Notes under the pieces: model-generated
The model's database searches: none
The model's input: only the letters and a program-made list of their open reading frames with translations
Told to the model about the DNA's origin: nothing
Made by a program: the position numbers and the translations under genes
Part shown: in pieces, positions 1-32,000 of the stretch
Layout of the letters: every line of letters starts with the position of its first letter
How positions within the stretch are numbered: the stretch's first letter is position 1
NCBI RefSeq assembly: GCF_000025925.1
Contig: NC_014033.1
Location: forward strand, 1,200,001-1,232,000
Origin: Xylanibacter ruminicola 23
GTDB lineage: Bacteria; Bacteroidota; Bacteroidia; Bacteroidales; Bacteroidaceae
Direction: 5' to 3'
Length of the DNA: 32,000 bases

Positions 1-833
1 TTAGAGTTGTTACCACCACGGCGACCGCTGAAGTTACCAGAGTTGCTGCGCTGTGTGTTACCGCTGCTATATACACGGTCGCCACCCATTCTGCTGGCGC
101 GATCTCTCAGGCTGCCCATACGCGAACTGCTGTTGGCAACAGAGTTGCGGTATGAAGGTCGACGACCTGTGCTGCCCTTGATGTCGATAGAACCGGCATT
201 GCCTGTATGACCGTAGTAGTGTGTTCGACCACCGCCGCCACCACCATAGTAATAGGGATAACCCCAGTAGCGATAAGGCGAATACCAGCTGTAGTAGCCG
301 TAGTAGCCATAATATGGCCAACCCCATGTGCTCCAATATGGATCGTACCAGCCGTAGTAGTAAGGATCCCACCAGCTCAGGTAGTATGGATTGTTCCACA
401 TTACGCTGCTATACCATGAACCATAGTACCAGGGATCGTACCAGCCGTAACGACTGTAGTACCAAGGTGAGTGCCAACCCCAAGTGCTTGAACCAGCACG
501 ATAACCAGCCCAGAAAGCAGCATTGCTGCTCACGTCGTAGTCATCAAAGCGAACCATGTTCTTGGTCAGGGCAAAATCCTCAGCCTCTAGCGTGTCGGCA
601 GGATAAACACCCTTTCCATCAGTAAAGTCGATTACATCTAACTTGGTAGTATCACCGTCAATCACCTCGTAGCTGCTCTTGGCTTTTGACTGCGGAGCCA
701 CCACGGGGGCGATATCCTTCACATGCTCTACCTGTGCCTTCTTCTTTGGTACGAAGTAGAGGTCGTCGTCCTGAGCCATCATCGAGAGAGGCATGGCTCC
801 GATCAGCATTGAAATTAGTAACAGTTTCTTCAT
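1..833 (-). CDS. Secreted Trp/Tyr/Gly-rich low-complexity protein; the C-terminal end runs off the left edge of the window
   Basis: Absent from the ORF track because no stop lies in the window. Hand translation of the minus strand from ATG 833..831 gives MKKLLLISMLIGAMPLSMMAQDDDLYFVPKKK (signal-peptide-like). The frame stays open down to position 3. The central part reads ...WGWHSPWYYSRYGWYDPWYYGSWYSSVMWNNPYYLSWWDPYYYGWYDPYWSTWGWPYYGYYGYYSWYSPYRYWGYPYYYGGGGG.... Promoter-like boxes lie just upstream. Confidence 0.6.
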   Translation of the reverse strand, partial: MKKLLLISMLIGAMPLSMMAQDDDLYFVPKKKAQVEHVKDIAPVVAPQSKAKSSYEVIDGDTTKLDVIDFTDGKGVYPADTLEAEDFALTKNMVRFDDYDVSSNAAFWAGYRAGSSTWGWHSPWYYSRYGWYDPWYYGSWYSSVMWNNPYYLSWWDPYYYGWYDPYWSTWGWPYYGYYGYYSWYSPYRYWGYPYYYGGGGGGRTHYYGHTGNAGSIDIKGSTGRRPSYRNSVANSSSRMGSLRDRASRMGGDRVYSSGNTQRSNSGNFSGRRGGNNS

Positions 834-861
834 TTTCTTCTAAGTTTAATGATTCACGTTG

Positions 862-892
862 CAAAAATACAACGAATTTTGGTGCAAAAATA
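862..892 (-). promoter_or_regulatory. Two candidate Bacteroidota -7 boxes (TAnnTTTG) for the Trp/Tyr-rich protein gene
   Basis: Plus-strand CAAAAATA at 862..869 and 885..892 reads TATTTTTG on the minus strand, 29 and 52 nt upstream of ATG 833. Confidence 0.35.
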
Positions 893-926
893 GGGAAAAA
901 CCCTAACTTATGATAGGATTTTCCCT

Positions 927-942
927 AATTTTTGTAATTTTG
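927..942 (+). promoter_or_regulatory. Candidate -7 boxes for prmA
   Basis: TAATTTTG occurs twice back to back (927..934 and 935..942). The second copy is 21 nt upstream of ATG 963. Confidence 0.4.
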
Positions 943-962
943 CCTCAAAAATTAACGATTAT

Positions 963-1805
963 ATGAAGTATTTTGAGGTAGAATTCACCATTTCACCCTA
1001 TTCGGCCGATGCTGCCGACCTGTTTGCATCGCTTGCTGGCGAGGCTGGTTTCGAAACTTTCGAGGAAACCGAAACAGGCTTGAAGGGTTATGTGCAGCAG
1101 TCGCTCTTCGATGAAGATGCACTGCGCGAGTGTATCGAGGATTTCCCTTTCGAGGGTACCTCTATTATATATAATGTACGCGAGGCCGAGGATCGCGACT
1201 GGAATGAGCAATGGGAACAGGAGGGTTTTGAGCCCATCGTGATTGCCGACCAACTGGTGATTCACGACGGTCGCCATCTGCCCGAGGTGGATAGTAAGGT
1301 ACAGATCGAAATCGATGCCAAGCTGGCCTTTGGTACCGGTACCCACGAAACCACACGTATGATTTGTACCCAGCTGCTGAAGTTGGCCAAAGGTCGCGTG
1401 CTGGATTGCGGCACAGGTACGGGTATCCTTTCTATCTGCGCCCTGAAATTGGGTGCAACCGAGGCTGTAGGTTACGATATCGACGAATGGAGCGTAGATA
1501 ATGCCCGCCATAACGCCGTGATTAATCGTGTTGACGATCGATTCACTTCGCTTTTGGGCGACGCTAAAATACTCGAAAATATCGACGAAAAATTCGATAT
1601 TGTGCTGGCTAACATCAACAGAAATATCCTTTTGGCCGACATGCCGATGTTTGTTAGCAAGATGCACGAGGACTCGCTGCTTATCCTAAGTGGCTTCTAC
1701 TCAGACGATTGCGAAATTCTGATAGAAAAAGCCCATTCCATCGGACTAAAGTTGGTATCGAAGACTACCGACCATGATTGGGCTTGCCTAGTACTGAAGC
1801 ATTAA
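963..1805 (+). CDS. prmA: Ribosomal protein L11 methyltransferase
   Basis: 280 aa. PrmA-type layout with an N-terminal domain followed by a class I SAM methyltransferase fold. Glycine-rich SAM motif VLDCGTGTGILSI, acidic GYDIDEW, then LANINRNIL. ATG start. Confidence 0.88.
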   Translation: MKYFEVEFTISPYSADAADLFASLAGEAGFETFEETETGLKGYVQQSLFDEDALRECIEDFPFEGTSIIYNVREAEDRDWNEQWEQEGFEPIVIADQLVIHDGRHLPEVDSKVQIEIDAKLAFGTGTHETTRMICTQLLKLAKGRVLDCGTGTGILSICALKLGATEAVGYDIDEWSVDNARHNAVINRVDDRFTSLLGDAKILENIDEKFDIVLANINRNILLADMPMFVSKMHEDSLLILSGFYSDDCEILIEKAHSIGLKLVSKTTDHDWACLVLKH

Positions 1806-1931
1806 TATGCAGATAATATAAATATTGTTAAGAATACACCGAAACATTTGGTGATTACATTTTTAATCAGTACCTTTGCACTCGATTTTAATGGTTAAGG
1901 TTTATGGTTGATTAATTTAGTTTTTTAACGA

Positions 1932-1968
1932 AAGAGGCTAGCAGTGAATGCTCGCCTCTTTTTGTTTT
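1932..1968 (+). terminator. Rho-independent terminator after prmA (or 3' end of a short transcript)
   Basis: Hairpin AAGAGGCTAGCAG-TGAA-TGCTCGCCTCTT with one mismatch, followed by TTTTGTTTT. Confidence 0.6.
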
Positions 1969-2021
1969 ATAAAAAATCGCAGAAAAACGCATTTTCGTTT
2001 GGCGGTTAGCAAAATTTGCCT

Positions 2022-2029
2022 TATCTTTG
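2022..2029 (+). promoter_or_regulatory. Candidate -7 box TATCTTTG
   Basis: Exact TAnnTTTG match 56 nt upstream of ATG 2085. Confidence 0.45.
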
Positions 2030-2084
2030 TCGCCGATAATTCATTTATCAACTATTTTGTACAACCAATTAAAACTTTTCAGAA

Positions 2085-2594
2085 ATGAAGAAACTAACAA
2101 TGATGATTGCTGCCCTTGCAATGGCTATGACTATGCAGGCACAAACCAAGTTCCACGACGTTGAAGCTAACGAGGCTAAGGGCGCCGTTAAATCAATCAG
2201 CATGACCGTGATGGGTATGCCACGTAACACCACCTTTACCGAGGACGGTAAGATGCAGCAGGACGGTCTGACCGATGCCAAGTACGACGAGAATGGTTAC
2301 ATTCAGAGCGCCAAGATGAGCATGCAGGGCCAGGAGGCTGAGGTTAAGTTCACCTGGGAGAATGGCAAGCTTGTCAGCCAGACCACAAACGTTATGGGTC
2401 AGGAGATTAAACAGGTCTTAGTTTACGACGAGAACGGACTGGTAAAGGCTCAGAAGATGAACATGATGGGTCAGGATGTTGAGGTACCCCTCACCGACTA
2501 TAAGTTCGACGATAAAGGTAACTGGATTAGCCGCAAAATGAGTATGATGGGACAGGAAATGGAAATGACCCGTACCATTACTTATTACGAGTAA
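2085..2594 (+). CDS. Secreted Met-rich repeat protein, function unknown
   Basis: 169 aa. Signal-peptide-like MKKLTMMIAALAMAMTMQAQ. Five copies of an M-x-M-(M/Q)-G-Q-(E/D) motif (MTVMGMP, MSMQGQEAEV, NVMGQEIKQV, MNMMGQDVEV, MSMMGQEMEM). Has its own promoter box and terminator. Confidence 0.7.
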   Translation: MKKLTMMIAALAMAMTMQAQTKFHDVEANEAKGAVKSISMTVMGMPRNTTFTEDGKMQQDGLTDAKYDENGYIQSAKMSMQGQEAEVKFTWENGKLVSQTTNVMGQEIKQVLVYDENGLVKAQKMNMMGQDVEVPLTDYKFDDKGNWISRKMSMMGQEMEMTRTITYYE

Positions 2595-2620
2595 AACGCA
2601 TAAACATTTAGTTTATATCT

Positions 2621-2657
2621 AAAGGGCTCACTTTTTAATAAGTTGGGCCCTTTTTTT
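2621..2657 (+). terminator. Rho-independent terminator
   Basis: AAAGGGC...GCCCTTT stem with additional inner pairs, followed by a run of T (2651..2657). Confidence 0.55.
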
Positions 2658-2702
2658 AACACTTTACAAGACGCTGTTTTTGGAAGTTTAAAATAAACTT
2701 CG

Positions 2703-2710
2703 TATCTTTG
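2703..2710 (+). promoter_or_regulatory. Candidate -7 box TATCTTTG for carB
   Basis: Exact TAnnTTTG match 44 nt upstream of ATG 2754. Confidence 0.5.
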
Positions 2711-2753
2711 CAAGCGATTTTATGCAATCTTCAAAATAAAAACCAATACGAAT

Positions 2754-5700
2754 ATGAAAAAAGAACTGAAAAAGGTGCTGGTTCTCGGATCAGGTGCCCT
2801 GAAAATCGGACAAGCAGGAGAGTTTGACTATTCAGGCTCTCAGGCCCTAAAGGCACTTCGCGAGGAAGGTATCAAGAGTGTACTCGTAAACCCTAACATC
2901 GCAACCATCCAGACCAGCGAGGGTATTGCAGACAAGGTGTATTTCCAACCGGTAAATACACACTTCGTAACTGAGATTATCAAGAAGGAGCGCCCCGACG
3001 GCATCCTCTTGGCATTTGGTGGACAGACCGCGCTTAACTGCGGTACTGAGCTTTACTTGAACGGAACTCTGAAAGAGTATGGTGTTGAGGTACTTGGTAC
3101 AAGTGTAGAAGCCATTATGAACACCGAAGACCGCGACCTGTTTGTAAAGAAACTGGGCGAGGTTGATCTGAAGGTTCCTGTAAGCCACGCTGTAGAGTCG
3201 ATGGAAGATGCCCTGAAGGCAGCTCACGAGATTGGATTCCCCATCATGATCCGTTCGGCTTATGCACTGGGTGGTCTGGGTTCAGGTATCTGTCCCGATG
3301 AGAAGAAGTTCATTGAGTTGGCCGAGTCGGCCTTTACTTTCGCTCCACAGATTCTGGTTGAAGAGAGTCTGAAGGGCTGGAAAGAAATCGAGTTTGAGTG
3401 CATCCGCGATGCTAACGACCGTTGCTTTACCGTTGCCTCGATGGAGAATTTCGACCCACTGGGTATCCATACTGGCGAATCCATCGTAGTTGCGCCTACT
3501 TGCTCGCTGCGCGAGGAGCAGGTTAAAATGCTGCAGGAAATCACTATTAAGTGTGTAAAGCACCTGGGCATTGTAGGTGAGTGCAATATTCAGTTCGCAT
3601 TCAACGCTGAGACCAACGACTACCGTATCATCGAAATCAACGCGCGCTTGAGCCGTTCTTCGGCTTTGGCATCTAAGGCTACTGGCTATCCCCTCGCCTT
3701 CGTTGCTGCCAAGATTGCACTTGGATATACACTCGATCAAATCGGCGAAATGGGCACTACATCAAGTGCTTATGTAGCACCAAGTCTCGACTATATGATC
3801 TGTAAGATTCCTCGTTGGGACCTGACAAAGTTTGCTGGTGTGAGCCGTCAGATTGGTTCGTCGATGAAATCGGTTGGTGAGATTATGAGTATCGGTCGCA
3901 GCTTCGAGGAGATGATTCAGAAGGGCTTGCGTATGATTGGTCAGGGCATGCACGGTTTCGTGGGCAACGACCACACCAAGTTTGATAACCTCGACGAGGA
4001 GTTGGCTAACCCAACCGACCTGCGTATCTTTGCTATCGCTCAGGCTCTCGAAGAGGGCTACACCATCGAGCGTATCGAGCAGCTTACCAAGATTGACGTT
4101 TGGTTCCTGGAGCGCCTGAAGCATATTGTCGACCTGAAGCACGAGCTGTTGAAGTACAATCAGCTTGAGGAACTGCCCGATGAGCTGCTGCTGGAGGTAA
4201 AACGTTGCGGTTTCAGCGATTTCCAGATTGCCCGCTTCGTGCTCAAGCCACAGGGTGGAAATATGGAGAAGGAGAATCTGGCTGTTCGCAAGTATCGTAA
4301 GCAGCGTGGCGTAGTGCCATCGGTTAAGCGCATCCCAACAGTTGCCTCTGAGCATCCTGAGCTTACCAACTACCTCTACTTCACCTACACCCATGTTCCA
4401 GCATTCGGAAATCCCGAGGGTGAGAAATATGTAGCTGCACACGACATTAATTATTATAATAATGAGAAATCGGTGGTAGTACTCGGTTCGGGTGCTTACC
4501 GTATCGGTTCGTCGGTTGAGTTCGACTGGTGTTCGGTTAACGCCATCAACACCGCTCGCAAGCTGGGTTACAAATCTATCATGATTAACTACAACCCTGA
4601 GACCGTTTCGACCGACTACGACATGTGCGACCGCTTGTATTTCGACGAACTTTCGTTGGAGCGCGTGCTCGATGTGATCGATCTCGAGTCGCCACGTGGT
4701 GTCATCGTTTCAGTAGGTGGTCAGATACCTAATAACCTGGCAATGAAATTGCATAGACAGGGAGTTCCCGTGCTTGGAACCTCGCCTGTTGACATCGACC
4801 GCGCTGAGAACCGCGACAAGTTCTCGGCCATGCTCGACAAGCTTGGAATCGATCAGCCAGCATGGCAGGCACTCACCAGTTTCGACGATGTGAAGGATTT
4901 TGTGGCCAAGGTGGGTTACCCCGTTCTGGTTCGTCCTTCGTACGTTCTTTCGGGTGCCGCCATGAACGTTTGTTACGACGAAGCAGAGCTGCTACGCTTC
5001 CTGAATATGGCTACCGAGGTATCAAAAGAGTTCCCTGTAGTAGTATCTAAGTTCATGACAGAGACTAAGGAGATAGAATTCGACGCTGTAGCCGACAAGG
5101 GCGAGGTAATCGAGTACGCTATCTCTGAACATGTGGAGTATGCAGGTGTTCACTCGGGCGACGCCACGATGGTTTTCCCCGCTCAGAACATCTATTTCTC
5201 TACCATCCGTCAGATAAAGAAAATTGCACACAAGATTGCAGCCGAATTGAACATCTCTGGACCGTTCAACATACAGTTCCTCGCCAAGAACCGCGAGGTT
5301 AAGGTTATTGAGTGTAACCTGCGTGCCAGCCGTTCATTCCCATTTGTGTCAAAGATTTTAAAACGTAATTTTATCGAAACAGCTACCAAAATCATGCTCG
5401 ACGCACCTTATCAGAAGCCTGACAAGAGTGAGTTCGACATCGACCGCATTGGTGTGAAGGCCAGTCAGTTCTCGTTTGCCCGTTTGCAGAATGCCGACCC
5501 AGTTCTGGGTGTCGACATGAGCTCAACTGGTGAGGTTGGTTGCTTGGGCGACGACCTGAACGAGGCCCTGCTCAACTCGCTCATCGCAACCGGTTACTCT
5601 ATTCCTAAGGATGCCGTTCTGATTTCTTCTGGTGGCGCCAAGGGTAAGGTAAGCTTGCTGGAGCCAGCACAGCAGTTGGCCAAGAAGGGTTACACCATCT

Positions 5701-6038
5701 ACGCCACCGCTGGAACCGCTAAGTTCTTTAACGATAACGGTGTAAAGGCTGTAGCTGTAGCATGGCCCGATGAAGAATGTTCAATGGTCAATGGTCAATG
5801 TTCAATGATTAACGTGATGGATCTTATCAGTCAGCACAAGGTTGGTTTGGTTATCAATGTACCAAAGAATCACACCAGTCGCGAGCTTACCAATGGTTAC
5901 AAGATCCGTCGTGGTGCCATCGATCATAACATTCCTTTGATGACTAACGTGCGTTTAGCCAAGGCATTTATCGAGGCCTTTACCGCTATGAGCATCGATG
6001 ATGTGAAGATCAAATCATGGCAGGAGTATAATAATTGA
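2754..6038 (+). CDS. carB: Carbamoyl-phosphate synthase large subunit
   Basis: 1094 aa. The two homologous ATP-grasp halves are marked by KKVLVLGSGALKIGQAGEFDYSGSQA and KSVVVLGSGAYRIGSSVEFDWCSV. The oligomerisation domain lies between them and an MGS-like C-terminal domain follows. Contains an in-frame heptamer-repeat segment at 5777..5811. Confidence 0.97.
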   Translation: MKKELKKVLVLGSGALKIGQAGEFDYSGSQALKALREEGIKSVLVNPNIATIQTSEGIADKVYFQPVNTHFVTEIIKKERPDGILLAFGGQTALNCGTELYLNGTLKEYGVEVLGTSVEAIMNTEDRDLFVKKLGEVDLKVPVSHAVESMEDALKAAHEIGFPIMIRSAYALGGLGSGICPDEKKFIELAESAFTFAPQILVEESLKGWKEIEFECIRDANDRCFTVASMENFDPLGIHTGESIVVAPTCSLREEQVKMLQEITIKCVKHLGIVGECNIQFAFNAETNDYRIIEINARLSRSSALASKATGYPLAFVAAKIALGYTLDQIGEMGTTSSAYVAPSLDYMICKIPRWDLTKFAGVSRQIGSSMKSVGEIMSIGRSFEEMIQKGLRMIGQGMHGFVGNDHTKFDNLDEELANPTDLRIFAIAQALEEGYTIERIEQLTKIDVWFLERLKHIVDLKHELLKYNQLEELPDELLLEVKRCGFSDFQIARFVLKPQGGNMEKENLAVRKYRKQRGVVPSVKRIPTVASEHPELTNYLYFTYTHVPAFGNPEGEKYVAAHDINYYNNEKSVVVLGSGAYRIGSSVEFDWCSVNAINTARKLGYKSIMINYNPETVSTDYDMCDRLYFDELSLERVLDVIDLESPRGVIVSVGGQIPNNLAMKLHRQGVPVLGTSPVDIDRAENRDKFSAMLDKLGIDQPAWQALTSFDDVKDFVAKVGYPVLVRPSYVLSGAAMNVCYDEAELLRFLNMATEVSKEFPVVVSKFMTETKEIEFDAVADKGEVIEYAISEHVEYAGVHSGDATMVFPAQNIYFSTIRQIKKIAHKIAAELNISGPFNIQFLAKNREVKVIECNLRASRSFPFVSKILKRNFIETATKIMLDAPYQKPDKSEFDIDRIGVKASQFSFARLQNADPVLGVDMSSTGEVGCLGDDLNEALLNSLIATGYSIPKDAVLISSGGAKGKVSLLEPAQQLAKKGYTIYATAGTAKFFNDNGVKAVAVAWPDEECSMVNGQCSMINVMDLISQHKVGLVINVPKNHTSRELTNGYKIRRGAIDHNIPLMTNVRLAKAFIEAFTAMSIDDVKIKSWQEYNN
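5777..5811 (+). repeat. Heptamer array inside carB (ATGTTCA ATGGTCA ATGGTCA ATGTTCA ATGATTA), ATG-orientation on +
   Basis: Five consecutive 7-nt units read directly from the sequence. They are translated in frame as CSMVNGQCSMIN within the C-terminal domain of CarB. Confidence 0.9.
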
Positions 6039-6054
6039 TTGAACATTGACCATT
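6037..6054 (-). repeat. Heptamer array, TGA-orientation on +, overlapping the carB stop codon
   Basis: GATTGAACATTGACCATT. 6038..6054 is the exact reverse complement of AATGGTCAATGTTCAAT found at 6151..6167 and 6165..6181. The carB TGA (6036..6038) is part of it. Confidence 0.85.
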
Positions 6055-6087
6055 CTTGCCTTGCAAGCCAGCAGAGCTGGAGCGGAC

Positions 6088-6098
6088 GATTGACCATT
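6088..6098 (-). repeat. Isolated one-and-a-half heptamer units (GATTGACCATT)
   Basis: Same unit and same orientation as 6037..6054, lying in the spacer between the two arrays. Confidence 0.5.
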
Positions 6099-6130
6099 AT
6101 TGCTGCGCCTTTAGAGACAGTACAATATAA

Positions 6131-6186
6131 ATGGTCAGTGGTCAATGATAAATGGTCAATGTTCAATGGTCAATGTTCAATGATAA
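6131..6186 (+). repeat. Heptamer array of 8 units, ATG-orientation on +, running into the yigZ start codon
   Basis: ATGGTCA GTGGTCA ATGATAA ATGGTCA ATGTTCA ATGGTCA ATGTTCA ATGATAA. The yigZ ATG (6187) is the first three bases of the next in-register unit (ATGATTG). TGA TAA at 6181..6186 is in the yigZ frame immediately before its ATG. Confidence 0.92.
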
Positions 6187-6771
6187 ATGATTGACGAGTA
6201 TAAAACACTAAAAAGCGGAGGTGAGGGATATTACACTGAAAAGCGTAGCAAGTTCCTCGCCTTCGCTCATCATGTAGAAACCCTTGATGAAATCAAGGAA
6301 TTATTAGCCGGATATCGTAAGAAGTACTACGATGCCCGCCATGTTTGCTATGCGTATATGTTAGGTGCCGAACGATTGGAGTTCCGCGCTAACGACGATG
6401 GCGAACCATCGAGCACAGCCGGCAAACCCATTCTGGGACAGATTAACAGCAACGAGTTAACGGATATCCTGATAGTAGTGGTGCGTTATTATGGTGGTGT
6501 GAACTTAGGTACATCGGGTTTGATTGTGGCCTATCGCGAAGCAGCTGCCGATGCCCTAGCCCACTCCGAGTTTGAAACCCGTCAGGTTGAGGAGATTGTG
6601 ACCTACATTTTCGCCTATCCGCTGATGAATGATGTGATGCGAATTGTGAAAGAGATGCAGCCACGTATTGTTTCGCAAACCTATGATAATACCTGCGAAA
6701 TCAAGCTCAGCATTCGTAAATCGGAAGCCGAACAACTACGCAACCGACTCTCTAAGCTGTCATTCGAATAA
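6187..6771 (+). CDS. yigZ: YigZ / IMPACT-family (UPF0029) protein
   Basis: 194 aa. Family-typical KRSKFLAFAHHV, DARHVCYAY and DDGEPSSTAGKPIL motifs. Confidence 0.85.
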   Translation: MIDEYKTLKSGGEGYYTEKRSKFLAFAHHVETLDEIKELLAGYRKKYYDARHVCYAYMLGAERLEFRANDDGEPSSTAGKPILGQINSNELTDILIVVVRYYGGVNLGTSGLIVAYREAAADALAHSEFETRQVEEIVTYIFAYPLMNDVMRIVKEMQPRIVSQTYDNTCEIKLSIRKSEAEQLRNRLSKLSFE

Positions 6772-6819
6772 AAATCGCATTTTCCGCAAAAAATGTTTGG
6801 TGGTTTCCTAAAAAAGCAT

Positions 6820-6827
6820 TACCTTTG
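6820..6827 (+). promoter_or_regulatory. Candidate -7 box TACCTTTG for tRNA-Ser
   Basis: TACCTTTGCACTCG lies 47 nt upstream of the tRNA. The identical 14-mer also occurs at 1871..1884. Confidence 0.45.
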
Positions 6828-6873
6828 CACTCGCAAATATAAAACGAGTACATCGATTTGCTTAAGCTTGATT

Positions 6874-6961
6874 GGAGAGTTGGCAGAGTGATCGATCGCG
6901 CTGGACTCGAAATCCGGTATACCCCTTTCGGGTATCGGGGGTTTGAATCCCTCACTCTCCG
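6874..6961 (+). tRNA. tRNA-Ser (anticodon CGA), class II with long variable arm
   Basis: Hand-folded structure. Acceptor GGAGAGT/ACTCTCC. Anticodon stem CTGGA/TCCGG with loop CTCGAAA (anticodon CGA). 17-nt variable hairpin ATACCC-CTTTC-GGGTAT. T-arm GGGGG-TTTGAAT-CCCTC. Discriminator G. No encoded CCA. The D-loop lacks GG and the T-loop has T at position 56 (see findings). Confidence 0.85.
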
Positions 6962-6971
6962 CAAAGAAAAG

Positions 6972-7008
6972 AATAAGGCTTCGGAATTTCCGGAGCCTTA
7001 TTTCTTTA
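6972..7008. terminator. Bidirectional hairpin terminator between tRNA-Ser (+) and the TSCPD gene (-)
   Basis: AATAAGGCTTCGG-AATTT-CCGGAGCCTTATT (13-bp stem, one mismatch). A-rich on the left flank and T-rich on the right flank. Confidence 0.65.
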
Positions 7009-7281
7009 TTATCCCTCTAATGGAGCATCTTTGAGTTTCTCAAGTGCCCGGCATAACTGATCGGGGCACGATGTACCTTTGGCACCACAACGAATGCCGT
7101 TAATCTTGGGTATCACATCGTCAATCTTCTGTCCGCGCACCAACTGGCTTATTCCCTGAAGGTTGCCATTGCAACCTCCAAGGAAAAACACCTGCTGTAT
7201 CACGTTGTTCTCATCGGCAGTCACGTCGATCAGTTTCGAACATGTGCCCTGAGTTTCGTACTGTATATGCTTAGTCTTCAT
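7009..7281 (-). CDS. TSCPD-domain small protein (TIGR03905-like)
   Basis: 90 aa. GGCNGNLQGIS and KGTSCPDQL motifs typical of the stand-alone TSCPD family. Confidence 0.8.
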   Translation of the reverse strand: MKTKHIQYETQGTCSKLIDVTADENNVIQQVFFLGGCNGNLQGISQLVRGQKIDDVIPKINGIRCGAKGTSCPDQLCRALEKLKDAPLEG

Positions 7282-7285
7282 CGGC

Positions 7286-8533
7286 TTAGCTTAACTTGTG
7301 AATCACCAGACCTGAACGCAGTTTTGGCTCGAACCAGGTTGCCTTTGGTGGCATAATCTTACCGCTGTCGGCAATATCCATAATCTGCTGCATAGATACG
7401 GGATAGAGAGCAAGCGCAGTACGCATCTCGCCTGAGTCAACACGGCGCTTCAGCTCTTTCAGTCCGCGCAGTCCGCCTACAAAGTCGATGCGCTGTGATG
7501 AGCGCAGGTCGCCGATGTTCAGAATCTCATCCAGAATCAGGCGGCTCGAGATATCTACATCCAGCACGCCGATTGGGTCGGTATTGTCGTAAGTACCCTC
7601 CTTGGCCTTCAGGCTATACCAGTGCTCGTCCAGATAGAGCGAGAACTCGTGCAGCTGCTGGGGCTTGTAAATCTCGGTACCCTTATCCTCAACCTCGAAG
7701 TTTACCTGCAGGGCAGCCAGGAACTCTTCTGATGACATGCCGTTCAGATCCTTCACTACGCGGTTGTAATCCAGAATGGTGAGCTGCGATGCCTGGAAGC
7801 AAACTGCCATAAAGTAGTTATACTCCTCGGTACCATTGTGGTTGGGATTCTGCTTCTGCTTCTCGGCACCAACCAGAGCGGCAGCAGCCGAACGGTGGTG
7901 ACCATCGGCGATATACAGCGATGGCATCTGGGCAAACTGCTCAGTAATAGTCTGCATATCCTTAGCGTCGCTGATTACCCAGAACTGATGACGGAAACCA
8001 TCGATAGGAGCAACGAAATCGTACTCGGGCTCGGTAGCAGCATAACGCATAATCAGTTCGTTCAGTACAGTGTTGTCGGGATAAGCGAAGAATACAGGCT
8101 CGATGTTAGCATTGTTCACACGAACATGCTTCATGCGGTCCTCTTCCTTATCTCTGCGGGTCAGCTCGTGCTTCTTGATGTTGCCCTTCATGTAGTCATC
8201 TACATAAGCGCCAACCACCAGTCCGTACTGCGTCTTTCCGTTCATGGTCTGCGCATAGATGTAATAGTGGTCGTCGGCATCCTGTACCAACCAACCCTTA
8301 TCCTGGAACTTCTGGAAGTTCTCGGCAGCCTTCTCGTACACACGTGGGTCGTACTCCGATGTGCCTACGGGGAAATCAATCTCTGGTTTGATAATGTGAT
8401 AGAGGCTCTTCTCGTTGTCGCCAGCCTCTGCCCTCGCCTCTTCACTGTCGAGCACGTCGTAAGGACGGCTCTCAACTTGCTCTACAAGTTCTTTTGGTGG
8501 GCGAATACCCTTGAATGGTTTGATAATAGCCAT
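7286..8533 (-). CDS. DUF1015-family protein
   Basis: 415 aa. N-terminal MAIIKPFKGIRP and internal LYIADGHHRSAAA are characteristic of DUF1015. Confidence 0.85.
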   Translation of the reverse strand: MAIIKPFKGIRPPKELVEQVESRPYDVLDSEEARAEAGDNEKSLYHIIKPEIDFPVGTSEYDPRVYEKAAENFQKFQDKGWLVQDADDHYYIYAQTMNGKTQYGLVVGAYVDDYMKGNIKKHELTRRDKEEDRMKHVRVNNANIEPVFFAYPDNTVLNELIMRYAATEPEYDFVAPIDGFRHQFWVISDAKDMQTITEQFAQMPSLYIADGHHRSAAAALVGAEKQKQNPNHNGTEEYNYFMAVCFQASQLTILDYNRVVKDLNGMSSEEFLAALQVNFEVEDKGTEIYKPQQLHEFSLYLDEHWYSLKAKEGTYDNTDPIGVLDVDISSRLILDEILNIGDLRSSQRIDFVGGLRGLKELKRRVDSGEMRTALALYPVSMQQIMDIADSGKIMPPKATWFEPKLRSGLVIHKLS

Positions 8534-8570
8534 GTTATATATGAAACATTAATGATTAAACATTAAAAGA

Positions 8571-8996
8571 TTAAAGATTGGCCTTGATTTTTTCGATCAT
8601 CTCGGCATATTCGGCGTCGGTAAGATATACCTTGCCTGGGTTCATCTGGAACACGCCGCCGTAATCGGGGCCATCTACATATTTGGGAGCCAGGTGGAAG
8701 TGCAGATGCGACAGCTTGTCGCTATAGGCACCATAATTGATTTTCTCGGGGTTGAATGCTTTCTGCATGGCACTAGTCACCTTGGCCACATCGGCCATAA
8801 AGGCGTTGCGATCTTCGTCGCTCAACTCGTTCAGGTCGTTAACGTGGTCCTTATAGGCCACCAGGCAACGACCGCGATAGGTCTGCTCCTTAAAAAGAAA
8901 AGCTCGCGACACCGACAGTTGAGCAAACTCAATCATCAGGTCGTGAAGCGTCTGATTATTCGTGCAATACAAGCACTGTTTGGGATCACTTTGCAT
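8571..8996 (-). CDS. HIT-family (histidine triad) protein
   Basis: Histidine-triad motif HLHFHLAP. The track ORF starts at a GTG (9032). The first ATG (8996, MQSDPKQCLYC...) is preferred. Confidence 0.85.
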   Translation of the reverse strand: MQSDPKQCLYCTNNQTLHDLMIEFAQLSVSRAFLFKEQTYRGRCLVAYKDHVNDLNELSDEDRNAFMADVAKVTSAMQKAFNPEKINYGAYSDKLSHLHFHLAPKYVDGPDYGGVFQMNPGKVYLTDAEYAEMIEKIKANL

Positions 8997-9075
8997 AATT
9001 AAAATAGGTTTTAGGAAAATACAAAAGTGCACAAGTAGGGCTTAAACCCTCCTGTGCACCTGATATGTAAGTATA

Positions 9076-9993
9076 TTACTTGTTTACCTGGAACTTGGTG
9101 TCGCCATCCTTGAAGAATGCGTTGATCTGCTTGGCAGCAGCGATACCAGCATTGATGTTGGCCTCGGCTGTCTGAGCACCCATCTTCTTAGGAGTTGAGA
9201 AGTAGCGACCCTCGAACTTAGCGAACTCATCGTTAGCATCTGGCATGATGTCGGTCACGAACTTCAGGTCCTCACGCTCAGCCATCAGCTTAATCAGCTC
9301 GGGCTCGTTGATAACCTCCTTACGGGCTGTGTTAACAAGCACGCCACCCTTCTTCATCTTGCCAACCAAAGCAGCGTTGATGCTCTGCTTGGTCTCAGGA
9401 GTAGCAGGGATATGGAGTGAAACCACGTCGCAAGTCTCGAACAACTTCTCCTGGCAGCAAACAGCATGCACGCCAGCTGCCTCGATCACTTCTGCAGGGC
9501 AGAAAGCATCGTAAGCATAAACGTCCATACCGAAACCCTTGGCGATGCGAGCCACATTGCGACCTACATTACCGAAAGCCAGGATACCCAGCTTCTTACC
9601 CAGCAGCTCACTGCCGCTCTTACCGTTGTAGAAACCACGAACGGCCATCACGAGCAATCCGAATACCAACTCGGCTACAGCGTTTGAGTTCTGACCTGGG
9701 GTGTTCTCGGCTACTACGTTGTGAGCAGTAGCAGCAGCCAGATCGATGTTGTCGTAACCAGCACCGGCACGAACCACAATCTTCAACTGCTTAGCAGCGT
9801 CGAGTACCTCAGCATCCACCTTATCGCTACGGATAATGAGTGCGTCGGCATCAGCAACGGCTGCCAGGAACTGAGCCTTTTCTGTATATTTCTCGAGCAG
9901 TACCAGCTCATTGCCGGCTGCCTCAATCTCTGCCTTAATACCATTAACAGCAGCTGCTGCAAATGGCTTCTCTGTTGCAACTAATACTTTCAT
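9076..9993 (-). CDS. serA: D-3-phosphoglycerate dehydrogenase (D-isomer 2-hydroxyacid dehydrogenase family)
   Basis: NAD-binding GILAFGNVGRNVARIAKGFG. Operon context with serC. Three in-frame ATGs exist: 10023 and 10002 lie inside or in register with the heptamer array, and 9993 gives MKVLVATEKPF. The start is therefore uncertain by up to 30 nt. Confidence 0.85.
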   Translation of the reverse strand: MKVLVATEKPFAAAAVNGIKAEIEAAGNELVLLEKYTEKAQFLAAVADADALIIRSDKVDAEVLDAAKQLKIVVRAGAGYDNIDLAAATAHNVVAENTPGQNSNAVAELVFGLLVMAVRGFYNGKSGSELLGKKLGILAFGNVGRNVARIAKGFGMDVYAYDAFCPAEVIEAAGVHAVCCQEKLFETCDVVSLHIPATPETKQSINAALVGKMKKGGVLVNTARKEVINEPELIKLMAEREDLKFVTDIMPDANDEFAKFEGRYFSTPKKMGAQTAEANINAGIAAAKQINAFFKDGDTKFQVNK

Positions 9994-10002
9994 TTTACTC
10001 AT

Positions 10003-10030
10003 TGAACATTGAACATTGACCATTGACCAT
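10003..10030 (-). repeat. Heptamer array of 4 units, ATG-orientation on the minus strand, directly upstream of serA
   Basis: The minus strand reads ATGGTCA ATGGTCA ATGTTCA ATGTTCA and then ATGAGTA, whose ATG is position 10002 (MSKMKV...). Confidence 0.9.
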
Positions 10031-10392
10031 TATTTCTCATCGACAGTTTTTGTTGTTTTGATAATTTTGGTCAGGGTTGCTGCGATTTTTCCACAATCAT
10101 TATAAATAGATTCAAATTGCATTTTATCCAGATATTCTGACTCATGGAGCAACTCCAGCCAATATTCAGTTTCGTTTGCCTCCTTTAAAGCAATATTTAA
10201 CTTGTTAATAAAATCCATTCGACTTTGAGCATTAACACTTTCGCGAATGTTGGCTCCAATGCTTGTGCCACTTCTCAGTACTTGCTTTGACAGGACATAT
10301 ACCTGTTTTTCTTCTTTCAGATAATTATATAATCTGATAATTCGAAGAGCAAAAGCTTTACTGTCATTCAGCACCTGATTGTCCGCCTTCAT
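10030..10392 (-). CDS. Four-helix-bundle protein (23S rRNA intervening-sequence protein family)
   Basis: RSGTSIGANIRE and ALKEANETEYWLELL motifs typical of this family. The track start (10401) is a TTG inside the repeat. The first ATG (10392, MKADNQ...) is preferred. Confidence 0.85.
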   Translation of the reverse strand: MKADNQVLNDSKAFALRIIRLYNYLKEEKQVYVLSKQVLRSGTSIGANIRESVNAQSRMDFINKLNIALKEANETEYWLELLHESEYLDKMQFESIYNDCGKIAATLTKIIKTTKTVDEK

Positions 10393-10393
10393 A

Positions 10394-10421
10394 ATGGTCA
10401 ATTGTCAATGCTCAATGGTCA
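10394..10421 (+). repeat. Heptamer array of 4 units, ATG-orientation on + (TGA-orientation for the minus-strand genes), between the serC stop and the four-helix-bundle gene start
   Basis: ATGGTCA ATTGTCA ATGCTCA ATGGTCA. Same unit order as the array at 14935..14962. Inverted relative to 10003..10030. Confidence 0.9.
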
Positions 10422-10426
10422 ATGAC

Positions 10427-11494
10427 TTAATGATTTGCTTCGAATTCCTTCATGCAAGCTACGAGAGCGTTGCAGCCTTCGATGGTCTGGGCGTTGTAGC
10501 AAGATGCACGGAAACCACCAACTGAGCGGTGACCCTTAACACCAACCATACCCTTTGATACTGCGAAGTCGAGGAAGTCCTTCTCCAGCTCCTTGTACTC
10601 GTCGGCCATTACGAAGCAGATGTTCATCAGCGAACGATCCTCAGCCTTAGCTGTACCTACGAACATCTTGTTGCGGTCGATCTCGCCATAAACAATCTCT
10701 GCACGCTGCTGAGCCAGCTTATCCATAGCCTCTACACCACCCTGGGCCTTGATCCAGCGCAGATTCTCGAGAGCGCTGTAGATAGGAACTACAGGAGGAG
10801 TATTGAACATACTGCCCTTATCTACGTGTGTACGGTAGTCGAGCATGGTTGGGATCTCACGTGGAGCCTTACCCAGAGCGTCGTCCTTAACAATCACGAT
10901 AGTAACACCTGCCATAGCCAGGTTCTTCTGAGCACCAGCGTAGATGGCATCGTACTTAGCAACGTCAACAGGACGGCTGAAGATATCTGATGACATATCG
11001 GCAATCAGACGAACGGGAACGTCGAGGTCCTTACGGATCTCAGTACCATAGATAGTATTATTTGTTGTGATGTGCAGATAGTCAGCATCAGCGGGAACAG
11101 TCCAATCCTTAGGGATGAAGGTATAGTTGGCATCAGCTGAAGAAGCCACCTCTACTACCTCACCGAAAAGCTTTGCTTCCTTCATAGCCTTCTTAGCCCA
11201 AACACCGGTGTTCAGGTAAGCAGCCTTCTTAATCAGGAAGTTATAAGGAATCATACAGAACTCCAGACTGGCACCACCACCAAGGAAAATCACGGAGTAA
11301 CCCTCGGGAACGTTAAGGAGTTCCTTTACGAGAGCTACAGCCTCGTCAACTACAGGCTGAAAGTCCTTTGCACGATGGCTGATCTCCATCAGAGAGAGAC
11401 CTGAGCCGTTGAAATCAAGACACTGCTGTGCGGTCTTCTCAATCACCTCGCGAGGAAGCATCGAGGGACCGGCGTTAAAGTTGTACTTCTTCAT
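10427..11494 (-). CDS. serC: Phosphoserine aminotransferase
   Basis: 355 aa. SerC-type N-terminus [14 protein letters not shown] and PLP-lysine region [14 protein letters not shown]. Confidence 0.95.
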
Positions 11495-11693
11495 TTGATT
11501 GTTTATTTATTAAATGGTTTATATTCTATGTCTTTGAAAAACGCTGCGAAATTACACTTTTTATTTTAATCCACCAAATATTTAAGCAGAAATTCACAAT
11601 ATTTCCTATTTTTCTTTCATTTTGTCAACTCAATATGGCATTTTTCTACCGCTTTTGATAGATTGCTACACCTTATTATATATTATGACGTTG

Positions 11694-11701
11694 CAAAGAT
11701 A
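11694..11701 (-). promoter_or_regulatory. Candidate -7 box TATCTTTG for serC
   Basis: Plus-strand CAAAGATA reads TATCTTTG on the minus strand. It lies about 200 nt upstream of ATG 11494, so a long leader is implied. Confidence 0.35.
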
Positions 11702-11711
11702 CTGAATATTT

Positions 11712-11786
11712 GGCACGAATTACGCGAATTAACACGAAAATAATTATTAATTCTTTAAAATTCGTGAAATTCGTGTAATTCGTGCC
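11712..11786. repeat. Long imperfect inverted repeat built from 9-nt TTCGTGnAA units
   Basis: Left arm GGCACGAATTACGCGAATTAACACGAA (11712..11738). Right arm TTCGTGAAATTCGTGTAATTCGTGCC (11761..11786). A 22-nt AT-only spacer separates them. Each arm holds three CACGAAT/ATTCGTG cores. Confidence 0.8.
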
Positions 11787-11796
11787 TTAAAATAGC

Positions 11797-11804
11797 TATC
11801 TTTG
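11797..11804 (+). promoter_or_regulatory. Candidate -7 box TATCTTTG for the folK-like operon
   Basis: Exact match only 8 nt upstream of ATG 11813, which implies a very short or absent leader. Confidence 0.45.
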
Positions 11805-11812
11805 CAATCGTT

Positions 11813-12205
11813 ATGATACAGAAAGAACATCATATTATTATCAGTCTGGCTTCGAATATCAATCACGAGGCCAACTTAGAGGCTGCCCGCACCCAGCTCA
11901 CCCAGCTGCTCAGCGAGGTACATTTCACCTCCGCCATCTACACCGAACCCGTAGGAAATGGTCAATGGTCAATGGTCAATGGTCAATGGCCCAAATATCT
12001 TAATCAGTTGTGCAAAGGCACCACTGCCTTGGGTATGAACCTGCTGAACGAGGTGCTGAAGGAGATTGAGAAACGTCTGGGTCGCACGCATAACGAGGAT
12101 GGTATTGTAACCGTCGACCTTGATTTGCTGGAGTACGATGGCGAGCGTTTTCACCATCGCGACTGGGAACGAAACTACGTAAAGGACTTAATTAACGAAT
12201 TATGA
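11813..12205 (+). CDS. folK: 2-amino-4-hydroxy-6-hydroxymethyldihydropteridine diphosphokinase-like protein
   Basis: 130 aa. HPPK-like pattern: IIISLASNI (hhhxLGSN), SAIYTEPVG...YLNQ (S-x-YxTxPxG...FLN), EIEKRLGR and VDLDLL. Interrupted by an in-frame heptamer array. Shorter than typical HPPK, so confidence is moderate. Confidence 0.6.
   Translation: MIQKEHHIIISLASNINHEANLEAARTQLTQLLSEVHFTSAIYTEPVGNGQWSMVNGQWPKYLNQLCKGTTALGMNLLNEVLKEIEKRLGRTHNEDGIVTVDLDLLEYDGERFHHRDWERNYVKDLINEL
11958..11989 (+). repeat. Perfect heptamer array (4 x ATGGTCA plus ATGG) inside the folK-like gene
   Basis: Read directly from the sequence. Translated in frame as NGQWSMVNGQW, between the conserved TEPVG and YLNQ segments. 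Confidence 0.92.
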
Positions 12206-13434
12206 GAAAATTGTTTATTATCAGTGCGTTACTTTTGTCATCTTTTAGCGCACAAGCACAGAACTTCGACGATTATTTCGAAGATAAAACCCTGCGATTA
12301 GACTATACTTTTGCAGGCGATGCTACCCGTCAGCAGATATTTGTCGACGAGTTGATAAGCTTGCCCCGCTGGTACGGGCGCAAGCAGCATCTGGCCGAGC
12401 TGCCACTCAAGGGCAACGGACAGATTACCGTGCGTTCGCTCGCCGATGGAATGGTGATTTATCGCCACTCGTTCTCAAGTTTGTTCCAGGAGTGGGTATC
12501 TACCGCCGAAGCCAAACAAACGCAGAAATCGTTCGAGAACGTGTTTCTGGTGCCCTTCCCCAAATCGCCCGTCGAAATCAAGGTCGAGCTCTTTGATTAC
12601 CACGATCAGGTCATCAGCCGTCTTACCCACAAGGTAGATCCTAAGGATATTCTGATTCGTAAGGCTGGCGAGCGCCAGATTACACCCCATGTCACCCTGC
12701 AGCAGGCTGCCGATACCGCACGCTGCATTCGTGTGGCTTTTGTGGCCGAAGGCTATCAGCAGCAGGAGATGGACGTGTTCCTGAACGATTGTCGTATAGC
12801 GATGGAATCGCTGTTCGAGCACGAGCCCTTTAAGCAGAACCAGCTGAAGTTCAATATGATAGCTGTGATGCCGCCATCTGTTGAGAGCGGCACCAGCGAG
12901 CCCAATAAGGGCATTTGGAAGAATACCCCACTCGGCTCGCATTTCGACACCTTCTATAGCGAGCGCTACCTCACTACCCTGCACCTGAAGAAGCTGCACG
13001 ATGTGCTGGCAGGCATCCCTTACGAGCACATCATCGTGCTGGTAAACACCGATCGCTATGGTGGCGGCGGTATCTACAACTCTTACAACCTTACTTATGC
13101 CCACGGCAAGCACTTCCGTCCCGTTGTGGTTCACGAGTTTGGTCATTCGTTTGGCGGTCTGGGGGATGAGTATCCTTACGGCGACGACGATCCTATGTAT
13201 TTTGCCGATACCGAGCCTTGGGAGCCTAATCTCACAACAAAGCACGATTTCAACGGCAAATGGGAGAACCTGATTAAGGATAAAAAGGCCGGTTTTATCG
13301 AGGGCGGCGGTTACCTCTCAAAGGGTGTTTGGCGTGGTTACGAGAACTGTCGCATGCGCACCAACGAGGAACCCGAGTTCTGCTTGGTTTGCCAGCAGGC
13401 CCTGCAACGTTTAATTGATTTTTATACTAAATGA
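12202..13434 (+). CDS. Secreted M64-family (IgA-peptidase-like) zinc metallopeptidase
   Basis: 410 aa. Signal peptide MRKLFIISALLLSSFSAQAQ. Zinc motif VVHEFGHSFGGLGDEY. ATGA overlap with the folK-like stop. Confidence 0.82.
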   Translation: MRKLFIISALLLSSFSAQAQNFDDYFEDKTLRLDYTFAGDATRQQIFVDELISLPRWYGRKQHLAELPLKGNGQITVRSLADGMVIYRHSFSSLFQEWVSTAEAKQTQKSFENVFLVPFPKSPVEIKVELFDYHDQVISRLTHKVDPKDILIRKAGERQITPHVTLQQAADTARCIRVAFVAEGYQQQEMDVFLNDCRIAMESLFEHEPFKQNQLKFNMIAVMPPSVESGTSEPNKGIWKNTPLGSHFDTFYSERYLTTLHLKKLHDVLAGIPYEHIIVLVNTDRYGGGGIYNSYNLTYAHGKHFRPVVVHEFGHSFGGLGDEYPYGDDDPMYFADTEPWEPNLTTKHDFNGKWENLIKDKKAGFIEGGGYLSKGVWRGYENCRMRTNEEPEFCLVCQQALQRLIDFYTK

Positions 13435-14237
13435 TTACTGAAATACAATCCTTACAACAGCCTGGCATTGAGGTGTTTGGGACGCTCACCGAAGCGCAGC
13501 TCCGAAACAAACTTGATGCCGAACGCGGCTTGTTTATTGCCGAGAGTCCTAAAGTGATACGTGTGGCCCTGCAGGCTGGCTATCAGCCCCAGGCGCTGCT
13601 TTGCGAGCGCAAGCATATTACAGGCGATGCAGCCGATATTATTGCCGCCTGTGGCGATATTCCTATCTATACTGGCGAGCGCGAACTGCTGGCCCAACTT
13701 ACCGGCTATACCCTCACCCGTGGCGTGCTCTGCGCCATGCGTCGCAAACCTGAATTGAGCGTACAACAGGTGCTGGGTAGCATTCCCAGCGGACAGAAAC
13801 ATCGCATCGTGGTGATCGATGGCGTGGTTGATACCACCAATATCGGTGCCATCTTCCGTAGTGCAGCCGCTCTGGGCATCGATGCCGTATTACTTACCCG
13901 TAACAGCTGCGATCCCTTGAATCGCCGCGCTGTGCGTGTATCGATGGGTTCGGTATTTTTAGTTCCCTGGACTTGGCTCGACTCTTACGATACCCTGCGC
14001 TCATTGGGCTATCAGACAGCCGCAATGGCCCTCACCGATAAATCCATCTCGCTCGATGATCCTGTGCTGAAGCAGCAGGAGCGCCTGGCATTTATCATGG
14101 GTACCGAGGGCGACGGTCTGCCCCAGCAGACTATCACCAACGCCGATTTCACCGTGCGCATACCGATGTCACACCAAGTTGATTCACTCAATGTGGCAGC
14201 GGCAGCGGCAGTGGCTTTCTGGGAACTCAGAAAGTAA
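13431..14237 (+). CDS. TrmH/SpoU-family RNA 2'-O-methyltransferase
   Basis: 268 aa. SpoU motifs TTNIGAIFRSAAALGIDAVLL, FIMGTEGDGL and IPMSHQVDSLNVAAAAAVAFWEL. ATGA overlap with the M64 stop. Confidence 0.9.
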   Translation: MITEIQSLQQPGIEVFGTLTEAQLRNKLDAERGLFIAESPKVIRVALQAGYQPQALLCERKHITGDAADIIAACGDIPIYTGERELLAQLTGYTLTRGVLCAMRRKPELSVQQVLGSIPSGQKHRIVVIDGVVDTTNIGAIFRSAAALGIDAVLLTRNSCDPLNRRAVRVSMGSVFLVPWTWLDSYDTLRSLGYQTAAMALTDKSISLDDPVLKQQERLAFIMGTEGDGLPQQTITNADFTVRIPMSHQVDSLNVAAAAAVAFWELRK

Positions 14238-14241
14238 GTAC

Positions 14242-14949
14242 TTATTTATCAGATAGTTTATCTACGTATTTCATCTCGCGCATAATCCTTCCTTGGCGCT
14301 TGTACATATAGCCCGAAGGATTCTTGCTCGAGAATTTACGTGGATTAGGCAGTGTAGCTGCAATCAGGGCGCATTGGGCCTTTGTTAGCTCCGATGCATC
14401 GGTATTAAAGTGCTCTTCGGCAACGGCCTGTGCACCATAGATACCATCCCCCATCTCAATCGAGTTCAGATACACCTCCATAATTCTCTCTTTACTCCAC
14501 ATCAGTTCGATGAGTGCTGTAAAATACACCTCGAACCCTTTACGCACCCACGAGCGTCCAGGCCAAAGGAACACATTCTTAGCCGTTTGCTGCGAGATGG
14601 TAGATGCACCCAGCTTACGTTTCTCTGGGTGCTTGCTGTTACGTTTGGCAGCCTTCTCAATAGCCTGGAAGTCGAAACCGTGATGCTGCAGGAATTTAGC
14701 ATCCTCGCTCGCCATCACCGCCATAGGCAACGATGGTGATATCTTGTCCAGCGATACCCAGTGGTGTTTCAGCTTCAGGTCCTTACCCTCGCTAATCTGC
14801 TGCGAACAGCGTATAAACATCAGAGGTGTAAAGTAAACCGGCAAGAAACGTAGTGCCATAACAGCAAGAATAGTGGAGGCAAAAAATACCACCACTATCC
14901 ATTTTATTATGCTCTTAAATACTTTCAATTGAAAATGGTCAATTGTCAA
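14242..14949 (-). CDS. mtgA: Monofunctional peptidoglycan glycosyltransferase
   Basis: GT51 motifs [14 protein letters not shown] and [12 protein letters not shown], with an N-terminal TM helix. There is no ATG before the TM segment. The only candidate starts are TTG 14949 (inside the heptamer array) and TTG 14928 ([10 protein letters not shown]...). Confidence 0.88.
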
Positions 14950-14962
14950 TGTTCAATGTTCA
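14935..14962 (+). repeat. Heptamer array of 4 units, ATG-orientation on + (TGA-orientation for the minus-strand genes), between the OmpA-family gene stop and mtgA
   Basis: ATGGTCA ATTGTCA ATGTTCA ATGTTCA. The stop of the upstream gene (14964..14966) abuts it. Confidence 0.9.
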
Positions 14963-14963
14963 A

Positions 14964-15644
14964 TTATTTAGAAGCTTCAGCATTAGCATCCTTAATCATC
15001 TGCTCCGAAGCGTACATGTAAACCTCAACGCGACGGTTCTGCTTGCGGCCCTCGGCTGTGCTGTTGTCAGCAACTGGGTTGGTAGAACCCTGACCGTCAA
15101 CCGACTTAATCTGTGAAGCAGGAACACCCAGCGACTTCAGATAGTTAGATACGCTCTTAGCTCGGTTAACCGACAAAGGATTGTTGATAGCATCGCTACC
15201 AGTATTGTCGGTGTGACCGTAGATAGCAACGTCGCAAGCGCTGTTGTTCTTCAGTACGGTAGCAAACTGCTGCAGTGAGCTCTTTGACGAGGCATTCAGG
15301 TCAGCCTTGTTAGTAGCAAACAGAATACCCGAATCAAATGTAACCTTAACAGCCTCAAGTCCGTTAGCGTCGGTGATAGTCTCAACCTGAGCGTTCTTAA
15401 CGGCCTCAGCCTCCTTCTTAGCCTTGTCCATCTTCTTACCGATGATTGCACCAGTACCAGCACCTACAGCACCACCGATAGCGGCACCAACAGCTGTGTT
15501 ACCAGCAATCTTGCCAATAATAGCACCCAGGGCAGCACCGCCACCAGCACCAATCATTGTACCCTTAGCTGTGTTACTCATGTTACATCCAGCCAGCACC
15601 ATCGAAGCGCACAGTGCTACGGCAATTGATTTCATACTTTTCAT
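14964..15644 (-). CDS. OmpA-family lipoprotein with glycine-zipper region
   Basis: Start moved to ATG 15644 (MKSMKSIAVALCASMVLAGC, lipobox LAGC) because the promoter box at 15692..15699 lies inside the longer track ORF. Glycine zipper GAGGGAALGAIIGKIAGNTAVGAAIGGAVGAGTGAIIG. OmpA-like C-terminus IYGHTDNTGSDAINNPLSVNRA...NRRVEVY. Confidence 0.85.
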   Translation of the reverse strand: MKSMKSIAVALCASMVLAGCNMSNTAKGTMIGAGGGAALGAIIGKIAGNTAVGAAIGGAVGAGTGAIIGKKMDKAKKEAEAVKNAQVETITDANGLEAVKVTFDSGILFATNKADLNASSKSSLQQFATVLKNNSACDVAIYGHTDNTGSDAINNPLSVNRAKSVSNYLKSLGVPASQIKSVDGQGSTNPVADNSTAEGRKQNRRVEVYMYASEQMIKDANAEASK

Positions 15645-15691
15645 ACTCGTTCTAAATTTGTTAATTAATCGTTTACTATTGTTTCTGCCTG

Positions 15692-15699
15692 CAAAGATA
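15692..15699 (-). promoter_or_regulatory. Candidate -7 box TATCTTTG for the OmpA-family gene
   Basis: Plus-strand CAAAGATA, 48 nt upstream of ATG 15644. Confidence 0.5.
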
Positions 15700-15789
15700 G
15701 TACATTTTTTTAAAGCGAGTATCATTAAATCGATAATTTTTTGTATTTTTGTTCCGATTAATGATTTTTATGTAGAGAGATGCAGGATT

Positions 15790-16857
15790 TTACTCAGCAG
15801 TCGATTTCAGACTAAAGCAGAATGGCTTGTTATAGTGGCGCTGCGAATAATAGGTAACCGAAGGGTGCTTCAGGTTCATCACCATGGTCCAGGCTGTGCC
15901 CAGGAACCCTTCGCGCTGTGGTTGCGATACCGATGCAATCGCGTTTGTAAGCTGTTCCATGTTCATCACACCGTTGTTTTCGGCATATCGCTCGCATAGC
16001 ATGTCGTAACGCTTATCGCCAGGCTCCAAACCCGCATTCAGTTTCTGCTCGCACAGATAGTGGTTAGCCACAGCAGGCGATTCTACCACCACCATTTTAT
16101 TGTCCACATACTCCACTACTACCCTTTTGCCCGTAGCATCGGCCATCGCATAGTGGTGAGCCGAACCTATGTCCGAGTGCATATCTATCCCCTCCAGCAG
16201 TTTTAGCGCCTCGTCAACGGTAGCAGCATTTTTCAGCATATAAGGTATGGCAGCCGTTGTGGTCAGGTCGGGTTTGCTGGTGTTCTGGTGCGTCTGCACA
16301 GTGTCGCCAGCCATCAGGTCGGCAATGGCCAGTCCCTTCTCGTTAATACCGTCCAGCGCCACAAATAGTCCTGTAAGCGCCATATACTGATTCTTAAATC
16401 CCTCGGGTTTATAGTTCTCGCCAAAGTTGTAGAACTCCACGTTAAAGGTGGTAATTGTTTCGTAGCCTTTGTCGGGGATGCAATGCATTATCACGCCAAT
16501 GGCCGATGTGAAATCAAAGTTGCGCCCCATCAGAATGTCGCCCTCAGGCGTGTTTACGGTCAGTGCCGAGCATCCGTATGTCTGCTTCGATGTACTGATT
16601 TCGGGCTTGTAATGACCCTTCGACAGGAATTCGATGGCATATCCGGCCAGCTCGTCGGCTTTAGCTATGCCACCCTTGGCCATCAGTCCGTCAAACCCGT
16701 CGTCGCCCTTGTACTCCATGTAGTACAATCCGTCGTCCAGTTTCACACACGAGTTTGCACCTTTAACCAGATGGCCGAACTCCAACCACACGGCAATTCC
16801 CAGTAATACAACCAATCCCATGACGCTGAATAGCGCAATTTTCAATACTTTCTTCAT
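15790..16857 (-). CDS. Ntn-hydrolase, C45 / choloylglycine-hydrolase-like linear amide C-N hydrolase, membrane-anchored or secreted
   Basis: The track start is a TTG (16887). ATG 16857 gives MKKVLKIALFSVMGLVVLLGIAV. Putative nucleophile context TYGCSALTV followed by GRNFDF. Confidence 0.65.
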   Translation of the reverse strand: MKKVLKIALFSVMGLVVLLGIAVWLEFGHLVKGANSCVKLDDGLYYMEYKGDDGFDGLMAKGGIAKADELAGYAIEFLSKGHYKPEISTSKQTYGCSALTVNTPEGDILMGRNFDFTSAIGVIMHCIPDKGYETITTFNVEFYNFGENYKPEGFKNQYMALTGLFVALDGINEKGLAIADLMAGDTVQTHQNTSKPDLTTTAAIPYMLKNAATVDEALKLLEGIDMHSDIGSAHHYAMADATGKRVVVEYVDNKMVVVESPAVANHYLCEQKLNAGLEPGDKRYDMLCERYAENNGVMNMEQLTNAIASVSQPQREGFLGTAWTMVMNLKHPSVTYYSQRHYNKPFCFSLKSTAE

Positions 16858-16904
16858 TAGTTTATAGTTTATAATTAACGTTTTCAAATTTATGTTTGAT
16901 GCTG

Positions 16905-16912
16905 CAAAGATA
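16905..16912 (-). promoter_or_regulatory. Candidate -7 box TATCTTTG for the hydrolase gene
   Basis: Plus-strand CAAAGATA, 48 nt upstream of ATG 16857. Confidence 0.5.
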
Positions 16913-16970
16913 CAAAAAAGTTTCTTCTAACTTGCTTTTTTTGAAAGAATTATGTAAAAAATGCATATAA

Positions 16971-17000
16971 CTTACGGAGACATTATGACATCTCCGTAAG
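16971..17000. terminator. Hairpin at the core/accessory boundary
   Basis: CTTACGGAGA-(10 nt)-TCTCCGTAAG, a perfect 10-bp stem. T-run on the right and A-run on the left. Flanked by the outer inverted pair ATGCATA (16961..16967) and TATGCAT (17011..17017). Confidence 0.5.
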
Positions 17001-17009
17001 TTTTTCTTT

Positions 17010-17480
17010 TTATGCATTAATAAAGTTCACTTTGCGTCGATTACTGAATGGACGTACCGCAAAGTGCAGCCAGATGGCACCGTAGCGGTTCTTCTCAATC
17101 AGTAGCTCGTCGAAGTCCTGATGGCTCTCATCCGCATAATCCAGCAGTATATTTGCATAGCGTATTAATTGCTCTGTGCCCAACACCCGGATATCAACGG
17201 CGCACCCCGTAAGGTGGTTACTGCCAGCTACTCCGCCAACCTTTTTATTTAACTGCGGACTGCGATACCCCGAGTTTATATGGATGGGCTCCTCGCCTAC
17301 TCCATATTTCTCATTATACCGCTTCCTTAACTCTTCCAGCCAAACACACAATCGCTTCATATTTGCAATCGCCTCATGACTTGGGATATTATACACTTCA
17401 GGATACTTGCTCCTGGTGAACTCCCCGAGCACAAAATGCTCGGAGAGGTTTGCTTTACTATTTAACTGTACTATTTCCAT
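17010..17480 (-). CDS. Peptidase M15A-type (D-Ala-D-Ala carboxypeptidase fold) metallohydrolase
   Basis: 156 aa. SGYRSPQLNKKVGGVAGSNHLTGCAVDI followed by WLHFAV supplies the H...D...H zinc-ligand pattern of M15A/phage cell-wall hydrolases. Confidence 0.72.
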   Translation of the reverse strand: MEIVQLNSKANLSEHFVLGEFTRSKYPEVYNIPSHEAIANMKRLCVWLEELRKRYNEKYGVGEEPIHINSGYRSPQLNKKVGGVAGSNHLTGCAVDIRVLGTEQLIRYANILLDYADESHQDFDELLIEKNRYGAIWLHFAVRPFSNRRKVNFINA

Positions 17481-17498
17481 ATTTACATTTTCTCATTT

Positions 17499-19841
17499 TT
17501 AATTTTTACATTTTTCCTTGTATTTATCGCTCTTTTTGTAACTGTAATCTGTAATCTGTAATACATACTTTCTGAATACCCACTGATGTATCATTCTGGC
17601 ACACTTGCGCTTATCAGTTTGCAGACCTTGTTTAGCACGTGCCTGCATTGCATCATTAAGCGTAAACTCATCGGGCAGCAAATCTAACAGATTCTTAGGA
17701 CCGGGCTGCTCTCTATATTCACCTTCATGGTTTGCCTTTTCAATATCAGCACCGAAGAACTGCATTTTGCACCATAGATCGTACTGCAGGCTCCAACGGA
17801 CAAAATCTTCAATCGTCTTTTCCCATTGGCAGCCGTTGGCTACGTACAGCACACAAGCCTTTAACCAGGCTATTACGATGGCACGATGCGACAGGTTCCA
17901 ATACGTTTCGTCCTGCGACAATCGGGCAAATTCTGCACACTCCTCCTGTAGCTTTTTAGCCAGTTTGAATGCCTGCGGACAATCCACCACACCATGAGCC
18001 GACACAAGGTTGTCGATATACGTTTTCAGTTCAGCATCAAATGCCTCGTCGTATTTGCCGTAGATGGGCTGCTCAGCACCAATCTCCATCTCTGGGATGG
18101 TACAGAAGTTGATACGGCTGATAGGACCATCGGTGAGAACACGACTGAAAAAACGACGACCTTTTTGGATGGTAGTACAGGCGTTCCAGTTGAACCTACA
18201 CTTTGGTCTTGCTGTTACACTCTGGGTACCGATACGTGTTTGTCCGAACTCAGCACCTGGATCGAAAGCCAAGCACATCAGTTGGAAATGCTGCTTGCCA
18301 GTCTGACCTTTCAATTGTTCAAACAAATCAATCTCGTTCAGCTTTACATACACAAAGTGGCCCTCGGCTTCGTCCATACGGGTAACCAATGCAGGCTTAG
18401 TCATATCGGGATCAATCTCTTGTATCACCAGTCCTTCGGGGCGTACCTGCTTATCCTTATTAGCACCCTTCTTTTGACAGTCCTTTTTCCACTCAGCCTC
18501 ACGTCGGGTATTCTCGGCATCGCGGGCTTTGATATCGGCCATAATATGACGGATAGGCTCATCTATACAGCCTTTACCTGCGCCCGTATGCGCCATCAGA
18601 CAGTTCATCAGCGTGGCCTCATGCTTCACGTAATCCGTGTACTCAAATTCCACCTCTTTCAGATGTGTGCCAAGCGATGGAAACACCGCATGCGCCACCG
18701 CAGCTTTGTATTGGTTGGGGGTATTCTTGGTAAGTAGTTTAATCAGTTTCGGTAGCTTTGCTGGCATCTCAGGAGGAATAGGAGCAGAACGATCACTCAC
18801 TTCTGCTTCTTTATCATCCCCCAGTCTCCTACTCTTCGTAAATATCGCCTCCTCGTCCTTATTCAGTTTTCGTTCAGGATTGTAATACTTGGCATAAAAA
18901 TCACTCAGGCATTTCTGTACATTCTCATCAGCCCAATGTTCAGGCATCAGTTCAGCCAATGCCCCGTTTGCCTCCTCCTTACTTAGCAACTGGTTACAGC
19001 CACTCAGGAATATCTTCACCGCATTATGCCTACCGCCAATATCCGTAAAGTCCGACTTCTCCAGCCCCTTAGCCTTCAAAACCGCCTCCATCACAAACCT
19101 CACCCTCTCATCGACTGGTGTGACTGGGGACTGGTCCCTGTCGCAGGATGTGACTGGGCCCTGTCCCTTGTCACGCCCCATCGCGCGGTCATCCGTTGCT
19201 AAATCATCTTCCCACGGCTTATAGTGCTTCCTCGCCTTTTTAGCCCCAGCCGGCACCTGCTCTTCACCTTTGCGCTCACGGTCTTTCAATCGGGCATATT
19301 CCGCCTCGCACTCCTCAACCGTCATGGGTTCATCAAACAGCTCGTCATCAAGATAAAGTAAATCTTTTTCATTACCACTTGTTGAGTAAACCACCCTTTG
19401 CAAATCATGCACATTGGTGTCCATCTCAATCTGCAGAATAGTAGCAATACGCACTTGATTCTCGAGAATAGTAGTACCAGGCTGGCGTTTACAAACCAAA
19501 TGATATCCTCCACTCGCACTCTTCTCCAGCATCATCAGGCCTATCTCATCCTTCTTAGCCAGTACCTGCTGCGCCATTGCTGCACTCTGTTCGGCATCGT
19601 AGCAATCCACATCGTGGAAAAAGTAGCTGCCGATACTCTTGCAACCAGCCAAAGCCGAGCTTTTCAGTACACCGATATTGTAGGCGAACTGCACCAACTG
19701 GGCCTTAGCTTTCTCGTCGCCTTTGCGCGCTTTAGCTAAGTTCTCCAGATTCTCTTTGGTGTTTCTGAGCGCCAAGAAATCTTCACGATTCTTTACCAGA
19801 TAAGCAAACTTCTTACCCTTATTTACTATGCGGTAAATCAT
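17499..19841 (-). CDS. Mobile-element replication protein: N-terminal archaeo-eukaryotic-primase (AEP, BT4734/VirE-N-like) domain fused to a large C-terminal domain
   Basis: 780 aa. AEP motif I FFHDVDCYD (DxD), motif II SASGGYHLVCK (sGGxH), then EMDTNVHD. Low-complexity linker DRAMGRDKGQGPVTSCDRDQSPVTPVD. The C-terminal half has a degenerate P-loop-like HTGAGKGC. Confidence 0.62.
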   Translation of the reverse strand: MIYRIVNKGKKFAYLVKNREDFLALRNTKENLENLAKARKGDEKAKAQLVQFAYNIGVLKSSALAGCKSIGSYFFHDVDCYDAEQSAAMAQQVLAKKDEIGLMMLEKSASGGYHLVCKRQPGTTILENQVRIATILQIEMDTNVHDLQRVVYSTSGNEKDLLYLDDELFDEPMTVEECEAEYARLKDRERKGEEQVPAGAKKARKHYKPWEDDLATDDRAMGRDKGQGPVTSCDRDQSPVTPVDERVRFVMEAVLKAKGLEKSDFTDIGGRHNAVKIFLSGCNQLLSKEEANGALAELMPEHWADENVQKCLSDFYAKYYNPERKLNKDEEAIFTKSRRLGDDKEAEVSDRSAPIPPEMPAKLPKLIKLLTKNTPNQYKAAVAHAVFPSLGTHLKEVEFEYTDYVKHEATLMNCLMAHTGAGKGCIDEPIRHIMADIKARDAENTRREAEWKKDCQKKGANKDKQVRPEGLVIQEIDPDMTKPALVTRMDEAEGHFVYVKLNEIDLFEQLKGQTGKQHFQLMCLAFDPGAEFGQTRIGTQSVTARPKCRFNWNACTTIQKGRRFFSRVLTDGPISRINFCTIPEMEIGAEQPIYGKYDEAFDAELKTYIDNLVSAHGVVDCPQAFKLAKKLQEECAEFARLSQDETYWNLSHRAIVIAWLKACVLYVANGCQWEKTIEDFVRWSLQYDLWCKMQFFGADIEKANHEGEYREQPGPKNLLDLLPDEFTLNDAMQARAKQGLQTDKRKCARMIHQWVFRKYVLQITDYSYKKSDKYKEKCKN

Positions 19842-20209
19842 TTACTAAATCCTTTCTTTTGCAGGTGTTTAATGATTGGGCAAATACCCTTTCGCAGGAT
19901 GGTGGGCAACTGGGCGCGCAGTTCGTTAGGAACCACAAAAGTTACACGATCATTACCATCTGCACCAAACGACAAACTGGCGTAACCACCTTTAAATTCA
20001 GGTTTATGGCGCAATCGCTTGGTACGAGTAAACTCAAACGATCCATTGCTAAGCAACCGGCCTAAGCCTCGCCCGCAAAATGCGTCTGTTTGTCCTATAC
20101 TCGGATTATCTGGCAAAAACTGCACATAATCCATTTCCAAATCACTCTTTGTAACGGCCATCATGCCGTTAACAGTTACGGTCTTGTTTAATTTGTTATT
20201 TGTTTTCAT
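19838..20209 (-). CDS. Hypothetical protein (123 aa), translationally coupled to the primase gene
   Basis: ATG start. ATGA overlap with the downstream gene. No recognisable motif. Confidence 0.55.
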   Translation of the reverse strand: MKTNNKLNKTVTVNGMMAVTKSDLEMDYVQFLPDNPSIGQTDAFCGRGLGRLLSNGSFEFTRTKRLRHKPEFKGGYASLSFGADGNDRVTFVVPNELRAQLPTILRKGICPIIKHLQKKGFSK

Positions 20210-20325
20210 TTTGTTTTTGAGTTTTTAAAGCGAGAAGAAGTTTCGGATTCTTTGGCCATTTACTCGAGAATATCCTCCTCAGCTTCAACTCAAATAACTA
20301 GTAATAATATGAAATAAGGAATGTT

Positions 20326-20886
20326 TTAATCTTTCCAGTACTTTCTTCCAAGCCACTCTTCAAGATAGCCTACGCGGATACTCCATTCACCTTTATTTGT
20401 GATGTCGATCTTATACTTCTTAAGAATCTCATTGAACTTGTTGAGTACGGTGCGACGCCACTTAATGAAGTTCTCGTCGTTTTTCTCTTCATTAGGATTA
20501 ATCGGCGTCTGGTTATATGCCTTAACGCACTCTCGGGCACATTTCACATAGTCCTCGTTAAACTGGTGACCTATAAAGCCATACAGCATGTCAATCATAT
20601 ACGCCTCTTCGCATTCCAAAACTCCAAGCACTCTATTACCTTTCTGGTAGTGATTCCATGCTTTGGTAAGCCCTTTATACAGCTCGCCCAGATAAGTCAA
20701 GCAGTCTTCTACACTTGAATCCCGACTAATAGTAACGGTTGGCACACACTGGGCAAGATGGTCCTGCATAGGTAGCCAGTCGTAGTCTATAGCCTTGTCC
20801 ACTTGATTGTTTTTTACAGCCTCCAGCATCATACATGTGCTGCGGAGGTTCATCTCCATTGCTTTAATTGCTTCACTTAAATACAT
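20326..20886 (-). CDS. Hypothetical protein (186 aa)
   Basis: ATG start. Same strand and spacing as the neighbouring genes. No recognisable motif. Confidence 0.55.
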   Translation of the reverse strand: MYLSEAIKAMEMNLRSTCMMLEAVKNNQVDKAIDYDWLPMQDHLAQCVPTVTISRDSSVEDCLTYLGELYKGLTKAWNHYQKGNRVLGVLECEEAYMIDMLYGFIGHQFNEDYVKCARECVKAYNQTPINPNEEKNDENFIKWRRTVLNKFNEILKKYKIDITNKGEWSIRVGYLEEWLGRKYWKD

Positions 20887-20900
20887 AACTTTTTTAATCT

Positions 20901-21182
20901 TTAATGTTTAATCTTTTGGATTTCGTTCGCAATCACGTCCATGTACACCTGTCCGTTGTGTTCGTGGGTTCTGAAGCTCATGCTACAGGCAACCAGCTCG
21001 CCCTCAGTCCACTCGATGGTGGCCAAACTGCCCAGGGCTGTTACCACAAAGCTGTCCTCATACTTGCCACCCAACATCTGCAGTACCAGTGTACGCTTGT
21101 CAAGTACGCCATTCTCACTTTTCTCACTCTGTACGGTAGTCATCACACCGCACTTTTTCACTCTTAAAATCATTGTGTTCAT
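20901..21182 (-). CDS. Hypothetical small protein (93 aa), possibly an OB-fold/DUF3127-like DNA-binding protein
   Basis: ATG start. The size and beta-rich pattern (VLQMLGGKYEDSFVVTALG...VACSMSFRTHEHNGQVYMDVIANEI) recall DUF3127. This is recollection only. Confidence 0.45.
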   Translation of the reverse strand: MNTMILRVKKCGVMTTVQSEKSENGVLDKRTLVLQMLGGKYEDSFVVTALGSLATIEWTEGELVACSMSFRTHEHNGQVYMDVIANEIQKIKH

Positions 21183-21227
21183 AATTCTTTTACTTTTTAA
21201 TTGTTACATTATTTCATTGTTACATTT

Positions 21228-21425
21228 TTAAATTTCCAAATAGATTGAATCAAAATTTGAAACTCTTACGAATTCCTCTCGTATCTCTTCGATACTTTTG
21301 CGGGTAATACGGTATCCCATATCCACCGCCTGTTGCTCTTCAGCTCTCACATCAGCCAGGTATCTCAGATACTCTATCCGTTTCACCCGGCCTTCTGATC
21401 TAATTTTAATTTTTACTTTTTCCAT
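21228..21425 (-). CDS. Hypothetical small protein (65 aa)
   Basis: ATG start, with a TACTTTTG box about 50 nt upstream. Charged helical sequence. Confidence 0.45.
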   Translation of the reverse strand: MEKVKIKIRSEGRVKRIEYLRYLADVRAEEQQAVDMGYRITRKSIEEIREEFVRVSNFDSIYLEI

Positions 21426-21473
21426 TTTAATACTTTAATTTTTATCAGACGACTATCATCTGATTTCCGACGG

Positions 21474-21481
21474 CAAAAGTA
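21474..21481 (-). promoter_or_regulatory. Candidate -7 box TACTTTTG
   Basis: Plus-strand CAAAAGTA, 49 nt upstream of ATG 21425. Confidence 0.45.
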
Positions 21482-21484
21482 GAG

Positions 21485-21635
21485 TTCTATTATTCTATTC
21501 AAAAATCTTTTTCAATAGAGTTTTCAATAGAACAGCCCCCAATGCCCGCAAACGTCTTTGTTTACAGGCAAGAAAAAATTAAAAAAAAATTCTACTAACA
21601 TTCCTATAGAATGCCAGTAGAACTTTTTAATAGAA
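21485..21635. repeat. Cluster of eight TTCTAYT / ARTAGAA (iteron- or operator-like) motifs
   Basis: TTCTATT at 21485 and 21493. AATAGAG at 21514. AATAGAA at 21526 and 21629. TTCTACT at 21590. TATAGAA at 21605. AGTAGAA at 21616. An A-tract AAAAAATTAAAAAAAAATT lies at about 21572..21590. Confidence 0.55.
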
Positions 21636-21648
21636 TTTTAGGCTTAAT

Positions 21649-22950
21649 TCAGTCTTTCACATGGTTACAAATCCAATCAGCAATGGGCCCTTTCTTCCCC
21701 ATTCCCATATAGATGGCAAAATTCTTACTTTCTTTTTTATCATCGCCCACAATAGCCGATGCAATACCCAAATCGCTGCCTTGTATTACGCCAGCCTTTT
21801 TCAGGCTACCCACCACAGCAGCCTTCAGCTGTGGTCGTTTGTTGGTTTTCTGCCACTCTTCGGCTATCACATGCCCTATCTCCGATTTCATCAGACAGCT
21901 CACCAGCTCATCACGCCACGTGGCAGTATATTTCTCCTTATCAACCGAAACTGCATCAAACCAATCCTGCTGCAGCATCCTAGTGATGGTATTATAAGGT
22001 GCAAATAAAATAGTATCTTCCAACTGTCCTGTTTCTGTAGGTTGTAGCACATTTATCAGTTCTGGGTTCAGTCGAGCCATCTCCTTGTGTATCAGATACA
22101 GCTTCATGTCGAGTTCAAAGATGGCTTGCAGCTGCGTATCGCTAAAGTCGTAGTAATGGTTCTGGATGTATTTCCCGTATTTCTTGTAGTCGATAATAAG
22201 TATGGTGTCGTTCCAATGTATAAACTGCCGCCACTGGGCACATGACACACAAAAATCGTCACTCATCACAAAATCATAAGGCAGAAATCCTTTCAGATAG
22301 TCCATTTGCACCTCGTTTAGTTCTTTCTGCGACGGCACAGGCGCAAATCTCATGATACCTTTTGTTAGCGATTCGGCTACCACTTTGGCCTGCAGTTCTC
22401 TCAGTTTGTCGATGGTTACACACAGGTTCTCGTACCGCCATTTCTCAAATCTCTTCGATATCGCATCGCCACTGTAGTTCTGCTTTTTGGCAAAATAGAA
22501 TTTCTCAAACATGGCAGAATCGCAATGCATCAACGCTTTCTCAGCCTCAGCCAATAGCGTTTTCAGTTCTTCGATGCAGCATTTCAGACTCTCGTAAAAG
22601 CTTTCCACTTCCATGTCGCTGCAGATTCTTTCGCACCACAGCCAGAACAATTCTTTGCGATGCAACCCCGACGAGATGCTGAAAGCCTCCATGCACTTAC
22701 CACGTTTCAGGTCTTCGATATACCCCGGTAGTAACTTCACGGCATCCTTCAGTTGTCGCATAAAGAACCGAGCAACAAAGGCTCTAATTCTACTGTTTTC
22801 AATAGATACCACACAATATTGGCTGGCTATTTCCCTGGCAAGGTTGATGTAAATTTTTAAGCTTGGCAGGTAATCAAGGGGCGCTCCGCAGCCAGCAGCC
22901 GAAGCTGCCCCAAGTTGAGCTCTTTCTAGCTCATTGTTAATTGTATCCAT
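21649..22950 (-). CDS. Hypothetical protein (433 aa)
   Basis: Long ATG-initiated ORF with a TATATTTG box 48 nt upstream. No motif recognised by eye. Confidence 0.6.
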   Translation of the reverse strand: MDTINNELERAQLGAASAAGCGAPLDYLPSLKIYINLAREIASQYCVVSIENSRIRAFVARFFMRQLKDAVKLLPGYIEDLKRGKCMEAFSISSGLHRKELFWLWCERICSDMEVESFYESLKCCIEELKTLLAEAEKALMHCDSAMFEKFYFAKKQNYSGDAISKRFEKWRYENLCVTIDKLRELQAKVVAESLTKGIMRFAPVPSQKELNEVQMDYLKGFLPYDFVMSDDFCVSCAQWRQFIHWNDTILIIDYKKYGKYIQNHYYDFSDTQLQAIFELDMKLYLIHKEMARLNPELINVLQPTETGQLEDTILFAPYNTITRMLQQDWFDAVSVDKEKYTATWRDELVSCLMKSEIGHVIAEEWQKTNKRPQLKAAVVGSLKKAGVIQGSDLGIASAIVGDDKKESKNFAIYMGMGKKGPIADWICNHVKD

Positions 22951-22997
22951 ACTTATAGTTTTTATATAACAACGTTTATTAGTTAATTATTCGGCTG

Positions 22998-23005
22998 CAA
23001 ATATA
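22998..23005 (-). promoter_or_regulatory. Candidate -7 box TATATTTG
   Basis: Plus-strand CAAATATA, 48 nt upstream of ATG 22950. Confidence 0.45.
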
Positions 23006-23314
23006 ATACTTCTCCAGTAATCAAAAGCAAAAATATTAATCTTTTTTATTCGCGAGCACCACTAAATTTTTAGTGTATTTCCTTGGTTTTTCCAATAGAT
23101 TCACTATATTACAACAGTTACCTGCTGCGAGTCGCAGCACCCCACCAAAATCCGCCCACATTTTGTAAATAAAACATAGAAAATCCACCAAACAAAAATA
23201 TTTTCAGCCAAATCCCAAATTGCAATCTCCGACCTTACAAAATCGACCTAAAGACAAACTAATCAGCAAATCATTGACATCAAGCGATCATTTTATGTTA
23301 AATATGTATAACAA

Positions 23315-23328
23315 TAACAATATTGTTA
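23315..23328. promoter_or_regulatory. Perfect 14-bp palindrome TAACAATATTGTTA (operator-like)
   Basis: Read directly from the sequence. Lies 33 nt upstream of the TACTTTTG box of the HicB-like/HTH gene, in the -33 region. Confidence 0.4.
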
Positions 23329-23360
23329 CTATTTTGTTTGTATGTTAGCAACAAAATCGT

Positions 23361-23368
23361 TACTTTTG
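23361..23368 (+). promoter_or_regulatory. Candidate -7 box TACTTTTG
   Basis: 35 nt upstream of ATG 23403. Confidence 0.45.
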
Positions 23369-23402
23369 CTAGTGTTGGAGGGCTTTTAGATGGTTTAAAA
23401 CA

Positions 23403-23819
23403 ATGAATAATATGAAGGTTGAAGCAATTGTGGAAAGAACAGACAATGGTTATTACTCCATTGCATGCGATGCCCAGATTGGAAACTTCTGTTTGGGTGG
23501 GTATGGAAACAGTGTTGACGAAGCCAAAGCCGACATGGCAGCTATCGTGAAGGAAGCTCAGGAAGAATACGTGAAAGAACACGGCAGTCTTCCCAAGAAT
23601 CTTCAGGAAATCAAGATTGAGTACAAATACGATCTACAGTCCTTTTTCAATTACTTCGAATGGATTAACATCAGCAAATTTGCCAAGTTTGCAGGTATCA
23701 ACGAAAGTAAAATGCGCCAATACAAGATAGGTGCTGCCTATGCAGGCGAAAAGACCAAAGAAAAAATCTTGGTAGCCATCCAAAAAATGAGCGCAGATCT
23801 AGCTGCCGTTTCATTATAG
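23403..23819 (+). CDS. HicB-like (UPF0150-fold) N-terminal domain fused to a C-terminal HTH-like segment
   Basis: 138 aa. KVEAIVERTDNGYYSIACDAQIGNFCLGGYGNSVDEAKADMAAIVKE resembles HicB-family antitoxin N-domains. The C-terminal ISKFAKFAGINESKMRQYKIG looks like an HTH. It is the only plus-strand gene in the island. Confidence 0.5.
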   Translation: MNNMKVEAIVERTDNGYYSIACDAQIGNFCLGGYGNSVDEAKADMAAIVKEAQEEYVKEHGSLPKNLQEIKIEYKYDLQSFFNYFEWINISKFAKFAGINESKMRQYKIGAAYAGEKTKEKILVAIQKMSADLAAVSL

Positions 23820-23828
23820 AATCAAAAT

Positions 23829-23855
23829 AATGTGGTCGCAATTTGCGACCACATT
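23829..23855. terminator. Bidirectional rho-independent terminator between convergent genes
   Basis: AATGTGGTCGCA-ATT-TGCGACCACATT, a perfect 12-bp stem. AAAATAA on the left and TATTTT on the right. Confidence 0.75.
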
Positions 23856-23892
23856 TATTTTGAAACATCTACAACATTCATATAAAGAGTAA

Positions 23893-24147
23893 TCATGAAT
23901 CTTTTTTTCTTTGTGACCTAGCCTTCCTTATCTTTCTCAACTTTCTAGAATCTTCATGCGCCACATACACAACATAAGCAAAAAGAATCAGGATAACCGC
24001 AACAATAAGAAGCGACCACCATTTGAATACATAAATAATAACATATATTGCAAGCAAGACAAGAATTACCCTGCCTATTGTAGTGTTAAACAGCAACCAT
24101 AAATAAGGAAAAGCACCCATAATTATTCTATTTTTGTTTACCAACAT
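23893..24147 (-). CDS. Small multi-TM membrane protein with basic C-terminal tail (84 aa from ATG 24147)
   Basis: MLVNKNRIIMGAFPYLWLLFNTTIGRVILVLLAIYVIIYVFKWWSLLIVAVILILFAYVVYVAHEDSRKLRKIRKARSQRKKDS. ATG 24147 shares one base with the TAA of the upstream gene (TAATG). The longer track ORF (to 24180) overlaps that gene by 34 nt. Confidence 0.6.
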   Translation of the reverse strand: MLVNKNRIIMGAFPYLWLLFNTTIGRVILVLLAIYVIIYVFKWWSLLIVAVILILFAYVVYVAHEDSRKLRKIRKARSQRKKDS

Positions 24148-24686
24148 TATGCCACAAGAATGATAGCTGCTAGAGCACAAAGATTAACAGCTGTATCCTT
24201 GTTATTCCAGAAACCATCCGTTAGCTTATGCTCTATAATGTAGTCTCGCAACTTCAGACGCCATTCTTTGTTTTGCAGCAATATCCACAGAGCCTCATCA
24301 AAATAGGCATAATCTACACTTTCTTTCAACCATGCCTTTGATGGAGTACGCCCTTTACAGAGTCGTTCACCCTGATAGTTCAAATGCCAGAACCCATCAG
24401 ATTCCAAATGCCAGAATGGTTTTTCAATACCAGTTAGATTGTCAAACTGAGATTCCTTAGCATATTTCGACATCAACATTTTATATCGTCCTTCGAGCCA
24501 ATCGTTTATTGCAAACTGATTATTCCGGAACACATTAGCCTCAACACCATCAATAATTGCCAGCAACAGGACAGGCTTAGCCACAATAATCTCACCATGA
24601 ATCTTAGCCTGTCTAATACTCATTATCTGCTTTGTGTAATGCTTAAAGCATTGCTCATAGCTAAAAAAGCTTATAACCCTATTCAT
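24147..24686 (-). CDS. Stand-alone domain protein with KPVLLLAIIDG ... PFWHLESDGFWHL signature (possible modified-DNA-reading domain as in COG3183/ScoMcrA-type enzymes)
   Basis: 179 aa. ATG start with its own TAACTTTG box. The motif assignment is from memory of N-terminal domains of HNH type IV restriction enzymes. No nuclease motif is present. Confidence 0.6.
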   Translation of the reverse strand: MNRVISFFSYEQCFKHYTKQIMSIRQAKIHGEIIVAKPVLLLAIIDGVEANVFRNNQFAINDWLEGRYKMLMSKYAKESQFDNLTGIEKPFWHLESDGFWHLNYQGERLCKGRTPSKAWLKESVDYAYFDEALWILLQNKEWRLKLRDYIIEHKLTDGFWNNKDTAVNLCALAAIILVA

Positions 24687-24708
24687 AACTTTACGCCTTT
24701 AGTTGGCG

Positions 24709-24716
24709 CAAAGTTA
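24709..24716 (-). promoter_or_regulatory. Candidate -7 box TAACTTTG
   Basis: Plus-strand CAAAGTTA, 23 nt upstream of ATG 24686. Confidence 0.45.
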
Positions 24717-24755
24717 CAAAAAAATAGGGAAAGTTATAACATATCTACGATATAA

Positions 24756-25334
24756 TTAAATTTCTTCAGGTTCATCGTCATCAGACCCACCAGTCAAATC
24801 TTCTTTCTTATCAACAGCAAATGAGAGAAAAGTATCAAGAAGAGAAGAATTTCGAGAAAGCCAATTCGAATCTTCCTCTAGCTTTTCGTGAATATAATCA
24901 AACCCAAAATTTGCATACTCTTCCATTTTCTTCTTCAATTCAGCAACAGCCCGTTGGACAGTCAGTTCGCCTTTGTCCAAAGCTATAAAATCTATGTTCG
25001 TGCGAGCTAACAATGCGATAAACATATAATATCGAAGCTGGGGATAAGCCTTTCGCATCTTTCGATTCTCAATGTTTCCCCAATACATTATTGGTTGACC
25101 AAGTCCTTTTCGCTTAATCGGATCAGGATTTAACGGTTTTGGGTTGTCTGCATATAATCCAATGAAGAATGCAACGATGTACAACTCGTAGCCAGCTCCA
25201 AGAATTTTAGCTTTTGACTCAGTATACTCGTTATAGCCTTTGCCATAGTCACAATATTGACGTAATAACGGTTCGAATCTAACCTCGAAATCTGGGTTCT
25301 TTTTTGCCCATAGATCATATAAAGTCTCTGCCAT
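24756..25334 (-). CDS. Hypothetical protein with acidic tail (192 aa), last gene of the defence operon
   Basis: ATG start 2 nt after the ATPase stop. C-terminus GGSDDDEPEEI. It may correspond to a dnd-associated small protein family, but I cannot verify this. Confidence 0.65.
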   Translation of the reverse strand: MAETLYDLWAKKNPDFEVRFEPLLRQYCDYGKGYNEYTESKAKILGAGYELYIVAFFIGLYADNPKPLNPDPIKRKGLGQPIMYWGNIENRKMRKAYPQLRYYMFIALLARTNIDFIALDKGELTVQRAVAELKKKMEEYANFGFDYIHEKLEEDSNWLSRNSSLLDTFLSFAVDKKEDLTGGSDDDEPEEI

Positions 25335-25336
25335 AA

Positions 25337-27496
25337 TTACTTAATTTTTGTAGTTCTTACTCTAATTGTAGAAAGATCGTTTTTGTTAAAGCCCACCCTA
25401 TCCTTTTCTATTCTATAGATTGGACATGAAAGAGAGTACGCAGCAGATTTGATATTGCTTTTTTGGGTAGCCGCATCAAATTCTAACATATCTTTGGTTA
25501 CAATAACACACTGTTTCTGGATTTTATTGATTATTTCGTAGAATTCTGTTTCCTTCATTTGTCCAAATGAAGATGTAGGCGCATCAAAGATCAGTGGATA
25601 TTCAGTTTCTCTTTTCTCTGCAGTAACTTTAGCTATAGCAAAGAGGACCGCCATATACATCGTTGTCTTTTGCGACTCAGACGGACTGGTCACTATAGTA
25701 CCATTTTCACTCCTGAGCACAACATCTATACTTTCAGTTTCCTGACTGCGCATCATTTCAATGATTCCATGGAAATCGTTACCACTTAGTTCTGCTAAAT
25801 ACTTGTTAGAGAGTGTTTTGAGGTGAGAAATAAAATTCTTACGATTGGTCTCGCGTGCAGAAACAAAAGCCTTATAGATATGATCAAAGATATTGTGTAT
25901 ACGCCCAAGTCTGGTTACTTCCTTGTTACCAGTATCCAAAGAAGACAACTCACTCTCAGTTTCTTCCTTCTCTTTACGTAGACCTTCAAGTATCACACGC
26001 AATTCTCCTAATCTTTGCTGGGCAGACTCATGCCTATTCATAAAATCGCGGACATCCTTAGCAGAACGATTAATATCTTCCTCCGAAATGCCATTCAGTT
26101 GTGATAATGTCCGAGACTTCTCGTCCTTAGCATCATCAAGCGCTTGTTGCCATTTCTGCATTTCCTTGGTACGGTCAGCAATAAATTCCAATTCCTGTTG
26201 AATCGTATCGGTGCGATTAGCGACAGAACGTTCTTTTGGACCGCCATAACTTATACTGAGGTGCTGTAATTCTTCAACATAATTGAATTTAAAAATATCC
26301 TCATCCTCAGTCTTCTGTTGTTTCTGTCTATTTTTTAACGCTTCTTGAAGTTTTTGAACCATAAATTCATATGCTTCTGAACCTTTGGGAGCTGGTCTTC
26401 CGCAAACTTTACAACATTCATCATCAATCATTTCCACCAAATATTCTTCATTTGGAACGAACCATGGAAGTTTTGTTTTACCTTCAGGAAGAGCCAAAGC
26501 AGCCAATTGCTGTTGTTTACCTTTTTCAATTAAATATTCGTCATGTTGTTTACGACGCTCTTTACTGAATAAAGAAACTTTTTTCTTGAATTCCTCAAAA
26601 ATCTTTGGATAAGCACACAATATCCACTGATTATCTAATAGAGAAGTATTAAAGTCTACATTAGTATAGCTCCTCATTCTTCTGACTTTCTCCTCGTAGT
26701 CCTTTATTCTCTCATTGATAGAATCAAGCTTTTCTTTAATTTCACGATTGTCAACCATTTTATCGAGTTTACCCTTATAGACTCGAGAGTTCTCTTCTTG
26801 ATCTTTAATTTGCCGACGTGTATCTGAGATTTCACTCTCAATTCTATTAAGTACATGTTCTAAACGCTGAGCCTCCTGTGCCGTTTTCTTATCTTTCTTC
26901 AACTCGTTTGAATGAGCCTTACTTGCTTGTTCTTTTAAACTAAGAGTTAGTTCAGCAAACTTGTCAAGTCGAGTTATATCTGAGAAGGTTCTTAGTAATC
27001 GCTTTAATGCTTCAGTATCTTCGTGGAAAATATCAAGTTGAGTTTCGCCTTTAAACATACTGTATCTACGAATCTCTGCATCAAAGCACGAATTAAGTAT
27101 CTGTCGACCATCAATTTGCTCACGTTCGATACCATTGAAACGGTAACCATAGAATTCTCTTGACACAATTTCAACCGCGTTAGCATCGGTCTTTCTAAAG
27201 GAAAAAGCTTTCGTCAATTCCTTTTCGCCCTCATGATCAAATTTAATTGTAACACGAACTTCATCTTCATCGCCTACAATCATTTGAGACTTACGCATCT
27301 CCGATATATTGAAGATTTCATCCTTCTCACGTAATCCCGTTGTATCAAACAGCCATTCTAAGGCTTCGAAGAAAGTGGTTTTACCATCTCCATTGTCTCC
27401 GATAATTAATGTGAGTCCTGTTGGATTAAACTCAAATCGATTCTCATTTCCATAGTAACTGCGAAAGTTACGTATTTCAAGTTCTTTTAAAATCAT
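25337..27496 (-). CDS. SMC/Rad50/DndD-like ABC-type ATPase with long coiled coil and central CxxC
   Basis: 719 aa. N-terminus ILKELEIRNFRSY. Walker A GDNGDGKTT. Several hundred residues of K/E/Q/R-rich heptad-like sequence contain CCKVCGRP. Signature-like SESQKTTMYMAVLFAI. Walker B YPLIFDAPTSSF. Confidence 0.85.
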   Translation of the reverse strand: MILKELEIRNFRSYYGNENRFEFNPTGLTLIIGDNGDGKTTFFEALEWLFDTTGLREKDEIFNISEMRKSQMIVGDEDEVRVTIKFDHEGEKELTKAFSFRKTDANAVEIVSREFYGYRFNGIEREQIDGRQILNSCFDAEIRRYSMFKGETQLDIFHEDTEALKRLLRTFSDITRLDKFAELTLSLKEQASKAHSNELKKDKKTAQEAQRLEHVLNRIESEISDTRRQIKDQEENSRVYKGKLDKMVDNREIKEKLDSINERIKDYEEKVRRMRSYTNVDFNTSLLDNQWILCAYPKIFEEFKKKVSLFSKERRKQHDEYLIEKGKQQQLAALALPEGKTKLPWFVPNEEYLVEMIDDECCKVCGRPAPKGSEAYEFMVQKLQEALKNRQKQQKTEDEDIFKFNYVEELQHLSISYGGPKERSVANRTDTIQQELEFIADRTKEMQKWQQALDDAKDEKSRTLSQLNGISEEDINRSAKDVRDFMNRHESAQQRLGELRVILEGLRKEKEETESELSSLDTGNKEVTRLGRIHNIFDHIYKAFVSARETNRKNFISHLKTLSNKYLAELSGNDFHGIIEMMRSQETESIDVVLRSENGTIVTSPSESQKTTMYMAVLFAIAKVTAEKRETEYPLIFDAPTSSFGQMKETEFYEIINKIQKQCVIVTKDMLEFDAATQKSNIKSAAYSLSCPIYRIEKDRVGFNKNDLSTIRVRTTKIK

Positions 27497-27501
27497 AACC
27501 G

Positions 27502-27720
27502 TCAGCTTAAATGATTACACACTTCTCTATAAATGTCCCTGTCAGACACATTAGATGATTGCCTTTCAATAATACGACCAACAGCACTTACAACTTCATT
27601 ATCTGACTCTATTGCATCATCAACGGTCAGATAATCGTCTGGGTCATATTCGCCATACTTACAAAGTATAGGTTCTTTCAAAACTGCTTGAAGTAATTTG
27701 TCTTTTGCTCTATATTCCAT
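27502..27720 (-). CDS. Small acidic protein (72 aa)
   Basis: ATG start 5 nt after the helicase stop, with a stop 5 nt before the ATPase start. Acidic stretch YDPDDYLTVDDAIESDNE. Confidence 0.55.
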   Translation of the reverse strand: MEYRAKDKLLQAVLKEPILCKYGEYDPDDYLTVDDAIESDNEVVSAVGRIIERQSSNVSDRDIYREVCNHLS

Positions 27721-27725
27721 AGACG

Positions 27726-30002
27726 TTAAAATATTGGTAAATTATAATATGTCAAAATATCTTCTAATTCTTTTACTGTATCACTGCTATTCTGTGAAAG
27801 ATTAGCAAACTCACGAACCCTTTTCATCTCGTTGTTCAAAAGATTGCGTTCCATTTTGTAAGAAGACATAGCGTAATCAATCTTAGGCGCAACTACCAGA
27901 TCATGGATAATCGCATACTTCTTATCTTCATGAGTACGCAATATTCGTCCTCTACGTTGGATAAACTGTCTTGGGTTTCCTGTACTAGCACAGAATATCG
28001 CCATCTCGCTACGAGGCACATCAACACCTTCGTCCAAACATTTCATTGATGTCAAGACATCTAATTGTCCTTTCGAAAATTTTTCGAGTATCCCGTCTCT
28101 ATTAGCTGTTTCACTTGTGAACTGCATGACAGTTGTATGAGGGTCAACCTCTGCTACAATACGAGTATATTCATCAATAAGGTGCTGAGTTTCAACATCA
28201 TCACTTATTGTGTCTTGACTATCGCTGTCATTATCAAAGTACTCCGCAGGCTCATTACCTTCAGGGACATAAATGAGAGAATATTTCAAAGAGCCATTAG
28301 TTTTTATTCTATCTTTCAATATGTCGTAAAATACAGTCTTCTTTCCAGATGCTTTATGAATAATACGTTTTCTCTTCAACAATAGCGACATAAGTATGTC
28401 ATCTTTTTTAAATCGGTCACTATCAACTAAATAATACTTTGCCAACTTAACGGAAAGTTCATTGTATTCTTGCATCTCTTCAGAATTGAGATATACTACA
28501 TGAGGATAATAATAGTATTGACACAGCTTACCTTCCTGTATAGCTTGCTGCATAGTATATTCAAAGGTATAATCTTCTTTTATACCAAAAAAATCGTTAA
28601 TCGCATTATTTCCAGCATCATCAAACTGCCTTTGTGGTGTAGCAGATAAACCAATCCTTCTACCATAAGGTATGTATGGTAATCTTACTTTTATCTTACC
28701 CGCCCCAATATTGTGACACTCGTCTGCTATAAATAGAACCTTTTTTCTTGGGAGTTGCGTCAGAATTGTAAAAACATTATCTCGCGCAAATGAGGCATAT
28801 GTAGAAATTATGATATAATTAAGTTTGTTATCATCATTAATTTTCTCTTGCAAAATGATGTTGTCAAGTGATTTCTTCCAAGAAACATTTTTTGAGTAAA
28901 CCTTTATTATGCTATCGAAGTGAAACTTTTTACATTCGACAGCCCATTGGTCAACAAGAACGGTAGTTGGTACAAGTATTATTGCTTTATAACAACCAGC
29001 TTTTCCTTTATATATATTAAGAAGACAATTCAAAGAAGTTATTGTCTTACCAGTACCAGTAGCCATTGCAAATAGACCTTTCTGCTTATTTGCAACCCAT
29101 TTTTCAAAGGCTTTATTTTGGTATTCATGTGGACCTGTGACATAGGGGAACGCAGGCAAATCCTGATCTTCCTCACTATGATTATATTTCTCCTTAATTA
29201 AGGAAATAACGTTGTTAACTTTTTCCCGGGTACGTTTTAATGCATACGCAACATTGTTATTGATGGGATATTCTTTCTTTTCTTTTCGAATTATTTCTTC
29301 TTCCTCTTCGAGAAGCTCTTCTATCTCTTTCTTTCTGAAGCAATTTTGTATATTACTCCTAATTTTGGATGCATCAACATATACGTAATTAGGATTCTGC
29401 TCAGCAAAAGCGGTTTGAAATAATTCTTTATTGTGCCGAACCCTATTCTCTGCAACACTACCATCCCAATCACAGTCTATAGATATACTTTCAATATTTT
29501 CAATAAGTGCATTCCGAGAGAAATTACATGATCCATTAAAGCAAATGGAATTGTAGGCATCGCTAAACACTCCTTGCTTAGGATGTGATATGCCAACACT
29601 GTCTCGAGGACGGATGATTTTAATTTCCAATCTATTTTCCTGTATTAGAAAAGACAGGCAATCATAAAAATGCCGATTTCTCTTTGAAAGTGTATTTTTA
29701 ATTTTCTCCAAATTGTCTATATCAAAGAAATCAAGAACACTTCCTTCTTTTCCTTTAGCTATAAAATCCTTATCTGCTTGCGTAAGTACATCATTGATGA
29801 TAAGACGCATTTTCCCTCCATGATATAAGAACAAAGCAAAACCATCAGCCAAAACTTCTATGGCAGAAGAGGAGAAAAAGCCTAACATCAAATCAAACGA
29901 TGTAGCATTGCACAGACATTCTGAAAAGAAACCTACCGGTTCCCACTCTGTTCTGGAATCAAATTGCCTGTGACTTGGCCATATTACATCATTCTTCAGC
30001 AT
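27726..30002 (-). CDS. PLD-family (single HKD) nuclease domain fused to an SF2 DEAD/DEAH-box (ResIII-type) helicase
   Basis: HKD-like GISHPKQGVFSD...FNGSCNFS in the N-terminal third. Helicase motif I MATGTGKT, motif II FIADECHN, motif III GLSATPQR and motif VI QFIQRRGRILR. The track start (30035) is a GTG overlapping the upstream gene by 22 nt. ATG 30002 (MLKNDVIW...) is preferred. Confidence 0.9.
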   Translation of the reverse strand: MLKNDVIWPSHRQFDSRTEWEPVGFFSECLCNATSFDLMLGFFSSSAIEVLADGFALFLYHGGKMRLIINDVLTQADKDFIAKGKEGSVLDFFDIDNLEKIKNTLSKRNRHFYDCLSFLIQENRLEIKIIRPRDSVGISHPKQGVFSDAYNSICFNGSCNFSRNALIENIESISIDCDWDGSVAENRVRHNKELFQTAFAEQNPNYVYVDASKIRSNIQNCFRKKEIEELLEEEEEIIRKEKKEYPINNNVAYALKRTREKVNNVISLIKEKYNHSEEDQDLPAFPYVTGPHEYQNKAFEKWVANKQKGLFAMATGTGKTITSLNCLLNIYKGKAGCYKAIILVPTTVLVDQWAVECKKFHFDSIIKVYSKNVSWKKSLDNIILQEKINDDNKLNYIIISTYASFARDNVFTILTQLPRKKVLFIADECHNIGAGKIKVRLPYIPYGRRIGLSATPQRQFDDAGNNAINDFFGIKEDYTFEYTMQQAIQEGKLCQYYYYPHVVYLNSEEMQEYNELSVKLAKYYLVDSDRFKKDDILMSLLLKRKRIIHKASGKKTVFYDILKDRIKTNGSLKYSLIYVPEGNEPAEYFDNDSDSQDTISDDVETQHLIDEYTRIVAEVDPHTTVMQFTSETANRDGILEKFSKGQLDVLTSMKCLDEGVDVPRSEMAIFCASTGNPRQFIQRRGRILRTHEDKKYAIIHDLVVAPKIDYAMSSYKMERNLLNNEMKRVREFANLSQNSSDTVKELEDILTYYNLPIF

Positions 30003-30013
30003 TGGCGATTTCT

Positions 30014-31117
30014 TTATATAAAACAGTTCGTACACATGATATCATCACCAAGGATCTCGGCAAGGGTTGTACCCTTGTTGTTTGCTCGGCTTTCTTTTTG
30101 GCGACGGATGATGTCGAGTTTTATCTGGCGGATACGTTCTGGTTTAATGAGGTCGGCTAAACTCTCATTCTGATTCCACGTGTATCCATCTTTTTCAAAC
30201 TCCATCGCTTTCTTAAAGAGGTCGGGATGTTGCTCATAGAGCCATATCCATTCTATCTTCTGCTGGAAGAAACAGAAGTAACAACCAGAACGACTGCGGC
30301 AATAGGTTCCCGTTTCGCCATCTACTTCGAAAGGTATTTCCTCGTAATAGGCAGGTACTCCTACTCCACTTTCTCTCAGTAATCTGAAAATATCGTCCTT
30401 TACCAATATGTCGGTATTATCAAGCAGGGGGAACTCATCCAGTTTCCCCACTGGGTAATCAGTTGTCTTAAGAAACTCGAACACCGCATGATTAAACAAC
30501 TTAACGTCGTAATCAAGTAATGCATTCATTTTCTTAGAATAAAAGAACTGCTTGGTAATCGGTTTCTTTACCGTATCCATAATCTCTTCCTTGAGGAACC
30601 CTTCTGGACAAAGACGCTCGTATATTTCCGTTATCTGTTCCAGGTTCTCATTGTGCAAGAACTTGTTGATGACGTCAATGCTCCATATATTTTTACGGAA
30701 TGGGAATACAGCTTGGATATTGGGCTTAGAAGAGATATAACCATCACGATCCTCATCGCCTCGAATACCAACATACGAAACTGCATAATCGTCACCAACG
30801 TATTCCTCGAACTTATCGAGTTTCATCTTTTTGGTACACCAACGAGCCTGGGGAGAAGGTAAGAAACCACCCATAGCTTTTAAGAAATGGTGGAATGGTG
30901 TTGGCTCAGGACTACCCTCGGCAGCTCTCAGTCTTTCAATCTTACCCAAATAGGCCTCCAGGCGATTAATCAGCGTTTCGGTTTCAGCCAACTCACAACC
31001 GGTATCTGAATTATAGTACTCAATCTTTAATGATGGGTACGTCTTTTTCAGATAGATGGCGAGAGCAGCACTATCCTTACCACCTGAAATTCCTAATATA
31101 TGTCTTACTTTTGTCAT
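30014..31117 (-). CDS. PAPS-reductase-fold PP-loop ATP pyrophosphatase (DndC/SspD-like)
   Basis: 367 aa. N-terminal PP-loop GISGGKDSAALA. C-terminal cysteine cluster YCRSRSGCYFCFF plus terminal MCTNCFI. ATGA overlap with the upstream gene. Confidence 0.82.
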   Translation of the reverse strand: MTKVRHILGISGGKDSAALAIYLKKTYPSLKIEYYNSDTGCELAETETLINRLEAYLGKIERLRAAEGSPEPTPFHHFLKAMGGFLPSPQARWCTKKMKLDKFEEYVGDDYAVSYVGIRGDEDRDGYISSKPNIQAVFPFRKNIWSIDVINKFLHNENLEQITEIYERLCPEGFLKEEIMDTVKKPITKQFFYSKKMNALLDYDVKLFNHAVFEFLKTTDYPVGKLDEFPLLDNTDILVKDDIFRLLRESGVGVPAYYEEIPFEVDGETGTYCRSRSGCYFCFFQQKIEWIWLYEQHPDLFKKAMEFEKDGYTWNQNESLADLIKPERIRQIKLDIIRRQKESRANNKGTTLAEILGDDIMCTNCFI

Positions 31118-32000
31118 TTCATTTTTTTACTTAATATCGACAGTAATGTACATACGTCGACGTTATTATCACCTGAAAGCAACTGATTGATTTTCTTCTC
31201 CAAATCAGCAGCCTTCGATTTATCTTTCTCTGGTAGAACATAGGTCTGAGTACGAACACTACTACCTTTGCTAGTTACCATATCGAATGAATATGCCTCA
31301 TTCTGTTCTTTATCGCCAACCTTCTTTGATATATCGGAATATTTCTCGCATTCGCGTAATAGATATACCAAATCATCAGCTAATTTATCTTCTTGTTCAT
31401 CACGCAATGCATCAAGTCGCTGTTCGAGAATGGTATAGCAGATTGACTGGTACCACTCAGTGCGATTATCATACTCTGTCATTACATGGTGATAGAACTC
31501 ACGTTGCTTACCTGTCAACAGATAGTCTTTAACATTGGCCAGTCGCTCACGTACTTCAACTATATATTCAGAATATTCATAACTCTGTAAGCCAAAACCT
31601 TCCACAAGTCTCGCTTCAATACGATCTATTAACTGAGTGTAGCATGTACGCAGTTCCTTTATGGCTCGCTGAATGATTCTTCCATACTCGTTAATAAACT
31701 CTTCTTGTTTCAATATTTCCTGAGTAAAGCCTAATGCATCAGGCAGATCTTCAAAGAAAGCCTTTTCTGGATCCTTAGCATTTGCAAGTACATCACGGAA
31801 TCTCATTGTTGACTCATGATCGAATTTACGAGTATGTTTGGTATATTCGTTCAAACGAACATAGAAACTCAAGAACGGCTTGATTGTCTCAATAAAATTC
31901 GAATTTGTAATAGCATGCTCGTCACCAAGATTAATGAATCGGCGATATTGGTTGAAGAAGCCCATCTTCATACCATCTACAGCAAACTTCTTAACTGCAA
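31114..32000 (-). CDS. Unassigned helical protein: either 285 aa from ATG 31971 or the C-terminal part of a larger protein
   Basis: The frame stays open from 31971 to the window edge (..AVKKFAVDG-MKMGFF..). The stop overlaps the next start (ATGA). No catalytic motif recognised. Confidence 0.65.
   Translation of the reverse strand, partial: AVKKFAVDGMKMGFFNQYRRFINLGDEHAITNSNFIETIKPFLSFYVRLNEYTKHTRKFDHESTMRFRDVLANAKDPEKAFFEDLPDALGFTQEILKQEEFINEYGRIIQRAIKELRTCYTQLIDRIEARLVEGFGLQSYEYSEYIVEVRERLANVKDYLLTGKQREFYHHVMTEYDNRTEWYQSICYTILEQRLDALRDEQEDKLADDLVYLLRECEKYSDISKKVGDKEQNEAYSFDMVTSKGSSVRTQTYVLPEKDKSKAADLEKKINQLLSGDNNVDVCTLLSILSKKMK

Follow-up and report, generated by a model that had tools for sequence, protein, structure and literature searches.

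Intervening sequences (IVSs) of 23S rRNA have been known since 1990 and, together with the PF05635 proteins, have no known function or origin. The IVS of Coxiella burnetii is 428–444 nt long, is located in helix 45 of the 23S rRNA, and encodes an S23p protein (PMC4990558). RNase III cleaves its 28-bp terminal stem in vitro, and the 5' end of the IVS carries two or three tandem GACAGAT heptamers, the number of which varies among strains, with the RNase III site at the first of these repeats (PMC4990558). According to older suggestions quoted by the same authors, the IVS is the remnant of a transposition or a mobile element that needs its ORF for mobility (PMC4990558). Tandem heptamer repeats, which likewise lack an explanation, have also been described elsewhere, in several phyla. 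In Beggiatoaceae, TAACTGA heptamers located just upstream of start codons have been proposed to be translational elements (MacGregor 2015, PMC4679880); that paper does not mention a helix-bundle or IVS protein. The tandem heptamers of cyanobacteria termed STRR were reportedly described by Mazel in 1990, and small dispersed inserts nested in cyanobacterial heptamer repeats were reportedly described by Elhai et al. in 2008 (Genome Res 18:1484).

The sequence studied here is a 32-kb window of the Xylanibacter ruminicola 23 genome (NC_014033.1, 1,200,001–1,232,000), and all coordinates given below are positions within this window. Read along the minus strand, serC is followed by a heptamer array of the CATTGAC type, then by a 120-aa PF05635/TIGR02436 gene and the reverse complement of the array, and finally by serA. 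We will use the term “cassette” for this unit of ~430–437 nt, made of one four-helix-bundle (4HB) gene between two inverted heptamer arrays; in strain alignments the whole cassette behaves as an indel block (9997..10426, minus strand, 429 alignment columns). The upstream host gene, serC (phosphoserine transaminase; 10427..11494, minus strand; NF003764, E = 2.6e-141), ends with a TAA at 10427–10429 that directly adjoins the cassette. The 5' arm (10391..10430, minus strand) has the sequence GTCATTGAC CATTGAG CATTGAC AATTGAC CATT and is closed by CCATTAT, which contains the 4HB start codon; Tandem Repeats Finder (TRF) places this array at 10393–10424 with a period of 7 and 4.6 copies. The 4HB gene itself (10030..10392, minus strand), a member of the S23p family, runs from the ATG at 10392 to the TAA at 10030–10032. 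Its stop codon is overlapped by the 3' arm (9994..10033, minus strand), a GTCAATG/TTCAATG array with the sequence TGGTCAA-TGGTCAA-TGTTCAA-TGTTCAA-TG, the reverse complement of the 5' arm, for which TRF reports 10000–10031, period 7, 4.6 copies, and 96% matches. An inverted-repeat search pairs the two arms (9994–10033 and 10391–10430) as 40 nt each, 88% complementary, and 357 nt apart. Stop triplets occur in frames 0, 1, and 2 of the 5' arm, and the 3' arm has an ATG in every frame. The heptamer motif TCAATGNTCAATG is found 23 times in the window, against 0.28 occurrences expected from shuffles.

The downstream host gene is a serA-type phosphoglycerate dehydrogenase (9076..9993, minus strand; TIGR01327, E = 2.7e-57). 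Its true start is most likely the ATG at 9993, nine bases past the 3' array, and in strains with an empty site serA begins at the identical ATGAAAGTATTA. Additional in-frame ATG codons at 10002 and 10023 lie inside the array, and serA start calls are shifted by the array, giving proteins of 305 or 315 aa. Other genes within 6 kb, besides serA and serC, are carB, yigZ, TSCPD, DUF1015, HIT, folK, an M64 peptidase, a SpoU methylase, mtgA, and OmpA. A search of the whole window against Rfam at the gathering threshold returned one tRNA only, with no rRNA and no match for the arms. The coordinates, gene order, and inverted arrays given in the original prediction, which had been made from the sequence alone, held to the base. 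Its assignment of the protein to the 23S-IVS family held as well.

Among described systems, the S23p IVSs of 23S rRNA (Coxiella, Leptospira, Brucella) are the closest to this locus, and the PF05635/S23p family is common to both. The sizes are alike (428–444 nt for the Coxiella IVS and ~430–437 nt for the serC–serA cassette), both have a terminal stem (28 bp in Coxiella, ~40 bp predicted for the cassette), and the strain-variable tandem heptamers at the 5' end of the Coxiella IVS have their counterpart in the cassette. In both, the gene points the same way as the host transcript and lacks its own promoter, which is inferred in the case of the cassette, and both occur sporadically among close relatives, a pattern attributed to horizontal transfer. 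The host site differs, being an rRNA helix (helix 25 or 45) for the IVSs and a junction between protein genes for the cassette. The ORF in Coxiella is decaying and apparently untranslated, whereas the serC–serA 4HB protein is under strong purifying selection (dN/dS of the gene = 0.04–0.12). Excision by RNase III has been demonstrated for the Coxiella IVS but is solely inferred for the cassette.

The heptamers of cyanobacteria, Beggiatoaceae, and some Bacteroidetes resemble the arrays described here in being located before starts or after stops and sometimes in frame within ORFs. They are also strain-variable, patchy over the same phyla, and contain embedded mobile inserts of 21–30 nt, as here. 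Unlike here, the published accounts of heptamer repeats that were examined contain no link to PF05635 or to inverted pairs. REPIN/RAYT systems (PMC3116915) are alike in having a gene flanked by an inverted short repeat together with many dispersed gene-less intergenic copies that form hairpins. However, RAYT is an HUH transposase with known chemistry while no catalytic motif is known in the 4HB protein, and REPs are fixed palindromes while the cassette arms are tandem heptamers of free sequence. As regards a classical transposon or MITE, inverted termini are present in the cassette, no clear direct duplication is seen between filled and empty junctions, and all close copies are found at one site, with more distant relatives at unrelated sites. 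In the literature searched, the Coxiella paper, with its single IVS, was the sole link of PF05635 genes to heptamer arrays. This search was incomplete, and a prior description of an IVS-type cassette outside rRNA, or of the heptamer bracket as a feature of the whole family, is possible.

The 4HB protein matches TIGR02436 with E = 1e-33 (115.8 bits, cut-off 24) and PF05635 with E = 3e-30 (104.9 bits, cut-off 33.8). It also matches the structures PDB 2RLD (E = 2.3e-39), an entry with five chains, and, in a profile search, 2GSC (XCC0516; E = 2.4e-4). The protein is thus homologous to solved pentameric four-helix bundles, with the fold itself inferred from sequence homology. The family comprises more than 10,000 clusters at 50% identity, and 12 alignment columns are invariant in 39 diverse homologues (44–93% identity). 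Most close homologues are found on contigs shorter than 2 kb. A relation to Avd, the accessory protein of diversity-generating retroelements, had also been noted in advance, and it holds as a homologous pentameric four-helix-bundle fold (PMC10053308, where the 2GSC/4DWL relationship is cited). Avd systems, however, have a reverse transcriptase and a template/variable repeat, and neither was found among the neighbours within 6 kb of the 4HB gene; the interpretation of the gene as a component of a diversity-generating retroelement was rejected on this basis. Among the PADLOC defence-system HMMs, only PDC-S02 gave a hit (E = 0.0045), which is non-significant, with no stretch passing. As for carriage by phages, there were two weak matches to fecal phages, and the one inspected (L103) is without any arrays.

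A search with the exact SerC protein identified ten loci (L001–L010) from rumen Prevotella of the Xylanibacter ruminicola group, which are 89–100% identical to the window over 13 kb and all encode an identical SerC. The gene with its inverted arrays is present at the junction in the window, L004, L005, L009, and L010, and the cassette block is absent or replaced in L001, L002, L003, L006, L007, and L008. The original prediction had suggested comparing related strains for an empty site, and the outcome is positive in L001, L002, and L006. The junction reads TAA-TAGAAAAACAAT-ATG in L001 and L006 and TAA-TTAAGGTAAA-ATG in L002, so that the empty spacers are 10–12 nt long and contain no arrays. 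In L003, L007, and L008, the junction holds solely a different array, (CATTAAA)4, and no gene. Both SerC and SerA are intact in filled and empty strains alike. The cassette is therefore a presence/absence polymorphism within one species, and whether it reflects gain or loss is unresolved. A comparison of filled and empty junctions revealed no convincing target-site duplication. Replication slippage is known to be able to delete palindrome-flanked DNA precisely. Heptamer arrays also account for almost all other sizeable indels in the 8.5-kb syntenic core.

Sequence comparisons between loci show horizontal exchange of the cassette as a discrete unit bounded by its arrays. In L011 and L017, serC is 86.0% and serA 85.9% identical, while the 425-nt cassette is 99.5% identical, with 3 differences inside it and 5–13 differences per 50 nt outside. 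The arms of these two cassettes are identical, divergence starts just outside them, and the right-hand break coincides with the array end. The opposite pattern is found between the window and L010, in which serC (99.4%) and serA (98.3%) are nearly identical but the cassette is only 83.3% identical; the differences are all inside the cassette block and the synonymous divergence is saturated (dS 1.66). Since vertical descent cannot yield both identity patterns, the cassette must have been imported or replaced independently of its flanks. The arms change in concert among orthologous alleles, with CATTGAC in both arms of most and CATTGAA in both arms of L022 and L023.

The evidence at serC–serA covers exchange or replacement, as well as loss, of the cassette at a single site, and does not extend to hopping between sites. 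The allele P0016 (93% amino acid identity) is always found between serC and serA, with outer neighbours that differ among genomes. The same applies to all members of the lineage with more than 80% identity, which come from several species with different outer neighbours, so that this lineage provides no evidence of transposition to new sites. Further away, 4HB ORFs located at non-homologous sites in different phyla are 75–79% identical at the nucleotide level. The prior reading of the locus as a small mobile or recombining unit splitting serC–serA is supported by the exchange and the presence/absence shown at this one site.

The wider family was surveyed by a profile scan, built on a 10-sequence alignment, of one genome per species. 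The scan returned 80 loci from Prevotella and other Bacteroidota, Clostridia, Planctomycetota, Myxococcota, Cyanobacteria, Verrucomicrobiota, Spirochaetota, Acidobacteriota, Lentisphaerota, and Proteobacteria. ORF boundaries were set by a simple rule, and most of the genomes are MAGs. Tandem heptamers are present in the 70-nt flanks of nearly every surveyed ORF, the downstream array being the reverse complement of the upstream array, and the unit varies by locus (for example GAATTAC, CAATTGA, GCACAAT, TTTGAGG, AGATTAC, AAATGCA, and GTGTAAA). Arrays of period 7, at least 21 nt long and no more than 100 nt from the gene, were counted in 75 loci. An array is found upstream in 55/75, downstream in 60/75, and on both sides in 48/75, which upholds, in other genomes, the expectation that further 4HB genes would have heptamer flanks. 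Arrays of period 5, 6, 8, 9, or 10 are almost absent from the same loci. Period-7 arrays cover 25.8% of the 4HB flanks, compared with 2.8% of the other intergenic DNA of these loci and 0.6% of the overall background. In total, 45 different canonical units were counted, averaging 26% GC, and the arrays have a median length of 32 nt.

The two arms of a locus match each other much better than they match arms from elsewhere. The median local alignment score is 20.5 for a locus's own arms vs 7.5 for arms across loci, and the duplex energies are −53.8 and −37.4 kcal/mol, respectively (Wilcoxon p = 3e-10). Apparent exceptions mostly have the partner array further out, and a recurrent layout seen in about one fifth of the loci consists of an A-array, a 30–60-nt insert, a B-array, the gene, and a second B-array. 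A few loci, such as the phage match mentioned above, lack arrays altogether. Annotated isolate genomes share this bracketed layout: in Nostoc punctiforme, the 4HB gene on plasmid pNPUN01 has GTCGGAG and CTCCGAC arrays, the Bernardetia locus has (GATTAGT)17, and the locus on pTS1 of Treponema saccharophilum has a 290-nt array. In L028, two 4HB paralogues flank rfbC 800 nt apart, each with its own heptamer unit. The architecture shared across phyla thus comprises a period of exactly 7, a free unit sequence, complementary arms, a co-directional gene, and no gap beyond the array.

Arrays also occur without the gene. In the window, a gene-less inverted pair lies between carB and yigZ (6037..6191, plus strand), with a CATTGA-orientation array after the carB stop and a TCAATG-orientation array running into the yigZ ATG; in L001, L002, L006, L007, and L010 this spacer is 20–23 nt. 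Two further arrays are in frame within coding sequences, one in carB (…ECSMVNGQCSM…; 5776..5807, plus strand), present in some strains only, and one in folK (…GNGQWSMVNGQW…; 11954..11989, plus strand). The folK array is absent in L001, L002, L006, and L010, and a 30-nt insert is found there in L003, L007, and L008. A CATTGA-orientation array immediately behind the stop of the OmpA-family gene, ahead of mtgA (14931..14966, minus strand) is absent in other strains. Gene-less inverted pairs are common, and arrays without the 4HB gene far outnumber cassettes, at about one array per 4 kb in rumen contigs. A tblastn search of gene-less array hairpins found no 4HB remnants and returned one extra full copy, in L028. 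No 4HB genes were found in 287 kb of contigs selected for arrays, which is uninformative given the low density of the gene.

The carB–yigZ pair contains a 30-nt mini-insert (6055–6084) with two hairpins, and the identical copy is found in the folK array of another strain. In a metagenome scan for exact matches, 53 copies were found on 51 contigs in more than 20 contexts. Nearly all of them lie within heptamer arrays of several different units, at ..TT^GA... The occurrence of the mini-insert inside arrays at many sites indicates that the arrays act as insertion targets. A separate idea, that the unit had been copied from its target because the serC end (CATTAA) resembles CATTGAC, was set aside since the CATTGAC unit also flanks unrelated sites in the genome.

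Both neighbours are co-directional with the 4HB gene in 53/68 loci and both are opposed in 2. Between the stop codon of the upstream neighbour and the 4HB ATG there is a median of ~45 nt, a length taken up essentially by the array. RNA genes can also follow the cassette at a distance of 40 nt: the tmRNA gene in three Acutalibacteraceae species, and tRNA-Leu at one Oscillospiraceae locus. Based on the co-directional neighbours, the array-sized gaps, and the tmRNA and tRNA sites, the cassette appears to be built for read-through from host promoters. At serC–serA, the sole match to the Bacteroidota-type −7 promoter motif TAnnTTTG within 9950–11750 is at 11694..11701 (minus strand), upstream of serC. 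This position agrees with serC, the 4HB gene, and serA sharing one transcript, although this is inferred from a regular-expression match to the consensus with no expression data. A scan for sigma-70 promoters and terminators gave nothing meaningful in the cassette, with a consensus that is ill-suited to Bacteroidota.

That the arms could fold together had been anticipated, and this held in prediction. The cassette RNA is predicted to form a terminal stem of ~40 bp in both the MFE and the centroid structures, with an MFE of −129 kcal/mol vs −92 ± 5 kcal/mol for shuffles (z = −6.95). Mismatches between arms show no excess of G:U-compatible changes over A:C changes (50 vs 46), and there is thus no sign of selection on pairing that is specific to the sense RNA; the symmetry could arise at the DNA level. 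The anticipated translational role of the arrays held only in part. A stop triplet is present in the unit of 46/59 upstream arms vs 19/55 downstream arms, and a period-7 unit with a stop triplet brings stops into every frame. For ATG, there is no downstream enrichment (10/55 downstream units vs 11/59 upstream units). A downstream array in the ATG orientation is therefore real in the window but is a peculiarity of the CATTGAC unit and its lineage, not a design principle, while the stop-bearing upstream arm is a tendency of the whole family.

Taken together, the locus is likely an IVS-type selfish cassette inserted co-directionally into the serC–serA operon after the serC stop. In this model, the cassette, having no promoter of its own, would be transcribed together with serC and serA, and its arms would pair in the transcript into the ~40-bp stem, a putative RNase III substrate by analogy to the 23S IVSs of Coxiella and Leptospira. 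Once cut, the stem would set the 4HB message free and leave serC and serA on separate messages. As the host messages would be separated instead of disrupted, the insertion may cost the host little. For arm pairing and cleavage by RNase III, the basis is inference from the predicted fold and the rRNA precedent, with no RNA data. Entry and replacement would most likely proceed via recombination within or at the arms, and loss via slippage across the palindrome; the enzymology of movement is likewise inferred, and the enzyme responsible is unidentified.

The most serious rival to this model is one in which the arrays and array hairpins are autonomous, self-expanding simple-sequence elements like the STRR of cyanobacteria, and the 4HB gene is a passenger that landed in, or was captured by, an existing hairpin, the arrays being no part of the moving unit. 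Several observations favour it. Gene-less arrays are found at many junctions and in frame inside carB, folK, and rfbC, empty inverted pairs abound without any detectable trace of a 4HB gene, and the identical mini-insert sits in arrays of several units at more than 20 sites. The A-B-gene-B layouts resemble insertion into one arm, and the arm mismatches show no RNA-specific bias. Against it, the arrays travel with the gene between species, as the identical arms of L011 and L017 show, while the empty serC–serA alleles have no arrays and the array-only allele has a different unit. The passenger model also leaves unexplained why one protein family is the recurrent occupant in about ten phyla, and why two paralogues 800 nt apart each have a unit of their own. 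On balance, we consider it unlikely.

Two other explanations fare worse. If the arrays were a host-selected, non-mobile module for translational coupling or insulation, with stops after serC and starts before serA, the three-frame stops and three-frame ATGs of the window would be accounted for, as would the family-wide excess of stop triplets in upstream arms, and the TAACTGA heptamers of Beggiatoaceae would offer a published parallel (PMC4679880). However, ATG is not enriched in downstream arms, many units contain neither a stop nor an ATG, strains with the same SerC manage with a 10–12 nt spacer and no arrays, and the horizontal exchange of the block is left unexplained, which makes this explanation very improbable. 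A purely vertical history, in which the 4HB gene is an old resident of serC–serA in rumen Prevotella and the empty sites are simple deletions, agrees with the fact that every relative above 80% identity is at serC–serA, in several species and between different outer neighbours, and the loss of palindrome-flanked DNA by slippage is well known. It is nonetheless contradicted by cassettes that are 99.5% identical between flanks at 86%, and 83% identical between flanks at 99%, which is impossible by descent, and by ORFs 75–79% identical at non-homologous sites across phyla. We therefore regard it as highly unlikely.

A bolder reading is less likely but has not been excluded. In this version, the 4HB gene and its arrays would be an unrecognised class of autonomous mini-element. 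Its pentameric protein would bind the 7-nt repeats or act on them, at the level of either DNA or RNA, and thereby help them to spread, expand, or persist. The far more numerous gene-less hairpins, the single arrays, among them those in frame within genes, and the 30-nt mini-inserts would then be non-autonomous derivatives, as REPINs are to RAYTs. If true, this would explain at once the origin of the rRNA IVSs, the function of PF05635, and the long-puzzling heptamers of cyanobacteria, Bacteroidota, and Beggiatoaceae.

For genome annotation, the arrays and cassettes mean in-frame insertions in housekeeping proteins, shifted gene-start calls, and probably fragmented metagenome assemblies. For the protein family, the rRNA IVS becomes the rRNA-resident case of a wider cassette architecture that also occurs in ordinary operons, on plasmids, and beside genes for tRNA and tmRNA. 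The serC–serA locus is a natural experiment, since a single culturable rumen species has alleles that are filled, empty, array-only, or swapped, and it makes the role of the protein, the processing of the arms, and the mode of movement testable questions.

Two housekeeping genes of the window, carB and folK, are interrupted in frame by heptamer arrays of the type that flanks the four-helix-bundle (4HB) cassette. The carB array (window 5776–5807, plus strand) is read in the protein as …ECSMVNGQCSM…, and the folK array (window 11954–11989, plus strand) as …GNGQWSMVNGQW…. Both arrays are strain-variable: some conspecific strains have them and others lack them. Among these strains, the carB product is 1094 or 1086 aa long, and the folK product is 123, 124, 130 or 140 aa long.

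Arrays without a 4HB gene also occupy intergenic junctions of the window. The carB-yigZ spacer contains a gene-less inverted pair of CATTGAC-type arrays (window 6037–6191, plus strand) with a loop of ~31 nt, and the pair continues directly into the yigZ ATG at window 6187. The same spacer is merely 20–23 nt in five rumen Prevotella loci of the X. ruminicola group (L001, L002, L006, L007, and L010). At its inner end the left arm reads GACCATTAT, as it does in the 4HB cassette and in the metagenome contig L125. A further array, in the CATTGA orientation (window 14931–14966, minus strand), lies directly after the stop codon of an OmpA-family gene and before mtgA. In other strains, the OmpA-mtgA junction consists of an unrelated AT-rich spacer or of overlapping genes.

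The window also contains arrays of another heptamer family, CATTAAA/GATTAAA (read as TTTAATG on the opposite strand). One of these arrays fills the junction between a HIT-family gene and a DUF1015 gene (window 8538–8579, minus strand), and another (window 20891–20916) precedes an ORF ending at 20886. The array-only serC-serA allele of the rumen loci L003, L007, and L008 is built of a unit of this family. As a separate observation, the position between DUF1015 and yigZ that holds a TSCPD gene in the window and the other strains is taken in L007 by an eptA-like sulfatase gene (L007 9863–11458); this difference is unrelated to the heptamer arrays.

Among the 4HB homologue loci, L028 has two divergent 4HB genes on either side of rfbC (2750–4600), each bracketed by a separate heptamer unit, GGTTATC/GATAACC for one versus CAATTGA/TCAATTA for the other. 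The rfbC gene itself contains an in-frame GATAACC-type array, and the 3′ end of the second cassette, along with its array, is repeated in tandem every ~62 nt. Very long arrays adjoin the 4HB genes of two annotated isolates. In Treponema saccharophilum pTS1 (L104, 1–860), ~290 nt of GAAAGTG/GAAAGAT units abut, without a gap, an inverted CTCTCCG array, which is followed by the 4HB gene and CTCTCCG again, while in Bernardetia (L102, 1310–1410) 17 perfect GATTAGT units lie beside the 4HB gene. The arms also show a strand asymmetry across the profile-scan loci (L021–L100): a sense-strand stop triplet occurs in upstream-arm units at 78% of loci versus 35% for the downstream arm. Inward reading from either side therefore meets stops, which may reflect selection or composition.

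A search for close homologues of the window's 120-aa 4HB protein (E ≤ 1e-5) returned more than 8000. Most of them are on contigs shorter than 2 kb, suggesting that the cassette or its arrays routinely break metagenome assemblies.

Some 4HB cassettes adjoin stable-RNA genes. The tmRNA gene, ssrA, lies ~40 nt downstream of the cassette in three Acutalibacteraceae species (L044 4402–4749, L047 4392–4740, and L049 4405–4753), and a tRNA-Leu gene likewise lies ~40 nt downstream of it in one Oscillospiraceae locus (L079 4358–4440). This proximity to genes of processed stable RNAs echoes the intervening sequences of 23S rRNA.

The arrays also harbor a smaller element, a 30-nt mini-insert with two hairpins, CTTGCCTTGCAAGCCAGCAGAGCTGGAGCG, located in the carB-yigZ spacer (window 6055–6084, plus strand). 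It interrupts a CATTGAC unit, with the point of entry at CATT^GAC, and is missing from the carB-yigZ spacer of L003 and L008. An identical 30-mer is found in frame within the folK array of L003 (5495–5524), and a variant with compensated hairpins in the folK array of L007 and L008 (5488–5520). Metagenome contigs (L105–L155) provide 53 exact copies in more than 20 contexts, almost all within heptamer arrays whose units differ (CATTGAC, GACAGTT, GAGAGTT). The mini-insert appears to be a counterpart, in Bacteroidota, of the cyanobacterial SDR elements.

Follow-up and report, generated by a model that had tools for sequence, protein, structure and literature searches.

The last gene of a phosphorothioate (PT)-linked defence island in Xylanibacter ruminicola 23 encodes a 179-aa protein that is predicted, from its sequence and its modelled fold, to be a stand-alone, nuclease-less sulfur-binding domain (SBD) of the ScoMcrA type. 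We consider it probable, at roughly 60%, that this protein is a detached reader of PT-DNA serving the PT-dependent Pbe module, and that the 84-aa open reading frame (ORF) overlapping its stop codon is an unrelated flank element. The features found in the window, by which we mean the whole stretch of 32,000 nucleotides that was analysed, are collected in Table 1; the loci compared with it are given by their L numbers.

Table 1. Features of the Ssp-Pbe-SBD island and its flank (positions are those of the window).
Feature	Position	Strand	Basis or remark
Bidirectional intrinsic terminator, 12-bp stem	23829..23855	.	ends the SBD-side transcript and that of a convergent 138-aa gene
84-aa ORF (75 aa from second ATG, 24120)	23893..24147	-	hydrophobic, two predicted membrane helices; most probably a flank element outside the SBD system
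Right-hand edge of Ssp-Pbe-SBD island	24131..24146	.	window aligned with L013/L016 (blastn, global)
SBD gene, stand-alone, 179 aa	24147..24686	-	core residues ~10-155; SBD match by sequence and AF2/Foldseek
Candidate promoter box TAACTTTG, Bacteroidota-type -7	24709..24716	-	30 nt 5' of SBD start codon
192-aa protein, PbeD position (DndE-cognate position)	24756..25334	-	placed by position only
PbeC-like ABC/SMC-type ATPase, 719 aa	25337..27496	-	PADLOC PbeC 4.4e-23, LmuB 1.3e-26; Pfam AAA_15, AAA_23
Small 72-aa protein, PbeB position	27502..27720	-	ORF by translation; called as gene in L005-L007
PbeA, PLD/HKD nuclease and SF2 helicase fusion, 758 aa	27726..30002	-	PADLOC PbeA E=0
SspD, PAPS-reductase-type PT writer subunit, 367 aa	30014..31117	-	PADLOC SspD 2e-86
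SspC, C-terminal part, gene cut by window end	31114..32000	-	PADLOC SspC 2.6e-81

Three solved SBDs match the 179-aa protein by sequence, among them the SBD of Hga (PDB 8H0L; E 7.6e-10, residues 17-144) and 5ZMO (E 0.023), and the NCBIfam profile NF045808 is matched at E 9e-7, under its curated cut-off and only over its N-terminal (SBD) half. Pfam family PF26340 (DNA-SBD_ScoMcrA) is on record for the gene, graded 'weak', and the Pfam search of this analysis returned no match to it. The AF2 model (pLDDT 81.9, pTM 0.78) is confident in the core, and the 12 best matches of a Foldseek search with this model against the PDB are all SBDs bound to PT-DNA, with target-normalised TM-scores of 0.63-0.80 for isolated-SBD chains and, for 8h0l, an E-value of 1e-7 and target-normalised TM-scores of 0.78-0.80; beyond rank 12, the next matches have E>0.06 and generic winged helix-turn-helix (wHTH) regulators E>0.3. 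These results bear out the initial annotation, which had recognised a ScoMcrA-type pattern in the two motifs AKPVLLLAIIDGV (residues 36-48) and EKPFWHLESDGFWHL (residues 88-102); both motifs are present, and the distance between them is about 52 residues rather than the 60 or so that it had given. Its view of a reader domain detached from any nuclease also holds, as searches of Pfam, NCBIfam and PADLOC revealed no HNH, PD-(D/E)XK or other nuclease domain, the PADLOC mREase_IV match extends over no more than positions 90-195 of a 560-position profile, and the protein is composed of the SBD core (10-155) and a 15-residue uncharged hydrophobic helix at its C-terminus (165-179), unlike PT-dependent type IV restriction endonucleases.

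The homologue search returned 970 matches for the 179-aa protein. A profile search for divergent homologues retrieved only close ones, and an 18-sequence broad alignment was too divergent for the genome scan, for which a narrower alignment was used. The gene differs from its relative in L001 by 65 synonymous and 29 non-synonymous codons, the differences at codon positions 1, 2 and 3 numbering 27, 16 and 81; this codon-position bias and the synonymous excess point to strong purifying selection. Matches to the RecA C-terminus, a low-scoring stretch of 34 residues inflated by tandem-repeat chains, were disregarded. A viral structure library was found to contain no SBD-like phage protein, and thus gives no hint of an anti-defence origin.

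The binding pocket is largely retained. K37 and P90 are the equivalents of ScoMcrA R117 and P165, mutation of either of which abolishes PT binding, the basic position being K in most homologues; in the set of the 150 nearest representatives at 50% identity, K37 is found in 124/124 and P90 in 117/118. The ScoMcrA core residues F166, W167, L169 and W175 are likewise present here, as F91, W92, L94 and W100. The pocket histidine (ScoMcrA H116, Hga H25), which has been described as one of the most conserved SBD residues and whose methylene group forms part of the pocket wall in ScoMcrA, is Ala36 here. By these residues, the protein appears to belong to a large 'A-K-P' clade within the ScoMcrA/Hga SBD family, in which 110 of 124 representatives carry Ala at this position. 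Its ligand specificity could thus be a different one.

The island consists of SspBCD and PbeABCD with the SBD gene as its conserved last gene, which makes more exact the Dnd/Ssp-like operon that had already been noticed upstream. The SBD gene lies directly downstream of the series SspC, SspD, PbeA, PbeB, PbeC and PbeD; the window holds SspC and SspD, and the genome record L005 shows the full SspC of 1074 aa with a DUF4007 (SspB-type) gene 5' of it. The core feature of PbeABCD, an HKD nuclease-SF2 helicase adjoining a DndD-like ABC ATPase, is present: PbeA, whose start coordinate follows the L005 gene call, further matches TIGR04095 (9e-120) and Pfam ResIII, Helicase_C and PLDc_2, and the PbeC-like ATPase carries a CCKVC cysteine cluster within its coiled-coil region. 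The PbeB and PbeD positions are occupied by ORFs of the right size. HMM and PDB searches gave no match for the 72-aa protein, and the 192-aa protein has none in Pfam, PADLOC or the PDB; its single-sequence AF2 model (pLDDT 41) is unusable. Its identification as DndE was dropped, as neither the PDB nor PADLOC gave a match, and it is kept as PbeD by position only.

It is plausible that the SBD gene has its own promoter and that this is usual in its relatives too, since a TAnnTTTG box (GTATCTTTG) at -30 to -35 is kept in seven related loci (L001, L003, L017, L030, L066, L067 and L068). The window contains 46 copies of the TAnnTTTG pattern, where 25.6 would be expected. A conserved hairpin in the 5' leader is unsupported by RNAalifold (five weak pairs, -2.1 kcal/mol), no conserved operator was found in the leader, and an Rfam scan of 22800..24900 yielded no match over the gathering score.

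Genes for A-K-P SBDs are linked to three independent PT writers, namely Ssp, Dnd and BREX type 4. Wherever a relative has at least 70% identity, it stands after Pbe genes that are coupled to an Ssp or Dnd PT writer, the operon being Ssp-Pbe in L001-L004, L017, L066, L067 and L068-L070 and DndCDE-Pbe in L018. Cousins of ~145 aa, which carry the AKP...P signature, are flanked by brxP and brxC in about 57 of 62 metagenome loci and there belong to BREX type 4, a system identified as a PT writer (PMC12914056). The gene in the same position in Bacteroides salyersiae, 'mcrA', is dispensable for PT synthesis (PMC12914056) and hence belongs to the reading or restriction arm. At 60-66% identity, relatives close operons that have no PT writer within 10 kb, namely a C5 methylase-McrBC-like-Vsr operon (L020), helicase operons (L022-L024) and, with a truncated copy, a Wadjet operon (L033). 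Other SBD relatives are fusions with the modification readers MTaX1 and DpnI_C, or with sigma-70 regions 2 and 4. The hydrophobic C-terminal tail is absent from all 26 representatives with a C-terminal fusion; among 73 stand-alone ones, a strict criterion finds it in 7 (inspection in about 10-12). Matches from Microcoleus are 322-aa SBD proteins inside large Dnd/Pbe islands, an arrangement that is already known.

The writing of PT by SspBCD is established for Ssp systems, and gut isolates with sspBCD contain the CpsC dinucleotide. In the reading that we favour, SspBCD would put PT marks on host DNA, and the SBD protein would bind them through a surface pocket made of A36, K37, K89, P90 and H93. 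It would then relay a 'self' signal to the PbeC ATPase, PbeD and the PbeA HKD-helicase, perhaps by way of the hydrophobic helix at its C-terminus, a feature that stand-alone relatives of the sub-clade possess and larger fusions lack, so that Pbe would act on unmarked invader DNA only. Any contact between the SBD protein and the Pbe proteins is, at this stage, pure conjecture. A sensor is needed because the antiviral activity of Pbe requires PT (PMC6459918) and no PT reader is among its described components (PMC10853773); the discriminator proposed for methylase-coupled Pbe-type (CxC ABC-ATPase) systems is MTaX1 (PMC10853773). The comparative data thus come near to the fallback of the initial annotation, a regulator or anchor for the neighbouring system. 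Several observations speak against a Pbe reader: with its own promoter, the SBD gene does not require a set stoichiometry with Pbe, the pocket histidine is replaced, the relatives at 60-66% identity lack a nearby PT writer, and the window has no counterpart of the second, canonical H-K SBD protein (626-745 aa) held by sibling loci. A broader proposal, which we advance tentatively and which is rather less likely than not to hold in full, is that A-K-P SBDs form a portable 'self-mark reader' cassette that joins Ssp, Dnd or BrxP/BrxC to varied effectors (Pbe, BREX type 4 and possibly others) and supplies the missing PT sensor, the sub-clade of the window docking through a C-terminal hydrophobic helix that replaces covalent fusion.

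The two ORFs had been read as a candidate gene pair, in which translational coupling joins a modified-DNA sensor to a small membrane effector by which the cell would be killed or depolarised (abortive infection). The features behind this idea are real: the SBD stop codon TAA (24149..24147) and the ATG of the 84-aa ORF have A24147 in common, the SBD protein has a hydrophobic tail, and the 84-aa translation is hydrophobic throughout residues 15-67 and ends in the basic RKLRKIRKARSQRKKDS. Moreover, a 55-codon hydrophobic core is open in three variants, with nine synonymous and nine mostly conservative non-synonymous changes, and there is a single, sub-threshold family match to Phage_holin_3_6 (21.1 bits against a cut-off of 28.4 bits, E 3.3e-4). 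A holin or membrane toxin was rejected as an identification, the matches being only sub-threshold and compositional. Shuffling the stretch that holds the ORF produces one of at least 75 aa in only 0.5% of cases, yet the same 9-kb island has two further ORFs of 81-82 aa, which makes length alone weak evidence for a gene. Against the pairing stands the distribution of the 84-aa ORF, which has homologues in only 2 of 5.8 billion protein clusters, both beginning at the second ATG and differing in their C-termini. It gave no tblastn match over 49 genome loci with SBD relatives and was seen beside no SBD gene outside this strain group. In L001 it is absent 3' of an SBD gene that is 80% identical, in L008 it is disrupted although the SBD gene is 100% identical, and L013-L016 have the ORF next to a DUF499/DUF1156/helicase defence system and no SBD gene. 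Homology to this SBD-less flank starts at about window position 24131, some 16 nt past the SBD stop; the island junction lies downstream of that stop codon and ahead of the ATG at 24120, which is conserved, and the TAATG overlap straddles a recombination junction. A 4-nt indel shifts the frame and costs relatives the basic tail. To judge from these alignments, the 84-aa ORF is in all likelihood an unrelated flank element, placed beside the SBD gene by island insertion and no partner of it; the model of a sensor with a membrane effector is largely refuted, and we give it very little weight.

The remaining alternatives concern the SBD protein itself. It may be a surveillance reader of foreign PT, or of other backbone or base modifications, acting like one part of a split type IV enzyme that flags invader DNA with a non-self modification and hands it to a separate nuclease (such as PbeA or a neighbouring PLD nuclease). 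All characterised SBDs are indeed parts of PT-dependent restriction enzymes, an HTH-PLD nuclease gene lies 37 nt downstream of the SBD gene in L018, the relatives of 60-66% identity occur in operons without PT writers, and the authors of the BREX type 4 study treat the cousin gene as 'restriction (McrA)' (PMC12914056). We nevertheless regard this as unlikely, since the window and every locus at 70% identity or above have a PT writer in the same operon, where a PT-triggered nuclease would be autoimmune unless motif-selective, and the window has no adjacent separate nuclease other than PbeA. The SBD fold is also a wHTH (PMC10853773), and with the conserved promoter, the place of the gene as the last one in various defence operons and the sigma-70 fusions, this could indicate a general winged-helix transcription factor of defence islands that does not read modifications. 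Such a role is improbable as well, given that the invariant residues are those of the sulfur/phosphate pocket (K37, P90) and not a typical recognition helix, that the top structural matches are, without exception, SBD-PT-DNA complexes, that the cousin gene is embedded in the BREX type 4 operon, and that neither a conserved operator nor a hairpin was found in the leader. Truncated SBD copies in L028, L032, L033 (after Wadjet), L010 and L012, and the annotation 'putative restriction endonuclease' given in one source, would suit a type IV restriction gene (SBD-nuclease) in decay, of which a functionless remnant is left; the hundreds of full-length 179-aa homologues, the purifying selection against L001 and the conservation of promoter and C-terminal tail make this highly improbable.

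Several known systems invite comparison with the candidate PT reader. The SBDs of Hga (8H0L), ScoMcrA and SprMcrA (5ZMO, 7CC9/7CCD/7CCJ) share its fold and motif layout, including the basic residue after the first pocket position on helix 2 (here K37) and the P-F-W-x-L...W helix with the pocket proline (here P90), in which H93 matches Hga H79. They are, however, parts of HNH or PD-(D/E)XK enzymes whose hosts are usually without PT, whereas the 179-aa protein has no nuclease, Ala for the pocket His, an added hydrophobic C-terminal helix and a PT writer in the same operon. The B. salyersiae BREX type 4 'mcrA' (HMPREF1532_02792; Yuan et al., Nat Commun 2026), which corresponds by position only to the ~145-aa A-K-P SBD genes, is likewise a small SBD gene (by position) in a Bacteroidales PT-writer operon, but its partners are BrxP/C/Z/L instead of Ssp-Pbe, it is embedded and not terminal, and it presumably lacks the C-terminal hydrophobic tail; it has been published only as dispensable for PT synthesis and as a presumed restriction enzyme (PMC12914056). 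With PbeABCD (CxC ABC-ATPase-DndE; Xiong 2019; Rakesh, Aravind and Krishnan 2024), the window shares PbeA (HKD and SF2), the PbeC-like ATPase, proteins at the PbeB and PbeD positions and the coupling to a PT writer. The published systems comprise four genes, coupled to Dnd or methylases and without an SBD component, while the Pbe module here is coupled to SspBCD and is followed by the SBD gene, conserved as the fifth gene here and as the sixth in sibling loci. MTaX1 of the methylase-coupled systems is likewise small and accessory, has been proposed to discriminate modified DNA for this effector machinery and is joined to the SBD in MTaX1-SBD fusion proteins, but it has an unrelated fold and is presumed to read base methylation, not PT. 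SspE and DndI also sense PT on self-DNA through a hydrophobic pocket and thereby control a defence effector; in these, the sensor is built into the effector as a DUF262-type N-terminal domain, which has no homology to the SBD.

The finding bears on how PT-dependent defence systems other than SspE and DndI discriminate marked self DNA from that of an unmarked invader. Pbe is PT-dependent and has no PT sensor assigned, PT writing by BREX type 4 was shown only recently, and published SBD surveys cover nuclease- or kinase-linked architectures only. The tempting annotation 'sensor plus membrane toxin' is removed as wrong. For the PT sensor, an obvious candidate is the conserved nuclease-less SBD gene that recurs in operons of Ssp-Pbe, Dnd-Pbe and BREX type 4. 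The SBD family is widened by a large clade with a His-to-Ala pocket, which may also serve as a source of PT-DNA tools.

The 179-aa protein encoded at the end of an Ssp-Pbe operon is predicted, from its sequence and modelled structure, to be a nuclease-less sulfur-binding domain (SBD). In phmmer searches of PDB sequences, residues 17-144 match the Hga SBD (8H0L, E 7.6e-10) and the protein also matches the ScoMcrA SBD (5ZMO, E 0.023); the N-terminal half alone of the NCBIfam model 'phosphorothioated DNA-binding restriction endonuclease' matches it, and PF26340 (DNA-SBD_ScoMcrA) is recorded weakly for the gene. The AlphaFold2 model, built with 34 homologues, is confident at residues 10-155 (mean pLDDT 81.9, pTM 0.78). 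When Foldseek compares it with the PDB, the top 12 matches all come from the SBDs of Hga, SprMcrA and ScoMcrA, with target-normalised TM-scores of 0.63-0.80 against isolated-SBD chains, bearing out the similarity that the initial annotation had proposed from two motifs, both present (residues 36-48 and 88-102). It had also seen no catalytic motif, and domain-profile searches detected neither HNH nor PD-(D/E)XK nor any other catalytic domain. The protein ends in a 15-residue hydrophobic helix that carries no charge (mean Kyte-Doolittle value 2.4, pLDDT <50) and that we judge too short to span a membrane in the usual way. Such a helix occurs in 7 of 73 stand-alone representatives when hydropathy is scored strictly (about 10-12 by eye), these relatives belonging to the protein's own sub-clade, and in 0 of 26 representatives where the SBD ends a longer protein.

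SBDs bind Rp-phosphorothioate (PT) via a pocket comprising H116, R117, Y164, P165 and A168 in ScoMcrA and H25, K26, L75, P76 and H79 in Hga, positions held here by A36, K37, K89, P90 and H93. In ScoMcrA, PT binding is lost on mutation of R117 or P165, whereas an R117K change is tolerated; homologues vary at Y164. Across the 150 closest representatives at 50% identity, K37 is kept in 124/124 and P90 in 117/118, and position 36 is Ala in 110 of 124 and His in only 9. These counts place the protein in a large, distinct 'A-K-P' clade, in which, judging by sequence, the two essential pocket residues are retained and the histidine is systematically replaced.

The homologues number >970; of the best 120, almost every one has 179 aa and an identity of 72% or more. 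Compared with an 80%-identical gene in a sibling locus (L001), the SBD gene differs at 27, 16 and 81 sites in codon positions 1, 2 and 3 (65 synonymous and 29 non-synonymous codons), a pattern of purifying selection that speaks against the rival view of a decayed remnant. The promoter-type box reported earlier is present (TAACTTTG, 24709..24716); a box of the TAnnTTTG type (consensus GTATCTTTG) is kept between -30 and -35 in L001, L003, L017, L030, L066, L067 and L068, and is absent where the SBD gene directly adjoins the ORF before it (L018, for example). The gene is real, usually with its own putative promoter.

The SBD gene lies in a low-GC island of minus-strand genes (~36% versus 47% GC, ~23000 to 32000) that closes the window, downstream of ssp and pbe genes, much as the Dnd/Ssp-like operon of the initial annotation had implied. 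Upstream, the same genome record holds full-length SspC and a DUF4007 (SspB-type) gene. In the published re-annotation, PbeA is an HKD and SF2 helicase protein, PbeB a small disordered protein, PbeC a CxC ABC ATPase and PbeD a DndE cognate (PMC10853773). The PbeC-like ATPase bears a CCKVC cysteine cluster, and its PADLOC match to Lamassu LmuB (1.3e-26) is slightly better than that to any PbeC model.

Features of the island end of the window (window positions)
Feature	Position	Strand	Basis
C-terminal part of SspC, truncated at the end of the window	31114..32000	-	PADLOC 2.6e-81
SspD	30014..31117	-	PADLOC 2e-86
PbeA (PLD/HKD nuclease + SF2 helicase)	27726..30002	-	PADLOC E=0; TIGR04095
72-aa ORF, PbeB position	27502..27720	-	translated ORF and gene calls
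PbeC-like ABC ATPase	25337..27496	-	PADLOC PbeC 4.4e-23
192-aa ORF, PbeD position	24756..25334	-	position only
179-aa ORF, stand-alone SBD	24147..24686	-	SBD matches by sequence and predicted structure
84-aa ORF, hydrophobic	23893..24147	-	translation
Strong bidirectional terminator, ends the unit	23829..23855
138-aa gene	23403..23819	+

All contexts found for relatives of at least 70% identity combine a Pbe module with a PT writer, in the order SspC-SspD-PbeA-PbeB-PbeC-PbeD(-X)-SBD (L001-L004, L017, L066, L067, L068-L070) or DndC-DndD-DndE-PbeA-PbeC-PbeD-SBD (L018; DndC 1.7e-141). The X of sibling Ssp-Pbe loci (626-745 aa), which has a second, canonical (H-K) SBD at its N-terminus, is absent from the window. 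Proteins of 557-745 aa with an N-terminal H-K SBD lie between PbeD and the 179-aa-type gene in sibling loci (L001 7690..9927, L017 8019..9899, L066 8009..9934) and directly after SspD in L149 and L150, the remainder of the protein having no match in Pfam or PADLOC. In L018, an HTH_17 and PLD-nuclease gene (10577..11299, DrmC-like 6e-10) follows the SBD gene at a distance of 37 nt and could encode a separate nuclease partner.

A metagenome scan with shorter (~145-aa) stand-alone A-K-P proteins found the order brxP, SBD gene, brxC in about 57 of 62 BREX type 4 loci (L071-L136), for example L092 (3601..12164; BrxP 7.5e-218) and L121 (7456..16235; BrxP 3.3e-263), with PADLOC BrxC at E=0 and PglZ at 2.9e-248. 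BREX type 4 writes PT in gut Bacteroidales, and PT synthesis in B. salyersiae is unaffected by deletion of the gene between brxP and brxC, named 'mcrA' (PMC12914056). From the Ssp-Pbe, Dnd-Pbe and BREX type 4 contexts, the A-K-P clade accompanies three independent PT-writing systems. Counter-examples appear at 60-66% identity, where the gene ends a C5-methylase/McrB-like/DUF2357-PDDEXK_7/Vsr operon (L020) or helicase operons (L022-L024), or is an N-truncated copy after Wadjet JetABCD (L033). SBD-like genes immediately 3' of vsr in C5-methylase/McrBC-like operons (L020 4091..10537, L117, L135, L138) link the domain to 5mC rather than PT systems. Fused relatives carry sigma-70 regions 2 and 4, MTaX1 and DpnI_C, DUF6339 or the RNA-polymerase alpha CTD. 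In the closest of them (45-62% identity: P0126, P0136, P0139, P0140, P0148; L031 7682..10738; P0130, P0135; P0143; L029 8783..10447), this SBD type stands at the C-terminus of the partner; the sigma-70 part is a PADLOC MzaA-like region, and MTaX1 fusions occur with or without DpnI_C.

The initial annotation had paired the SBD gene with the 84-aa ORF as sensor and membrane effector. Its observations stand, namely the TAATG overlap (TAA 24149..24147, ATG 24147..24145) and a hydrophobic body with a basic tail, but the pairing does not. Homologues of the 84-aa ORF (among 5.8 billion protein clusters) form two clusters, of 59 and 60 aa, both beginning at the second ATG (24120) and having unrelated C-termini. 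One cluster comes from contigs without an SBD gene, where it lies 400 nt downstream of a helicase/DUF1156-methylase/DUF499 system and has as neighbours the same convergent gene (135-138 aa) and a gene for a HicA toxin. Alignment shows flank homology beginning at ~24131 (AGAATAATTATGGG), 16 nt past the SBD stop codon, so that the overlap and the first codons (MLVNKN) straddle the island junction. In relatives the reading frame changes ahead of the basic tail through a 4-nt indel, the nucleotides still being conserved; a contig whose SBD gene is 100% identical (L008) diverges at 24094 and has lost the ORF; and tblastn with the ORF matched 0 of 49 genome loci carrying SBD relatives. Together these observations argue that the ORF is not a partner of the SBD gene, to which it is not linked. 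With 9 synonymous and 9 mostly conservative non-synonymous changes in its 55-codon hydrophobic core, it could be a genuine small membrane protein that belongs to the flank.

That flank (small ORF, terminator, convergent 138-aa gene; window 23370..24135) recurs in other contigs, as at L013 9992..10753, where it borders the helicase/DUF1156-methylase/DUF499 system, not Ssp-Pbe-SBD. The same flank beside different cargo suggests a defence-cargo hotspot adjoining a phage-like element with ANT, BT4734-like primase and Peptidase_M15_3 genes. In L013 the counterpart of the 138-aa gene adjoins a HicA toxin gene (10787..10969); the window lacks a hicA segment of ~240 bp, which leaves the 138-aa gene as an orphan in the antitoxin position. 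In variant contigs without ssp-pbe genes (L010, 1462..1530; L012), a truncated GDPD gene is fused to the SBD gene ~13 nt inside its coding region, the remaining SBD gene and flank being 100% identical to the window.

In Ssp systems, PT is written on a single strand. The CpsC dinucleotide is present in gut isolates carrying sspBCD, and Pbe defence is PT-dependent (PMC6459918). We favour, with a probability of 0.6, the view that the 179-aa protein reads PT-DNA on behalf of the PT-dependent defence module. The protein would bind host PT marks and report 'self' to PbeA, PbeC and PbeD, perhaps via its C-terminal helix, and Pbe would then act on unmarked DNA; the exact coupling is less certain than the reader role. 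A less likely reading is a foreign-PT sensor that resembles a type IV enzyme split into parts; the candidate nuclease partner in the Dnd-Pbe locus speaks for it, and the constant company of a PT writer among close relatives against it. A plain transcription regulator, also less likely, would be in keeping with the sigma-70 fusions, and the Foldseek ranking, where ordinary winged-helix proteins follow the SBDs only at E>0.06, speaks against it.

Surveys describe seven SBD clades, each of them with extra domains that are nucleases, kinases or unknown, whereas the SBD of the window is stand-alone and nuclease-less. Published dissections of Pbe and BREX type 4 list no SBD component, the gene between brxP and brxC being missing from the BREX type 4 component lists consulted except for the 'mcrA' label in B. 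salyersiae, the only trace within the searchable literature. The domain is known; given these surveys and dissections, what is new is a nuclease-less, stand-alone, His-to-Ala SBD as the conserved last gene of Ssp/Dnd-Pbe, where its putative role as a PT reader is directly testable.

Follow-up and report, generated by a model that had tools for sequence, protein, structure and literature searches.

A predicted phosphorothioate restriction-modification locus in Xylanibacter ruminicola 23 pairing SspBCD with a PbeABCD-like cassette

Results

Organization of the locus

Six consecutive minus-strand ORFs extend from position 24756 to the end of the window, the 32,000-nucleotide stretch of X. ruminicola 23 DNA analyzed. 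All coordinates and junctions (from -4 to +11 nt) reported for these ORFs in a preliminary description of the same DNA were reproduced on recomputation. sspC and sspD overlap (-4 nt, ATGA at 31114/31117), sspD and pbeA are +11 nt apart (counted from the pbeA ATG at 30002), the gene for a 72-aa protein is spaced by +5 nt from both pbeA and the following ATPase gene, and the latter by +2 nt from the gene for a 192-aa protein. The motifs formerly described in the PP-loop, PLD/SF2 and ATPase proteins are likewise all present. The first ORF, sspC, runs open to the edge of the window and is therefore truncated, and the 5' end of the operon lies, as proposed, beyond base 32000. Catalytic residues are invariant over 53-67 distinct orthologues per gene; the ORFs are therefore genes under selection, and not chance frames.

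A seventh gene, encoding a stand-alone sulfur-binding domain (SBD) protein (24147..24686, minus strand), lies just outside the region originally delimited, and had been missed. Terminator-like sites were looked for, and none was located between pbeD and this gene. A bidirectional terminator-like hairpin with a 12-bp stem (23829..23855) probably marks where the minus-strand transcription unit ends. A small membrane-protein ORF of 75 aa (23893..24120, minus strand), located 26 nt after the SBD gene and ahead of the first terminator-like hairpin, is of uncertain operon membership; it is called as a gene in locus L005, and weakly matches phrog_6131, a family of unknown function.

The Ssp modification module

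The sixth of the originally described ORFs (31114..32000, minus strand) is the C-terminus of SspC, and comprises the last ~295 codons of an ORC/Cdc6-type ATPase of 1074 aa; it matches the PADLOC SspC model PDLC02776 (2.6e-81) at profile positions 778-1038 of 1039. Extension past base 32000 in the parent contig (L001, 100% identical to the window), which the preliminary description had suggested, recovered full-length SspC (1074 aa; PADLOC SspC E=0, 1301 bits) and, immediately upstream of sspC, SspB (DUF4007, PF13182; PADLOC SspB 4e-89), a DUF4007 protein formerly considered missing.

sspD (30014..31117, minus strand) encodes a 367-aa PP-loop sulfurtransferase of the PAPS-reductase fold, with SGGKDS at residues 11-16 and a Cys cluster made up by C273/C279/C282 plus C362/C365. 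SGGKDS and C279/C282/C362/C365 are invariant in 53 SspD orthologues. The enzyme had been described as of the DndC/SspD type. Its assignment to SspD stands because the SspD-specific PADLOC model matches (2e-86), matches to DndC (2.8e-06) and BrxP (1.8e-05) being weak; the Pfam PAPS_reduct model gave no match at E<=0.01. The SspD model counts 277 positions vs the 367 aa found here, and the match is split in two stretches.

No gene for the cysteine desulfurase SspA was found in the window or in 10 kb of upstream sequence of the parent contig. Its lack had been correctly noticed, and is not anomalous: it is normal for ssp loci, housekeeping IscS/SufS being accepted as substitutes (PMC12914056), and E. 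coli sspBCDE similarly lacks sspA. A class-V aminotransferase (10427..11494) was rejected as SspA; it adjoins a SerA-like 2-hydroxyacid dehydrogenase, resides 13 kb away among housekeeping genes, and is probably SerC.

The eight proteins scanned, from the operon and its flanks, gave no match to any SspE, SspF, SspG or SspH model, and the earlier statement that DUF262/DUF1524 proteins are missing holds true for SspE in the same set. According to the literature, 83.9% of 2,678 sspBCD loci feature neither sspE nor sspFGH, and further restriction partners have been predicted (PMC8092258).

PbeA and the protein in the PbeB position

The product of pbeA (27726..30002, minus strand), a protein of 758 aa, combines one HKD nuclease motif of the PLD type with an SF2 helicase in a single chain. 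It matches PADLOC PDLC02706 over its full length (E=0, 1051 bits), a phospholipase-D antiphage model (2.6e-17), Pfam ResIII (9e-24) and Helicase_C (1e-11) and, weakly, PLDc_2. The score on TIGR04095 (400.7 bits) is under the 600-bit cut-off of that model. The earlier placement in the 'DNA phosphorothioation system restriction enzyme' family was right, the protein being PbeA. The nuclease motif consists of HPK (140-142), D148 and GSCN (157-160), the helicase core of GTGKT (316), DECH (427), SAT (453) and QRRGRILR (682). Across 60 orthologues there is no variation in H140, K142, D148, GSxN or helicase motifs I, II, III and VI.

The gene in the pbeB position (27502..27720, minus strand) encodes a 72-aa acidic protein (pI 4.5) matching no family in PADLOC, Pfam, NCBIfam or PHROGs. 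It is among the fastest-evolving proteins of the operon, showing in more distant loci 31-49% identity vs 47-60% for PbeA; the median pI of proteins encoded in this position is 4.5 (57 orthologues). Where the gene lies, how small and acidic its product is and how fast it diverges agree with PbeB, but no homology was detectable when the alignment of the Bacteroidales 72-aa proteins was compared with PbeB from plasmids (seven proteins; hhalign E 0.28). In the founding system PbeB and PbeD measure 66 and 152 aa (PMC6459918); they were later reinterpreted as a small rapidly evolving protein and a DndE cognate, respectively (PMC10853773).

A small, acidic, fast-evolving protein next to a nuclease with strictly conserved HKD residues would fit an abortive-infection or suicide effector, a model proposed for CxC-centred systems (PMC10853773): PbeB would restrain the HKD nuclease until removed by a phage factor, and freed PbeA would attack both host and phage DNA, phosphorothioate (PT) or the SBD protein merely modulating the process. 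We regard this as quite unlikely at the present locus, given the tight linkage of the cassette with a self-marking module, a hallmark of self/non-self restriction; triggering by a phage factor finds no direct support in the computed results.

The coiled-coil ATPase and its zinc hook

The pbeC-like gene (25337..27496, minus strand) encodes a coiled-coil ABC ATPase of 719 aa, whose centre carries the zinc-hook motif CKVCG. The DndD relationship formerly proposed holds. The protein matches PADLOC LmuB (1.3e-26) and PbeC (4.4e-23) and Pfam AAA_15, AAA_23 and SMC_N. The motifs are GDNGDGKT (33), CKVC (362), SESQ (606) and LIFDAP (635); none of 67 orthologues departs from Walker A (33-40), C362/C365 or Walker B D638. 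Identity to plasmid PbeC is about 23-25%, in the N-terminal half. The hook reads C-x-x-C (CKVCG) in 67/67 Bacteroidales orthologues vs C-I/V-C-G in 7/7 canonical PbeC proteins. The hook regions of the ATPase and of the seven PbeC proteins align, with one extra residue in the Bacteroidales version; judged from this alignment, the CKVCG hook is a one-residue variant of the homologous CxC hook.

LmuB being the best ATPase match, a Lamassu system was considered, and rejected on gene context and on the hook-region homology to PbeC. PbeC models give the ATPase no higher score than the Lamassu LmuB models do.

The protein in the PbeD position

The last gene of the cassette (24756..25334, minus strand) encodes an acidic protein of 192 aa. 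The PbeB, PbeD and DndE models of PADLOC, searched at E<=5, miss both this protein and the 72-aa one, along with their variants; matches of the 192-aa family in Pfam, NCBIfam and PHROGs are noise only, and its profile found just one spurious match (E=0.17) among PDB sequences. When compared by hhalign with seven PbeD proteins, a set including 'DNA phosphorothioation-associated protein 4', the family aligned over 98 columns (E 3.6e-4, probability 37%), with a shared EEYAN(G/F)G motif. The AF2 model (pLDDT 84, pTM 0.81) features the topology strand-helix-(long loop)-helix, strand-helix-long helix, then a C-terminal helix. The model has only two strands (15-17 and 75-77), which must pair together. 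The predicted topology is RHH-like and fits what is described for PbeD as a DndE cognate, namely a pair of ribbon-helix-helix units whose second helix is long, plus a helix at the C-terminus. Foldseek searches of the PDB gave nothing below E=2.8, and no link to solved DndE, TraY or Arc. The protein is probably a divergent DndE cognate.

A stand-alone sulfur-binding domain protein

The SBD protein (179 aa) has a hydrophobic C-terminal tail and lacks a nuclease domain. Its profile matches 8h0l, the SBD of Hga, at 8.7e-12, and the protein matches NF045808 at 9e-7. The structural model has a pLDDT of only 64; its top 14 Foldseek matches in the PDB are all SBDs of Hga, ScoMcrA or SprMcrA (probability 0.89-1.00). 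The sulfur cavity of Hga is formed by H25, K26, L75, P76 and H79 (PMC10602919). Of these, K26, P76 and H79 correspond in the alignment to K37, P90 and H93 of the SBD protein, which do not vary; A36 replaces H25, and K89 replaces L75. RecA matches of the profile were discarded as inflated by tandem-fusion chains (single RecA, E 0.37).

The best 120 relatives listed are all 158-185 aa long; the published SBD survey dropped sequences <200 aa (PMC10602919). Family members inspected are each encoded directly 3' of an ssp-pbe operon. The gene is found in a minority of ssp-pbe loci, and is therefore not essential to the general mechanism.

The SBDs of ScoMcrA, SprMcrA and Hga (PDB 5zmo, 7ccd, 8h0l) share with the protein described here fold, profile homology, the central Pro and the cavity Lys and His. 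Unlike them, this SBD is free-standing, accompanied by neither HNH nor PD-(D/E)XK domains, and is encoded next to a writer in a host predicted to write PT. Characterized SBDs all belong to PT-dependent restriction enzymes (PMC10602919, PMC6224610), and the SBD might by analogy direct the nuclease-helicase at PT-modified invading DNA, as in a type IV-like system. This is extremely improbable: with a PT writer in the same operon the host genome itself would be the target, and the SBD, nuclease-less here, is absent from most ssp-pbe loci.

Recurrence of the arrangement and cassette swapping

When the PbeD family was used as search query, 59 species-level genomes with enough upstream flank were obtained, almost all Bacteroidales; in 52 of them sspD, pbeA and pbeC are colinear with the PbeD-family gene, and pbeA directly abuts sspD in 35 of these 52. 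Cultured carriers include X. ruminicola 23, Tannerella forsythia ATCC 43037, Alloprevotella tannerae ATCC 51259, Segatella copri G8 and Segatella bryantii DSM 11371. Gene identities, gene order, the conservation of catalytic residues and the recurrence of the arrangement are directly established.

The sspBCD-pbeABCD pairing was also found on two alphaproteobacterial plasmids. In the Sphingomonadaceae plasmid CP099618.1 the ssp-pbe gene order is identical, with sspA in front; in the Rhizobium indigoferae plasmid NZ_CP140639.1 the arrangement is convergent, and PbeD is annotated 'DNA phosphorothioation-associated protein 4'. Both plasmids differ from the locus described here: their hook is CxC, their PbeD measures 148-157 aa, a cysteine desulfurase is encoded next to the operon, and an SBD gene is missing.

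The pbe cassettes that follow near-identical ssp genes (SspB 83-96%, SspC 88-99%, SspD 100% identity) encode proteins that are just 31-51% identical. One breakpoint of the swap coincides exactly with the stop codon of sspD, and the other precedes the start of the SBD gene by 9 nt. Because divergent pbe cassettes lie behind near-identical ssp genes, Pbe is not co-evolving with Ssp, and a specific functional coupling is harder to argue for. Exchange at precise breakpoints behind almost unchanged sspBCD may rather denote two autonomous systems in one operon, SspBCD being an orphan epigenetic or redox PT writer, and the Pbe-like cassette a self-contained entity that does not read PT. In line with this, dndCD are not nearby for 320/553 PbeAC pairs, similarities of DndCD and PbeAC correlate poorly (0.107; PMC6459918), and CxC-centred systems exist without PT genes (PMC10853773). 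We nevertheless deem such independence unlikely, given the 11-nt spacing, the colinearity in 52/59 genomes and in a second phylum, the tracking of the operon by a predicted PT-reading SBD gene, and the PT dependence of PbeABCD in the sole system tested, where the block of virus replication requires PT modification (PMC6459918).

Discussion

The locus likely represents a composite PT restriction-modification system of Xylanibacter (Prevotella) ruminicola 23, formed by an SspBCD writer, a PbeABCD-like cassette and an SBD reader; phosphorothioation and defence are functions predicted from gene content. The general assignment to a PT modification-plus-restriction type, already put forward in the preliminary description, is supported by the identities of SspD, PbeA and the DndD-related ATPase. 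The view, in that description, of a set matching no canonical order proved untenable. The operon is two canonical modules end to end, sspBCD followed by pbeA-B-C-D, and looked non-canonical because of the window edge and because PbeABCD had not been taken into account. The nuclease-helicase, far from being wedged between other genes, is the first gene of the cassette after sspD, and the 72-aa and 192-aa proteins, supposedly extra, stand in the places of PbeB and PbeD. An undescribed variant is tenable only in a narrower sense: both modules were already known, and the claim is confined to the pairing of Ssp with Pbe, the CxxC hook and the stand-alone SBD. In our literature search the pairing is named in no searchable paper, an earlier mention elsewhere being possible, and neither PT in X. 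ruminicola nor stand-alone SBDs were found.

The sspB-sspC-sspD order, with strong model matches, is that of SspABCD-SspE and SspABCD-SspFGH systems of Vibrio cyclitrophicus FF75 and E. coli (PMC8092258), in which SspE (DUF262/DUF1524) or SspFGH are the partners; here a Pbe-like cassette is found instead. The four-gene order of the cassette (HKD plus SF2 helicase, small protein, coiled-coil Zn-hook ABC ATPase, small DNA-binding protein) is the same as in DndCDEA-PbeABCD of Haloterrigena jeotgali A29 (PMC6459918), corresponding to the CxC ABC-ATPase-centred system (PMC10853773). PbeA is a clear orthologue, the hook region of the ATPase is homologous, and the EEYANxG motif is common to PbeD. In contrast, the PT writer is Ssp here (ORC/Cdc6-type SspC plus SspB) and DndCDE in Haloterrigena, the hook is CxxC, the 192-aa PbeD is missed by library models, and PbeB homology is undetectable. 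Overall, the CKVCG hook, the very divergent PbeD, the nuclease-less SBD and the swapped pbe cassette set the locus apart from described systems. A Dnd system was rejected, as DndC models match at 1e-6 only and neither DndD nor DndE were detected. BREX type 4 (BrxP/C/Z/L) was also rejected: BrxP, an SspD-SspB fusion, matches only at 1.8e-05 over the PP-loop region, and BrxZ and BrxL gave no matches.

In the composite system, SspB (DUF4007), SspC (ATPase) and SspD (PP-loop sulfurtransferase) would write single-strand PT on host DNA, taking sulfur from a housekeeping cysteine desulfurase encoded elsewhere. The PT motif is expected to be of the CpsC type, by analogy with ssp-positive gut isolates (sspBCD in all except 2, sspE being present or absent), which contain CpsC (PMC12914056). 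A dimeric Zn-hook ABC ATPase (PbeC-like) and a PbeD/DndE-like DNA-binding partner may scan DNA, the HKD-SF2 enzyme PbeA translocating on PT-lacking DNA and then nicking, cleaving or stalling, under regulation of the complex by the small acidic PbeB-like protein. The SBD protein would be a PT reader that binds host PT sites, and most likely helps the Pbe cassette to distinguish marked self from unmarked DNA. From the genes observed we infer PT synthesis and its motif, the PT dependence of restriction, the way in which DNA is damaged and the part played by the SBD. That cleavage of viral DNA by PbeABCD was not seen in the founding study (PMC6459918) counts against the proposed mechanism, as do the lack of a nearby cysteine desulfurase, the LmuB-level ATPase scores, the CxxC hook, the undetectable PbeB homology and a PbeD without match to solved DndE structures.

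How PbeABCD senses PT and arrests phages is an open question in the literature (PMC6459918, PMC10853773, PMC12707154). A rather doubtful idea is that the SBD could be the missing PT sensor of a distinct Ssp-Pbe type, reading SspBCD marks and licensing or restraining interchangeable cassettes. This would explain why the SBD stays 83-92% identical beside near-identical ssp genes while pbe is replaced wholesale and, if true, would provide the first mechanistic handle on PT sensing by Pbe-type modules.

The Pbe-like cassette is the standard SspBCD partner across gut, rumen and oral Bacteroidales; about 84% of sspBCD loci known so far lack a recognized restriction partner (PMC8092258). The ssp-pbe locus offers a tractable type strain, a natural series of cassettes swapped behind one writer, and a candidate stand-alone PT reader. 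The locus may also be a practical barrier, to be weighed when transforming bacteria of the Prevotella group.

The ssp-pbe operon and its setting

All six minus-strand ORFs of the preliminary description were recovered, and their tight spacing was reproduced (junctions of -4, +11, +5, +5 and +2 nt). The first ORF stays open as far as base 32000; its gene is therefore truncated by the edge of the window and the operon starts past it, as proposed. The missing 5' end is supplied by contig BPTT01000001.1 (GCA_019973335.1), 100% identical to the window across 11,987 nt, in which SspB and a full-length SspC (1074 aa; E=0, 1301 bits) are encoded directly upstream of the 367-aa gene. SspB, located upstream of sspC and of the window, is the 294-aa DUF4007 protein (PADLOC SspB, 4e-89) that had been reported missing. 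The exact proteins are recorded under Xylanibacter (Prevotella) ruminicola, strain 23 included (ADE81303.1, ADE83765.1, ADE82836.1).

Within the window, the SspC C-terminus (31114..32000, minus strand as all genes of the operon; 2.6e-81) is followed by SspD (30014..31117; 2e-86), which matches DndC and BrxP models only at 1e-5 to 1e-6 and Pfam PAPS_reduct not at all, and by PbeA (27726..30002; E=0, 1051 bits over the full length, with ResIII and Helicase_C matches). A 72-aa protein (27502..27720) occupies the PbeB position between pbeA and the gene of a coiled-coil ABC ATPase (25337..27496; PbeC 4e-23, LmuB 1e-26), and a 192-aa protein (24756..25334) the PbeD position after the latter; neither small protein had a match in any family library searched. 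The motifs initially read were all located: SGGKDS and a C-terminal Cys cluster in the 367-aa SspD; HPK...D...GSCN, GTGKT, DECH, SAT and QRRGRILR in PbeA; GDNGDGKT, CKVC, SESQ and LIFDAP in the ATPase. PbeA scores 400.7 bits against TIGR04095, below the 600-bit cut-off of the model, which is probably why NCBI labels it as a mere 'DEAD/DEAH box helicase'.

PbeABCD has the same four-gene order; in the founding system (PMC6459918), PbeB has 66 aa and PbeD 152 aa. The four products have since been reread (PMC10853773) as an enzyme of HKD+SF2 type, a small protein that evolves rapidly, an ABC ATPase with a 'CxC' Zn hook, and a cognate of DndE. The SspBCD models and this order define the operon as sspB-sspC-sspD / pbeA-pbeB-pbeC-pbeD; the gene order, first taken as non-canonical, is thus canonical within each module.

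The G+C content of the operon region is 35-43%, vs. 44-53% in the housekeeping part of the window. Housekeeping chromosome spans 1..20000, and includes carB (2754..6038), tRNA-Ser(CGA) (6874..6962), DUF1015, SerA-like, SerC-like, M64 peptidase and SpoU methylase genes, and an endolysin-like gene (17010..17480). From about 20 kb on the G+C content falls, and several ORFs without family match precede the defence operon. On the other side, about 2 kb upstream of sspB in the parent contig L001, lies the gene of a 477-aa AlbA_2 (Schlafen-like)/HATPase_c_4 protein (2580..4013), with weak matches to pAgo-associated and CARF-type models; its vicinity suggests a wider defence island.

Recurrence of the ssp-pbe pairing

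Relatives of the 192-aa protein, used as query against one genome per species, were found in 227 genomes. Among the 80 loci listed, sspD, pbeA and pbeC are colinear in 52 of the 59 with at least 6.5 kb of upstream DNA; pbeA directly follows sspD in 35 of these 52, and accessory genes (1.8-4.0 kb) reside between the two in the other 17. Inserts of this kind were mapped at L071 3506..5304, L048 3526..5324, L023 1306..5308 and L015 2142..5298. The insert scanned in T. forsythia ATCC 43037 encodes a DndB-family and a 180-aa protein, and A. tannerae ATCC 51259 has ORFs nearly identical to these; other inserts scanned code for an HATPase_c protein of 730 aa and for an AAA protein weakly similar to BrxC/D.

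The pairing was also detected on alphaproteobacterial plasmids, distinguished by an adjacent cysteine desulfurase and a canonical CxC hook. In the Sphingomonadaceae plasmid CP099618.1, cysteine desulfurase, DUF4007, SspC and PAPS reductase genes are colinear with those for PbeA, a 74-aa protein, the ATPase and a 148-aa protein; in the Rhizobium indigoferae plasmid NZ_CP140639.1 the two modules are convergent. A rival reading, in which ssp and pbe are independent systems that are co-located, has against it the colinear order on the plasmid of a second phylum and the colinearity counts.

Exchange of the pbe cassette

An identical SspD is encoded by seven further contigs (L002-L008). L005 is identical throughout; SspC and SspB are 99% and 96% identical in L002-L004, L006 and L007, 88% and 83% in L008, and Pbe proteins only 31-51% identical in all six. 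At the nucleotide level, sspCD identity (96-99%) breaks off precisely with the stop codon of sspD (window 30013-30015), and identity of about 83% resumes 9 nt before the start of the gene for a sulfur-binding domain (SBD) protein (window 24695). Between flanks that are conserved, the pbe cassette has therefore been exchanged as a whole; the SBD gene, whose product is 83-92% identical in L002-L004, L006 and L007 (only a weak 34% tblastn match in L008), follows the writer, not the cassette. Extra genes in variant operons with the identical SspD code for a 167-aa protein ahead of pbeA, a second ABC ATPase (658 aa) and a protein of 853 aa in which no domains are clear, and a PbeD-position protein is lengthened to 381-382 aa (L002 11115..11618 and 16849..19410; L003 13156..15132; L004 11135..12283; L098 8728..9873).

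The stand-alone SBD protein and the 3' flank

The SBD protein (179 aa; 24147..24686, minus strand) starts 69 nt past pbeD, and is a seventh gene overlooked in the preliminary description, just outside its coordinates. The family profile matches the Hga sulfur-binding domain (PDB 8h0l) at 8.7e-12, and the best 14 Foldseek matches are all SBDs (probability 0.89-1.00), the pLDDT of the model being only 64. Invariant K37, P90 and H93 align with K26, P76 and H79 of the Hga sulfur cavity (PMC10602919), cavity residues H25 and L75 being replaced by A36 and K89. The protein is devoid of a nuclease domain. Entries of less than 200 aa had been dropped from the published SBD survey (PMC10602919), and short stand-alone SBDs were consequently excluded there. 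Each family member inspected lies directly 3' of an ssp-pbe operon.

No terminator-like site was found in the pbeD-SBD interval. The 69-nt gap contains TAACTTTG, which matches the Bacteroidetes -7 consensus, though this match alone is not statistically meaningful. The final 15 or so residues of the SBD protein (AVNLCALAAIILVA) are hydrophobic, and the next ORF (75 aa; 23893..24120, minus strand) encodes about two transmembrane segments and ends in a basic tail; the hydrophobic end of the SBD protein and this neighbor would be compatible with membrane association. Next comes a bidirectional terminator-like hairpin with a perfect 12-bp stem (23829..23855), shared with a converging 138-aa gene (23403..23819). 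SBD residues 95-128 (34 residues; window 24303..24404) align with the E. coli RecA C-terminal domain; strong E-values come from tandem RecA fusion chains only, and as a single RecA gives 0.37, the similarity may be due to chance.

ATPase hook and small proteins

C-I/V-C-G is found at the midpoint of all seven canonical PbeC proteins, [I/V/C]-C-K-V-C-G-R in 67/67 Bacteroidales orthologues of the ATPase. The flanking sequences align between groups, indicating that the hook is homologous and one residue longer, Rad50-like CxxC in Bacteroidales, whereas the canonical PbeC clade has the eponymous CxC.

Position and character alone link the 72-aa protein to PbeB. Its pI is acidic (4.5, also the median of 57 orthologues), and at more distant loci retains 31-49% identity where PbeA retains 47-60%; homology to plasmid PbeB proteins was not detectable.

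The 192-aa family numbers 1130 relatives, almost all of them from Bacteroidales. It goes by the name 'glycoside hydrolase family 15' in several records of NCBI and UniRef, probably a propagated mis-annotation, since no glycoside-hydrolase similarity was detected. The AlphaFold model is confident (pLDDT 84, pTM 0.81), and begins with strand 15-17 and helix 18-27, which a long loop of low confidence connects to helix 49-62, then features strand 75-77, helices 99-111 and 116-121, long helix 126-154 and C-terminal helix 164-181. The two strands, being the sole ones, must pair together, and the predicted topology fits the double ribbon-helix-helix layout of clade-2 DndE (PMC10853773); invariant K74 and K76 flank or sit on the second strand. 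Foldseek gave no match in PDB. Seven PbeD proteins from annotated plasmids, two of these proteins bearing the name 'DNA phosphorothioation-associated protein 4', were compared with the family profile to profile: the alignment covers 98 columns at E 3.6e-4, and both sides have an EEYAN(G/F)G motif, located in the long helix. The 192-aa protein is likely, though not proven, to be the PbeD/DndE cognate.

Novelty and proposed mechanism

The ssp module, the pbe module and the SBD fold are each already known. A literature search of incomplete coverage found no paper naming the Ssp-Pbe pairing; the restriction branches named in a 2025 review are limited to dndFGH/sspFGH, sspE and pbeABCD, the last being discussed only beside dnd genes, and 83.9% of sspBCD loci were reported to lack a known partner (PMC8092258). 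As the pairing is visible to any PADLOC user, the claim is modest. What is genuinely new is that the pairing dominates among Bacteroidales arrangements, that a subclade has a CxxC hook, that the likely PbeD is highly divergent, that the SBD stands alone and that pbe cassettes are swapped.

Set beside the observed gene identities, operon structure, catalytic-residue conservation and recurrence, established family knowledge suggests a role for each component. SspBCD, with a housekeeping desulfurase, would introduce single-strand phosphorothioate (PT) into DNA; the motif is CpsCA in Vibrio, and CpsC was detected in gut isolates with ssp genes (PMC12914056). The ABC ATPase together with PbeD would scan DNA, and PbeA would act on unmarked DNA. 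The invariant HKD residues of PbeA argue for a catalytic nuclease, as proposed (PMC10853773); viral DNA cleavage by PbeABCD was not seen in the founding study (PMC6459918). Rival modes are abortive infection, and type IV-like targeting in which PT-DNA itself would be attacked. In the proposed mechanism, PbeB would regulate the complex, and the SBD protein, bound at host PT sites, would help in telling self from non-self.
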